DNA of 64,000 bases, taken from assembly GCA_965153455.1 (NCBI GenBank), contig OZ234493.1:6810213-6874212 (forward strand), in the 5' to 3' direction. Below are positions 1 to 64,000 of this stretch, one piece after another. The position numbers and the translations under genes were made by a program. The notes beneath the pieces are model-generated. The model searched no databases, was not told the DNA's origin, and worked only from the letters and a program-made list of their open reading frames with translations. How positions within the stretch are numbered: the first letter of the stretch is position 1; each line of letters begins with the position of its first letter. Origin of the DNA: Sphagnum compactum (Eukaryota).

Positions 1-278
1 TTGAGATAATCTTCATTGTTATCTCATTGTGAAGTTGCTGGTGTGTTCAGGAATGTCTACTGGTGAACAAAATGATTAAATCTGAACAAAAGAAAGGAAA
101 GTGAAAATTGCTTTTGGAAGATAAGGAGCAAGGAAGTGTGATGAAAGAAGATTAACATGTGGCTGACAGCTTTAATTTTGTTCTGACTAGGCAAAGAAAG
201 TAGTTCAAGTGATTTTGCGTATTGAGAATTTGTTTGAGTGTCTGATGAGAAAACTGGGTGTTGGGTGTTTGTTTGCAG

Positions 279-817
279 AATATGATCGATGGGCTAGGAA
301 TTACTGGATATGAGGGTGTGTTTTTGAGGGTATGTGAGATCAGCTTGAGTATTTTGAGAGCACACCGTGAGACACTGCTGAGTGTCTTGGAGACTTTCAT
401 CCATGACCCTCTTGTAGAATGGACAAAATCTCACAAATCCAGTGGAGTAGAGGTTCAGAATCCGCATGCCCAGGTCTGTCTTCCCTCCATTTCCCTCCTG
501 CTCCCTTTTACTATGCCTATAATATATTCTTTGCATATTCCAAACTTTGCTCTTTTTATCTGCTTAGATGTACCTCTATTGAATCATTATATCAGAAAAT
601 TTTATCTTATGAAGATGAAATGATGGGTGTTGTGGCATTGGGGGTACAGAGGGCCATAGCCAATATTGAGGCACGATTACGGGGTGTTGTAGTAGGTGTT
701 GGTGCAGCTCCATCATTGCCCTTGTCTGTAGAGGGGCAGGCACACCGCCTTATTTCTGAGGCAGTTTCTCACACAAACTTGGCCAAAATGTATATTTGGT
801 GGATGGCCTGGTTCTGA
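279..817 (+). CDS. ATR: Serine/threonine-protein kinase ATR, last two coding exons (279-473, 650-817): PI3K-like kinase C-lobe end plus FATC domain; gene continues upstream of the window
   Basis: Acceptor ttgcAG at 277-278, donor GT at 474, acceptor tacAG at 648-649, stop TGA at 815-817. The spliced peptide NMIDGLGITGYEGVFLRVCEISLSILRAHRETLLSVLETFIHDPLVEWTKSHKSSGVEVQNPHAQ|RAIANIEARLRGVVVGVGAAPSLPLSVEGQAHRLISEAVSHTNLAKMYIWWMAWF matches the plant ATR C-terminus (FATC ending MYIWWMxWF). Confidence 0.95.
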
Positions 818-1771
818 GACACAATACTTTTATATGTTGGACAGTATGACATTACTTAAGAGGACAAGAAAACCAAATTGCCAAATCTTGTCCACAACCC
901 ATTGACTGTACATATTTTGGTGTTCTCATTCATGTGATTTAACCATGGATTTTTCGCTGTGACACTGGTCCGTGGGATGGGTGACAGAATTTATCCAGGG
1001 GGATTGTTTTGCCAAGTCTCTGTACCAAATCAGATGAGCTATGGGATCTGCACGTCATTACGATTCTTGTAGGGGATCTGATTTGTTGCAAATGTCAGCT
1101 TGGACACGCGCTGCAAATTTCTCTTACAGTTTGCTGCTCATGCAGTCATGGAAATTGAATACAATATATAACTTCACCAAACCTAGCACAAAGATGTTAC
1201 GGCTGAAGTCAAATGGAACAACCCTGTTTCCTCTATTGGATGTACTATAACAATAGAGCTCAGGAGAGTACAAATTGGGAAAAAAAAAAGCCTGAATTGC
1301 TTGGCATCATTGTACTGTCATCAAAGTGCATTCATCACTGTGCCATTGCTCTTGGGAATCATTAAAGACCTATGGTATTTTAGTATGGTTTGTATGTTCT
1401 CTGCTGCACTTTCAATGTGAATATGTGTGTAGTAGGGCAGTAAAAGGAGTCAGTTCATTTATGTGCCCATTGCATTGAAGAGCTCACAAGCACACCACCG
1501 TATTGGAGACTAACTATGAAATGACGGTTGCTTGCTGTGTTTTGGGTGTTACCTGCATTATTCTGTTTGGTGTGACATCTGTGTAGGTGGACTTGAAAGG
1601 AGCAAAATTCATTGGCCCAGTACGCTGAAAAACTCACACACACCACGAAGGCACAGCAAGAAGGATGCTCATCTGGGTTTATCCTGCAGTTCAGAACCTG
1701 GTGACTGCAAATTACGTATTACAAAGTTCACAATTGTTACAAAGCAAAGATGTGCTGCTGATTCCAGGAGA

Positions 1772-1857
1772 AGGGGATCCAGTTGGGATTTGAACTCCCA
1801 ACCTGCTAGCTTAGAGGCTTACAAAGCCTTACCCCTTAGCCACTGGGGTAGCCCCCT
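1772..1857 (-). other. tRNA-like cloverleaf (pseudo-tRNA or tRNA-derived SINE head; apparent anticodon TGT)
   Basis: Minus strand reads AGGGGGC TA CCCC AGTGGCTAA GGGG T AAGGC TTTGTAA GCCTC TAAGCTAGCAG GTTGGGAG TTCAAAT CCCAAC TGG ATCCCCT. It shows a D-arm with A-box-like loop, a 7-nt anticodon-like loop, a GTTCAAATC B-box and an acceptor-like stem, but mismatches and abnormal variable/T-arm spacing. Confidence 0.55.
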
Positions 1858-4800
1858 CAACCATAAGAACCAGAACCTTGAATTTTAGTAACCACCAAGA
1901 AAACTGCGGGTTTTTGGAGGGTTTTGATTTGATCTGAACCAGCACTTCTTTGATTTGTTTTTCCTCTTTTTCCCCCTTTTTTTGGGGGTTTTCTTTCCCC
2001 TCAAAAACCCAGAACTGGTAGTTCTGTAATTCTGTTGCCTATGGAGCTACTCTTTTAAACAGTTGTAAGAAGGGAAGACTCCAGATTTACAACAGAAAAG
2101 AAGAAGCACTAGGTAGAAAGGAGGAATACAAGTCCCAAATTTCAAAGCTGGCTGGCAGAGGTGGAGGCAAAGCTCCATCCATTAGAAAAAGGTTCGGCAA
2201 CAATTGTATTATTTTTTAAGTGCCATTTTTAAAGAAATTATGTGCACAAAATGTTGAAAGCCAAGGAAATTACTAGTGTGGTGTGTGGGTGCCATAAAAT
2301 TCTAATAACAATTGAGTCCGGGTTTTAAAAATAAATTAAAAAAAGAGCATGCTAGGTTGAGGTTTATGAAAATTGGAAATTTCAAAGAAATTTCATGTTA
2401 GGTCTATAAAATCCGAGTTACAAGTATGAGGTAGGGTTGGGGGTTGGATATGTTTGAAGGCAGGTATACATTCTAGTGTCTTTAACAATGACCATGACTA
2501 CTATCAAAAAATAGTCGCAAAAGACACTTTTAGTTGCCTAAGACAGGTCGAAAAATGGGATTTTTCTATTAGTGCTAGGTTCTTTAATGCATCTTAGTTC
2601 TTTGAGATAAATTAAAAAAAGGTATTACTTATTGATTCTTTACTCAAGTCTTAACATATAGAAGGTTCAATATTTCTATTTGTAATCACAAAATCTATTG
2701 AAATTGCCTTGTATGAAATTTTTTATCCATTGCAACAAAGGGGAAACTAACAACAAACACAAAGTTTCAAAACATTATTGGAACCAATAAAAAATTACAT
2801 ATGCATTATTTTTGTTTTTCTAAACTTCTAAACCTAATGGAAAAGAGGTAATCCTAATGTGAATCAAAATGATAGTTTTCATTAAATATGGTTCTATTGC
2901 ATGTTCCCTCCATGTTCCATTGTTCTAAAGGGGCTTCACACTTTTCTCACATAATTCTAGACTCCCTTCAAACACTCACAAACCTTCAATCCGAAACTCC
3001 CTTCGAAGATAGAGATTGACTTATGTTCAAATATATATGTCTCTTCAATCCTCTCAAATCACCCTCAATCCCAAATTGCTACACTTCTCGTAAAGACACA
3101 AATAATCCCAATTCATGCCAAAGATGGATAGATTTTCAATATTGCCATTGCAATCACCCAACATGGACCCCATTAGAAAACAAAAGACACGTTCAAATGC
3201 CAATTTGCAAATGGACCACATAGAATTCAAAGCCAAAATACATGCACACATGCCATTTTACAAACATCTTATGAAGACAAGCCCCATCATAATCCGAAAG
3301 GCAAAAGAGACACAAATGCAAGTGTTTCTCCCAATAATAATAATTCGCTCATTCTTCAAATTGAAACATAATGAAGACCGCACAATTTGGAACCATGGAA
3401 AAACTTTCTACACAAGAATCATGACACAAAAAACATTTCACCGTATTTAGTTATCAACCAATTACTTGATCTTCATTTAGTATCTTTGGAGGGCATATGA
3501 TTGATTGCCATGCAATAGAAAATCATAAACTCCAAACACTAGCACATTCCAAAAAAAAACATATCACAATTTACAATTGTTACATTAGAGTTTTCCATAA
3601 AGTCATTCAAACACAAGGCCAAAACCTTGTGTTTGAGTGAAACATTACTTGTAACCCTAAATTTGGTGGGAAAGTTTTACATATCACCTTGATGAGGGCC
3701 AAAACTTAGATTTGCATTGATATTCAACATGAAACCAATTCCATGTTACATTTTTCTACCTATCATTCCATTGTGCGTGAAGCTATTTTTGCAAGTTTTT
3801 GTGATGTTTCATTTTTTGCATGAATTGGTGTGTTTGTGCGAGGAGGCAATGGGCTTTTACATGATTTTTTGGTGAAAGCATGAACTTTTGGAGCTTTGAA
3901 GATAAGCCACAAGGGAAAGGGGTTGTTAGTAAATGAGCTTGAAAGCTTAGATGTCTTTTTTTAAGCGACTTTATTTCACCTTTGTCCTCTTGTTCTTGGT
4001 TTTATATTGGTATTTTAATCTCTCCTTTGATGGTGATGGTTTTTTTATTGTTGGTTTGTTTTGGTTAAACTAACTTTCCTCTTGATGGTGATGGTTCTTC
4101 TATTCTTGGTTCTACTATGGTATTAAAATACCCCAAAAACTAAAAAAAAAAAAGATGTTTTGAAACCATTTGAGGTGTAATTTGATGCATTTGAAGTCTA
4201 ATTTTTTAAAGCTTTTGGACCTTTTAAACCTCTAGAATTTTAGGGGTTTGAAAATCTAGATGTTGTAGAGGTCCAAGGGCTTTGAAATCATTAGATCTCT
4301 AGAGCCTTTGGAATTTTGAATTATATAGAACCCTTAAAACTCAAAAGTTGACTAAATGTTGTGTATTTGTGGGTGTTTTTAAAGAGGTGGCAAGCATTCC
4401 AAAGCCTACTGATTTCATGGTAAAGATTCAACAATCTAAGTTGGTTGCCTCATGCAAGGCAAATCAACCTTGCTAAAACAAGGTGCCCCAACAAATTGTG
4501 GAATCCTTACAATCCAACATGCTAGCACTAGTAAAAAAATTTGATTCAACTAATCCCAATTGTAGTGTGGAAGAATATATTTTTGGATTACCTAAAGGGT
4601 TACCTTAAAGCATTGTTTCTTGAGGAAACCCTAAAGGAACATTTGTAAGAAACCTCGAAAGAATTGAAGGCATGCAATTCAAATGAAGAAGGCTCAAAAT
4701 GAATGAGAATACAATGTGATGAAATGTTGGAACACTTGAAAACCACAAATGGGCATGCAATATGAAATGTATTAAATAGGTGACAAATCTTCATTGATTG

Positions 4801-5149
4801 CGCACATGTGACCCGAACCACATTTCCTAAACCTAGCCTTACCCTTTATGACTCAAATGGACCTACCATTGGTATGGCCTCCTTGGACCTTATCCATATG
4901 ATTGTCTTTGTTGAAAGGCTAACCCTTATTATGAAATTAACCAAGGGGGAAATAACAGTGGTGAATTCTAAGAGCATGACAAGCATATCGACCATGGCAA
5001 GTGTGACAAGCTAGTTTTTTTTTACATTTGTTGTTCATGATACTTGCCTACTAGGCAAATGGAGATCAATTGTGAAAGGAAATTAAATAAGATAAAATTA
5101 ACAATTTGAAAATAACCAAAGATTTTAAAATGATTTTAGAGGAGTAATA

Positions 5150-6480
5150 GTAAAGGTTAAAGCAATTCTAGATGTACAATTCTATTAGATGTATCATGGA
5201 CATTTGAATTTTTTTTGCTTTTCACTAGTTCATCCATAAATTCAACATTCAATTCCTCAATTAAATTGGATTTTTCCTCACATACAAATGCTAAGTTTGG
5301 ATGTTTCAAGCAATCAACATGATGATCATGTTAAAACACACTTGCAATAGTATAACAATGAAATCTACCAATTTTTTTTCTTAGATAACAATGCCATATT
5401 TTTTAAGTTATTCAACCCTATTGAGCATCAATAACTTGTGAGCCTCTAACATCAAAGGCAATAATAACTACTCATCATAAATTCAACAATTAGGGTGATA
5501 GCAATTTCATGACCCACATATGTCATTGCTAAACAAATGTTCTTAAACTTAGATCCAACATCAACGTTAACATGTTATGGCCTTATTTCTTATCAACTAC
5601 AAGCAAAAAGGAAATGAAGGATAAATGGACCTTTAACACTTTGCACTTCATACAAGAAATGAAGTCCTCCAACTCGGAATTTAAAAAAGTTGTTTCCCTT
5701 TTAGTCCAAGGTTGTCAAGAATCCTTTGGTAGATAAGGTTTTCACAAAGTTCTTAACACATGGATATGATAAAATGGAGTGCATCCCCAAGGAGCCAATG
5801 CCCATACCTTTGGTTCAAAGCATCACCTTTCATAATGGGTGACAAAACTTTCACAACATTATCACAAACAACCTAGATTCATGGAAAAGGTTTGTAACTC
5901 TATAATGTTACATAGTCTATTGGTTGCAACACAATGAAAAACTTCAAAAAATTAAAGTATGTTGGAATAATAAAACTTGACTTGCAAACCTATAATCACC
6001 AACAAAATCAATCCAAAAACACATGAGTTAGATTTCAAGAACTCTAAAATAATTTATAAACTATGTAATTGATCAAAATGTGGTGAGCAAAAGATGAAAT
6101 AAAAGCCATATACCTAATCTTGATGGGTGTGTTTAATTTTCTAGGCCTCAAGCCAAAATCTATGCAAGTTTTATCCCACACTTGCCTCACTTTCCCAAAT
6201 TTCTTTGGCAAAGTAATACACTTTTGAATGTAAGCTTGAACAAGCTTTATATACACATAGGTCAATCTTGGGCCACTTTGTTATCCATAGTAGCATATTG
6301 ACAAGCCTTTGATAGAGCATGCCCAAAGCACACTTGATCAAATGGTTTCAACATGGCTAAGCTAACACAAAAAATAATTAAACTCAAAGCGTTTGCACAA
6401 GTTTTTAGATTGGACCTCTCATCCTTCATGTAAGCAAGGATTTCATATGTAAAGGAAAACCTATAAAAAAACTCATATAA
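5150..6480 (-). mobile_element. Decayed hAT-superfamily transposase relic
   Basis: Minus-strand peptide pieces AYMKDERSNL...CFGHALSKACQY (CxxH-type motif), QKCITLPKKFGK...RPRKLNTPIKIRY (TPxxTRW-like) and, around 5551-5582, HNMLTLMLD(frameshift)FKN (LDPRFK-like). They are in hAT domain order and broken by stops and frameshifts. Boundaries approximate. Confidence 0.6.
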
Positions 6481-7848
6481 TGTTGGATGCATAGCTGCAC
6501 CAATGGTGTTGGCATGTTTTCGGGCGAGCTGAACTTGACCAGAGAAAAGGCTCAAAAAGATTGCGTTCTTGTCCTTTTTTACCACAAGAATCAATTTCGT
6601 ACATTAATGTAGTGCAAGCTATTGCAAGAATACCAGGGCAGCTTCAATGCATGTCTTTTGAATATTTTTTTAAAATTTGAAGATTTGAAGATAAAATATT
6701 TCAAAAGATTCTTTACTTTCCTTCACAAAAAAATGTTCTTCAGGAAAAGTATTTTTGAAAATTTCAACATCTCTAAAAATAATATAATTAATTTTGAAGC
6801 TGCCAAGGTACGACAATAGTCCTTAATTTCTGGCATGTGGGGGGGCATGGGGACTTGGGGGCATCTTGGTGAGCTTGCTTGGATGCCCACAATTCAGAAG
6901 AATATTTTCCCACTAGATTGAGGCCTTGGGGAGGAAATTTCACTTATGTTCCCCAATTCAGTGTGAGAATGGTGTCCACGCATCCACCAAAGAAGAACTT
7001 TGTGGGCCTCCACCAAATGTGCTTGTCAAGTTGAGCATGTGACACATGACTTGGGGGCCATGGAGTATGAAGGAGAGTTCATTTCCCTCTCCCAAGAATT
7101 GACAAACTTTTTTAGTTTAAATTTATAGCTTTAAAACATTCATGTCTAGGAGTCTAGACATATTACAGCGGGACAATACATAACAATGTGTATCCCCTAT
7201 AACTCTCCTTCAATACTGTCTCCTCATTGGCGTAATGGTGCTCGCAGGGGTATTCTGAGTACAGAAGGTAGAACAATTTCAACCCTACACCTATCATATT
7301 TTTTATGTTGGACATTAGAACAGCTACCTAGTTAGCCAACTACAGGAATCATCCCAAGTGGTGCATGTGTGGAGGGGCAGACACATTTCCTCAACAAAAT
7401 TAGGGGCCGTAATTGGGATAGCATCAATATTCTTCAACAGAGTGTAAAGAAAAATTTCTTAATTATGTTGCAATTGCAAGCATAAAAATAAGCTTGCCAA
7501 GAAGACCCCACTGTGCAACTTGCAGCCTCGGTTCACACTAGTGTTGTTGGTTGGTTATTGATTTTTAAAATATCCGTGAGATCAGTTATGAATTTTTTTT
7601 CATTTACACCAAGGGTATCAAATATTTTAAAAATTCAAATTTTAGAGACTCGCCTGGTATCAACTTGCTGGAGTAACCAATCAGTAAGGGTGTCAATTGT
7701 TTAGAAGAATTATAGCTATGAATCGGCTGGTACGCATAAGGGTTGATTTTTACAATACCCTGTTGAAAATCGGCCAATATGGTGCCGAGGCTGGTTATCA
7801 AACAGTAAATTTCTTGATTTTTTTTAAAAGCAAATTTTTACCAATCTT

Positions 7849-8073
7849 GCATGGGTTATGGCATGTGCATTTTCTCCTGGTGGTCATGCAGTTGCTTGTG
7901 GTGGCCTAGACAACGTTTGCTCTATCTTCAACCTGAACTCTACTGCTGACAGAGATGGCAATCTGCCCTTGTCCTGTGCACTTGTTGGCCATAAGGGCTA
8001 TCTCTCTTGTTGTCGCTATGTGCCAGATGAAGAAGCTCACATTATCACAAGCTCAGGAGATCACACCTGTATT
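7849..8073 (+). pseudogene. Isolated internal fragment of heterotrimeric G-protein beta subunit (AGB1/GB1-like WD40 repeats)
   Basis: Translates as [75 protein letters not shown], closely matching plant Gbeta (AWVMTCAFSP..VACGGLD.VCSIF...GH.GY.SCCQYVP.ED..LITSSGD.TC). Similarity starts and stops abruptly without splice sites, and no other Gbeta exons are seen in the window. Confidence 0.85.
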
Positions 8074-11000
8074 ACGTGCACTAAAGCAAGATTTCCACCA
8101 ATGTTCACCAAAGCATTCAGAGGGCAAACGCAACCAAAAGTTACAGATGGCTATTGAAGCCAAGCTGAAAGAGAAGCAATCTGTTCTAACAGATTGCAGA
8201 AAAGCCCAGTTGGAAGCAGAAATTGAGAGTGACAGATGATGAGAGATGGAGTTCTACTTTAGCTTTTACTTTTAAGGCAAATGATGAAATCAAACCTAAT
8301 TCAATGAAAGTTCTTGCATGGAGAAAAAAAGATGAAAAAAATGAATGAAAAATATAGAACCTACCTAGGTAGGTGTGAGAGGTCCCCATTGGGGTGTATA
8401 TAGGGTATTGGATTTTATGAAACTGATACCCTGTCAATAGGATATTTTCAGGGTATCTAGAACACTGATACCAGGCTGAGTAGGTTCTTGGTCGGGTACA
8501 GCAAAAAAGAGAGTAGAACCAACAGGTAGATTATTTGATACCCGGACATGGACCCTGATTGATAACCAGGTTGTTTTTCAATAATCAGCCAACACCGGTT
8601 CACACACACAGGGCCTGAGGTCTGGATGTGTATTGGATTTGTATTTGCACCATCATATCCCATGGACTTGGTTTGTTGTCTTATGACCAATGTTGAGCAC
8701 ATATGAGAACACCCACCAAAGCCTTGGAGGTTATAAGGTTATATATACACATTTACCTATTGATGATGATTTTTTTGAAAGAGTAGGAGCTCTAAGGAAC
8801 TCACACTTCTCAAGTGCTCACTTATCCACAGTCAGCATCACAACCTAGATTATAACTATTTACAAGATCACCCCCACTTAGGTAGGTAAGATGTCAGAAG
8901 TTCTATAAGTGATTTGCCTATACACCAATTCATACCCAATCATATAACTAGAGGATTCATGTAAGTTATTTCATTTGAAATGTTGAAATATCAGACTTTT
9001 GAATTGTCACCAAAATGAAGTTATGGGATGCATGTATTTTACAGACATAGAAATATAGAACCTTAAGAGCATGAAAGGAATAGGGGTCCCTTGGGTGAAC
9101 CAGCCAGCACCTACACTTAGTATCATGAAAAACTTTGGGCATTACATTATAAATTGTAACCTTTCTGAGTCCCGATTAATCGATCTGCCCATGATTTACG
9201 ACCTTTCTCTTGCAACCGTGATTCTTGTGCTCCTAAAATCCCGTAGTTGCAGGTTCTCTTGAATTCATAACGTACACAAGAAGGCAAGTGTCAATGCCTT
9301 TCATCCTGTGAACCGAAGGCAAAGCCTGAGGTCCAGGGTGGAAGGCACCTTATTTGCCTTCCCCTTTGAAACAAATGAGGTGATCTGACGGTTCAGATCA
9401 CCTAATGCTCTTGCCTGAGGGACTTCATGTGTAAGATCTCACTCCGGAAGGGTGGGAAATGATGTACCTAGTGTAAGGTGTCCTCACTTTACGCACCACA
9501 GAAATAGTCTTTCAGATGATTCTGTGGAATCGACTTTTTTTTTGTTTTTTTGTCAAGTTGGGTGGGGATGCCCCTATCTTATGGGAAGTAGAAAAAAATA
9601 TTCAGTTTGACATTTATATGGTCTTGCATGGTTCTAGCTTTCAGATGGGGCCACCATAATACTTCTTCACATGAGTTTCAGGCTTGGGTGTGGTGGCTGT
9701 CAACCATACAGGCCTACAGCATAAGTACAATTTTCACTTTCCTACATTACATTAGAGTTTACATTGTTGGACTTTTCAAGTCCTGGGTCCCCACTCCCTA
9801 TGCTTCATAATAATATCTAAAAATTGAGGCTACTAAATAGGATAGACTGGCTCATCACCGAATTGCCTGCCTATGACCAAACACTTATTTATGTCTTCAT
9901 CATATGTGCTTCATTTTGAGTGGTTTAAAATGTTATGCAAGCGCTGCCTCAAGCTCTACCAATCATCTTTGAAGTGCAAAAGAAAAGGAGTAATGAAAAG
10001 TTAACAAGACAAAGAAAAGCTTTCCAACATGCAAAATGCACTTTTTTTTTTCCTCTTTGGACTCTCCTACTTTCAAATCTCATAACTTTTTTAAAAAAAT
10101 TAATCTTTTTAAATGATTTAAAGTGCTATAGGATCATCACTGAAGTTCTACAAATCATCTTTGAACTCTAATAACAATAGAGCAACATACAAGGAAATTT
10201 TTGCATGTTTGAGAACCAGCCTTTATTATGTTTGTTGATTTGTTTTTTTGAGTTCTTGACCCCCTTTACTTTGGGGGCCCATAACTTTCTCATTTTAATT
10301 CATTTAACTTTCTCATTTTAATCTGTTTTCGACCATTGTTAGTGTGTCAGATGCACCAAGAGGAGGTGTTCAAGCTTTGTTTAAACACCAGAAACAACGG
10401 AGCCCTCCCCTTGCATCTGGCTGCCCTGAATGCTTAAGTGTTCAGTCACAGACCAATCTACCACAGTGACAATTTACAAACCACATGATGGGTCTTTTTT
10501 CATTTTTAATTAAAAAAGTGTCAAAGTTTGCAACAGAAAACGTTAGTGCTCATGGGGTATTACCTTTAAAATTACATATGTCCATAGTTGTTAATGCAGT
10601 CAGTACAAGAGTACTGCTGCAATTCTTTTTCCCTGAGTCTGCCCTTTGCCCCATTTTTTTCACCTTGACATTTCTAGACATGATTTGGGTCCATGTCATA
10701 CATGTTTTGGGCATGTTAGTGGTGCTAGGGGGGGTACATAACATCCTTCCAAGACCCTTGGCACATGCTACCTGACATTGTTATGTGGCCCTAACACGGG
10801 AGGTTATGGGTGCAAAACATGACAAGGTGAAAAAAAACAAGGCAAAACTCAGACTGAGGATAAAAAATTGTGGCAATATAAAAACCGTCCAGCAACTCTA
10901 GGGAGAGGGGGATGCTGCTTTCAACTTTTAGAGCACCCTAGAATTTTTTCTCCTCAAAGTCAGAGTCTGGTGCCTTCAAATTTAATGTCTAGACATATTA

Positions 11001-13120
11001 GGCCCACTTTACACTGCAAGTCAAGGCCAATGTGCAACTCAAATCAAGCATTCCTATCGGTGCAAAAGTTGAAATCAGCCTCAAGGGCTTTACACTAGGA
11101 GTCAAGGCTGAAATAACAAAAAACATTTTCAATCTACCCCAAGTTAGTAATAAATGCTGAACTCTATGGCCTTGTATTGGCCCCAAGGGTGAAAAAACGA
11201 TACCATCAAATCTGGGAAGCCAATTTGCAACCCTTGGGGCCCAACAAAAAGCCAAAATATGCTCAAAGTTGGCTCCAAGTTTTTTCAGCCCTGACTCCTG
11301 ATGTCAAATGGGGCCTTTGGTCCCACAAATAGTGACAAAATGATCCCAAAAGAATGTCTCCTAATTGGCTGAATGTTGCTGGCTGTGATGTTTTGAGTAC
11401 AGAAGGTGCAAAAGTTTCAAATCTATTTGATATTGGACAACACAATAGATATTTTACAGATTATAGGAACCAAAACAAATCATCCCAAAAGGCGGGGGTA
11501 GCTGGCTGGAGGAGGAGACACCATTCCCCACCAGTGTTAGCTGGTGAAAAGCACCAATAGTCCACAATCTAGAGTAATTAATTTTTTTCTGTGATATCTT
11601 CCAAATGAGGGCATGGAAACAAGGTCCCATGAATGACACCATTTCACAATTCACTATTTCACAATTCCCAGCCAGTGTTGCCACAGACAATCCATATAAT
11701 CAGGATTCATATTGGATTTGTATCTGCACAAACTGTCCCATGGATTTGGTTCTTTGTGTTATGACCTATGTTGAGCACTTATGAGGACTCCCAGCAAATT
11801 CTAGAGCTGACATGGCTGATTTTGTGAATACTCACAAGGTGGTTGCTAGAAGGAATTCAGTTTCAGCTTTTTCAAGTGAATGAAATTGAGGTGAATCCTA
11901 AGAAAACCAGAAATTTTTTAAAACCATGAAAAAAGAAGAAAATTGAAAGTTAAGTTAATCCTCTCAGATGTTAATCACGCATTTTTATCTTGGACCCTCG
12001 AATTGGAGTCCAAGCTGGAGTCCAAGCCTTTAGACACACTCACGCGTACCTCTGGAAAAAATTATTTATTTAGTTAAGAAGGGTTCAATTCAAGGTTGAA
12101 TTTGCATAAAATTGGTCCCTTGGCTTTTGATCCCTGTACCCTTGTCTAAAGTGGCCCTTATGCTCCTTTTCCATGTGGCCCAATCACCTTCTATTTTCTG
12201 AAAAGGAGTTTCCAGTCAAGGTTTTCATGTGCAGAGTTGGATCCAACCACCCAACTACTATCTGCTGAGTCTTCCCCTGGGCTGTTGGCCCTCCCCTGAC
12301 CCACTAAATTGGAGGCATGCCCACTATTTGTTATTTTGATGGCACCATTAATGACAAGAGTTAAAAACACATATAAATCATAAGGTCATTGCGATGTGGG
12401 TATGACATGTGATTGCTTTCATCACTACGCTTTTACTGATTCCTTAGTAGGTGTTCTAAAAATAATGGGTGGGTAGGCCCATGGAAACAGACCCATGCCC
12501 ACATGAGCTGGGTGTGCTCCTTGTCAACCGGAGAGGCCAACAGAATAATATTTGCACTTTTCTATGTTCAAGTTTATCTTGTTGGTCTTTTGAAAACCAA
12601 CCAGTTTTATGCATTGTTACCTTTTGTCAATTTTTTGATGCAACCCGAAGTCCACAAAAGGGCAGAGCCAAAAATGGCTATCATCAACAACAGGATGGAG
12701 AACAAAATGGCAATCATTCACAACTACCTATTCAGACATCCTTTTCTATTTTGACTACACACTGAAGCAATGGTGGTGATTCCACAGATACACCTTAAAA
12801 ATCTGGCAATAAAGTCTTTTCTATTTTAAATTCAAAAAAGTGCCAAATTTCGCACCAAAAAAATCTCTGGTATTGGGAGTATTAATCTTGTACTTTTTTG
12901 TAGGTTTGTTCTTAAGGTGAGATTATGGGTGGTGGTCTGTAAGCTTCACTTTTGAAGGTTCATCAGTACCTAGGAGGGTACCATGGGGAATCAATGGTGC
13001 AAACATTAGTTACACTATGAAATATGCCAAATACACTATCATATCACCATATACCCTACAAAACCTTTTGGTACTCTTGATATCATCGGAAAGCCCTTGA
13101 TGAGTACCCAATAAAGAATG

Positions 13121-13412
13121 CAGGGCCGATTTTTGGGGCAAAATTTCCTCATCTGGTGACCCAAAAAAATGGGGGACTACCACTCCTACAGAGGTTTTTT
13201 TTATAATAAAAATGTTACAAAGTCACCATGTTTTGAGGTGAGAAAAAGTTGAATTTGTCACATTTAAACCATAGCTTTTATGATGTCCCCAGAATATTAT
13301 AGCATGGTTCCAAAATATTCTCTATTGCGCTCTTTGTCCTGCAAACTTGGCTAAGTCTGTTCTGGAGGATCCCCCCTCCACCTTCCTGACAATTTTGAAA
13401 AAAAGCTCCCTG
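13121..13412. mobile_element. MITE-like element with CAGGG...CCCTG ends; member of a dispersed family carrying the 'ttagccaaatttggcta' core
   Basis: Begins CAGGGccgattttt and ends aaaaaaagctCCCTG. The internal 'caaacttggctaagtc' motif resembles copies at ~23510, ~32385, ~38990, ~43705 and ~51140/51450. No clear TSD. Confidence 0.4.
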
Positions 13413-13576
13413 CTCTCAACTAAAATGTACTGTTTCAATAAAAGCGTATTGAAAGTACAAATAGGCAAATAGTAAATTCATGGGAACCTGAAAATGACTT
13501 CCCACAAAGAATGGACAGCAACAGCATTCAACACCATTTTTAACAGTCCTTGACCTGCCCTACCTTGCTTTTCTCA

Positions 13577-13958
13577 ACTTAATTAATTGAAGCGTTAAGC
13601 TGGTTACAGAACGTTTTGTGCCCCAACATCTGAATGTTACTTATTCGACTGTATCTTCGCCTGCAAAAACTGTGAGCAAAATCCCCTCAAAATGGTTTGC
13701 CCCATGGTAACTTGACAATTATCACACATAGCAGTAAACAGGACGACAGTGTAAAAACCGCAAAATCACTTAATTAATTGAAGCGTTAAGCTGGTTACAG
13801 AACGTTTTGTGCCCCAACATCTGAATGTTACTTATTCGACTGTATCTTCGCCTGCAAAAACTGTGAGCAAAATCCCCTCAAAATGGTTTGCCCCATGGTA
13901 ACTTGACAATTATCACACATAGCAGTAAACAGGACGACAGTGTAAAAACCGCAAAATC
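13577..13958. repeat. Direct tandem duplication, 2 x 191 bp
   Basis: 13577-13767 and 13768-13958 both read ACTTAATTAATTGAAGCGTTAAGCTGG...GTGTAAAAACCGCAAAATC, with no differences that I could see. Confidence 0.95.
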
Positions 13959-14734
13959 TGATTCTGAATTTCTTCAGCCTTGTCGGGAAATTTTATGCAA
14001 ATTTCTATCTCTCAATTTCAATTCACACAAATCTTCTCAGATTTACAGGATTGCCAACATCTGCCGAGATCTGATATAATTCTAATGACCAGATCTGGCT
14101 CGGCAATTACTCCAACAATGGCGCAATATTAGATGAGTCATCCTCCATCAGAATCTTGTGAGTCAGAGTTGTGATCATCATATGGGGCCGTGGGTCCTAT
14201 AGAGAAAAAAGGAAGATCAGAAGCTTATGGATCAGTGCCAGGCAAGTGGACTGCTGTCATGGCACTCCAAAGTTCCCGCTCAAGGATTCCTTCTCGTACC
14301 AAAAGTCTACGGACTAATTTAGGGTCCGGGGATGATGCTGCTCTGGAAAAGTGATGCCGTGACCGCACTCCCAAGTTGGCAGAAATGGAGCATAAAAAGG
14401 GCCCAACCCAGTGACTCCTCTCACACAGCTCATTTAATCTCCTTCCCACTATGACAGTTTGCATCAGAGTGACCCATTGCCGAACTTCGGGTGTACACAC
14501 ACAGCAGCGCAGAGGGACCCACACTAGGGACGCCTGGATTTCTTGCCACGCTCTGATCACTCAGTATACCTCTCAGTCCTAGAACACTAGGAAGCTGTTA
14601 CTCTTCTCTCGGCCTTGGGCTTTTCAGAGCTCAGACAACGACATCTTGCAGAGTCTGTTTGTTTCCTTGTATCATTTTGTATGCAATTTCCCTTAATTCC
14701 TAGTAATGAGCGACCTCGATCCAGTCTAAATTCC

Positions 14735-14741
14735 TATAAAT
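14735..14741 (+). promoter_or_regulatory. Candidate TATA box (CTATAAAT context) in the CpG-rich region upstream of the TRN1-like gene
   Basis: ttccTATAAATctgg lies in a ~14.1-15.6 kb stretch that retains CpG, unlike the flanking CpG-depleted DNA. A G-box CACGTG is at 15182-15187. Confidence 0.3.
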
Positions 14742-17622
14742 CTGGATCTCCCCGCGCCACAAACTGTCGTTTCTATTTGTGTGTTTGAACTCTTTTAACT
14801 CAAGTGTCTAGTGTTATTGAACGTCCAAACCAAGTAAGAAGGGCGCTGCATCCTCGTTCCTGGGTATCGACAACCTGCCGAATCTCTCCCTCTGTGCATG
14901 CCCCGACCACACCGGAGTTTCATGTAAGCACGTTGTCTCTCGCTGGGCGCGCTCCAGAAATATACAGTACAGATCACTAGTCGATCTCTCTACGGTAAAG
15001 GACGATAGCTGCAGATGAGGAGTGTACATATTTGCACTTTGAATGATCTGGGTGAGTGATTCTTTGATGAATACTAAATTTTCAACTTGTGATCGTGGAT
15101 TCACACGCATCTAGCGAGTTTGTAGAGGTCGGTATCCTAACATTAATAGGTATGGTAATGGACAGGTGTGCTTGGTAGGACCACGTGATTACAGCGGACC
15201 CACGTAGTAGAAATCAAAGAACCATATCAAGGCGTAGTGATGGTGTGAGCCTTGGACATGAGACGGTGACCTATGCAGGCCCGAGGTACTCCAGGTTCAT
15301 GTCTGCTTACCGCAAGGATCACCCAAGGCAAGCCCTCGGTTCCTATAACTCCAGTTCAAACTATCAGAGGCCCTACATAGTTTTTCACAGTTACATCTAT
15401 TCTCTTTCTCTACAAGAGAGAACTGTGTAGACTTGCACTCTTTGTAGCGTGGTTTTCTTTCAGCTGCCGCATCTGGCTGTAAGCTTTGTGATCGTAGTGA
15501 GTACTAAAGGAACAACATAATATATTCTGCAGCTTCTCTAGCGTTCGTCTGCCTTGGTCGGGCAGTAGTGCGAGATGAAAATAAAAGTTCCAAAACCCTT
15601 GTCCGACAAACCATCAACTTTTCAGACACCTATATCTAAATTGTGGCAAATGTTTGGGCTGCAGATATATCCAGGGAAAGAGTTCCTTGGCCCCGATTCA
15701 CTGGTTCTCGAGGAAGGGCTATGTGACTGGAGTAGGTGACTCTGTTTGTTGAACATCTCCGAGAATTCTCCTTTTAAACCAGGGTTGTTCGCAATCTATT
15801 GAATGCTCTAGATCTCCCAATAATTTTGTGCAATTATGTAAGGTTTGTCTGATTGTATGAACACTTCGAGTGTGCCTGGATTTCAATCATGTCAAAAGGG
15901 ATTTTATTACGGTAGCACATAGTACAAGTTCGAGAATAATATATGCGATGATATAATAAGTTGCTTCCTACTGACCGAAAGTTATGACAGGTGCAAGATT
16001 GGGGAGGAGAATAGTTTTGCAAAGTGTGTTGGAGTGAAAGGAAGCGGGTGCAACTGTTGTTGATAGAAATCAATAGCTATTAATTGAAGGAGAGAAACCA
16101 AAGAATTTTGGCATCTATTTCCCTGTATAGGAGGAATCGTAGCCGGAGTTGAAAGAATAATTATTTTCTGATCGACTTATTCCCATCTATTGCTCAATTC
16201 ATTTACTAATTTTTGAAGGTATGAAATACTCACAGTAGTTGTCTGTTCACTGAGAAATGGGCCAGTTTGTCCAGCAATAAACTGTCAAAGAATGAAGCTT
16301 AGAAACAAATTATGAGACCTAGGATGTTGATGCGCAGAGGTCGGTATCTGGTTACTGAAACAAACATGGGTTTAGCACATATGAGGATGTTGGGGAAATT
16401 TCCAGGTGTCTATATATTGCAATGTGCACTCAAATTGATAGTGATAATAAGCTCAAATTCTTGCAATTGCAGGTTGTCGTCACTATTCATTCATTGCTTT
16501 TGAAAACTTGGAACTCGAGCTTCTTGAGGAGACTATGACATTTTACAGCAACAGAAAGAGTCTGACGCTGAAGTGGAAAGCAAGGTAAATATCGGGGAAC
16601 CCCTCTCTGGCAGAGTGCTCAACTTAACTTGCAAGAAAGTACAGCTTCATTGGGTTTCTCTCTGTGTTCTGTAACATCCATACCCATATTCACTCGTAGT
16701 GATATTCCCATTTCTTCCAAGAAGGGCGTGTAGACTTAGAATGGAAATCTGAGGAAAAGCTTCCAAACAATTTCTGAGCTAATAATTTGTCGAAAGAGAG
16801 AGTGTAATTTGTGAATGAGGCTGGCCAATGCTGACTACTTGCGATCAGTTCATGCAGGCAAGGAAGATCCTAAAGAATCGTGGAACAGTCTTTTCTTTCT
16901 TGAGATACTGTCTGGAGCCCCAGTCCTCACGTATGGATTCGTTTCCATCCTTTTCAAGCAGGCTTTCGTTATAATCACGAAGTGTTGAGTGCTGGTTTGG
17001 CACGACCGACATGCCAAATCCTCCGTGCAGGCACTTTCATTTGGCTTAGATTTTTTCACCAGAAGATTCACATGAACTTATATCAAGGTTCTCTATGAAC
17101 ATTATTATAATCGCGAACTTGGAGGGAGAGCTGGCCAAACAGATTGGAGGAGTGACGCCCATTTAAAAGTCCCTTCTTTGATTTGTAGAAAATCAACGTA
17201 TGTGATTTACACTTCTGATCCCCATGTCCACACTCATAATGTCCAGTGCTTAGTGTGCAAATCCAAAGCTAAGCTCAAGTATTGTGTGAACCATGTATCG
17301 GGATGGGAAGGGTAGCATATGTGCAATAATACAAGTAGCTCAAATGAAAGGTTGAACCATAATGGCACTGATTTGACTAAGTTTATGCTTGGAACACAAG
17401 ATTGGTGTAAATCTCAATGTACTCCAGAAATTGTACACTTGGATATAGTTTACGAAACTAGTACCATCATTCAAACTTCAAAACTACAATATTCCATCAG
17501 GTGGCAGTCATTGTGAGAAGAAGATCTGGATATGTGAAGCGTTGGAGGATCTTACAAGAAGTTTCATTGATGTTATAATGTTGCAGATGTGATTGTGATC
17601 CGCCTCCAACAATTGTTGGAAA

Positions 17623-20600
17623 ATGGAGTTGGAGGCATCTTTCGTGGCGATTAATGATCCAGGCGATCGAAATCTAGGCGAGCACCAGGGATCACGTAGC
17701 AATGACTCAGGGAAACAAATTCCACAAGAACATTCTCTATCAGAGATCATCCTTTTTGAAACATCGCATGAGTCTAGCGGAATTCCTGACCAAGAATTTC
17801 AACAAGTGGAAAGTCACGATCTTTCAAGCCTCGATCAGCTTCGCGCTAAGAAAATGCTTTCAAATTCTCCACCACCAAAACGAAATTTAGTGTATCTTAT
17901 CAAACCTGGTCGAGGATGGGAAACTTGTGATGAGGTTATCTCCATCCTAAGAGAATCTCAATTAGTTGAACTAAATTTTGCTATAAGCAATTTCGAGGAG
18001 GATGGATCCATTGAAGCATATAGAGAAGATTGCATGCATCTTTTTGATGTTATCGGTAAATGTGAAAGCTTGAAATCAATTGGGATGAATGATTCGGAGG
18101 AGTTCAATGTGGAGGAAATTTTGCTTTTACGTCCAGCGTTGGAGAAACGCATTGAGGGCTTTCAGTTAGATGTAATTGGTTGCGACCAAAGAGGAATGAC
18201 AATTTTACGTGAAATGTTGGCCAAGAATAATGTCCTTAAACATGTATGCTTTTGGGACGTTGCAGATGGACAATTGGCAATTTTATGTGGAATTTTGCCA
18301 AAAAACCATACCTTTAAGCCAATTTTGGATCTTTTATTATCGCCAGCTGTAACAATCTCTGGAGCTGCGTCCTTGGTGTCAATATTGGGTATGACTTCAA
18401 TTGTGAAGAGTTTGGACATTAGCGACACCAGAAATTTATTGGGCTCTAGTGGACTCGAGATGATACTCGGTCCCCTTATTGGTCACTTGGAGAGTCCACC
18501 TGCTAATCAATCAGTGAACGAGCTTATGTTAGGGGGATGTAATATTGGACGAGATGGAGGAGCAATCAAGGCTGTTGTTGAAATGTTGGGCACAAACAAA
18601 ACCCTTATGAGATTTTCAATATATGGGGACCCCACTTTAAAACCAGTGATAATACTCCATCCCCTTACTGGTCACTTGGGGAATCCACCTGTTAACCAAT
18701 CACTCAAAGAACTTCTCTTTTGGCGAAATAATATTGGAGAAGATGGAGGAGCAGTTAAGGCTATTGCTCAAATGTTACGCACAAACAACAGCCTTACAAA
18801 GTTTTCAATAGTGAATGACCACACTTTAAAACCGTCCGATGTGTGTACAATTTTGAGTTCATTGGAGAACAACCAATCTCTTCGGGAACTGGGATTTTGG
18901 ACTTGCGACGGTGTTGAAGGACCTGACGTGTTGGGCAAGATAATGGATCTCCTTCGAGTTAACCCTTGGTTGACAGGTATTGACTTGCACTTCACTCCAT
19001 TGGAACGACAGGGACAATCTGCACAAGTGAGTGCACAACTGGAAAGAAATGCCCAAGATTATATGAAAGTGGTGAGGGGCATGCCTCGAGTACTGCCCAA
19101 GTTTATAAAAGTATTTTTATGTGGGAATGCATACTCAGGCAAGCCCTTCAACTCTACTTCTATAGAAAAACATCTTTTCCATATCAATTTCCTATGAAGC
19201 CAACAATGTTTGTTGAATTGGACACTACTTGTATAGTTCTTTGGCATAAATAGAAATGACATTTCATTAAGCACACAATATCTCACCATCAAAATTATTA
19301 TTTTACATGTAAATTACCATGGACATGTCATATTAACTATAAAAGTTCTTGACAAATAATCAATTAATAAATTCAATATATCTTGTCAAACCTTATTGTT
19401 ATAACCTATCATCTATCCATAATTGGGTATTGGGTAAAGTTATCCACATGTCTTTGCATGTTAAAAGCATTTGTTTCCTTCCCAAAAGATTAAAACCTAA
19501 TTTTTTTACAACTAGAAAGGAGTATTTTCATTTGAACAGTTTCAAAATGACCAACTAGAATGTTCACTGTCAAATTTTTTCAAAGACATTCAATTGGGCT
19601 TTATCTAGTAAATTCTTTCATTCATGTATCCCTAATTGAGAGGTCAAAGATGGACATTATAATGCGTGTGCAATAATTTTTTAATGCCATGAACTCTTTA
19701 CAAACACATTTTGTAAAAAACAAATTGTTCAAACCATCATCTAGTCAAAAGTATGGCAATCGTAAGGACAAACAAAAATACTCTAGATGGTTGGTGCTTT
19801 GCTTTAATAGTGCCACTTGTTAGCAATTGAAAAACTATATAATAACTTGAAAAATAACACTATACATAAATCCATGCTTTGTTTGATAACAAAATGTATA
19901 ATCATATAATATATATTTGTGGATAATTAATCCAACACACTTCTTATGTATTTATAAACAAAGATTTCAAGGAGTTTCTTTTGTTTCAATGCTTTGGTTG
20001 AAGGAAAATAGTTTTAATGTTTTAATGAAAGTTCATTGGTAACGCCCTTGGTTCAAAACAAGCTCAAAAATCAAGATAAAATATTTTAGGATGTATATTT
20101 GTTGACAGTTCAATTAAATCTTCGTACAAACTAGGGTTCATTTTCAAGTTTACAAACATTTCATATGAATCACACCATATACCTAATGTGACATGTTAAG
20201 GTTTCTTAATTTGATCATGTTGTAAAAAAACTCCATTTGAAAATATGCATGGTTATTTCATCATTATAAAATATTTGAACTTTCAATTGCGCATTCAAAT
20301 ACACCAAACGCTAAAATTTGAATCTAACTCTTTTTCACCAACATGTACAGGCAAAACTACATTAAGGAGATCAATGGCTAGGAGTCTTGAGAAAGGAATC
20401 AAATCCCATTTCATTCCATTGGTGGAGATCATTGAATTGCGAAAAACTTTCAAATGTTGTTTCAATGATCCAAATGAATGGGACAAAAGAACACGAGGGA
20501 TAAATATTAAGGTTCTTGTGGATAACCTTGACATGAAGGTTTCCATATGGGATCTTGCAGGCCAAGATGAGTACCACGCTTTCCATGATATGATGCTCCC

Positions 20601-23386
20601 AGATTTGAGCACTCAAGGGAATGTGTGTTACTTTCTTTTGGTTTGTAACCCTTTTCTTTGGGATCACTCGGGGAAGCCAAAGACTCCACAAGAACTTGAA
20701 GCTGAGTTTTCTTATTGGTTGAGATTTATTTCATCAAACACAAAAAGGTCATCCAACTTTGCACCACGAGTGACAATTGTGTCGACAAACAATGACCAAG
20801 AATACATTCATAAACAATTTTTGGATCCTTGTGTGAGAAAATTGAAGGCAAGATTTGTTGATTTCATCAACTTATCTTCAAATACCCATTCAATCAATGC
20901 ACATTGTTCCCAACAAGCAAAACAAATGTTGAAAGATGTGACCACTACTTGCAAAAATGTCCTTGAAAATTTGCCTAAGGTTTATGAAATATGTTTACAA
21001 GTGCAACTTGGTATATGTCAATGGATCAACGAACATCCCAACCAACCCATTGTGAGCATGCAAATCTTTGAACGAGAAATATTTGCTAAAACCGCTTCTC
21101 AATTGCAAGTATTCGCACCTCAGTTGGCCCAACCAGAATTGGAGAAACCACACATTGCAATAGCAATGTTTTTGCATGATGCAGGGGAGATTATTTACTT
21201 CAAGAACGAGGATTTTGTTGTTTTGAATTTGAATTGGTTTTGCCACAAGATGATGGGTCACTTAATCAAGCTTCGAGGACATGTGGAAAGTACGAATTTG
21301 GCAAAAACATTTCCTAATGGCTTTGGGGAAATGGAACATCTTGAAATCCTTTTGGGATCCTCTTTGAAAGCTACCGCTAATTTGGTGGGCCTAAAGAAGG
21401 ATGAAATCCTCCATTATCTTGTTCGTTTGATGGTCAAGATGGATTTTGCATATGAAATTAGCATTGTGGGAGAATCTGACTCCCAAAGTGTAACACACCT
21501 TTTTGTTCCCACTACATTACAATTTGATCAAAGTGTTGCGAAAGGTGAACGACGTTTGAAATGGACTTCACAATTTTCTTCTGATGCGGAGGTTATTTAT
21601 ATTGGACAAAGATTGCAATGTGGTGACCAAGAGCACACGACCCTTACCCCAGGGCTCTTTCCTCGAATTCAAGTAAGAACAAAACCAATCTAACTTGAAC
21701 TTGAAAAACAAGCATTATCATGTTAGAAATGTAGCATAGAATTGATTATAATCTTGCTCACAAATATAAGTTTATTTTCTATAATTGTTGGGTTTTCACA
21801 CTAGAATCTTGACATGGCAATGAAAAACCTTTTTGTAGGTGGCGTTGCATAATCATTTCGAAGTCAATTGGAGATATGGACAACATGTGAATGAGAGAAA
21901 TCTCATGAAAATATGGAGAGATGGTTTGGAAATCTTCGTCGAGTTGAGTGGTGATGAAATGGGTGGTCATGTTTTCATTGATGTGCTCGTGAAATCTACA
22001 AAAACCAAGTTAAAATCCCTTCAACTTGTGAATGATCATGTCTTGAGCCAAATTGAACACTTGTGTAGTGTTGCCCAAGGTTGTCAAGGGGTTGCACTTG
22101 TGAGAGGGGTGTTGAGGCCAAAAGTTGTGAAAAACCTAGTGTTATGCAAAAATAGAAGGAATCAATCAGTGTTGGTTGAAGACCTTAAACAAGAGTTGGT
22201 TGAAGACCTCAAACAAGAGTTGTTGGTAGAAAACTTTGAATTATCACAATGTGTGCATACATGGCCACAAGTGGATGTACCTCTAGATGATCCTGATTAC
22301 TTAAGCATTAGTATGGATGACAAGGTCACATCACTTTTGGGTGAATTGCAAACATTAGAGGTGTTAGAAAGACATTTTCGAAACCTCAAGAATGCGGAGA
22401 TGGATGTTGACAACTTTCATGTTGATAACATGTCAATGGAGAATGCAAGAGATATTTTCCAAAGTGACAATGAAACTTTGGATGTTAAGCCACAAGGCTC
22501 ATTTCATCAAAATTCATCCAAATTTTCAAACAACTTGCAACATCGTGACATTAGCAACAATGATGTTGTTGCTGAAATAAGATCAATGGAAAATAGGATC
22601 ATTGATGGTGTCAAACAAGAATTACAATCTATGGAGAAGAGGTTGGAAAACCGAATCATTCACACATGTGAGGAAATTCGAGTTATGGAACAAACCTTGT
22701 ATGGAAAGGTGACAATGAAGGTGGATGGGATCATGAACCTGATCTTGCAATTGGACCAACGACAAGTGCCATGCAATTTTTATTTCACCACGCCTGGGAC
22801 GAAACGTAATCGTCAACTTGTCATGAAACTATTATCTGGAATGGAAATTATCCATCTGCATTTGTTATGTGAGCATGTTGATGGCATTCATGTTGTGAAA
22901 AAACAAAAAGGTGTTGAGATTAAGTTGTCCACATCAGCAACAAGGGAAAAAATTAATCATTTAATCATGGCTAGTCTCACAGTTTTTTCCCTTCTTGTGA
23001 AAGTGGGTGCCCATGTGACAGCAGGAATTGGTAACATGATACCAGATATTGGGCACATTATTGCATTGACTTGCGACACAAAATGTCTTAATGACTACTT
23101 ACCTGATTCCAAAGGAAGTAACCACCAATCCATAATCACAAATCTACCTACTTCAAGTGATGCATTAATGGCAATGCAAGGAAATGGAAAAAAGGCTGCT
23201 GAACAATGGCTTGTGAACTTTTTAAAGGGAAAAGAAATATTAGATTTATTTACTTTGAGGAGGGTTAAATATGTTAAGATAACAAATTGTAATGAAGGCT
23301 ATCCTATTCGGTGGGTTTGTGAACACCATTGGAAAGAAGGTATAGAGAGAGGCACACTAGAAGATTGTGCATTCAAACCTACTTAA
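17623..23386 (+). CDS. TRN1: TORNADO1-like LRR-Roc-COR (Roco) GTPase, ~1461 aa; exons 17623-19138, 20351-21672, 21839-23386
   Basis: Ribonuclease-inhibitor-like LRRs (NQSLKELLFWRNNIGEDGGAVKAIAQML..N.SL). Splicing restores the P-loop VFLCGNAYSG|KTTL (GC donor 19139, AG 20349-20350). Also G2 RTRGI, G3 IWDLAGQDEYHAFHD, YWLRFISSN, COR-region LHDAGEIIYF, GLFPRIQ|VALHN (GT 21673, AG 21837-21838), and C-terminal LHLLCEH...AAEQWL...RWVCEHH. All are TRN1-family hallmarks. Exon lengths sum to 4386 nt, in frame. It is probably a diverged paralog rather than the strict ortholog. Confidence 0.88.
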
Positions 23387-26300
23387 GGTGGTTCTTTTAA
23401 TTTTATAGACCTTATACATGCCAATGCAATTCATTTTTATTTGAGATCATGAAAAGGTTTCTTTTTTCACTTTTGTGGTGTAGCCACATTAATAACCATC
23501 CATAAGAAGATTTAGCCAAATTTACCTATAGGAGAAGTAGTATGATCAATTATTTTTGTAATTTTGTTGTTGTCTTGCAAATTGCAAAAACAAGAGCTTG
23601 AAATCTAGTCAACCTAGTCCAAAGACCATTTTTTCTAGTAATTTATGTCAAAAATTTCCAAACAAAACATTTGTAGGGATTGTAGCCTAATTGTTTTCCA
23701 CAATTTGGTAAAAGTTTGCACAAAAAAAACCCATTGATCATGAGATTACAACCAACATGGAATATGATATTAGTTTGTAGATCTTACATACATTAGGATA
23801 CACAATTATGCTTGTAGATGTCCTTAATTGGTCAAAATGTTTGATTTAAGTGTTTGATAGAAATATCCTTGTCATCAAAATCAAATGTCTTACAACAATT
23901 TCAATTTCAATTTCAATTTTCTCAAACATTCATAGATCACTTTGACACTAGACATAAAACTATTTGAATATTCATTTTTTTGGTTTGGGGAAATAATTAA
24001 CTAACTATAATCTTTAAATAGTTCGTGATTTCGAAAAACTACATAAATGTTTTTAACATCTATTTGATTGGTAAAAAGGTTGGTCTTGAATGGATGTTGG
24101 TGAATGGATTTCATAATAAAGATGTTACATTCAAGATTATAATGTGTGATGGGAAAATGTGTAGAATCAAATGGAACCCATAATTCTTATTTTTAATTAT
24201 CAATCATAATTACATGAATTCATAAGTTTATGATTATTTAGTCATGGGTTGCTAAAAACATATGTTAGATTTAGTTGGTTTGAATAGTGTTCATATTTTA
24301 AATAATTGAAATAATAATGAAGTTAATCATCTTTGCTAGTTTGTCAATACTATAGGAAGGAAACATTGTTCATTTAAACCTTCTAAAGTGGTTTGAACTT
24401 TTTGACATTCCTAGGATTCAATCAAGTAGCTATAGACTTTACATATGAAGACAAATGGACATTTTTATTTGGGATGAATGCATGATTTGGTCATTTTGTT
24501 TAACTTTTCAATATTGCAAGAAAAAGTTAATTTCGAAAAATAAATAGCTTGAAATATAATAAACACCATTGTTCTCATATTTAATCCTCAAATTACGATA
24601 GTGGGTGTCAATGTTATGAATTTAATAGGTAATTTTGGTGTGTAAATAGTTAGGTGCAATTGTTAAAATCAATGTATTTCAAGATTTTGCTTGGACTAAA
24701 ATTTGGTGAAAACATTCTATAAAGTAATTGGAGCACAATTTCCTTGCATTGGTCTATTAAAATTACTTGATTGTTGAGACCCAAAATGATAAAAGGTTTA
24801 CAAAGTGTCTTTATATGACATAAAACAAATGATAGAATGTCACTAAAGTTTTTGAGGTTCAATAGGTTGAAAATTTGACATAAAATTTGACTTGAATTAA
24901 GAGCTTAATTGTGGGTGACAAAAGAGAGATTAAACTAAGTTTTCTACATCATTTTCATGAAGTTCCAGTAAAGCATAACATTTGCTTACAATTGGTAACA
25001 TAGAAAATGTAATTAGGCTTTTAATTGTTGAATGTTAACAATTGATTATTATTTCAAGGGGTCCAAATGGTTATAAAGAACCACCTTAAGACATAACTAT
25101 GACTTAATTTCATTTGTGATAAATGATAACTTCAATCATTTGAGGTTTTTTAATCAACTTCTACAACTATATTTTTTATGTATTATGTGAACATTTGGCA
25201 AAATTTGAAATGAAGCTAATAAGTATTAAATATTGATTTTTATTTAAAAGATCATTTGCTAACTGCTTAAAACATTGTTTTCACTATTTAAAAGACTTTT
25301 TGAATGATTTCAAAAAAAAAAAAATTAAAAAAAAACAATTATGGGAATTCTTTTAGGACCTTCACATATTAACATAATGCAACATCTTTTTGAGTCATAA
25401 CAATGAAATCAAACAAAAAAATCAATTTGTAAAATATCATTCTATGAATATTCTACCATTAAGGAATTCAATCCTTGAATACAACCAAATGATAAAATTA
25501 TATATGCTAAAAATTAGGTATTAAACTTGGGATCATTTCAAAGTCCTAAACAAATTAATGATTTGCATCAACTCATTAGTTGGTGGGATATTGTTCATAT
25601 ATATCTAAAACCATTTTCATTTTATTTGTTATTTTTATTCAAATTTTTCATATATATTACAATTTGTATAAAAGGTTTTGTCAAATTGCTTTTTGTTAAT
25701 CAAATTATCAAAAGAAATTGGCATTTTCCTTTAAAGGATGAAAATAATTTTAAACAATAATATTTTTACACTAGGTGTTTAATGAAGATCATTACTTCAT
25801 GTAATACTTCATGTAAGAAATTGAAGGTTAAACATGTTCAATGTTGGGCCAAAGTTAACCTAACCCAATTTTGATTAGGAAGTCTAGGGTGGTTAAAAAA
25901 GTTTTGGGGTGAACTAGAAGGTCTAAAGGGTTAGGTTTGTGCCTATGACCTTATCCTTGTAAGACTAGGTGGATGGCCTGGTTAAAATAATGGAAGGAGT
26001 AGGTTGGTTGAATTAGGATAAAGTTGAATGCCTTATCTTTGTCCAACCTTGCCAAACCTACTGGATAAGAAGGTCCAGATGGGGGGGTGAACTTCCTAGA
26101 AGTTTATAGCAATTAGGGGTCTTACATGGTTGGGTGGACCAAAATTTAGCAAAAAACAACCTGGCCCAAAGTCCATTTTGCAAGCTTTATAATGTGCACG
26201 GTGTTAACACATGATGATGACAAAATGATATTTATCCATTCTTAGCAATTTTTTCCATATGTGATTTGTGCATTGTAAAGGCTAATGATTTATATAAATC

Positions 26301-27061
26301 TAAAAATTTAAACTCAAAAGACCTTTGTTTTTAATTGCTATGGACTTTTAAAAATAAGGTGTGTTTTTTCAACAGCCAAAAGTCCATAGTGTAATACCTC
26401 CAATTCATATGATGCAAAACTCTTTTGCATTGTTTTTATTAATGCATTTCCACCTTGAAACCAATTCCCTAAACAAGTTCTAGATCCATCATTGAACTAA
26501 ATTAAAGTCCATTTGCCTCATTGCAATTAGCCTTACATCGTAGTTTTAAAATTTCAAAAGTTCATAGCTCTTGGGATTTTATGTTTTTTACATTAAAAAA
26601 ATTTGCACCATGTATTATTTAAGTCTTATTTGAAAATGAGTCCCTATTAACCAAACCCAACATATGTAATAAGTTATAATATTTGCAATCACACCCACTA
26701 TAAAAAAAGTACCCCTGTGATGCCAAAATTGGTCCACCCTACCATGCCAACACCTTTAGGGTTAGGTCAAAAATGTGATGTTGGCATTCCATGGAGCTAT
26801 GAAGAAAGAGAGTTGTTGTTGATCTCTCTTCCTTCTTCCTAAGTGCATGGGACATGAAGGGGTGCGAGGAAGGAGGAATGATGATGATGTTTATAAGGAT
26901 GGGGGTGGTGTTTTGGGGCATTATGAGAGGTTGAAAGAGGTGGGAAAGGAAGGAGGTTGGAGTATCATGAAGAAGCAAATTACTCAAAAAGCAATCTAGT
27001 TAACATACGTCCTAGAGATTGGAGGCAAGATCCTCAAAGGTGGGGTGGCGGTTGCTCAACA

Positions 27062-27215
27062 CACTACAACAAAAGGTGTCCCTCTATACCAAGTGATTTC
27101 ACTAGATTTTGAGTGAATTCACTAGTCGTAGCGAAAGGGGATTAGTGGGGAAGCAATGAATTCACTAGTCTAGTGAATGGAGACTAGTGAATCACACCCA
27201 CATTTTGTAGTAGTG
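27062..27215. mobile_element. 154-bp non-autonomous CACTA (En/Spm) mini-element
   Basis: TIRs CACTACAACAAAA ... TTTTGTAGTAGTG. 3-bp TSD ACA at 27059-27061 and 27216-27218. Internal subterminal repeats TTCACTAG / CTAGTGAA in both orientations. Confidence 0.88.
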
Positions 27216-28644
27216 ACAAAAGGCGTTCACTATGTATGATGATTGGAGGCGAATGGGAAGGGAGACAAAAAAAGGTACCTGAACCTATTGTTTGAGAAAG
27301 GAGATAAAAATAGAAAAGAAAACAAATTTTTTTTTGGGTGTGTGGTTAATTTAGGAAGAAAATTTAGGCTACCCTTTTGAAAAGACAAGAAAAATCATGA
27401 ATTAAGGGTGGTTGTCCCATGTGAAAAGGGAGAGAGTGTGTGTGAAGAGATCATTTTTGTGTAAGGTACAAGCTTTTGGATAGTTATAGAGCTAGGAAAT
27501 GTGGCAATGGAGGATTGTAAGGAGGCCAATATTACGAGATAGTTAGGAGTAAGACTTGGGAGTACTTGAACTATAAGCAATGCACTATACCTTTTTCTTG
27601 AAGATGTGAAAACTAAGTGTGCAAGAACTTGTTAAATTGCATGAGAATTGATATTGTGTGGGAAATGGTATCATTAGATTAAGGTTGCACCTATTTAAGT
27701 GAGTTAAGAAACGAACTAATAAAGAAAAAGAAGTCTATTGTCCGCAATAGCCAGGAAAAGGGAAATTATAATCAAGAAACCTAAAGAAAAGGAGTTCCTA
27801 GAATAAGAAGTACGATTGTTATCTGCAGTAGACAAGAGAAAGAACTATAACTAGGAGACAAGGAAAAAAGTTACTAGGAGAAGGAGGTGGCTTGGATTTA
27901 ATTGGAACCTATTAAAGCAGAACTAAGGAGTAAACAAAGTAGAAATTGAATGGTAAATTGTGAATCCTCCTTTTGACAACATCCAAGGGGGTAAGGGGGA
28001 GGGACCCATGTTAAGGTGTTAATGATGCACTAACTTTACACTTATTTTGGACAATAGTCTTACTCATGAAGTTAAATCCCAAAGGGTGGGAAAGGCTACC
28101 TAAACCCCACCAATTTCATAGGTATTAGTGTTATGTCATGGGGCATGCAGTGAAAGCACATTACGGTGTAGACAATTTTAGGGAAAATTGGGCCTACATG
28201 TAGTATAAAAAGTAGTAACACATAAGATTTCACTCACTTTGAATTTTTCTAGAAATCACATGTAGTTAATTTGATATTCAAACATAAAATAAGTTATGAA
28301 ACCCATCAATATGTAATTGATTGGTAGTTGTATCATTGTGTAAAAAAACACCAATAATTTTATAGACATTGAATTAGAACCCCTATTTTATAACAGATTT
28401 GCGTCTTTTTATTAATTTTGAAAATTCATCTTTTTAATGTAAAATGGTAAAAAAAACCTCTATCCGATCTACATCTTCAATGGAAGAACATTTTACAACT
28501 TAAAAATATCACAATTTTCATCATTATTATAACATAATGTACTAACAAATGTTGTGAAAACATTTAATATGAACTTCACAACTTGAAAATAAATTGAGAA
28601 TTTTAGTGAAGAAGATTCTTCATCATGGGGTGCAAATTCTTTAA

Positions 28645-28879
28645 GGTGTACCAAAATCTTGTCATAACGTCACCCTATTCTGTCTTTTTTACCTAGTCAT
28701 TTTTTACCATGTAAAAACACATTTATGGATGATTATGATGGAATCTAAAATTGCAATAGTCTAAAATATAGACCTTTTGAAAATTTTGACAACTTTTGAT
28801 TCATTTTATGGGGATCAAAATATAAGGTAAAAAAGGATTATAGTAAGGACTAAACCCTTTTTAGCCTGTGTGGTATACC
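28645..28879. mobile_element. Short TIR element (GGTGTACCA...TGGTATACC) flanked by TTAA
   Basis: TTAA at 28641-28644 and 28880-28883 flank the inverted termini. A related copy lies at 46846-47072. Confidence 0.5.
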
Positions 28880-31800
28880 TTAAAGTATTTTCACCCCATG
28901 GTTGTATTTTTACATTTGCAAAATTTCATGCATAAATTACCATTAAATCTTGTCCTTTGCAGTCATTTTCTACAATTGTAGCATTGTGACAAAGTTGTTA
29001 CAAAGTGAAAATGTACTCCAATTAATAGTTAATTTGTTCATATTTGTTCCAGTTTCATTATACAATGTTATATTGGGATGTAAACCACCATTAATTATAA
29101 ATTTTAGTAACAAGTTGTTTTCCAAACATCCACCATGATATATCAAAGTTCCATAGGTATCGAAAGCTATCAAACTCTGATAGTTTTTTGTCTACACCAT
29201 AATGTGTTTTCACCCCATGGAAGAAAGCAGGCTACTTGAACTTTATGGAAACAAGTCCAATGTGGATATTACTAAATTGCAATAAAGGCATTAGACCCTA
29301 TCCACCATTCAAAGAATGTGGTTTAGGGAGTTTTGACAAATTTCGCAAAAGGGTGTTGCTTCAATTATAAATTTTACCTTTTGCCCACTTGAGGTAATCC
29401 TATGAAGCCCAAGGTTAGGATGACAAAATTATGAATGATTTCATTGGATACCTATAAGAATTGGTTCCAATTGTTTTTTCAAAAAAATGATCATGCTTGT
29501 CATGTATAATTTGTGTACATCTACCAATCAAATTTGGCATACACATTTATGGGTGTCTTGCATGTTTTCTTACTAAGGATCACCTTGTATGTGTAAGTTT
29601 GATAATCCCATGTAGTTTACAAGTGTCAAGCGTCCTAAGGATAAAAAAAATTATAATTTTTTCTTCATTTATTTGTACACAACTTAGTATTATGTGTAAT
29701 GGCAAATTTGACTGTCATCTATTGGAAGTATTCCATATGTACTTTTGGCTCCCCAAAAAAAGGTTGAGAAGGGTGTGGGTGTGCCTTCATGTTTAGGCCG
29801 GAAGGGTTGTAGATGTATTAGCCATGAAAAACCATTTATTCCAATGGGAATGAAATGTTTCAAACATCATCATGACTAATTTTTGAATTTTGACTATACA
29901 TCCATCAAATTTTTTTATTAGATTTTTAAAAATTAACTTTAAAAAATCATCATGTGAATATAAAATTGAAGACATTTTGTGTTGCAATATGCATAGATGC
30001 TTAGGGCTTTAAGGGTTAAAACAACTTAATCCTCTTGGGCAAATCATAAACACACTCACTTTGTCTTCAAAATTACACAACCATGTCATATGGTTCCATC
30101 ATCTTTTTCCATTATTCATGATGGCCCTACCATTACAAGATGAAAGCATACAAACTTGTTCAAAATATTCAAGATTATCGTTGATTTGTCAAATGACATG
30201 GCATTAAAACTCAATGAACTCAAATATGATTAAAATGTTTAAGGATTATAAGTGTAACCCACATGCATATTGAACTACGTCCCACTTTTATAAAAGATCC
30301 CTAACAACATCTAGTCCATTTACAACCCTTAATTAGGTCTAGCTCTATTGCAATGGTGTTTGTCCAACATATAATTATAATTATTCCCCATCCCAATGTC
30401 CATCCATAAACAAGAGAAAGTTAAGAATAGAAATGAAAGACACATTTAAATATCATCATATGGGCCAATCATTATGGTTTGTTAATAAAAACAGTGTGTA
30501 AAAGGTGAAGGGCATCAAATCTTATTTATAGGCCCAAAGTAAATTTCACATTATTTTATTGATATATTTCATCGAATATAAACTATATATGCCATTTCAC
30601 TATTGTGGGTGAAGAATCAACTTGCTTCAACAATTGAAAATTGACTATGTTTTTAACAATTTGTTTTACAAGACCAATACCCCTACTTGTAGCACAAGGT
30701 CAAACTCCACATTGACAAAATGAATAATTTATTTTTAAACATCTTTATCTTTCTAAACTAGTGGACATCATAATTTTCATGATTCACAAATTCTACTATG
30801 ATCACTCCATATGAGTAATGAAATTGTTCATGCCACACTTGTAGCTTGCCATAACTGTTACAACATTCAACATCTGAATGTCATATTATCACATAAATAC
30901 ATTTCAATATTGGAAATAATTTAAGGATGAAACTACCCCTATGATAATGCATATGAAATCCACATGGTTCTTCACCAAATGTGCTTGTGAAGTTATTACA
31001 TTATAACATCCAAACAATATATTGAAATTTTTGGGGATTTAATTAACCATTTTGGCCAATTTTTTACAATTGAATAAGATGAAAATTAAGAGAACTAATG
31101 CAATTTTTGAATTCATTTTAAGAACTGGAACTTACTATTTTCAAAAAAGAAATTGAGAACCATTCAACAAGTGTGAATACAGATATAGGAGCCAAAAACC
31201 ATGTCAAATAGTGGTGAAAATTGTGAATTGTTTTACATTTTTTTTGACATTTTAAAGTTATGTTAATCATTCCAAGTTATGCTAAGTGACTAATATGAAT
31301 GTTGAAAAATTCAAATTAAAAATTCATTAAATTAGTTTTTGGGTTTTGGTTTCACCAAACGATGTTTGAACTTGAATAGGTGCTACATCAGATTGTGGTT
31401 AATTTTACAAAGGATTATATAAAGGACTATTGTACTAACATAATTTTGATGGTAAGAAAATTTAAATGATAGTAACCTACTACCCAAGTTCAAAAAACAC
31501 TCCCAATTGAAAAGATATGGAATTTTAATTTTTAAAAAATTCAAAGTATTTTTCAAAATTTTAAAATTTCAGGATTCCAAAATAGGTAGTTGCATCCATC
31601 CATGATTGCAAATTTGTTTACTTCACACGAAGCATTAATGAGAGTGCACCAAAAAGGAAAAAAAGGTTGTGCATTAATGGCTTATGACCCATTTGTAAAT
31701 AAAACATAAATTAGTATTGTTTGGTTCATTATATAGTTCAATATCTTCAAATAAAAAGTCGTAACAAAGGTTATATTCCTATTTTATGGGTTTGTCAATT

Positions 31801-32794
31801 CCATAGGAATGCAAATATAGCTATTGGAGGCACACTTAAGGATTGTCCATTTCCACCATGTAAAGTGATTTGATGTGATTTACATTCTTAGAATACAATC
31901 AAGTTGTTATAAACTTTACATGTGAAAAAAATTGAAATTTTTGTTTGGGATCAAAATATGAAGCCATTTTGTTTACTCTTTAATATTGCGAAAAAATGTT
32001 CAATCCTAAACCACTGCAAGATAGTGTGCACATTTGTTGTTTTTCATTTTTGAATGAATGGTAGTAATTTTTGTCTTTCGACATTAGTTTTTAAAACTTA
32101 AAGAAAATATTCACAAAGAACTTTGAAATTAAACCCACATCAATTGGAAAAATATTGAAACGGGTGACTTTATAGTAGGTATAATATACTTGGGCCAGCT
32201 ACATAGAAGTCAATTAGTTAACTTCGCAAATTGGGAAAAAAAAAATCATTATCCAAATATCAAATAGAGTATTTTCAAGTTCATCAATATTGTATCCTAA
32301 AATAGGATTTTATACTGTAAAAATTTAGCTAGTTTTACAAAGCAAAATTGGATTGGGCCCAAGTGGAGATCAACCAGAAAACAATTTAGCCAAATTTGGT
32401 TATAAAAAATGAAAGTAAAAAATTTCAATTATCCTTCTATAATTTTTTTTATCTACTTGAATTTAATATAAAATTTATAATTTTTTTGAAAACCCGAAAA
32501 ATGCTTACTTATTCTTCACCATTTTGAAAAGAAAAGGTAGCATATGGCAAATTTCACACCCAAGCCACAAATAATTAAACAACACTCGACCCTAAATGCT
32601 TTTCAAATTCACCAAATAGTATATGTTAAATGCATCCTAAAGTAGCATAGGTAAAAAGACTTTCTTTTGGAAATGAACATTGGTTAGTTACTTAATTAGC
32701 TAGTGTCAAAGATGTATTTGATGTAGTAGTTTATTTCTTTTTCCATTTTGTGATTTCATGATGTTACTAAAGTGGTGATCATTCATCATCACGC

Positions 32795-33103
32795 ATAACA
32801 TTGATTCTTCATCTACTATTATTACTAGGGTTGAAGTTAAGAGCAAGAAGTTCATAGGCACAAGTTGCTACAATTTTGGAATTCAACTAAATAGTGTAGA
32901 ACCTGGATGTTGCATTTGATTGCATCAACAGATTGATCATCACCATCAATGGGCAATTCCCATCACCCATGATTCAAGCAATAGAAGGAGACACAATAGC
33001 GGTGAGGTTGAAGAACAATATTTCCACTAAAAGCATGACCTTACATTGGCATGGTATCCATTAATGTGGTACATGTTTCTATAACAACATTGTGTTTGTT
33101 TCA
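32795..33103 (+). pseudogene. Decayed 5' fragment of an L-ascorbate-oxidase-like multicopper oxidase (signal peptide plus start of the first cupredoxin domain)
   Basis: One frame from 32795 reads (ATA, likely a mutated ATG)TLILHLLLLLGLKLRARSS*AQVATILEFN*IV*NLDVAFDCINRLIITINGQFPSPMIQAIEGDTIAVRLKNNISTKSMTLHWHGIH*CGTCFYNNIVFVS. INGQFPxP, EGDT and the copper ligand motif HWHG are diagnostic. There are four in-frame stops and the fragment ends after ~100 codons. Not present in the ORF track. Confidence 0.85.
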
Positions 33104-36071
33104 ACTTCAAAATCGAACTACAAAACTTCCAAATTTAAGTTAAGAAACATTGTTTGTTGCATAAAAACATGGTTTTCAAAGTTGAACCTACAAATCCTAA
33201 ACTAATATCACATGCAATGAATAATCATATTGTACCTATGTGATAACCAAAATTTCCAAGACCATTGGGATGACTTTCTTGAATAAAGATGTTCATTATT
33301 GACAAACTCAAGACCTATAAACTAAACATCCAAAACCATTGGCATGATTTTTTTTAACAAAGATGTTTATTGTTGACAAGTTCAATACCCATAAACTAAA
33401 CATCCAAATTCAATATGCTCCCACATCCATAAATTAGTAGTTACAAGGATGAAAGTAGGTCAACGTCATTCCCAAAGGAAAAAATCAAATGAAAAAAAAG
33501 AAAAAGATGTTTGCTTATAAATGTCTACCCAACCATGATAAATACAAGTCCCAATTGCATGTGTGCCATTTTTTCTACAACTCATATTTCCATAATGTCT
33601 TTCTCAATGTGTATATCATTTGTAAACTATTGACATCAAGATGGTTGTGAAAATTTGTGTAATGAAAATTTTAAAAAGCTTGTTCACATAATTCTTGACA
33701 AATTATTTTTAAAAATTGACTTGTTCTATGAGGATTTCAACTAGGCATCAAATCTATTTAGCACATTTGGTTTTTACCTTGGTTTTTGGCTCCCAAACAT
33801 TTTGGTAGACCACGTGACCCAAATATTTCATATGGGTCTAGAATTATTGACGTTTGCTAAATGTGATTTCAATGGGCCATGCATGTTAAGCATTCAAACA
33901 CTTCCCATAGATGCTCTTTGAAGGTTGAATTCACCTCCATGATATCATCGTGTTGTATAACACATGGCAAATTCATCACATGTGAGTTCATTCATCAATA
34001 CTATTAAAAACTCAATAGACTTCAAGATCAACATTGTTCGTTGAATCACACAATGAACAAAAAGACATTTGATGAAAATGAAACTATAATGAGTGAAAAA
34101 GTGATGACATGAATAACATGTTTTTAAAATTCAACATTTCAACATCTCGTTTCCACTTGAAGGTAGACTTAGCACATTTTGTTGTTCAAATAAAACTTAA
34201 AGTGTGAAGATTAATGGTGGTTCAACAAATACAATAATGTATGAAAAATTGAGGATGTATATATGAGGAAGAAAGTTGATAAAGCAATGATGTGAGGATG
34301 ACTAAAAAGAAAGCAACACAGGTAAGTCAAAAGGTGGGTTACCAAGTAACTACAAAAGTGGGGAAAATTCAAAGATAGTATGAAAGAGCAAGTAAATACT
34401 TATTTTGCATAGTTAGTTATTGATAAATAATGTAGGTGCAAAACAACTTGCATTTTGCTTATTCCAAATTTTATGAAAAAAACACAAAATAAGGAATGCA
34501 AAACAAGGGAATTTTTTTGAATTGTTTTTGGTTCATCTTATGTCAAAAAATCCAATCATTTGAAAGATCTTCTTTTAAGATGTTCCTTCCACCTATTTTA
34601 CATTCCTAACATTTAATATTTCTACCATTCTTTTCACCATGTTCAGATTCAAGCACTCATTGAAGTTCAAGTCCTAAGGAGTGATAGCTTCAACTTCTCA
34701 TGGTGGACGTAACCCATGAATTCCCATGAACATTTCAAGCAATAACAAAATGTTTGGCCTTAAAATTTTGAAATTCACACCATCAATTAATATATTTTTC
34801 TCAAATTTCTTCCAAACATGAAGAACATTATGCACCCACTATAAAAAATCCATGTCCAAAAGAGAAAAAGAAGACCCCACTCTTGTGTGTTGCAACTACG
34901 TAAGCCTCATTAGAATAAAAGATGTACCTCCCATGTCTCATGGATGAAATTTTTATTTTAAAAAATTAAACCATATTCAATCTAGGTTCTAGAAGTAATA
35001 TTAATATTAAGAAAGAGTAAATACTTAACATGATCAAAAGACAAAATGTTTAGGCACATTAGGAAAATCATTGTTTACAAATTGCATTTTAGGTTTTTTT
35101 TTACACATGAATCTTATTTTTGGATTAAGGATATAAGGCTAAGCTCTAAGGTATTATATACATTGATAACACACATGAATTTATTTTTTTCTAATGGGTG
35201 CAAGAAATTGGGATCCTTGCAAGTATGTTTGGGTTGATACCCCACTAGGCCTCCATGTTCAATATATATATATATATTATAGTCAACCCGATTACAATGG
35301 TGTCATTGGGTACGACCATACAAGGTCATGTTGGTACTTATGAGTGACATTATATGATTAATGGAAGTTATTTTTGTGTTGCCTTTTTGTTATATTTTTT
35401 TCATTGACATTCACCTAATTAGTTATAATGCAATAAACTAATTGACAAGTTTTCATACCATTGTTTTTTTTATAAAAAAGTCATGTCTCTTTGACCTTAG
35501 TTAGTTCAGGCACTTATGTGTGCTAATTGAGTCTATTGTGAAAGGTTGTTATCTCAAACACCAAACTTTCTTCTTTTCAACAAGGTTATTTCAAGGTTTT
35601 ATTTCCATTTGCTATTCGCATCCAACTAAAATTCAAAATTGTTTACAATATTATTTTTTGCAACTAGTGCACATCAGCCAAAATTAAATACTTTATATTA
35701 ATGGATATGTAAAGCCAATCAAAATAAATAGTTCGCCCAAAACATAAAGCTTGATTATTGTCTTATTAGAAAACTTGTATTTATATAGTTAAAGAGCTTG
35801 GGTTGGTGTAAAACAAAATATCAACTTGATTCAAGTTTGAGTTTCAATTTTAGCACAACCATTTGGTATGCACAAGTTTGGTTTCTTGGTTGTTATTTGT
35901 CTCTTTTGGCCCCAAAGAAACAAAAAAATTATAGCCATTCATGTTATGTTCATGCTACTCAATTTACATTTGTCCTTTTTAAGAATTGGGCAATTTGATC
36001 TGAAGAGCAACAGAGACATAAAGCAGGAACAGACCAGTGTTGTGTGTGTAAAATGGTTTGGGACTTACACT

Positions 36072-36900
36072 CCGTGTAAGTGTAAAATTAAATATGTATA
36101 TAGTTTTACGTGGTCCGATAAAACAATGTATATATATATATGATTTTACATGGCTATGTAAAATAATGTAAATATAACAATGTAAAAAATGTGATTTTTA
36201 CTTGAAGAAGGGAGATTTTATAATTTTTTTTGATGGTAAGTGAGCTAAATGTCCCATTGTAAAAATAAAACCATCAAACTATAGACTCGCAACTAATTCA
36301 TACGACTTTGCAAAGAAGGTCTGGTCATTAAAGATATACCCTAGTACCGTGGCCAACACTAATTATATTATTTTCAGAATTGTTGGAAATTTTCAAAAAT
36401 TATTTTTTTCCAAATTAAAAAATATTGTGAAGGATAATAATGAATATTTAGGAATATTCCATTTCAATTTGTTGAAATGAATTTTTTCAAAATGAATTAA
36501 TTACTCGACAAGTGTTGAAATGGCCAAGGGTACTATGGTATAATAAAATTATCTATAAAGTAACAAAAACAACGCTAGAACCCTGAGTTTGATCATAAAT
36601 AGGGTGAGATTCAAAAAAATAAAAAAACATTTGCATTCAAGGGCGGGGGGACTTCAGTTTTTGTGGTGAACTGAGTTTCACCCTGTCTTCCCTTTTTCTT
36701 TAGCGCCTCCATTGCTGCTCCTACTTATAAAGCTACTATAATTAATTAGTCTTGAACCTTGTGCATTAAATGCTGATTTTCAGCATTTCATTCCCAGATT
36801 TAATAAAAATTTCTTAATTTATGGAAGAAGGGTTTGGGGTGAAAGGAGGCCCAAAGGCAGGGTGACTTTACAAATAATTTTAGTATTTACACTTACACGG
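36072..36900. repeat. 15-bp inverted repeat pair ~800 bp apart, probably the subtermini of a MITE with nested inserts
   Basis: CCGTGTAAGTGTAAA (36072-36086) versus TTTACACTTACACGG (36886-36900). Confidence 0.5.
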
Positions 36901-37830
36901 CCCAAAACAATTACATGGGGGCCATGTAAGTGCATTTGACAAATAAGGTTTAAAAAATCCAAATAAACACTCATAAAACACACTCTCAACCACTTTTGTC
37001 ACTTTGGTGGCGAGTGGCTCAAGAACTAAATGTTGTGTGTTTTACAACATTAACACCAAAAACATAATCATTACACAAACCAGGGGTGTCACAATTTTTT
37101 TTATTTTTTACAAAACCCAATTCAATTTACATCACTCATTAGAAAAATTCAAGAACATAAACCCACTTTGTTTAAAAAATTCACATTTTTTTTGCAATAT
37201 TAAAACCAAAAACACATGAAGTCACAAGTTACAACAACATTAAATAATCAATGATATCACAATGTACAAAGAGATTCAACTTTTCACTCTTTGCAATTTT
37301 GCAAGATTTCCATCCATGGAATCTTTCCTCCACAAAGTTTTAATCCAAGTTAGGTAATATATTTTGATAATTTTGTGGTGATAAATAAAATAGTAATGCC
37401 ATATAAATATGTATTAGAAGTATGAATGCTTAAAATGTACCTGTTTGATTTGCTAGCTATCTTTGATCATTGCAAGCACTGTCTTGTCCTCGTACCAAGT
37501 GGGTGGTACCTAGTACCTACTTACCTACCTACCTACCTATACTACCTACCTATAATTCATCTCGCTCAAAATGAGCAGTACTCACAAAAGGGTAGGTACT
37601 CTCCAAAACTTATGAATCCCTAGGGATTTTGTAGAGGATGCATTCTTGGTGTCAAGTAGTAGTACTATTGTTGGCTCAATCCCCAATGGACACACTAGAG
37701 ATGAGAAGCAAATTTTGGTTGGGTGGTATCATCATCTTTGTCATCCCCCCAGTGATACACACCTGAATGGAATACAGAATAGGTAACTTAGTACAAATCC
37801 ACTCATGTTTGTATACCTAATCATGTTTGA

Positions 37831-38188
37831 TTCTTAAAGCTTTTCTACTATCCTCTTTGACCTGTAGCCAAATTTGGGTAGTGATGCTGAAGATGATCAA
37901 AATGCACCAAGTATGATGCCCTCCATACATGTTTGTATATAATAGGTAGCACGATTCTTAAAGCTTTTCTACTTTCCTCTCTGACCTGTAGCCAAATGTG
38001 GTGGTGATGCTCAACATGATCAAAATGCACCAAGTATGATTGCCCATACATGTTTGTATAGCATTGGTTCTTAAAACTTTTCTACTTTCCTCTCTGACCT
38101 GTAGCCAAATTTGGTGGTGTCGCTGAAGATGATGAAAACTCACCACCAAGTATGATTTGCCATACATGTCTGTATAGCATAGATTCTT
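37831..38188. repeat. Diverged tandem repeat, 3 x ~113-124 bp
   Basis: Units start with TTCTTAAA at 37831, 37955 and 38068. Each contains CTACTTTCCTCTCTGACCTGTAGCCAAAT...CACCAAGTATGAT...CATACATGT (first unit slightly diverged). Confidence 0.9.
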
Positions 38189-38189
38189 G

Positions 38190-38675
38190 TGGGGACCCCA
38201 AGGTTCAAATTTTGTTTTCTTTTGTGATGGGCATCTTTGATTGGCCCATCACAAAAAGATTTAATCAATCTTTGGGCAGTCCCAAAGTAGATATACGTAG
38301 TCTCTGCTTTTGGGGGATGCTTGTGCAGGTTACAAGAGTAGAACTTAGGGCCACGGATATGATATAAAGTAAGGTGCTATTGGGAACATTGTTGAGGAAC
38401 ACATTGGGAACTTGGGGAACAGTTTGAAAACACATTGAGAACTTTGATAGGAACACCGTGAAAATTTGATTGAGAACACACCAGGAAGGAACAACAAAAA
38501 TCCAACACACCCAACCCCTCCACCCTCCCAAAAGGAAAGGAAAAAAAAAAAACCTGGGTTTCTTTGGGTGCATGCTGGCTCACTTCATTAGTTGCCAAAG
38601 ATTTATATGCCTGCCTTTGTTCTTTACCATATTCAGACTAGGCTAACGGGAGGGGCAGAAATTGTGGGACATAGT
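38190..38675. mobile_element. Non-autonomous interspersed repeat with a 5' hairpin and internal GGAACA micro-repeats
   Basis: 13-bp stem TTTTGTGATGGGC/GCCCATCACAAAA (38220-38256). ttgggaac/gagaac repeats at 38380-38480. The 'tttgattggcccatcac' core recurs at ~54690. Confidence 0.5.
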
Positions 38676-39524
38676 ATCCTCGTGCGTGCTCCTGCAAATT
38701 ATAAAAGAAAATAGAGAGTAGGAGGAGATCACATGAATTCTGTCCATCTCTCTCGTGTTCAGGTATATAGTAATATATATGACAACGAATTGCCACCATG
38801 ATGCCAACTACAACCAAACTACTCTTATCTGTTACAAAACATGATGAGGTTCCAAAGCTACTTACTCATTGGAAATAATTTGAAAAAACCTAGCCTCATT
38901 GAGCACTACTGTCAGTGCGTGCTCTATTTTTTCCAAAAGAAAATCAATCCTGAAGTAAGTGGGTTGTAACCATCCAAAAGACGGCTTAACCAAATTTGGC
39001 TACAGGTTAGAGAAGAAAGTTGGAGACATGACAGACTATGCTAGAACCTACCTATTTGAAAATCACTGAAGTCTACTACTATTGAATGAGAAAATTAACG
39101 CAACAGTGATTGAAATAGGCTTGTGAAGCTCACTGAGTAAGAAAACAAAACAAATGATCAAAAAAAGAAAGCACACACACATAGGAAGGGCCAAGAAAAT
39201 ACAAACTTTCCTGCAAGTACTTGATGAGCCAATAATTAGCAAAGACTTGAGCCTCACTGGTAACCACTGGTGATGCTGTAACAATACAAACAAGTAATTT
39301 CACATCTGGTAATGACATGCCAATAAGGGAGCTTCTGCCCCTTTGCAGACGCTGCCCCCTTTTTTCTTTTTTTTTGGGATTCTGCAGTAACCATCCTCTA
39401 TCAATGTTTTCATTTTTATTTATTGTGTCCCTGGATGCTTCAGGCAAATTGTGTTTTGACAGCAAGTGGGCTTATCGTACTCTTTTAAGACAACTTAAAT
39501 GGAGAGTTGCAGACATAACTGAAG

Positions 39525-42250
39525 TTACAATAATTTGAAGAAACTAGAAACAAATAAGGCAGCATTTTCTGCTGCAAGATCACCAAAAATAGATATTTGA
39601 TTGGTGCCAGTACCCCCACCTGCTAGATCTGACAGTGACCGGAAGGCGATGAATGGAATATTGGCCTCATAGCAAACCTGTACACACAAGAATAGAAACC
39701 TTGATGTGAAAAGACAAAAATAGTTTATGCATCCTGAACAAGATGACAGTTGGAGATAAGGAATGCAGAATAAAGAGACTGCAGAAAGAAAAAATGCCAA
39801 GCAAAAGCACCAAAACTGTGAGCAGAAGACTGTAGGTACCAGAGCAGCAGCTGCTGTCTCCATGTCCACCAAAGATATGTTTAAGTCGTAGTACAAGAAT
39901 TGCCGATATGCAAGATTGTCAAGAAACACATTGGCTGATGCACCATTCATCCCAAAGACAACCTTTGGCTTTGAATTAAGGCATGTTGTAGTGTTCACAC
40001 AGGAGACTAACTCAAGGTCCTGCAACACATACAATGCATCTCACTTGAACAGACAGGCTACAGTGTTTATTAAACACAAAAAACTGGATAAAGAGATCAT
40101 AATATAATTTTATTTGAAGCTTATGCTCGTAAAGTGATTGTACCTTCACATCTTTTTTAAAATCCCATTCTAGGTGCTGCTTTACCAGTAGTGGCATCAG
40201 CAAAATGATTCATTCATGAAGGTTATATTGATGCACAACATCAATCTGGCAGTATATATGAGAAGTGAACATTCTAGTATCTGGATGTGAGCCCTTACCA
40301 CAAGTTTCTTGGCAGTTTCATAAAGTTTTTCATCAACAGGAAGAAAAAAGACATGTTGACGAACTTCGGGTACACCTGTCACTGGGTAGACCTCTTCTGG
40401 TTGATACCAGACATTGTTCAGTAGATTGGTCCCTTTTGGCACATCATATGCCCCTATGTTCAAGTAGCCAAATTTGCGAGTATAATCTCCAGATGACTCA
40501 AGCGAAAGAGGATCATTTGGTCCTTGTCCATATCTCTGAATCAACAGAGACAGCAAACACAGTCAGCATCATGTCAAGAATCCCATCTACAAAAAAACAT
40601 ATTCTCAAATCATGTTTACACAGCTTTGTACAGATGTCTGATCCATGATGAAATATGTCTCAGGCTCTTCTCAACCTGGTCTTAATAATCTTGAATTACT
40701 AAAGTAAAGCTTGTGCATCACTCACTCATTATTCGTGAAGTCATGAGCTACAAGCAGCTTTTGCTCTCATAAAACACCAAACTTTCAAGACAGGGACAGT
40801 TCTGGGCAGTTTAGTGTGAACCCAAGTAATGGAACAGAGAGTGCTGCACCTGCCAGTTCCATAGGCCAGTGTGTGCCCAGTATTTGGCAACTGTGGTATC
40901 TCCAATGTTGAGGTTGGGATCCGTGGTACCAGCAATACCAAATAGGATGACTCGAGTGACATCAAAAAAGTCCAGCAGCTGTTGAGTAGTAATGCCTGAA
41001 TTTAACTGGAAACCACACCAAAGACAAACCAGATCTCAGCACCCATTACAATCCTTTGTGAACTAGAGTAGAGTTGTTATTCCACCTCAAGCAAACAAGC
41101 TGGAAACTGAATAGGTTACAGGTGAAGAAGGTTTTGCTTAGATCACAAGTTGCGGTGCCACCCACAAAGTGTGGAAGAGTCGATAGTGAGCCTGTAATGC
41201 TTAATGTAGTACTACCAAGTTGTTCATGATCATCAGCAATGCTGCCTGTCACTGGTGGCACAAACCTTGCTCAAGGCCAGGACTTCCTGTGTCAAATGAC
41301 TTCTACTGAGAAGGATAAAAAACCCAACAGAAAAATTCAGCAGTTCCAGCTAGCTATGGTGAAGCTCATGGCATACCATAGCAAGTCCACACATCACGAC
41401 AACAACCTTCTGTCCCTCAATGGTGCCCACATGGAATCTCCTGCCTGCAATGTACATACAAATTGCCAAGCTGTGAGATTCTAGATGCAGCACACATGAA
41501 GAAATCCAAACCAAAAGATCCATCAACATCTAAGTGTTGAGTAGGCAATGTGCTGTGCAGGTAGTCAGTTTGGTTGAGACACACCCACCCCATGTTGGAA
41601 ATCTTTCTTGCCGCCTGATCAGATCTTTCTTACATGGTTTTTGGTTTGCTGCACGGCCTGAGATATCTAATCTGCTTTCCTAACACGCTGATAGAAGATA
41701 TGGCTTCTTTCTTGCGGATAGAGGAATAGGCGGCATTCCTAACTCATGGCCTTCCTTCGCATTGGATTCTTACCAAGATCTTTGATACAACGGATCCTGG
41801 TATGACCAATTAGAAGCTGTTCCGTGCTTCTTCTGGATCTATTTCAGTGCGACGACAAGATCTCTTGTTACGATCTACTACATCCGTTGTCCACGCTCTT
41901 ATCCAAGTAAAGAGATTTGGAATACTCGTGTCATCTCAGAATGAGGGAATAATGTACAGAGAGGAAGAGGGAGGGACTTTCTTGCCTGCAAGATCGAGCC
42001 ACGGAACGTAAGGATGCGGCTTGAACACAGTCTTGGAGAGTAATGGAGCAATTTCGAATGGATTCGGTACCACAAGGCCCACGTATGGTCCCTCGCGGTT
42101 GAGTCTTTGTGAGAGAATGAAGGCTGTCTTGTTGGATGGAAGAGCCTCAGCTAACTGCAACTCCCCTCCTGCAAGCAGGAAAGACATGGCCACCAACGTC
42201 CCGATGATCCATAAACAGATTTTTTTCCGAGACGACGTCAAATCTTCCAT
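39525..42250 (-). CDS. Nucleoside phosphorylase-family (PNP_UDP_1) / bark storage protein A-like secreted protein, ~352 aa; exons 42250-41986, 41444-41377, 41005-40850, 40535-40299, 40019-39840, 39677-39525
   Basis: N-terminal hydrophobic signal, then GPYVGLVVPNPFE, DLAG|RRFHVGTIEGQKVVVVMCGLAM|LNSGITTQQLLDFF...FGIAG...IGD...YWAHTGLWNWQ|RYG...LSLESSGDYTRKFG...NNVWYQPEEVYPV...|...SANVFLDN..YRQFLY...VDMETAAAAL|VC...PFIAFRSLSDLAGGG. All exon phases are compatible (1059 nt). Intron 1 has a GC donor; the rest are GT-AG. Confidence 0.92.
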
Positions 42251-43084
42251 TCTGCTTCACAAGGCAAAGCAGCAGCAGCAGCGCTTTGTAGCTCTAGCTA
42301 ACTCTCTCAGTTCCAATGCTGCAGACGCGGGATCGATTCGAGCGATTTTAGAACTTCTGTGTGACCTGAGATGTACCGTTGTGCACATTTGCGTGTCTCG
42401 AGCTTTCTTTCTTTGCTTCAGTAGCAGAGCCTATTTCTTACACCTCCTCGTTCACTATTGCGAAATGCGTTTTCCTTCCCCCTATCAAGAACGAACTGAT
42501 CGCTCTCTCTCTCACAGACACAAGCTTCTTCCTACAATTCTTCGGCGAAATGTTGCAACAGTTTGTTAAAAGAACCTCTCGATTCTTGTTACAGGTCGCA
42601 AAATCTTTTCCGATCTGTCGTCCTACATTTGCTAACTGGTCTGCTATCTTTCTTCTCCTTCGTCTTCTTTGGCTTTCTTCAGCAAGCAATCCGCTAGTTA
42701 CATTCTTGCAGTAATATCATCGTCCCGAAACCAAGGCGCTGCGTCCTCTTCAGAACTTTCTCCCAGCAACTGTTCGCAAGGTGATTAATACACGGGACAA
42801 CTGCTTTTTCTCTCCTGTCTCTCAATAGCTTCTTCTTCGCCAGCAAATTTCTCTCATCACATAAACTAAGGAATCATGATGAGAAATGGTAAAAAAAAGA
42901 AAAAGAGACTCCAAAAGAAAGAAAGTCGACGGACTCCAAAAATGACACCTCACTGTAGCTGCGAAAACAAAGGCAAGTTATTCAAAAATCACGCCGGCTC
43001 CGCGCGTAAACAATTCCATGTCAACCTTCCCGGGCCCGAGTAGTCGACTCCCCCAAAAATAGCTTCCATGCTGCTGCTGCCCTT

Positions 43085-43124
43085 TTCCCTTCCCTTCCCT
43101 TCCCTTCCCTTCCCTTCCCTTCCC
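43085..43124. repeat. (TTCCC)8 microsatellite
   Basis: Read directly from the sequence. Confidence 0.95.
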
Positions 43125-43290
43125 TCCAGCTCTTGCAAAGAACCAGAGCACGCCGGTGGGGGAGTAGTCACCACCGATCAAAGCTCTTCTTGGAAAAACG
43201 ACAACAATCCGTGTGTGTTACAGCCAAAAAAGTCGAGATTATTTACTAAAAATATAAAAATAACAGTGCAATGCACGAGCTCGCTACTCT

Positions 43291-43297
43291 TTTTATA
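43291..43297 (-). promoter_or_regulatory. Candidate TATA box for the phosphorylase/BSP-like gene
   Basis: Minus strand reads cTATAAAAag about 1 kb upstream of the ATG at 42250, within a CpG-retaining region. Confidence 0.3.
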
Positions 43298-43574
43298 GAA
43301 GTTTTTCCATCTACGATCTCCCCTGCTGCGGCTTTTTCTGCCTAATTGCTTCAACAGAATAAAAATAGTCAATAATTTTTCTTAATTAAAAGAAACGAAA
43401 AAAACAACAACAACTGTTGTTCATGCATTGGAAATGTAATTTCTCCAACACAGCTGTGGTTGATCAGGCAAGCACGCACGAGTGCTGCGGCTGCTGCTTC
43501 CCACACACCATCTCCTCTCTCTCTCTCTCTATCTCTCTCTGTGTGTCTGTGTGGCTCGCTCGGGACGCGTTCAT

Positions 43575-44300
43575 AGCACTAGTTCAGAGATCTAGCAAAA
43601 AAAACTAGATTTTTCTGTATCTACTAATACGATTGATTTTAGTAGTGTTTTTTTTGGGAAGTTTTGTATAATAGCCAAAGTGGCAATGATCCACAAGAAA
43701 ATTTTTAACCAAATTCGGCTATAAGCTAAATATTGAAGTAAAATTAAAAAAACAATCTTTCTATATTTTTGGCTACCATAATTGAACCAAATGTAAAGAA
43801 ATATGGCGACTTTTCACAAATTTTGGTCGAATTTTTTAGCTATTGAAAATTTTTAAACTAACATGAATTTAGCAATTTCAATCTTTAATGCAGCATTTTG
43901 GCTTTATATAGCCAGCAAAAAAAAGGCTGGTAATAACTCTATGTGTTCACATCAGTGGTTCAGAGATCTAGCGAGAAAGATAGATTTTTGTGTATGTACT
44001 ATTACACATATGTACTATTTTAGTAGTTTGTAATTTCGAAGTCTACGCATTCACACCAGTGGTTCCAGAGATCTAGCGAAAAAAACCAGATTTCTCAGTA
44101 TCTACTAATTTATATAACTCTACGCGTGCACGGCACTTGTTCACAGATCTAGCGAAAAAACCAGATTTCTCAGTATGTAACGAAAATTCGATTAATTAGT
44201 ACATTCTGACTCTTTTAAGTGTACACAAGAGTGGTTAACAAATCTAACAGACGAACTAGATTTCTCTGTATCTACCTAGTAGGATTGATTTAGTACGTTC
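43575..44300. repeat. Five diverged copies of an ~80-100 bp unit containing the hairpin AGATCTAG-N(8-9)-CTAGATTT, interrupted by a ~290-bp MITE-like insert (~43643-43929)
   Basis: A GTTCAGAGATCTAGC(G/A)AAAAAA...AGATTT.TC.GTAT-like core recurs near 43582, 43958, 44062, 44139 and 44234. Confidence 0.75.
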
Positions 44301-44602
44301 TTAAAACTCCTACACGTTTCATAGGGATTTTGTGTTACCAAATTTATTAGGGTACTTATTTTTAGAAGAAAGCGCGAGTGGACCGTTACCTCTGTTAAAT
44401 CTATCTTCTTCGTACTTTCGGAAATCTACTTTTCCAGTGCAAATTTATCGTTCATTCCCAACTTGGACCCCACCCCCCACCTCCGTGAGTGAGTGAGTGA
44501 GTGAGTGTGTGTGTGCGTGTGTATTATTTTATTGTTTGTTGTGGTTTGTCAGAATGGGATTTTCTTTTCAGGCGATGATTATTGTCTTGTCCTTGGCGTC
44601 AC

Positions 44603-44607
<5 letters not shown>

Positions 44608-44635
<28 letters not shown>

Positions 44636-44801
44636 GATTATTATTTTATTTTATTTTATTTTATGTTATTGTGGAACTAGAGTTTATTTTTGGGGGTGTA
44701 GGTGGAGAGATATATATATATAGAGAAAGAGGGAGGGGGTATAGGTCTAGTAGGTACCTACCTACTCAATTAAGCACATTGAGGGTTAAGGTGTGGGATT
44801 A

Positions 44802-44833
<32 letters not shown>
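44608..44833. repeat. Two (ATT)n microsatellite tracts
   Basis: attattatt... runs at ~44608-44633 and ~44804-44833. Confidence 0.9.
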
Positions 44834-44835
<2 letters not shown>

Positions 44836-46845
44836 ATAAATTTATGTCCTCATAAAAAGAATGGGAAGTAGTAGGTATTAGTAGGAGGAGGTGTGGCTAG
44901 GATGGATCCCTAAGCTATTGGCTCGTCCTAGGCCCCTTCTTCTTTGGGGGAAATGACTTTCACCCATGGTCTTTACTCATGGTCATCATAAAGCATGAGC
45001 CCAAGGTTTAACATAACCTAAACATGAATGGATCATGAGGTGAAGGACGGGGAGGGGTCCTTAAGCCTACTACTCGAGAGTGGGAGTGATCTTACAAGGA
45101 ATGTTTAGGTACAATCGTAACATGCACATTTCGTGGCACTCCTTCAACCTTTCTTTGGTTTGAAGTTTGATGACCCTAAGCTCCATGGAGCAATGGTGAG
45201 CACCATAACAACATTAGGGTGAGGATGATAAGGACCTTAAGAGGAGCCTTAAGGTCTCCATTTGGAGGTGGGTGGGCTCTATATGTTTATCATTGTTATC
45301 TTGGGGGGGGCTACCCATCTCAAGACTACTTTGGGGCTTTTCAGGTGCTTAACTTCAAAGTTCATATGGGGAGTTGGTGAGTCTATCTCAGCAAGGAGAC
45401 ATACAATTGTGTGCAACTATCATGATCCATTAAGTGAACTGGGCATGACAAGGCTTTCCTTCCTTCCTTGCATTAGTGTAAGCAAATAAAACTAATGTAA
45501 AATAAGGTGGGTCTTTTATTAGGCCAACTTTGTAGTGATGCAAGAGTTCTTTGTGTTTGGCTTCAATAAAAAAAATTCAATTCAATATTGTGTAATGTGA
45601 AGGTTATTTTGAAAAACAATTAGATACCCACCATGTGCTTGTGACACCTAAATTTTATGGTAAGTATATAAGATTTAAAGGGTGAAGATTAGTGAAATAG
45701 GAGGCCCCTTTTTTAAAAATTAAAAAATCGCCTTACATGCTTCGTACCTTGTGATTATCATTGTTGAGACCTATCTTAGATTCATCAATAGTATTATTAG
45801 TTGAATAATGGATAAATGTTAAATTGGTTCTTTTGAGTTTGGAAAGCACTATGGCAACATTTATAGCAATTCGATTTCATTTAAAGGGAAATACATGGAA
45901 TGAATTTTAAAGCTCACTCATGAATATTAATAGGTGATGTAACTTAATATGCCTCATGATATTCCTTGTTGATGAATGATAATTGTTTATTAGGCCTAGA
46001 TGAAGGGGGACTAATCATCCATCATCTTCAAGTATTGACAAGAGTTGTGCTCTAATAGATCCAAAACCCATCCTAAGTTCATGCCTTCTTTGATCATCAC
46101 ATTCAAGTCTTTAAGTCCCATCCCATGCTTGTTTTCACGTACCAATACCACATTCCCAACCACCCTAACATATTTCCTCATGTTAATTCATTCAGATTTG
46201 GTATTATAAGGCAAGGTTTCATGCATTCCTCCATTTTGTTATGTGCCCATTTGCATCATCTTTGGCACATTGCTATCTTTTAGGTTTCAAATGACTAAGT
46301 CATAAGGTCTGAATGAAGATTTTCTTCTATTTCTCAACTCTACGTGAATCCCAATAATTCTAAGCATTTTCCCTTGGCTATACTTTTCGAACAACACAAT
46401 GTGATCCTTGTCCAACTTGTAATTGCATGGTTTCTTGTAAAAGGCCGAACTAGGTACTAACTCTAATGTCAACTTTTGTTGCGAACCATAAATTCAATCC
46501 AAATGGTATGCTAAATTATAATCCTCCTTTTTTCATTACCTACCAATTCTAACATAAGTTTGTTTATTGAAACTGAATGTTGTGAACGTTTTCTTAAACA
46601 TCATTTCGTATTTTAGATTTTTTAACACTTCCCAATGAATATTTGCAAAATGTTTTTCATCTTTGCCTAGACTATTTACACGAGGTGATTAAAGCATTGC
46701 AATGTGGCATTTTATTTTAAGAACTTTCATGCTAGCAGTTGGTTTTGCTTCCATAATTAAATAACCAAACATGGAAATAAATTTTTTGGTTATAGTGATT
46801 TTTATGTGAAGTAATGGTAAATTCACACATGGTCCAAATTTTTGA

Positions 46846-47072
46846 GGTGTACCAAAATCTTGTCACAACCCCTCACTTTTTTTGAATTTTAATCATATAA
46901 AAAAACATATTTACAAACGATTATGATAGAATTTAGAATTTTTATGGTCTAATATAGGATACTTATGAAATATTTGACAATTTTTCACTCACTACCGTTG
47001 ATGGGAATTAAAATATAAGGAAAAAAAAAACTGTAGTAAGGACTAGGTCTTTTTCATTATGGGTGGTACACC
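46846..47072. mobile_element. Second copy of the GGTGTACCA...TGGTACACC short TIR element
   Basis: Shares 'ggtgtaccaaaatcttgtca', 'aaaatataagg' and 'tagtaaggacta' with 28645-28879. Confidence 0.5.
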
Positions 47073-50000
47073 TTTAAAAAATTCCAACAATTTTTTTTTG
47101 AATTAAAAAAATCAATTTATCATTTAATCTCCCAAATTTTCAATTAAAACCCTGTTGAAACACAAACTCACAACAATGAAATTACCATAACATGAAGACC
47201 TAATGATGGGAACCATGCCATGACAAACAAAAACATGCTTAAATATAATGGGAATATAATCCATTCCATACACCACAAAAATGAACATGAACAATGTCAT
47301 AATGCATGCTTAAAAATGTATCCAAATGCACTTATTCATAAACAATAATTACTTGAAACTAGGGTTGTTAGGAAACTCCTAGTAAATGTTTTGAACTTTT
47401 TTATGCTTATAATTGGTGTTGTCTATGGCATCTTAACATGCTATTCACCATTGTCCCACATGCTCTCATTGGTGTGCCAAAATTCCTTTTGGTCTCAACA
47501 TATTTTTTTAAGGCCCAACACTTCAACATTTTGCTCAACATCATCAACTTGGTGCTCAAGCTTCTTGGTGTGTTGTCAAGAAGTGACAAACCAAAACACC
47601 CCACTCCAAACCTAGAGTTTTACTAAAACACCCAAATCAAGACATCTTGGAAGGCATTATTTTAGGACATGGGGTTGGCAACCTTGGTTGGAACATGATG
47701 AATAAGAGTATATTGTAAATTTAGTGTGAATTGTATTGAAATAATAAGTTACCTTCTATTCATCTTTTTAAAATTGGGTAATACAAATTTGTTTGAAACC
47801 TTCCACAAAGCCCATTATGGTTGAAAAAGAAGGATGATGGACAATCTTCATCCATTATAACTGAAATTTGAATCCATGAACAACGAACTACACTGAACAA
47901 AATTATCATATACATATGATACATTTAATGCTTCTACATTTGCTATATCTTTTACAATGGGGTCAATTCAATGATTTTTTAAATTGCAAATTTATGCTCT
48001 TTGCTAATTTTTTAGTAAAAAACTTGAAAAAACATGTTTTCTCTTGTGTAAATGGTGAGAAAAACATGTTATCTAGTGTGTAAATTGTTTAATGTGGGTA
48101 CCAAAATGCAATTTTTTTTTATTGTTACAAACTTTAATTGTAAATAACAAAGTGTTTAAGTGATTGTAATACCTTCATGTGATACTAAGAACTTAAATTG
48201 GGAATGGGAAAATGTTTAAAGCATTGTAATCCATCAATGTTAAATGATTTTCTGAGATTTCTTATTGTTTTGTAAGGTTCTCTTTATTAGTTTTTTAATA
48301 ATAATAATAATTATTATTATTATTATTTTGTTTTGTTCTCTTTTTTTCTTGTTTCGTTAAATTCAATTTATGCAATCTAAATGTAAAATGGAAATGGTGA
48401 AAGTATTATAGGATTGGCCCAAATAAAGACTACATATTTTGTGACTCACATGCAAGTGTTGTAGGTTCGACCAAAATAGGTTGCCGTGTTGCTCCAAAAT
48501 CAACAAGATAACAATGTACAACAACAATCTTTATTGCTACATTATTCACCAAGCAATGTGGCAACAAAGGAAACACACCAAAAACAACAACAAAATGAAT
48601 AAAACAATGAGAGGCGTGACAATATAAAGAACAAACGAAAAGAGTAGAAAGGAAAAAAAAACAGCGGGGGGGGACAATGGAGGAAGGAAGAAAAAAACTT
48701 GATTTGCTTCACCCACTTGGAGTTGCAAGGTATTTCTCTCCTCCTCTCCTCCACAAGTTTCAAGGAGGCTCCTTCTTCACAATCTCCTCCTCCTCAAGTT
48801 TAAAGCTCCATGGCAAAAACAATAATCGAAAAAAGGGGGGCAAAGGAGAGAAGTGGTGATGGCAATGGCCAAAGGAAGAGAAAGAGGAAAGGGGAAGGAA
48901 GTAGCTAATAGGGGGAAGGTTTAAGAACTAACCCGATTGGGGTGTTTTGGGGTTGTGGTTGCAATTCATACAAGAAAAGTCATAATGGTCTCAACCCCAA
49001 CTAGTGTGTTAGTGGGTGTTGGTTCACATGGGCCAATAACTACGTATTCAATTTGGTCAAAAAATATTTTGATAGTGCGAAAAACAAAATTGTCAACTTT
49101 GGAGGTTATAAAATAGGACACATTCTTTAAAAACGAATGTTTAAACTACACGAGCATATGTAGTATGATATGAATTTTTTGAAAAGCTTAAGATGTTCTG
49201 TTTTAGTATTTTCTCAACTTGCTTTCACTCATTTTTCTTGATTTGGTGTTACTATCCTATTTTGCACAAAACAAACATAAAGTGTAATCATACCCTTTCA
49301 TTTAAATTTTCATTTTTATGGCTCCTTCAAAAGATGTTTGAAACATGTTTTACCATGTTACAAACAAAAAATGCATTTGTAATTCGTATTGAAAAGTAAG
49401 TTTTTAATGCTTCAAACCTATGTAAGAAAAAACTTTTTTTTGAAAGGCTTAATGTTGTCATAATTGAAATATTCAAGTTTCAAAAAAATGTGTATCAATA
49501 TGCATGATGGCTTTAACATTAATAACACATCATTTGAATAATTTGATATGGAAAAAATATCAAATATAAATTTTCTATAAATAAATAAAATAGTTCAAAT
49601 AATAATATAGACTAGGGATGAGTATATATGATTTATTTAATATGGCTAGTACAGCCCAACATTTATAACATTGGCAAAAGGCCTAAAATTCAAATTTTCA
49701 AAATATATTTTCCACATACCTTTACTTGTTGTTTGTCCTATTTTTTTTGAAAGGTAACCTACAACTCTTATTATATTTAATATTTACTTCCCTACCCCTA
49801 TGTAGTACTTCCCAACTTCCCATCCCTGCCCTTAATTCCCCACCTCATATCGTTGCACTATGGACCCGTTGTCTTCTTTTACTTCCAAGCTCTGTCTTTA
49901 TGTGGTGTAAAACCCATGTGGCATAAACCAAGATTTTACAAAAATTCAAGACTCATGTAACTCTTGCATTGGAGTCCTTTATTTTCATAAAGCCTTGGTG

Positions 50001-52379
50001 CTAGGGCTTTACCTTGCACATAAAGCCTTAGCCGAAGAAAATTACATTAATAAGGGTAGGCAATACAAGCAAGGAAATTATGATCTGTGTAAGGGTCTCT
50101 TGTTTTTCATCTTGTCTACTAAAACTTCCTAGTGGGTAGATGCATGGTATGGTGGCTCACTTTGGTGATGAAATGATGTTTTTTCCTTGGGTACCATTTA
50201 TTCAAATGCATATAGTAATTAATATTCTTTAGATCTATTAATTGGGACTTGAATTGAAATTTAAAACTTCATTATGAAAACAATTGTGTGGTTATTTATT
50301 GATAAAAATTTTCATTTGTTAGTAGTAATGGACTTTTGAAATTGATATATATGGATTGGTTGTTTGACTAGAACATCACAAAATGAAAAAAATAATAATG
50401 AATCACATTCCAAAATTGTTATTGGGACTCAAAATATAATGTAACACAAGATGACAAACTCATATGAGGAATCTTTTCTTTGAAAATTTTAACTGTTTAA
50501 TAGTTAAGGACTTTTGAATGGTTAAAATTTGACCATATTTTCATAAGTCCATATGAGTTACAATTTTTGTTTGTTTTCAATTTCTTTGTCCCAAAAGGTT
50601 TCTTTAAAAAGCTATACATGGGGCATTATTCATATGAACTTTGAGGGTTTTCCTTTTAAGACTTCCAAATTTAAAAATGACATCAGCTACATTAAATACA
50701 AATTTTCACATAGATTTGGGAAGGTTTATAAGTGATTGAACATGTATTATTCAAAATAATAATAATTTTTAAAGTAACAACCATGTCCATTTGAATCATT
50801 TTTAAAAATCTTGTATGGATTTATAGGGAGTGTAATTTATGTCATTATTGAGCCATTGTACCATGCATTCACCCTGGTAATGTCCTTGGAACAAAGAGTT
50901 CCTAAAATAATTACCATTGAGTCCTATCTTACGGGTGGTTATTTTAAGAACTCCTTACTCAATGGGCATTACCTTACCGAAATTTCCTTTTTGTGTTTTC
51001 AAGTCTATTACAAAACATAATCTTCCTCGTAGCCCCTTACGCTTTTTGGAAATCTATAACGTGCTTATAGCATGGTAATATTTTTGTAACTTTTTCATGT
51101 AGCCCCACTAGTGATCATCCATAAAAAATATTATTGAATTATCCAAATTTGGATGCAAATCAAAGAGGAAAGTAAAAAAACGTAAAAATTATATTATATT
51201 TCAGCAACTTGCTAAATATTATTATCCTAATGTGGTGATTTTAGAAGTTTTTTCTTCCAAATTTGGTCTAGTATTCTTTCTTTTGGAATTTTTTTGTCAT
51301 TTGGCAACAAAAGTATTTCAAAAAAATTGGGAGAAAGTTACCATATTCTTTAGGGGAAAAAATGAAGTTTCCATATTTTGACAATAATTTCCAACATGTT
51401 GCCAAAACCTAGCAAGAATCCTATTATTCCTAATGTCATTTTTAGCTTGTAGCTAAATTTTGCTCAATATTCTTATGGATGAGCACTAACCCACCTACTT
51501 CACAAAATTGAAAGAAACCCCTAATATGGTGACTTTGGCCCATTTTTTCACAACAATCTACTACATTCTTTGTTTCCAATTGGTGAGAATTCACCCAAAT
51601 TTTTTTTGGTTATCCAAAGTAAGATTAGGTCAAATTGTTAAAATATAAAAATGTTTTTCAAAAACTAATTTATGGAGCCAAAGTGAGAATTGTCCATGTA
51701 GTAAAATTGTCCTCTCCTAAATACATTGTTCAACTTCTTCAAGTCTAAACCAATCTTTAATCACCCCCCAAGAATAGAAGCAATTGTCTTTTGAATTCCA
51801 TACATCCCCTATTTTTCTTCTACCATGCCATATGCAATTAGGGTGGGGTTGAATTCTGCCTTTAAATTATGAACCACACCACCAATTAATGTTTTTGATT
51901 GATTCAAGTAGAATATGAAGTTTGAATTGTAATTTCTCTACCATACCTTTCCTTGGCTTTCATCATTTTAGTTCACATGTTATAACCAACTAAAGAACTA
52001 TCACTTTTTATTGACACTACAAGGAATTCACATATTAATGATTGGATTTTATGATTAGTTTTGAGTTATAAATACCACATGTAATGCTACAACGTCTAAT
52101 CACCTTGGTGAAGTTGTAACAAACACTAATCTTAAAAGACAACATGTGGCACATTACATGGCACCCAATTTTAAGTGCAATTGCATGTTTTGTGTAATGC
52201 AACAAGGTTTTTCATCCATTTCGTTGGATCGTCATAGGCTTAATCACACCAAGGTTGTGACTACATTTGTGATTGCATACATTTAGCACTCACCTATCAC
52301 CAAACATATTAGCATATGATGACACATGTGTAATGCATGAGTGGACACACATGATGCATACATGTTATGTAGGTTTTAA

Positions 52380-53960
52380 AAAGGTAGTTAAGTAGCCTAG
52401 GATAGGTAATCTAGGTGTAGCCTAACGAACAACCTAGGCCTAACCCTAGGTTTAGGTAGACCAGCAAGAAACCTAAGCCTAGGTAACCTAAAAAACAACC
52501 TTGGACTCGCCTTGGCATATAAATAGGTTGCAAAGTTGAAATTTCAACCTTTCACTTTTACATTGGGGGACCAAGTCCTTTACCATTCACCACATTTTCA
52601 ACAAAAAATATTTTGTCATTTTATAATTATGATTTTATTTTTTAACCTTCTTACATAGATTAACTTAGTTATTTTACCTAATTTAGCTACCTAGCCTATC
52701 TAACATTCTTACCTACCTACCTACTTTTTAAACTTAATTTACCTAGGCTAGCTCTAACTATCTACATGTTTCTTAATTAATTACATATTTAGCGTAACTT
52801 TATACCTCGCCCACCTACCCACCTACTTACTTACCTATGTGCCTATAACTACTTAGTTTATCTACATATCTAATGTAGTTATTTCTTAGCTTAGTTTACC
52901 TAGGCTACCTAACTACCTAGCATACTTACCTACACCTAAAGTTATTTGGTATAGCCTAACTACCTAGTGTAGTTACTTTTGTGGCTTAATCTATCTAGGC
53001 CACAATGAACCAACACCCACAAGTGAACCAAGAAAGATTGATGGTATGTGGTTAAAGAACAATTTTTTATTGGGTTCCAATTACCTATTTAACCATGGTG
53101 GTTAGCTCAAATTTTTTTTACTATTATCTATTAACAATTTGCTTGTGGGTTGTTACTAAGGAGATAGTAAACATAACCAGTATTTTGTATAAACCATAAA
53201 CCATTTATTACCTAATAGTTACTTATTTTCTTACCTATTTGCTTACATACGAAACCTATTTCCTACATAATCTGTTACCAAGGTGAAACCAAATATTAAT
53301 TTAGTTGAAATTCATCCACAATTGAATAATAATGGGCATCCAATAGATGGTGCACTAACATGTGCTAATTTCCTATGGCCATCTATTTAAGCTAGTACTT
53401 ATTTAACTACCCACCTTGCTTAGGTACCTACTTACTTTCCTAGCCTACCTAACTTACCTACCCACCTACCTTAACTACCTACTTAGTCTAGCTTAGCTAC
53501 CTAACTACATACATGATTTAACCTACCTATTTGAACCACTTAGCCTACTTAGTCTACCTAGTTGGTTTAGCCTAGGTCTATCTACCTACCTACAATGGTT
53601 ACTTTTGTAGCCTAATCTAATTGGGCTAGCTAACCTACATAGGCTACTCACCTAAATACCTACCTAATGTAACCACTTTCACATAACCTAATCTATTTTG
53701 GGTAGCTAATTAGTTAGCTAACTACCTTAATACATAACCTACCTACTTAACATAATTACATTACAAAACCTAGCTTGCTTAACCTAACTATCCACCCAAC
53801 CTACCTAACTAACCTAATTACTTACCTAGCCTTGGTACCTTTATAGCCTACCTACCTACCTACCTATTATTAAACCTAAATAAATTCATTATCCACCTAC
53901 CTACAATTTACACACTTATAACCTACAACTTACCTATCTACCTATTAATTACCAACTTCC
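52380..53960. repeat. Degenerate (CCTA/ACCT)n low-complexity satellite
   Basis: Dense acctacctac/taacctag motifs over ~1.6 kb. A short similar tract lies at 37508-37552. Confidence 0.8.
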
Positions 53961-56900
53961 TTAACACTTTTATCCATCTATTCATCCAATTGTATAACTT
54001 AATCACAATACCATAAAACTTAATTGAGTTTTCAACATGTCCAAAATAGATGTATTGTAGTCTCCTCATTTGGGCTGTTTATATAAATTGCATCTCACTT
54101 TATCCCATATCATTTGCCCTTGAGAGTTGGTGTGCCATAGTGTGAAGAACTCAATCCTAGGCTCAAAGTTCCATGAGGCAAAGTATCCTCCTAATGATGA
54201 GAAATTAAATAAATAATTTATATTGAAGTCATAACTCAAGTACTAAATCCATATGTGCTTTTTTTATGAACGGATCAGATCCATCACTTTTTAATTAATT
54301 AATTAATTGAAAAATGGTTGGGACTTGTCTTTGGAGTTGGGTTTCCATTTTTGTTCAACCCAACTTCCTTGCCTAAGTCTTCCTTGTTGTTGTGTGGGTA
54401 TATCTTTTACCCAAACACATAATAGAGTTTTTTTTTTTATGTTAATTTTTTTTTTTCAAATCAACATACCTTAATGAAGCACATATTCAAGAGTATGTAA
54501 ATTTTAAAAAATTATATCTTATTCATAATTTTTGATATATGCAAGAAATACTCATACCCATAGCTAGACATGTTTTGGTATTCAAGTAAAAAAATAGGAT
54601 ATATATGTTTTAAACTTTAAACTTTGTTAATTTTATTAATGGAATGGGTTGCTTCCTCAAATTCCTTTGTTTTAATTGACAATTAGCCAATTTGATTGGC
54701 CCATCACAAGGGAAAACAAAAAAATTAAAAACTTTGGGAATTTGTCAAAAAATAAGTTTTTAGGTAAGGATGAATAATCTCGGCTTTGGAAACTATACAT
54801 GTGAAAACTTTAAGCAAATCGTATGGGATAAAATTGAAGGTTGGGACCATAATTTTCATGTAATTTAATGGTATTAAATTATTCAAAAGCTTATTAAAGT
54901 GCCCAAAGATAAGTTAGATATTAATTTTAGACTTCATCACCAATCAAGCGGCATCGACCATGATGTCATCGTCTTCTAATGCATTGCATTAAGTGTTCAT
55001 TCATAAGCATGTTTATCCTAATCAATGATGCATAAAATAAATATTCTTATTTATTTTACATTGTATTTGACCTTGGAGAACTGTTTTTTAAAAGTCCAAA
55101 ATGTGGACATTTTCTTTCATTTCAAATAAATAAAATTTTAAAAAATACATATCCATTTTTTTTTTACCCCAAATCATCACACATATACATGATCAAATAT
55201 TAGTCTTTGTTCAATGGAGACATCAATAAATTAATTAATTAATGAAATTATCATTAAATATTGGAAGCCATAAAAAATTAAAGCGCCAAAATGTTTTTTA
55301 CAAAAAATAAAATGTGATTGAAATTAAATGTAATTTAAATATTGTTTTGTTAAAGCCTCATGTTGTACAAGCCTTCAAAAGAAACCAACCCATGTACAAT
55401 AAACTAATTTCACAACATTCAAGGGCAAAAAAAAGAAATGAGATTTACCTTTTTTTTCTATTCTAAATTTCATCTCATACACTTCATCTATCAAATTTGA
55501 ATATTTAGTTAATTACATTGAAGGTGATTGATTTTCATGAATTAAAGGTTTTACACAATTTTTTAATTGCAAGAAAGTTTCAATCATAACTACCTAAACT
55601 TTCTTGTAATGGTCTAAATATGTATCAATTTAAAAAATATTGTTATTCCTTTTCAATAAAACTAAGTAGTGGGACATGATTTTCAAGTTATGTGTCAATA
55701 CACTTTAAAGAAGTTTTAAACATTAACAAATATGATTAATTTTTAACCATACCAATCTGAATGTACACTCCTATTTGATGAAATAATAAAACAAATGTAA
55801 TGTGTGGGTTATACTAGTCATAACAACCAATGAATGTTGATATTTAGTTTGATTTTGTAATGTAACGTTCCTTTTGCATATGCTAGTTATGAATGCACCC
55901 ATGTGCATCATTTGAATGTGCATAGTCACCCTCCTTTAACATCATTGGGACCACATGACTAAAGTCATTCACTTCTATTATTCTTGAAACCACATGAGTA
56001 AAGTATTTTGAAGATTTATCATATTGACATAGTTTGAATTAAGAAAATAAATTTAAAAATGAAAGTTTATCTTTCCAAAATGTACCTCAAAAATATTGAA
56101 AACTCCAAGTACTATATATATATATAACTTAGAAACATGTAACAGTGACCCGGTTTAATCAAAATATTAAATTAAACAAAAGTCAACTAATAGTTAACAC
56201 ATTATGAAATACTAATTACATGTAATGACATAATGAAATTACATAATTTTATAATAGTGTGTGAAATTGAAATATACATGTTTATATTTATACGAGATGA
56301 CAATATTTGTCACAAGTTGAAAGGGGTGGATTGGATGGTCAAGGAATTGGTGTGTGAGTAAGAAGGTGAAGGGTTCAATTATGTCCAATGGCATTCCAAC
56401 AAATAGTTTGATCTTGTCACCCCCTTCAATTATTGCATAGGAAAAAGGCTCGTGACTTTTAAAGACTAAATCCACACAAAAAAACGACGATTTAACAAAA
56501 ATATTTACACATTTTTTTCAAGTTACACATTATTACCAACTAAGGTTGTTATAATGAAAGAAACTCCTAGATGAAGAGGCATACTGATTGATTTTACTAG
56601 GAGAAAAATAAGTTCTATATGATAAATGGATGCAAGAATTGTGAAACTATTCCAATTGAAACTAACTACAAATTGAATCAAATAAATGAGTGAATTATAG
56701 ATAGAAAACAATTATATATGAATGTGAAAAGCCAAGAAAAAACATGCAAAACATGAATGCACATGATATGATAGCAAATAACTAGCTACCATTAAATCTA
56801 GGCGTGAATGGAAGGAATTGAAATGTTAATGATGTTATAAAAACCCGTATAATATTGAGATAGGAGGGACATGAACGAGATTTAACTTAGAATCTTTATT

Positions 56901-57578
56901 AACATTTACAATTTTCAATGTTAACATAAAACATAATAACAAATATAACGTCTTTAGGCTAATTTTTACATGCAAGCTACCTATCACTAGGTATGGTTGG
57001 ATTATAAGATCTTGTGTTCTCAAAATCATGTTAATTTATGGTTAACCTAACAAGAACAAATCCATGGGTAATGTTATATTGGACTTGAGACCTCTCAATA
57101 TGTATTATGGGAAACCCAAAAAAAAATCAAAATAAGTAAAAGATCCATGTAAATTTGTAATTATATAACAATATATGTGTTAATGCTACGTCTATTTTTT
57201 TGTCTTCTATAGTGAAGGTAAGGTAACCTAGTTGATAAAATATGTTATGAATTTGCTTTAAGTGATTTGGAAAAAGTTGTATGATAATTCTAACCTTGTG
57301 AGGTTTGATTAATTTCACCCATCATTATTTTATAAATGCATTTTTGGGTTGTAATAAAATAAATGAAATTATGAAAACCTATTCAAAATTTTATTGAATT
57401 TTCTATGACAAAGATTATTCAAAATTCAATATCTCTTATAACATAGGTATATATATAAATTATGAAATCACCTCCATAAAATCCTACTCATTAAACATTT
57501 TCCAACAATATGAAGAACATGCCCCAATTTCCCTCAAAATTTTCAATTTTAATTTTATTGAATTTTCATGACAAGATT

Positions 57579-58399
57579 TGTCGCAACCCCACTTTGAGGC
57601 AAGTGTGAGGATGAAATTCACACTCCCGAAAGTGGGAACTTGGAGTCCTTCGGGACTCCAAAAAATTCAGAGCTTGATTGCATGGGTCAAAACACCTTGC
57701 ATTGAGGTAATCTTTATACCGTTGGAAAGGTCTTAAAGTGTAAATGTCGAAAATGGTCTCACATGAGCCGTTCAGACATCTGTAGCACAAGTTATGGTCG
57801 AAAGAAGGGTCGAGAGTCAAACTGGCAGTTTGACTCCCGACCACTAAAAGTCAATAATCGACCCGATCCCGGTGTGTGCAGGTGAAGTGCAACACACCGT
57901 TGAAAAGCGCTTGAGGAGAGCTACAAGTTTGCTTCAGACTTCATCCCAATCAGAGGTCTGAGCTGGGAGTTATGAGCTTCCAAAGTCCCGGAAGTCCAAA
58001 CCAAGACAATTTCGAGACTCCTCCTTGGGAGTCTCTGGACAAAAAGCCATTCGGATGTAGGTGCCGTGGGCAAACGCAGAGAATACTATATGGGGGAAGG
58101 TGGTGGCTTCCCCCGAGTCCGGGCCGTGGTGAGTCAAATGAGTTCGTGTTGCCCGTGGCTTGTCCCAATACAAAGGTTGATTCCGAATGTGATCTAACCA
58201 ACTTGTTGGTTGGCTTTGATGCAAGACCGAATAATTAAATACGTTGTCCCTCTTCCTAGTCTAATCCCGGAGCTTTCAACATGCCCCTCTCACCCCCTTT
58301 AGTGCTGGAAGCTGGGAGCGGCACCAAGTTCCAACTACTTCCGCTCTTTAACATAGTTGGACCCTTTTTGGGTCTAACAAGGAACTTGGGGGCGCGTCA
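57579..58399. mobile_element. Solo LTR of an LTR retrotransposon (821 bp)
   Basis: Begins TGTCGC and ends GCGTCA (TG...CA with imperfect inverted termini). 5-bp TSD AGATT at 57574-57578 and 58400-58404. Richer in GC and CpG than the flanks, with no internal gag/pol. Confidence 0.9.
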
Positions 58400-58503
58400 A
58401 GATTGTTCAATATTCAATAATTCTTACATTATATATTCTAAACATTAAAAACCACCTTGGTGCAACCCTAAACATTGACAACTTTCCAATATACCAAGAG
58501 CTT

Positions 58504-58523
58504 GGGGGGGGGGGGGGGGGGGG
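58504..58523. repeat. Poly-G tract (20 G)
   Basis: Read directly from the sequence. Confidence 0.9.
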
Positions 58524-59480
58524 TGGATCATGGTTTGAGATCTCAACATGTCAAACAAATAAACAATCTTCTTAAATATATATATTTAATGTGGCATGGG
58601 ACGTTGTGAGCCCAATTGTGAACTCCTTACTTAATTAATTGAATTTGAAGTGCTATTGTGTTTGCAATGACAAATATGAGTCAAAATTCAATATTTCTTG
58701 CACCTTAGGTCTAAAAACTAGAAAATCACCTCCACAAATTCCTATTCATGTATAACTCTTTAACAATACCAAAAGCACAACCCAATTCCCCTTTAAAAAA
58801 ATAGTTTTGATTTTATTGATTGTTCAATGACAAAATTGTTCAATATTTAATAATTCTTGCATTGTAAATCTAAACATTACAAAACCACCTTATGCACCTA
58901 TACTTATTGAGGACTTTCCAACTTGTTATGAAGAGTGTCATGATTTGAAAGATGTTGATGTCACAAACAAAACAACCAAGCAACTTTCCTTAATATGTTG
59001 ATGCTACATTTGAAATGTAATACATACAAAAAGCACAAGCGATGCCTTCAAAAATGACAAGCATGATGATAAGGTGTTAAACAATGTGGTGCTCCAATGG
59101 CAAATGTCTAAAAGGCATTTTAGAACAAAGCACAAATGGCAAGTTGATGATATCATGTGACAAGAACAAGGGGCCAAGAAACAAGCACCATTTGGCAACA
59201 TCATGTACATGAAAATATAACAATCATGAAACAAAATGGCAAGGAAAAAAAAACAAGTAATTGAAACGTGAGAAAACATTTGTATGATCATTTACTTATT
59301 GCTGACATTACCTACTAATCTTGGAAATATGCAAAAATAATAGGTAATTACATTACCTTATTTGAGGATAAAATAGAGTCAAATGGAAATGCAAATGTAA
59401 TGCTTGTGGTGTGATCAGGTGCACATGATTTTATAATGACCAACGATATTACAATTACACTTTACAAAATCATAAAAAAT

Positions 59481-59647
59481 CATTACACAAAATGTGTTCT
59501 TATACACTAAGTGATTTCACTAGATTTTGAGTGAATTCATTAATCACAATGAACAAGGACCTAACAAAAATACAATGAATTCACTAGTCCACTGAATGAC
59601 CTACCGAATGGGGGGTTAGTGAACTACACATGCATTTTATAATAATG
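59481..59647. mobile_element. Decayed copy of the CACTA mini-element at 27062-27215
   Basis: Shares 'aagtgatttcactagattttgagtgaattca' and 'aatgaattcactagtc'. Termini have decayed to CATTACACAAAA ... TTTTATAATAATG. Confidence 0.75.
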
Positions 59648-60319
59648 GATTTACACAACGATATGGTTCATCGTATGGTAATATAATAATGATATAAAAG
59701 TCTTTAGAAAAATTTACTACCATAATAATGATATAGGTATTCAAAAATTGTGAATTCCACACATTGCTTTGGTATGTGTATAACCAAATTTATAATTTGA
59801 AATTAATGATATGAATATAAATAGTGAATGATGGATGGTAGGTGAAAAGAAAACACTTTTCCATTGGGTTCCAAGTTCCCCAATCTAACCATGGGGCGGG
59901 GTGCGGGGTTAGTAAGTGGAAGTAACTATAGTGAGAAGAAGGGGAACAAGAGGAGGAAATGATCCCGGGATTCTCTCTTTCACCCTTTCACTCTCTTCTG
60001 TCATGGCAGCAGGCACTGTGGCGATGATGGCGGAGGCGGCGGAGGAACGGGACGACGCTGCAGTAGTAGTAGCTGTTGTAGTAGGTCACGGTGCTGGCTG
60101 GCTGGCTGTCTGGTCCCGCCACTTTTTTCTCGCCGCACAGGTCTCGATTCTCTTACACCTTGTATGCATGATTTGTAAATTTGTTCTCGCCGCGCAGATC
60201 TCGATTCTCTTACACCTCGTATGATGTATCATTTTGAAATCATCACAATTGACCGAACGGAAGAACAAGAAGAAACAAGAAGAATAAGACGAAAAAGGCA
60301 CAGGTATCTCTATTGTCCA

Positions 60320-61110
60320 TTTTGCATGCGCTCCGCCATTTTAAATATTAGAAGCATCTTTTTCTTCAAGTACGTACATTCCTCTGCATCGTCAAAGAAA
60401 GGAAACAAGTAAGCAATCAAGCAAGAAAAAAAGCGGCGGGAGAAAAGACAACAAACACGTACTCTGTGACTACTTTCTGCCTGCATTTGTCGCTTTGATT
60501 GTATCTTTGTGATGTTTCAGGAAGGATATGACTAGAGCGTCAAGCCACTGACTGTTTTTGTAAGGAGACAAACATACGGACGGAAACGGAGAGAGGAGCG
60601 ATACAACAAGAAGAAGAAGGGAGTGAGGAGGTGTGGCGTTTGTAAGAGTTCCAAGGAAGAAAAAAGGAACAGAAATCTCTAGTGCACTTCTCTTATTATA
60701 CGGATTTGCATGCGCTCCGCCATTCCGAATAGCATAAGAAAGCATCATCATCTTCAAGTACGTACATTCTGCATCGTCAAAGAAAGAAAGCAAGAAAGTA
60801 GCGGGAGAAACATGCACCCGTTGACTACTTTTTGCTTTCATTTGTAGCTTTGTTATTTTTCCCCTTCGATATGATCTCTCTAGATCCTTCGTTTCGCTCT
60901 GATACGCCGCTGCCTTTTTGTGTGATCCAAGCTGAGTTTTTCTAGAATTTGAGAAACAATCATGAGTAGCCAGGGAGGGTTCAGTTTCTTGCATTTGTTG
61001 ATTGTATGTTTGTGATGTTTCAGGAAGGAGAAAAGCTCATCAAGCCAATAGTTGTTTTGTAAGGAGACAGACAGACAGACAGATAGAAACAGAGAGGAGC
61101 AATACAAGAA
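60320..61110. repeat. Diverged tandem segmental duplication (~60320-60610 vs ~60705-61110) upstream of the RopGDI pseudogene
   Basis: Shared blocks TTTGCATGCGCTCCGCCATT, TCTTCAAGTACGTACATTC, TGCATCGTCAAAGAAAG, TTTGTGATGTTTCAGGAAGGA and TTTTGTAAGGAGACA. A ~40-bp duplication also occurs at ~60125-60165 / ~60185-60222. Confidence 0.85.
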
Positions 61111-61182
61111 GGTAGGAGGTGACAAACTGGAGCTGAGAAACAACTGGAGGACATAACACTTGGTTCTTTGGAAGCCAAAACG

Positions 61183-62054
61183 ATGTCGAATATGGTGACA
61201 AACTGGTTTGAACGCACAGGAAATAAGCCACTGTCAACTAAGGAATCCAAAATCCTGAAATGCAGTAGTACAGTGCATCCAGCTGCACAACAATTCAAGG
61301 AGTATGCTGCAGCACTTGGAAACACGAACAACAGAGATGAAATCAGCAATGAAATAAGAAGCAATTACAATGACAATGATCTGAAAGACTTCCACTAGTG
61401 TAAAACACCTGAGGTTGTTCCTGCAGACTTCATCATCCCCTGCAATGATGCTGATGAGGTGTTAGATCAAGAGGAGAAAACTACAATCCAAGGGTTTGCA
61501 CATTTGGAACCAGGACCTCAGGTGCCCCTTAAGGAGCAGCTGGAGAAAGACAAGGAGGATGAAAGCCTGAGGAGATGGAAGGAGCAGCTCCTGGGATATG
61601 GTGCTAGCCTGGACACCAATGGAGACAGATTTCATTCAGACCACCCTGAGGTGAAGGTCTCAAGGTTAGGGATTAGTGCAAAAGGGAGAGAAGAGCTTGA
61701 GCTGCCACTCCCACTCACCACCACCACCAACACCCCCCAGGGCCATCCCTTCTCTCTCAAAGAAGCCTCCCATTACCAACTCAAGTTCATCTTCACTGTG
61801 AGGAATAACATTGTCTCGGTCTCACTTGCATCACTACAGTGTGGAAAGCTGGCATCATGGTCCAAGAGATGCTCTCCATGCTTGGGACCTTTGCTCCGCA
61901 ACAGGAGCCTTATGTTCACATTCTGGCAGAGCAGTTGACTCCCTCTTGAGCTTTCACAAGAGGGCCTTACAGTGCCAGGACACAGTTTATTGATGACGAT
62001 GGCACAGTTTACCTTGATGTGAACTACTCCTTTAAAATCTGTAAGGATTGGTAG
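61183..62054 (+). pseudogene. Intronless Rho GDP-dissociation inhibitor (RopGDI) pseudogene
   Basis: GPQVPLKEQLEKDKEDESLRRWKEQLLG...PEVKV...FSLKEASHYQLKFIFTVRNNIVS(-1 nt at ~61817)GLTCITTVWKAGIMV...MLGTFAPQQEPY...TPS*(TGA 61947)AFTRGPYSARTQFIDDDGTVYLDVNYSFKICKDW*. This is the complete RhoGDI domain. A further in-frame TAG lies at 61396 in the N-terminal extension from ATG 61183. Confidence 0.9.
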
Positions 62055-63048
62055 TAGTGCCAGGACACATCTTCAACTAGGTACAAACAAACCAAGCATT
62101 CGACTGTCAGGATCACTTCGGCAGGGCTGCCATCTCTGCATAATGCTAATCCATCAACAAACAGATTGCACATCCATGGAAAAAAAATTTCTCATTGCAG
62201 CAGCAGCTCTGCACTTGAAGTTATAATGAGGAAGAAACCCTTTCACTACTGTTCAGTATCATCCATTCAGATGTGAAGTCTCTCCCAACCTTGGATCACA
62301 CGAAGGGATGTGCACCCAATTTGCAACTCATGAAGAGCATGGGAGAATCCCAACAATGCTCCCTCACATTATCAAGCTGCCCCCAAAAGGTTGGTACCTA
62401 GCTTTTGTTACTCTCTTCCAGTGGAGAATTTGGAGTGACTTTTCATCCTTTTAGACAGTCCCTTTGTATTCACTGAAGTTGATAGGAGCGTTTCTTCCAC
62501 TTGTTCAGCAGTCCAGGCTTGCTGTCTGGTGCTGGCTCCTGAAAGGTTTGAGGAATCTACAGTGAGAAAATTCAGAGACAAATTAAGAATGGAGAAATGT
62601 ATTAGAAGCATATGCACAGAGGTGTGCTTTCAAAGCCTGTTTTAAACTCACCAGATCAGTTCATTGTGTGAGTTTTGTGTGTAGAAGGGCATTTGCCCAA
62701 ATAAAAATATCAGGAGATTTCCAGAGTGATGGTAAAACTAGAATGCTAGTAATTAGTGTTGTTCATCACCAGAATGTGCAATTAAATTGAATTTATTTCG
62801 AGCATTTTATGGATTCCTGTTGATCCTCCTGTTGCAGTGCTGGGGGCAATCTTCATAGTTTGTGTTCAAGAGATTGATTTGTAGGCACAGGAAATTTCTC
62901 CCTCTTTTGTTGTTTCTTGATCTATTTTGGGATGGATTCTTTGGTTCCCCTCCTGCTGCTACTTCGACTTTCCCCATTCACATTTTTGAGTGCAGTTTAT
63001 TTGTCACATGTGTGCCTTACATTTTTCTTGACCTTCTGTCACATTGCA

Positions 63049-63300
63049 GATGGTGAGCCAATTGAAACTGACATTGTGCATATGTCCATGCCACCCACTT
63101 TGGACGCCAAGAGCTAATGAACAATGTATGCATTTGGAAACCATATCCGTGTTGCAAGTGCTGAAGAACATTTAACAATAAGAGATAGTGGTGTGGCTGC
63201 TACATTTCAACAAGTATGTGTATCTAGACCAAGTGACCAAAGGCCCGTCCTTGCAAACCTAGAATATGTGGGCTCGGTTGAAGAAATACTAGATGTTGAA
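63049..63300 (+). mobile_element. CACTA/En-Spm transposase C-terminal (DUF4216-like) fragment
   Basis: DGEPIETDIVHMSMPP...*.TMYAFGNHIRVASAEEHLTIRDSGVAATFQQ...LEYVGSVEEILDV resembles the TnpD 'T.NSGV...YYG.IEEI.EL' region. It is preceded by a ttgcAG acceptor and contains stops. Confidence 0.6.
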
Positions 63301-64000
63301 CTGCTTTAGAACTAAGATTGTCATGTTTTATCTCTAACATTGATTTCCAAGTACAATCTATCCTCAAAGGAGCATCAACAGACTTTAAACATATTGTCAC
63401 TATAGTTGTGCTATGTAAACATGGCATCTACCTTGGGGTTTCAGGAGTTGACATGTTCTTTCAACACTAACCTTGGAATCAATGCTTAGAGTGGGCAATG
63501 TAACCTTAATTTGCTTTTTTTTTTTGGGCTGGAACATAGTTGTTAGTCGATATTATAAGCTTGTTGTGGGTCATTGTTTCTTGGAATACGGTTATTGAAT
63601 AGTCAAGTAAAATCCCCATGATGGGTTTGCAAAAATTTAATTGTGCAGGTGACTGTATTCAGAAATTTGCTAGAGGAAATGTTACATCTGGTTGCTTGTT
63701 TTATTTTGTAAGGATTTGGTGTGCTTGGTATTGGCTTGAACAAATAGATAAACTATCTAGTTGTATGTGGAACCTCAAGAATGGTTGGATAATGGCCTAC
63801 TAACCTTTAGGGTATACACTATAAGGTGCATTATTGCGCTTTGGGTTATAGTATTATGCACAATGAATTTAGTTACTTGATGGGAGGGACACATTTGTCG
63901 TTTAGTCTAAGTGGACACTTTTTATATCAAGTCTAATTGTTGGGAACACAATTACTAGGAGTATGAACAGCATCGTGGAAAAAACCAAGGGTCTAGATTG

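Follow-up and report, generated by a model that had tools for sequence, protein, structure and literature searches.

The window analysed here is a 64,000-nucleotide stretch of the Sphagnum compactum genome. It contains a Roco gene of the LRR-Roc-COR type, whose spliced coding exons translate into 1461 amino acids from the ATG at 17623 to a single terminal stop. The protein is letter-identical to database entry P0001 ('unnamed protein product [Sphagnum compactum]'); together with the RNA-supported joints and the single stop, this establishes that the gene proposed by the sequence-only reading is real. The features are listed below.

9496..33010, + strand: segmental duplication also present at two loci of contig C7 (long matches about 85-90% identical)
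15500..17622, + strand: spliced 5′ leader with at least four introns with GT-AG ends (RNA joints of 53-89 reads each, to which reads of close paralogs may add)
15732-15990, 16219-16472, 16585-16857 and 17185 or 17198-17586, + strand: leader introns, from RNA joints
17623..19138, + strand: coding exon 1 (acidic N-terminus, LRR region, first half of the G1 P-loop)
18459..18833, + strand: tandem duplication in the LRR, 189 bp x2 (63 aa, two repeats), 78% match
19139..20350, + strand: intron 1, GC-AG, phase 1, inside G1 (156 spliced reads)
20351..21672, + strand: coding exon 2 (Roc GTPase with G2, G3 and a G4-like motif; COR-A)
21673..21838, + strand: intron 2, GT-AG, phase 0 (241 reads)
21839..23386, + strand: coding exon 3 (COR-B, linker, long helix, TORNADO1-type tail domain)

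Intron 1 (1212 nt) splits the P-loop; the paralog models have it at the same position, and L053 lacks it. Intron 2 measures 166 nt. Both splice joints are present in stranded raw RNA reads (run X24), and the window gene is expressed. Four further introns lie 5′ of the ORF (15732-17586) in the reads, so that the earlier count of three exons is right for the coding sequence and too low for the whole transcript. The assembled part of the leader carries nine upstream ATGs in 938 nt, and the true 5′ end lies beyond it. Contigs of the X2, X3 and X13 metatranscriptomes match mostly at 90-99% and represent relatives, not the window gene. The internal duplications read from the DNA are the 189-bp repeat and a second one of 24 bp x2.2 at 22171-22222; among 14 aligned first exons, the former is confined to the window gene's clade.

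The N-terminus (about residues 1-82) is acidic and probably disordered, and precedes a ribonuclease-inhibitor-type (RI-type) LRR region (about residues 83-492). A Pfam search of the protein leaves the LRRs undetected; a profile of 14 first exons matches LRRs of this type (E 5e-15 for RI, 3e-10 for 5irm). The single-sequence AlphaFold model of exon 1 has a mean pLDDT of 42 and is usable only around residues 360-460. The motifs G1 (GNAYSGKT), G2 (RTRG) and G3 (WDLAGQ) are present as first reported, and at the level of sequence the GTP-binding motifs are intact. Pfam places Roc (E 7.8e-5) and, directly after it, COR-A (E 4e-5), both under the gathering cut-off. A Roc with G1-G3 followed directly by COR makes this a Roco protein, and from its motifs GTP binding and hydrolysis and COR-mediated dimerisation would be predicted. 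No Pfam match to an NB-ARC or NACHT STAND ATPase is found in the protein.

Exon 3 begins with COR-B (residue 947 to about 1120), whose model matches 3dpu (Z 10.5, rmsd 2.4, 126 aligned) and 6vno (Z 7.8) in fold comparison. A low-confidence linker, a single long helix in the predicted model (1186-1249) and the tail domain (1255-1461) follow. Foldseek with the exon 3 model returned nothing at E<=0.001, and the rows of VIA-align with the 515-aa model cover mainly residues 1-299, hence barely sample the tail. The tail has conserved C1290, H1297, C1440 and H1443 plus a hydrophobic helix, and probably binds zinc. Precomputed annotation assigns PF27087 to P0001 and to TORNADO1 (TRN1) proteins alike. 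ESM Atlas gave no usable match with the tails of P0001 and P0055 as queries, and a predicted two-copy complex of long helix, tail and zinc scored 0.02, which speaks neither for nor against such a complex.

In two paralogs, L052 and L054, the tail is missing and an exon encoding a helical region plus kinase lies downstream of Roc-COR in gene order. A kinase exon follows Roc-COR in 7/7 metagenome contigs as well, and at C1:22.03 Mb a kinase bears the Roco tail. The gene order of L052 and L054 appears LRRK-like, the splice joining Roc-COR to the kinase being putative; no conserved phase-0 donor for it could be picked by eye. Among longer plant proteins, an annotated Roco-kinase fusion was sought and a kinase seen in 0/26 matches, which is weak evidence. 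LRRK1/2 and the Dictyostelium Roco kinases share the COR-B fold with the window protein and, with L052 and L054, the order LRR-Roc-COR then kinase; they differ in that the window protein has no kinase and that in L052 and L054 the helical region comes before it. Convergent kinase gain among Roco proteins is described in the accessible text of PMC11378527.

The moss copies sampled all fall into a single clade, whose sister is angiosperm TRN1 (Roc-COR-tail tree of mosses and angiosperms, with gymnosperms, lycophytes and hornworts outside the sampling; SH-aLRT 98.1 and 83.8). TRN1 of flowering plants is known for leaf development. It is the sole characterised plant member, and a developmental gene in what could be seen of PMC4104024. 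Moss and angiosperm proteins have the RI-type LRR, Roc, COR, long helix and tail in common, with about 33% Roc-COR identity to P0055, and this architecture and the grouping place the window gene in the TORNADO1 family. The N-terminal LRRs, in contrast, barely match (best E 6e-6), and where angiosperms have one or two genes, whose phenotype is developmental, S. compactum has at least 60 loci. The window gene is thus neither low in copy number nor conserved in its LRR, as a one-to-one TRN1 orthologue would be; it is a co-orthologue, the moss copies standing in a many-to-one relation to angiosperm TRN1. A separate conserved moss TRN1 is rejected as far as the searches reach, none being found; L053, although it lacks intron 1, is no nearer TRN1 than the other copies. 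The description of the gene as a diverged paralog therefore survives as to its multiple copies and fast evolution, but not as to a conserved moss TRN1 beside it. At G3, 99 of 120 angiosperm TRN1s read WN, 8 WD and 13 fall outside the pattern; seven with WDLAGQ belong to magnoliids and Ranunculales. The contrast drawn earlier between an angiosperm WN and the WD of the window protein is correct for most angiosperm copies, but Asp (DxxG) is the ancestral state.

The suspected lineage expansion is borne out by 61 Roc matches in the genome, corresponding to 60 loci (a lower bound), of which 31 are intact, 24 carry stops or frameshifts and 5 are in another state. Counted from the positions of the Roc matches, 40 of the 60 lie no more than about 100 kb from another locus, and 12 of these 40 are found in 0.4 Mb on C4. 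The family probably turns over by birth-and-death. At the DNA level, repeat blocks have been gained, and tails or kinases have been rearranged.

Codon site models (M1a/M2a) for the N-terminal region and Roc-COR give positive selection in the LRR region in 6/6 paralog clades tested (2ΔL 41-181 versus 0.7-31 in Roc-COR). The values are 79.7 versus 0.7 for the window clade, 130 versus 2.5 for A2, 109 versus 8.7 for A3, 145 versus 10.4 for C, 41 versus 2.5 for D and 181 versus 31 for B; Roc-COR of A3, B and C thus shows weak signals too. In three of four clades the tail shows none; clade C gives a 2ΔL of 11 there. NG86 omega is 0.73-1.54 in the N-terminal region versus 0.31-0.57 in Roc-COR (7/7 clades), and exceeds 1 with a bootstrap interval excluding 1 in A2 and B; for the window clade (n=3 sequences) it stays below 1 overall (0.73 by NG86, 0.84 by site models). 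Codon models and omega alike thus uphold the fast-evolving LRR region that had been proposed. In angiosperm TRN1, too, the LRRs are somewhat less conserved than Roc (67 versus 74%), which counts against a receptor-specific pattern. N-terminal divergence at second codon positions exceeds that at fourfold sites in 5/5 clades and that of intron 1 in 4/5. Placed by eye, ten of the 18 top sites of the window gene fall on variable residues of the strand motif LxxLxLxx, and in the best-modelled part of exon 1 5/5 are in predicted strands. The gene is therefore not single-copy, not unexpressed and not a direct TRN1 orthologue with uniform purifying selection on its LRRs, the outcomes that the sequence-only reading had named against itself.

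Dropping every codon in which two or more bases have changed abolishes the LRR signal or nearly does so (2ΔL 0.0, 0.1, 1.0, 0.5 and 8.5); its size may thus be raised by multinucleotide mutation or gene conversion. Fourfold divergence in the window clade is also uneven, 0.036 in Roc-COR and far above this, 0.120, in exon 1, which suggests conversion. Both observations, and the position of the window copy inside a duplication of >23 kb, would suit a largely neutral amplification in which duplicates accumulate and decay and these two processes create the contrast between LRR and Roc-COR. However, multi-hit codons number 70/486 in the N-terminal region versus 8/639 in Roc-COR and recur at equivalent LRR repeat positions, Roc-COR omega is low throughout, and Roco subfamilies are preserved across several Sphagnum species; we regard the neutral account as very improbable. 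An expanded TRN1-like developmental signalling family (patterning, tetraspanin partners), in which subfunctionalisation and relaxed constraint let the LRRs diverge, would agree with the co-orthology, shared architecture and conserved tail residues, and as no separate moss TRN1 was found, some family copy may do the developmental job. The broken loci (24/60), the omega above 1 in A2 and B and the concentration of variation at LRR strand positions make it unlikely.

The reading we favour, with a probability of about 0.55, is that the window gene belongs to a family of intracellular sensor GTPases that evolves by birth-and-death and probably acts in defence; the immune role is what we infer. The protein would have three parts: a variable LRR, a Roc-COR switch and an exchangeable C-terminal output module. 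A GTP-dependent Roc-COR dimer cycle is described from work on Chlorobium Roco and LRRK2. The LRR of each paralog may bind its own non-self or modified-self ligand and so alter this cycle; the long helix would then shift the output module, a tail that probably binds zinc or, in two paralogs, the kinase, and so trigger defence. In angiosperms, TORNADO1 would be the single surviving member, retained for development. The same variable-LRR switch could also serve recognition of self and non-self that is not antimicrobial, such as allorecognition between clonal gametophytes, gamete or sporophyte-mother compatibility, or choice of endophyte partners. Selection and turnover are compatible with any recognition arms race, and fungal NLRs function in allorecognition, as the accessible portion of PMC13449251 states. 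Bulk-RNA expression gives no pointer to reproductive tissue, and we hold such a non-antimicrobial role to be improbable.

Plant NLRs are NB-ARC-LRR proteins with a STAND ATPase, arranged in clusters, evolving by birth-and-death and under selection on the LRR strand face. The defensive sensor family proposed here resembles them in its sensor-switch-output logic, clusters, turnover and strand-face selection, but has a Ras-like Roc-COR and no STAND ATPase, and its sensor is N-terminal, the reverse order. ROCOs of brown algae have been proposed as immune receptors (Zambounis et al., PMC3341825; Teng et al., PMC11378527), and in the parts of these papers available they are likewise LRR-Roc-COR proteins in tens of clustered copies, with many pseudogenes and positive selection on the LRR. 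Diversifying LRR selection, clusters and pseudogenes are all found in Sphagnum, the selection signal depending on multi-hit codons and the site placement being by eye. In the algae, every LRR of 24 aa forms a separate exon, and these exons are shuffled (PMC3341825 and PMC11378527, same parts); the Sphagnum repeats are longer, of RI type, and owe their variation to substitutions and duplicated blocks. The window gene has its entire LRR in exon 1 and no exon shuffling, so the parallel with shuffled algal LRRs fails. Prokaryotic AP-GTPase (Roc-COR) conflict systems, whose function is predicted (Kaur et al., PMC8195603, as far as accessible), have similarly fast-evolving N-terminal LRRs, a GTPase-COR core and a variable C-terminal effector position. 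At least 24 effector types are given for bacteria in that text, in contrast to one dominant tail in Sphagnum, lost in two copies that precede a kinase.

Tentatively, mosses and probably other seed-free plants may possess variable intracellular immune receptors built on Roc-COR, apart from NLRs, with a zinc-binding tail as an output domain swappable with a cell-death-type helical-bundle kinase (an independent LRRK-like protein) and TORNADO1 as a domesticated remnant. No report of land-plant Roco immune receptors or of a bryophyte Roco expansion was found in a literature search that was thin on subscription papers, and the main text of PMC13069868 mentions neither Roc, COR nor Sphagnum. Two reviews state, in their accessible passages, that plants carry one or two ROCO genes (PMC11378527) and that ROCO genes occur in flowering plants only (PMC4104024); a Sphagnum family of at least 60 members with receptor-like evolution contradicts both. 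It also bears on the sensor role proposed for the LRRs of LRRK2 and MASL1. Ceratodon and Marchantia have several Roco copies each, and their tractable genetics could be used to ask what simple LRR-Roc-COR proteins sense and to approach the biochemistry of TORNADO1.

Three long open reading frames on the + strand join into a protein of 1461 residues:

17623-19138, + strand, coding exon 1 (ORF joining)
20351-21672, + strand, coding exon 2 (ORF joining)
21839-23386, + strand, coding exon 3 (ORF joining)

The first coding intron is GC-AG and lies within the P-loop; the second is GT-AG, at the border of COR-A and COR-B. By database comparison the product is P0001, an 'unnamed protein product' of Sphagnum compactum. 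Raw stranded poly(A) reads (run X24; up to four runs pooled, same species label) cover the exons on the + strand at a depth of ~90-295 and intron 1 at 14-21, with 156 spliced reads at the joint of intron 1, 241 at that of intron 2 and others that define four further introns upstream of the coding region. Because 3200 of the 9186 reads are ≥99% alike to the window gene and depth holds at ~93-101 over its most divergent LRR part, transcription appears to include the window's own copy; the remaining reads derive from paralogs. The gene is real and expressed. The GC donor of intron 1 (19139-20350) is common to the loci L001, L002, L022, L042, L046, L047 and L049. Read depth in this intron is about a tenth of exon depth; were the intron retained, the frame would close at 19197 and the product would hold only the LRR. 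Upstream of the start codon, the long, multi-intron leader (15500-17622) contains 9 ATGs, the longest uORF running to 67 codons; two of its splice donors are alternatives, separated by 13 nt.

Pfam matches Roc, COR-A and COR-B weakly in the protein and detects no LRR; a profile built from 14 first exons gives matches to ribonuclease inhibitor, LRRC34, 5irm and NLRP-type LRRs. In an AlphaFold model of exon 3 (alignment of 92 sequences, mean pLDDT 72.5), fold comparison matches COR-B to the RocCOR structure 3dpu (Z 10.5) and to LRRK2 (Z 7.8). After COR-B come a linker modelled with low confidence, a helix of 64 residues and the C-terminal TORNADO1-type tail, modelled as a β-sheet with an inserted hydrophobic helix; hydropathy of the tail exceeds 1.6 over a 19-residue window in 52 of 91 sequences. 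Of the 92 sequences, 91 retain C1290 and H1297, 88 retain C1440 and 74 retain H1443, which is replaced by Cys in 12; the tail is predicted to hold a zinc site. Queried against 1.84 billion representatives, the tail finds 80 proteins. Among the 21 of these scanned with Pfam, 12 contain Roc or COR and none any other Pfam domain; 7 of 10 looked up carry a name, and all 7 are streptophytes. The window gene is a Roco and TORNADO1-family member.

Trees of Roc-COR plus tail (FastTree, n = 119; IQ-TREE LG+F+G4 on subsets, n = 42 and n = 48) were rooted on a Marchantia paralog and excluded 3 unsplittable proteins and short fragments. The Sphagnum copies form one clade with both programs. Ceratodon copies group with it in IQ-TREE (SH-aLRT 92.6 and 96.6), a placement not resolved in FastTree, and angiosperm TRN1 is the sister of the Sphagnum-Ceratodon clade (IQ-TREE, SH-aLRT 98.1 and 83.8). 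Against an angiosperm TRN1 (P0055), the 14 Sphagnum copies that match best reach 33-36% Roc-COR identity and the window gene 33%, no Sphagnum copy being distinctly closer; the TRN1 N-terminal LRR query gives a best match of only E 6e-6. Since no Sphagnum copy stands apart in trees, identity or LRR query, the window gene is, on these sequence comparisons, a co-orthologue of TRN1. The sequence-only reading had made it a fast-evolving paralog; it is divergent and multi-copy as proposed, but no conserved moss TRN1 was found beside it. A developmental role for the family is considered unlikely. Two or more homologues also occur in Ceratodon, Marchantia, Calypogeia, Riccia, Chara and ferns, so the low copy number of angiosperms may be derived. 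Nearly every moss copy has WD at G3, and 99 of 120 angiosperm proteins have WN; the expected moss-angiosperm contrast is blurred by some early-diverging angiosperms, which also read WD.

The proposed lineage expansion is borne out, with at least 60 loci in the 382-Mb genome (61 Roc matches; the tail query gives 75; both are lower bounds). Gene models were built for all 60 Roc loci: 31 are intact copies of the usual architecture and 24 carry stops or frameshifts, a count in which single defects could be errors of assembly. The remaining five are:

L016, broken up by insertion
L022, model unresolved
L052 and L054, without tail
L059, fragment

Counted from Roc matches, 40 of the 60 loci are clustered (by contig, C4: 12; C13: 7 and 3; C16: 6 and 2; C2: 4 and 2; C6: 2; C7: 2). 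The window copy is dispersed and sits within a >23 kb block common to two C7 loci; its closest S. fallax and S. magellanicum relatives have adjacent gene numbers on chromosome 3. Neutral amplification is a very improbable account of the family. The insertion in L016 (at L068, C13:15.08-15.09 Mb) is ~8 kb and carries a 1188-aa reverse-strand frame, which we take to be retrotransposon-like. L064 and L065 (C12:14.53 and 14.17 Mb) are a near-identical pair of partial copies of the 3' part of L053. Free LRR exons of the family's type occur at C7:1.81 Mb; L069 (C7:1.80-1.81 Mb, - strand) has two frames, of 529 and 400 aa, in which LRRs are TRN1-like and Roc finds no match; a frame of 677 aa comes after them. 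An LRR frame caught by the TRN1 LRR query at L070 (C1:27.82 Mb), presumably RanGAP-like, is unrelated to the Roco family.

Only intact copies entered the selection tests. In 7/7 clades, NG86 omega is higher before Roc (0.73-1.54) than in Roc-COR (0.31-0.57); the N-terminal bootstrap interval is above 1 in clades A2 and B and below 1 (0.60-0.94) in the window's clade. In our own implementation of M1a/M2a, a positively selected class takes up 6-25% of codons before Roc in 6/6 clades (2ΔL 41-181), the signal being weaker or absent in Roc-COR (2ΔL 0.7-31); M8a/M8 concurs for the window's clade (79.4). When multi-hit codons are taken out, nearly the whole site-model signal is gone, as expected for true hot spots and multinucleotide artefacts alike. 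The anticipated fast LRR is seen as higher omega before Roc in every clade; the window's clade stays below 1, and the site signal needs multi-hit codons. Second-position exceeds fourfold-site divergence before Roc in 5/5 clades (1.3 to 4.2 times) and within Roc-COR in 0/5. Variable positions in aligned first exons lie at or just after the strand motif, repeat after repeat; of the 18 sites with posterior >0.8, visual inspection places 10 at variable strand positions and another 5 in the directly following loops. The window's clade has gained a whole repeat block of 63 aa, and L003 and L005 one of 57 aa. Uneven synonymous divergence in the window's clade (exon 1, 0.120; Roc-COR, 0.036) suggests that gene conversion acted there. 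Protein identity of the N-terminal region versus Roc is 78.9% versus 90.1% in 8 Sphagnum members of this clade; for angiosperms, 15 proteins taken from the 120 give 67.4% versus 74.4%. The window gene evolves in an NLR-like manner and like an exon-shuffling ROCO; both identities were rejected. Recognition other than defence we regard as a rather improbable role of the family.

At C6:19.03-19.08 Mb, L052 and L054 end after COR-B, without tail, and ~680 nt further an open frame from a splice acceptor encodes a ~195-aa region and a kinase. The same order of COR-B and open kinase frame is found in 7/7 metagenome contigs (84-94% identity). As in LRRK, LRR-Roc-COR is followed by a kinase, here in genomic DNA alone; Roc-COR and kinase exon may be spliced together into a putative LRRK-like gene. 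LRR-Roc-COR without tail, then an exon of helical region plus kinase, is the order noted for L052, L054, L060 and L061 (all in this C6 interval) and for L075-L081. At one of the two C6 loci (L061) the COR-B and kinase exons are tandemly repeated and fused in frame, and L062:3730-6213 (C1:22.03 Mb) is a single 828-aa frame of helical region, kinase and TORNADO1-type tail. We assume the helical regions ahead of these kinases to be MLKL-like.

The family is best read as defensive sensors, with a probability of about 0.55. It pairs a variable LRR with a conserved switch and an exchangeable output, and it has clusters and pseudogenes, the same features from which Zambounis et al. (PMC3341825) proposed brown-algal ROCOs (37 plus 20 pseudogenes) as immune receptors. 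Bacterial AP-GTPase conflict proteins share its layout, as far as the available text of Kaur et al. (PMC8195603) goes; in both texts the immune or conflict roles are predictions. Plants are given one or two ROCO genes in the available part of PMC11378527, and ROCO is confined within plants to flowering plants in that of PMC4104024. No report of a bryophyte Roco expansion was found in the open-access literature; the window gene apparently belongs to an expansion so far undescribed.

The window also holds:

249-817, PIKK-family kinase gene, 3' end, with matches to PI3/PI4-kinase and FATC
13577-13958, 191-bp tandem duplication without mismatch, either of very recent origin or an artefact of assembly
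37829-38188, 113-bp repeat, three copies
39528-40037, - strand, exon of a phosphorylase-superfamily gene
61399-61935, + strand, exon of a Rho GDI gene
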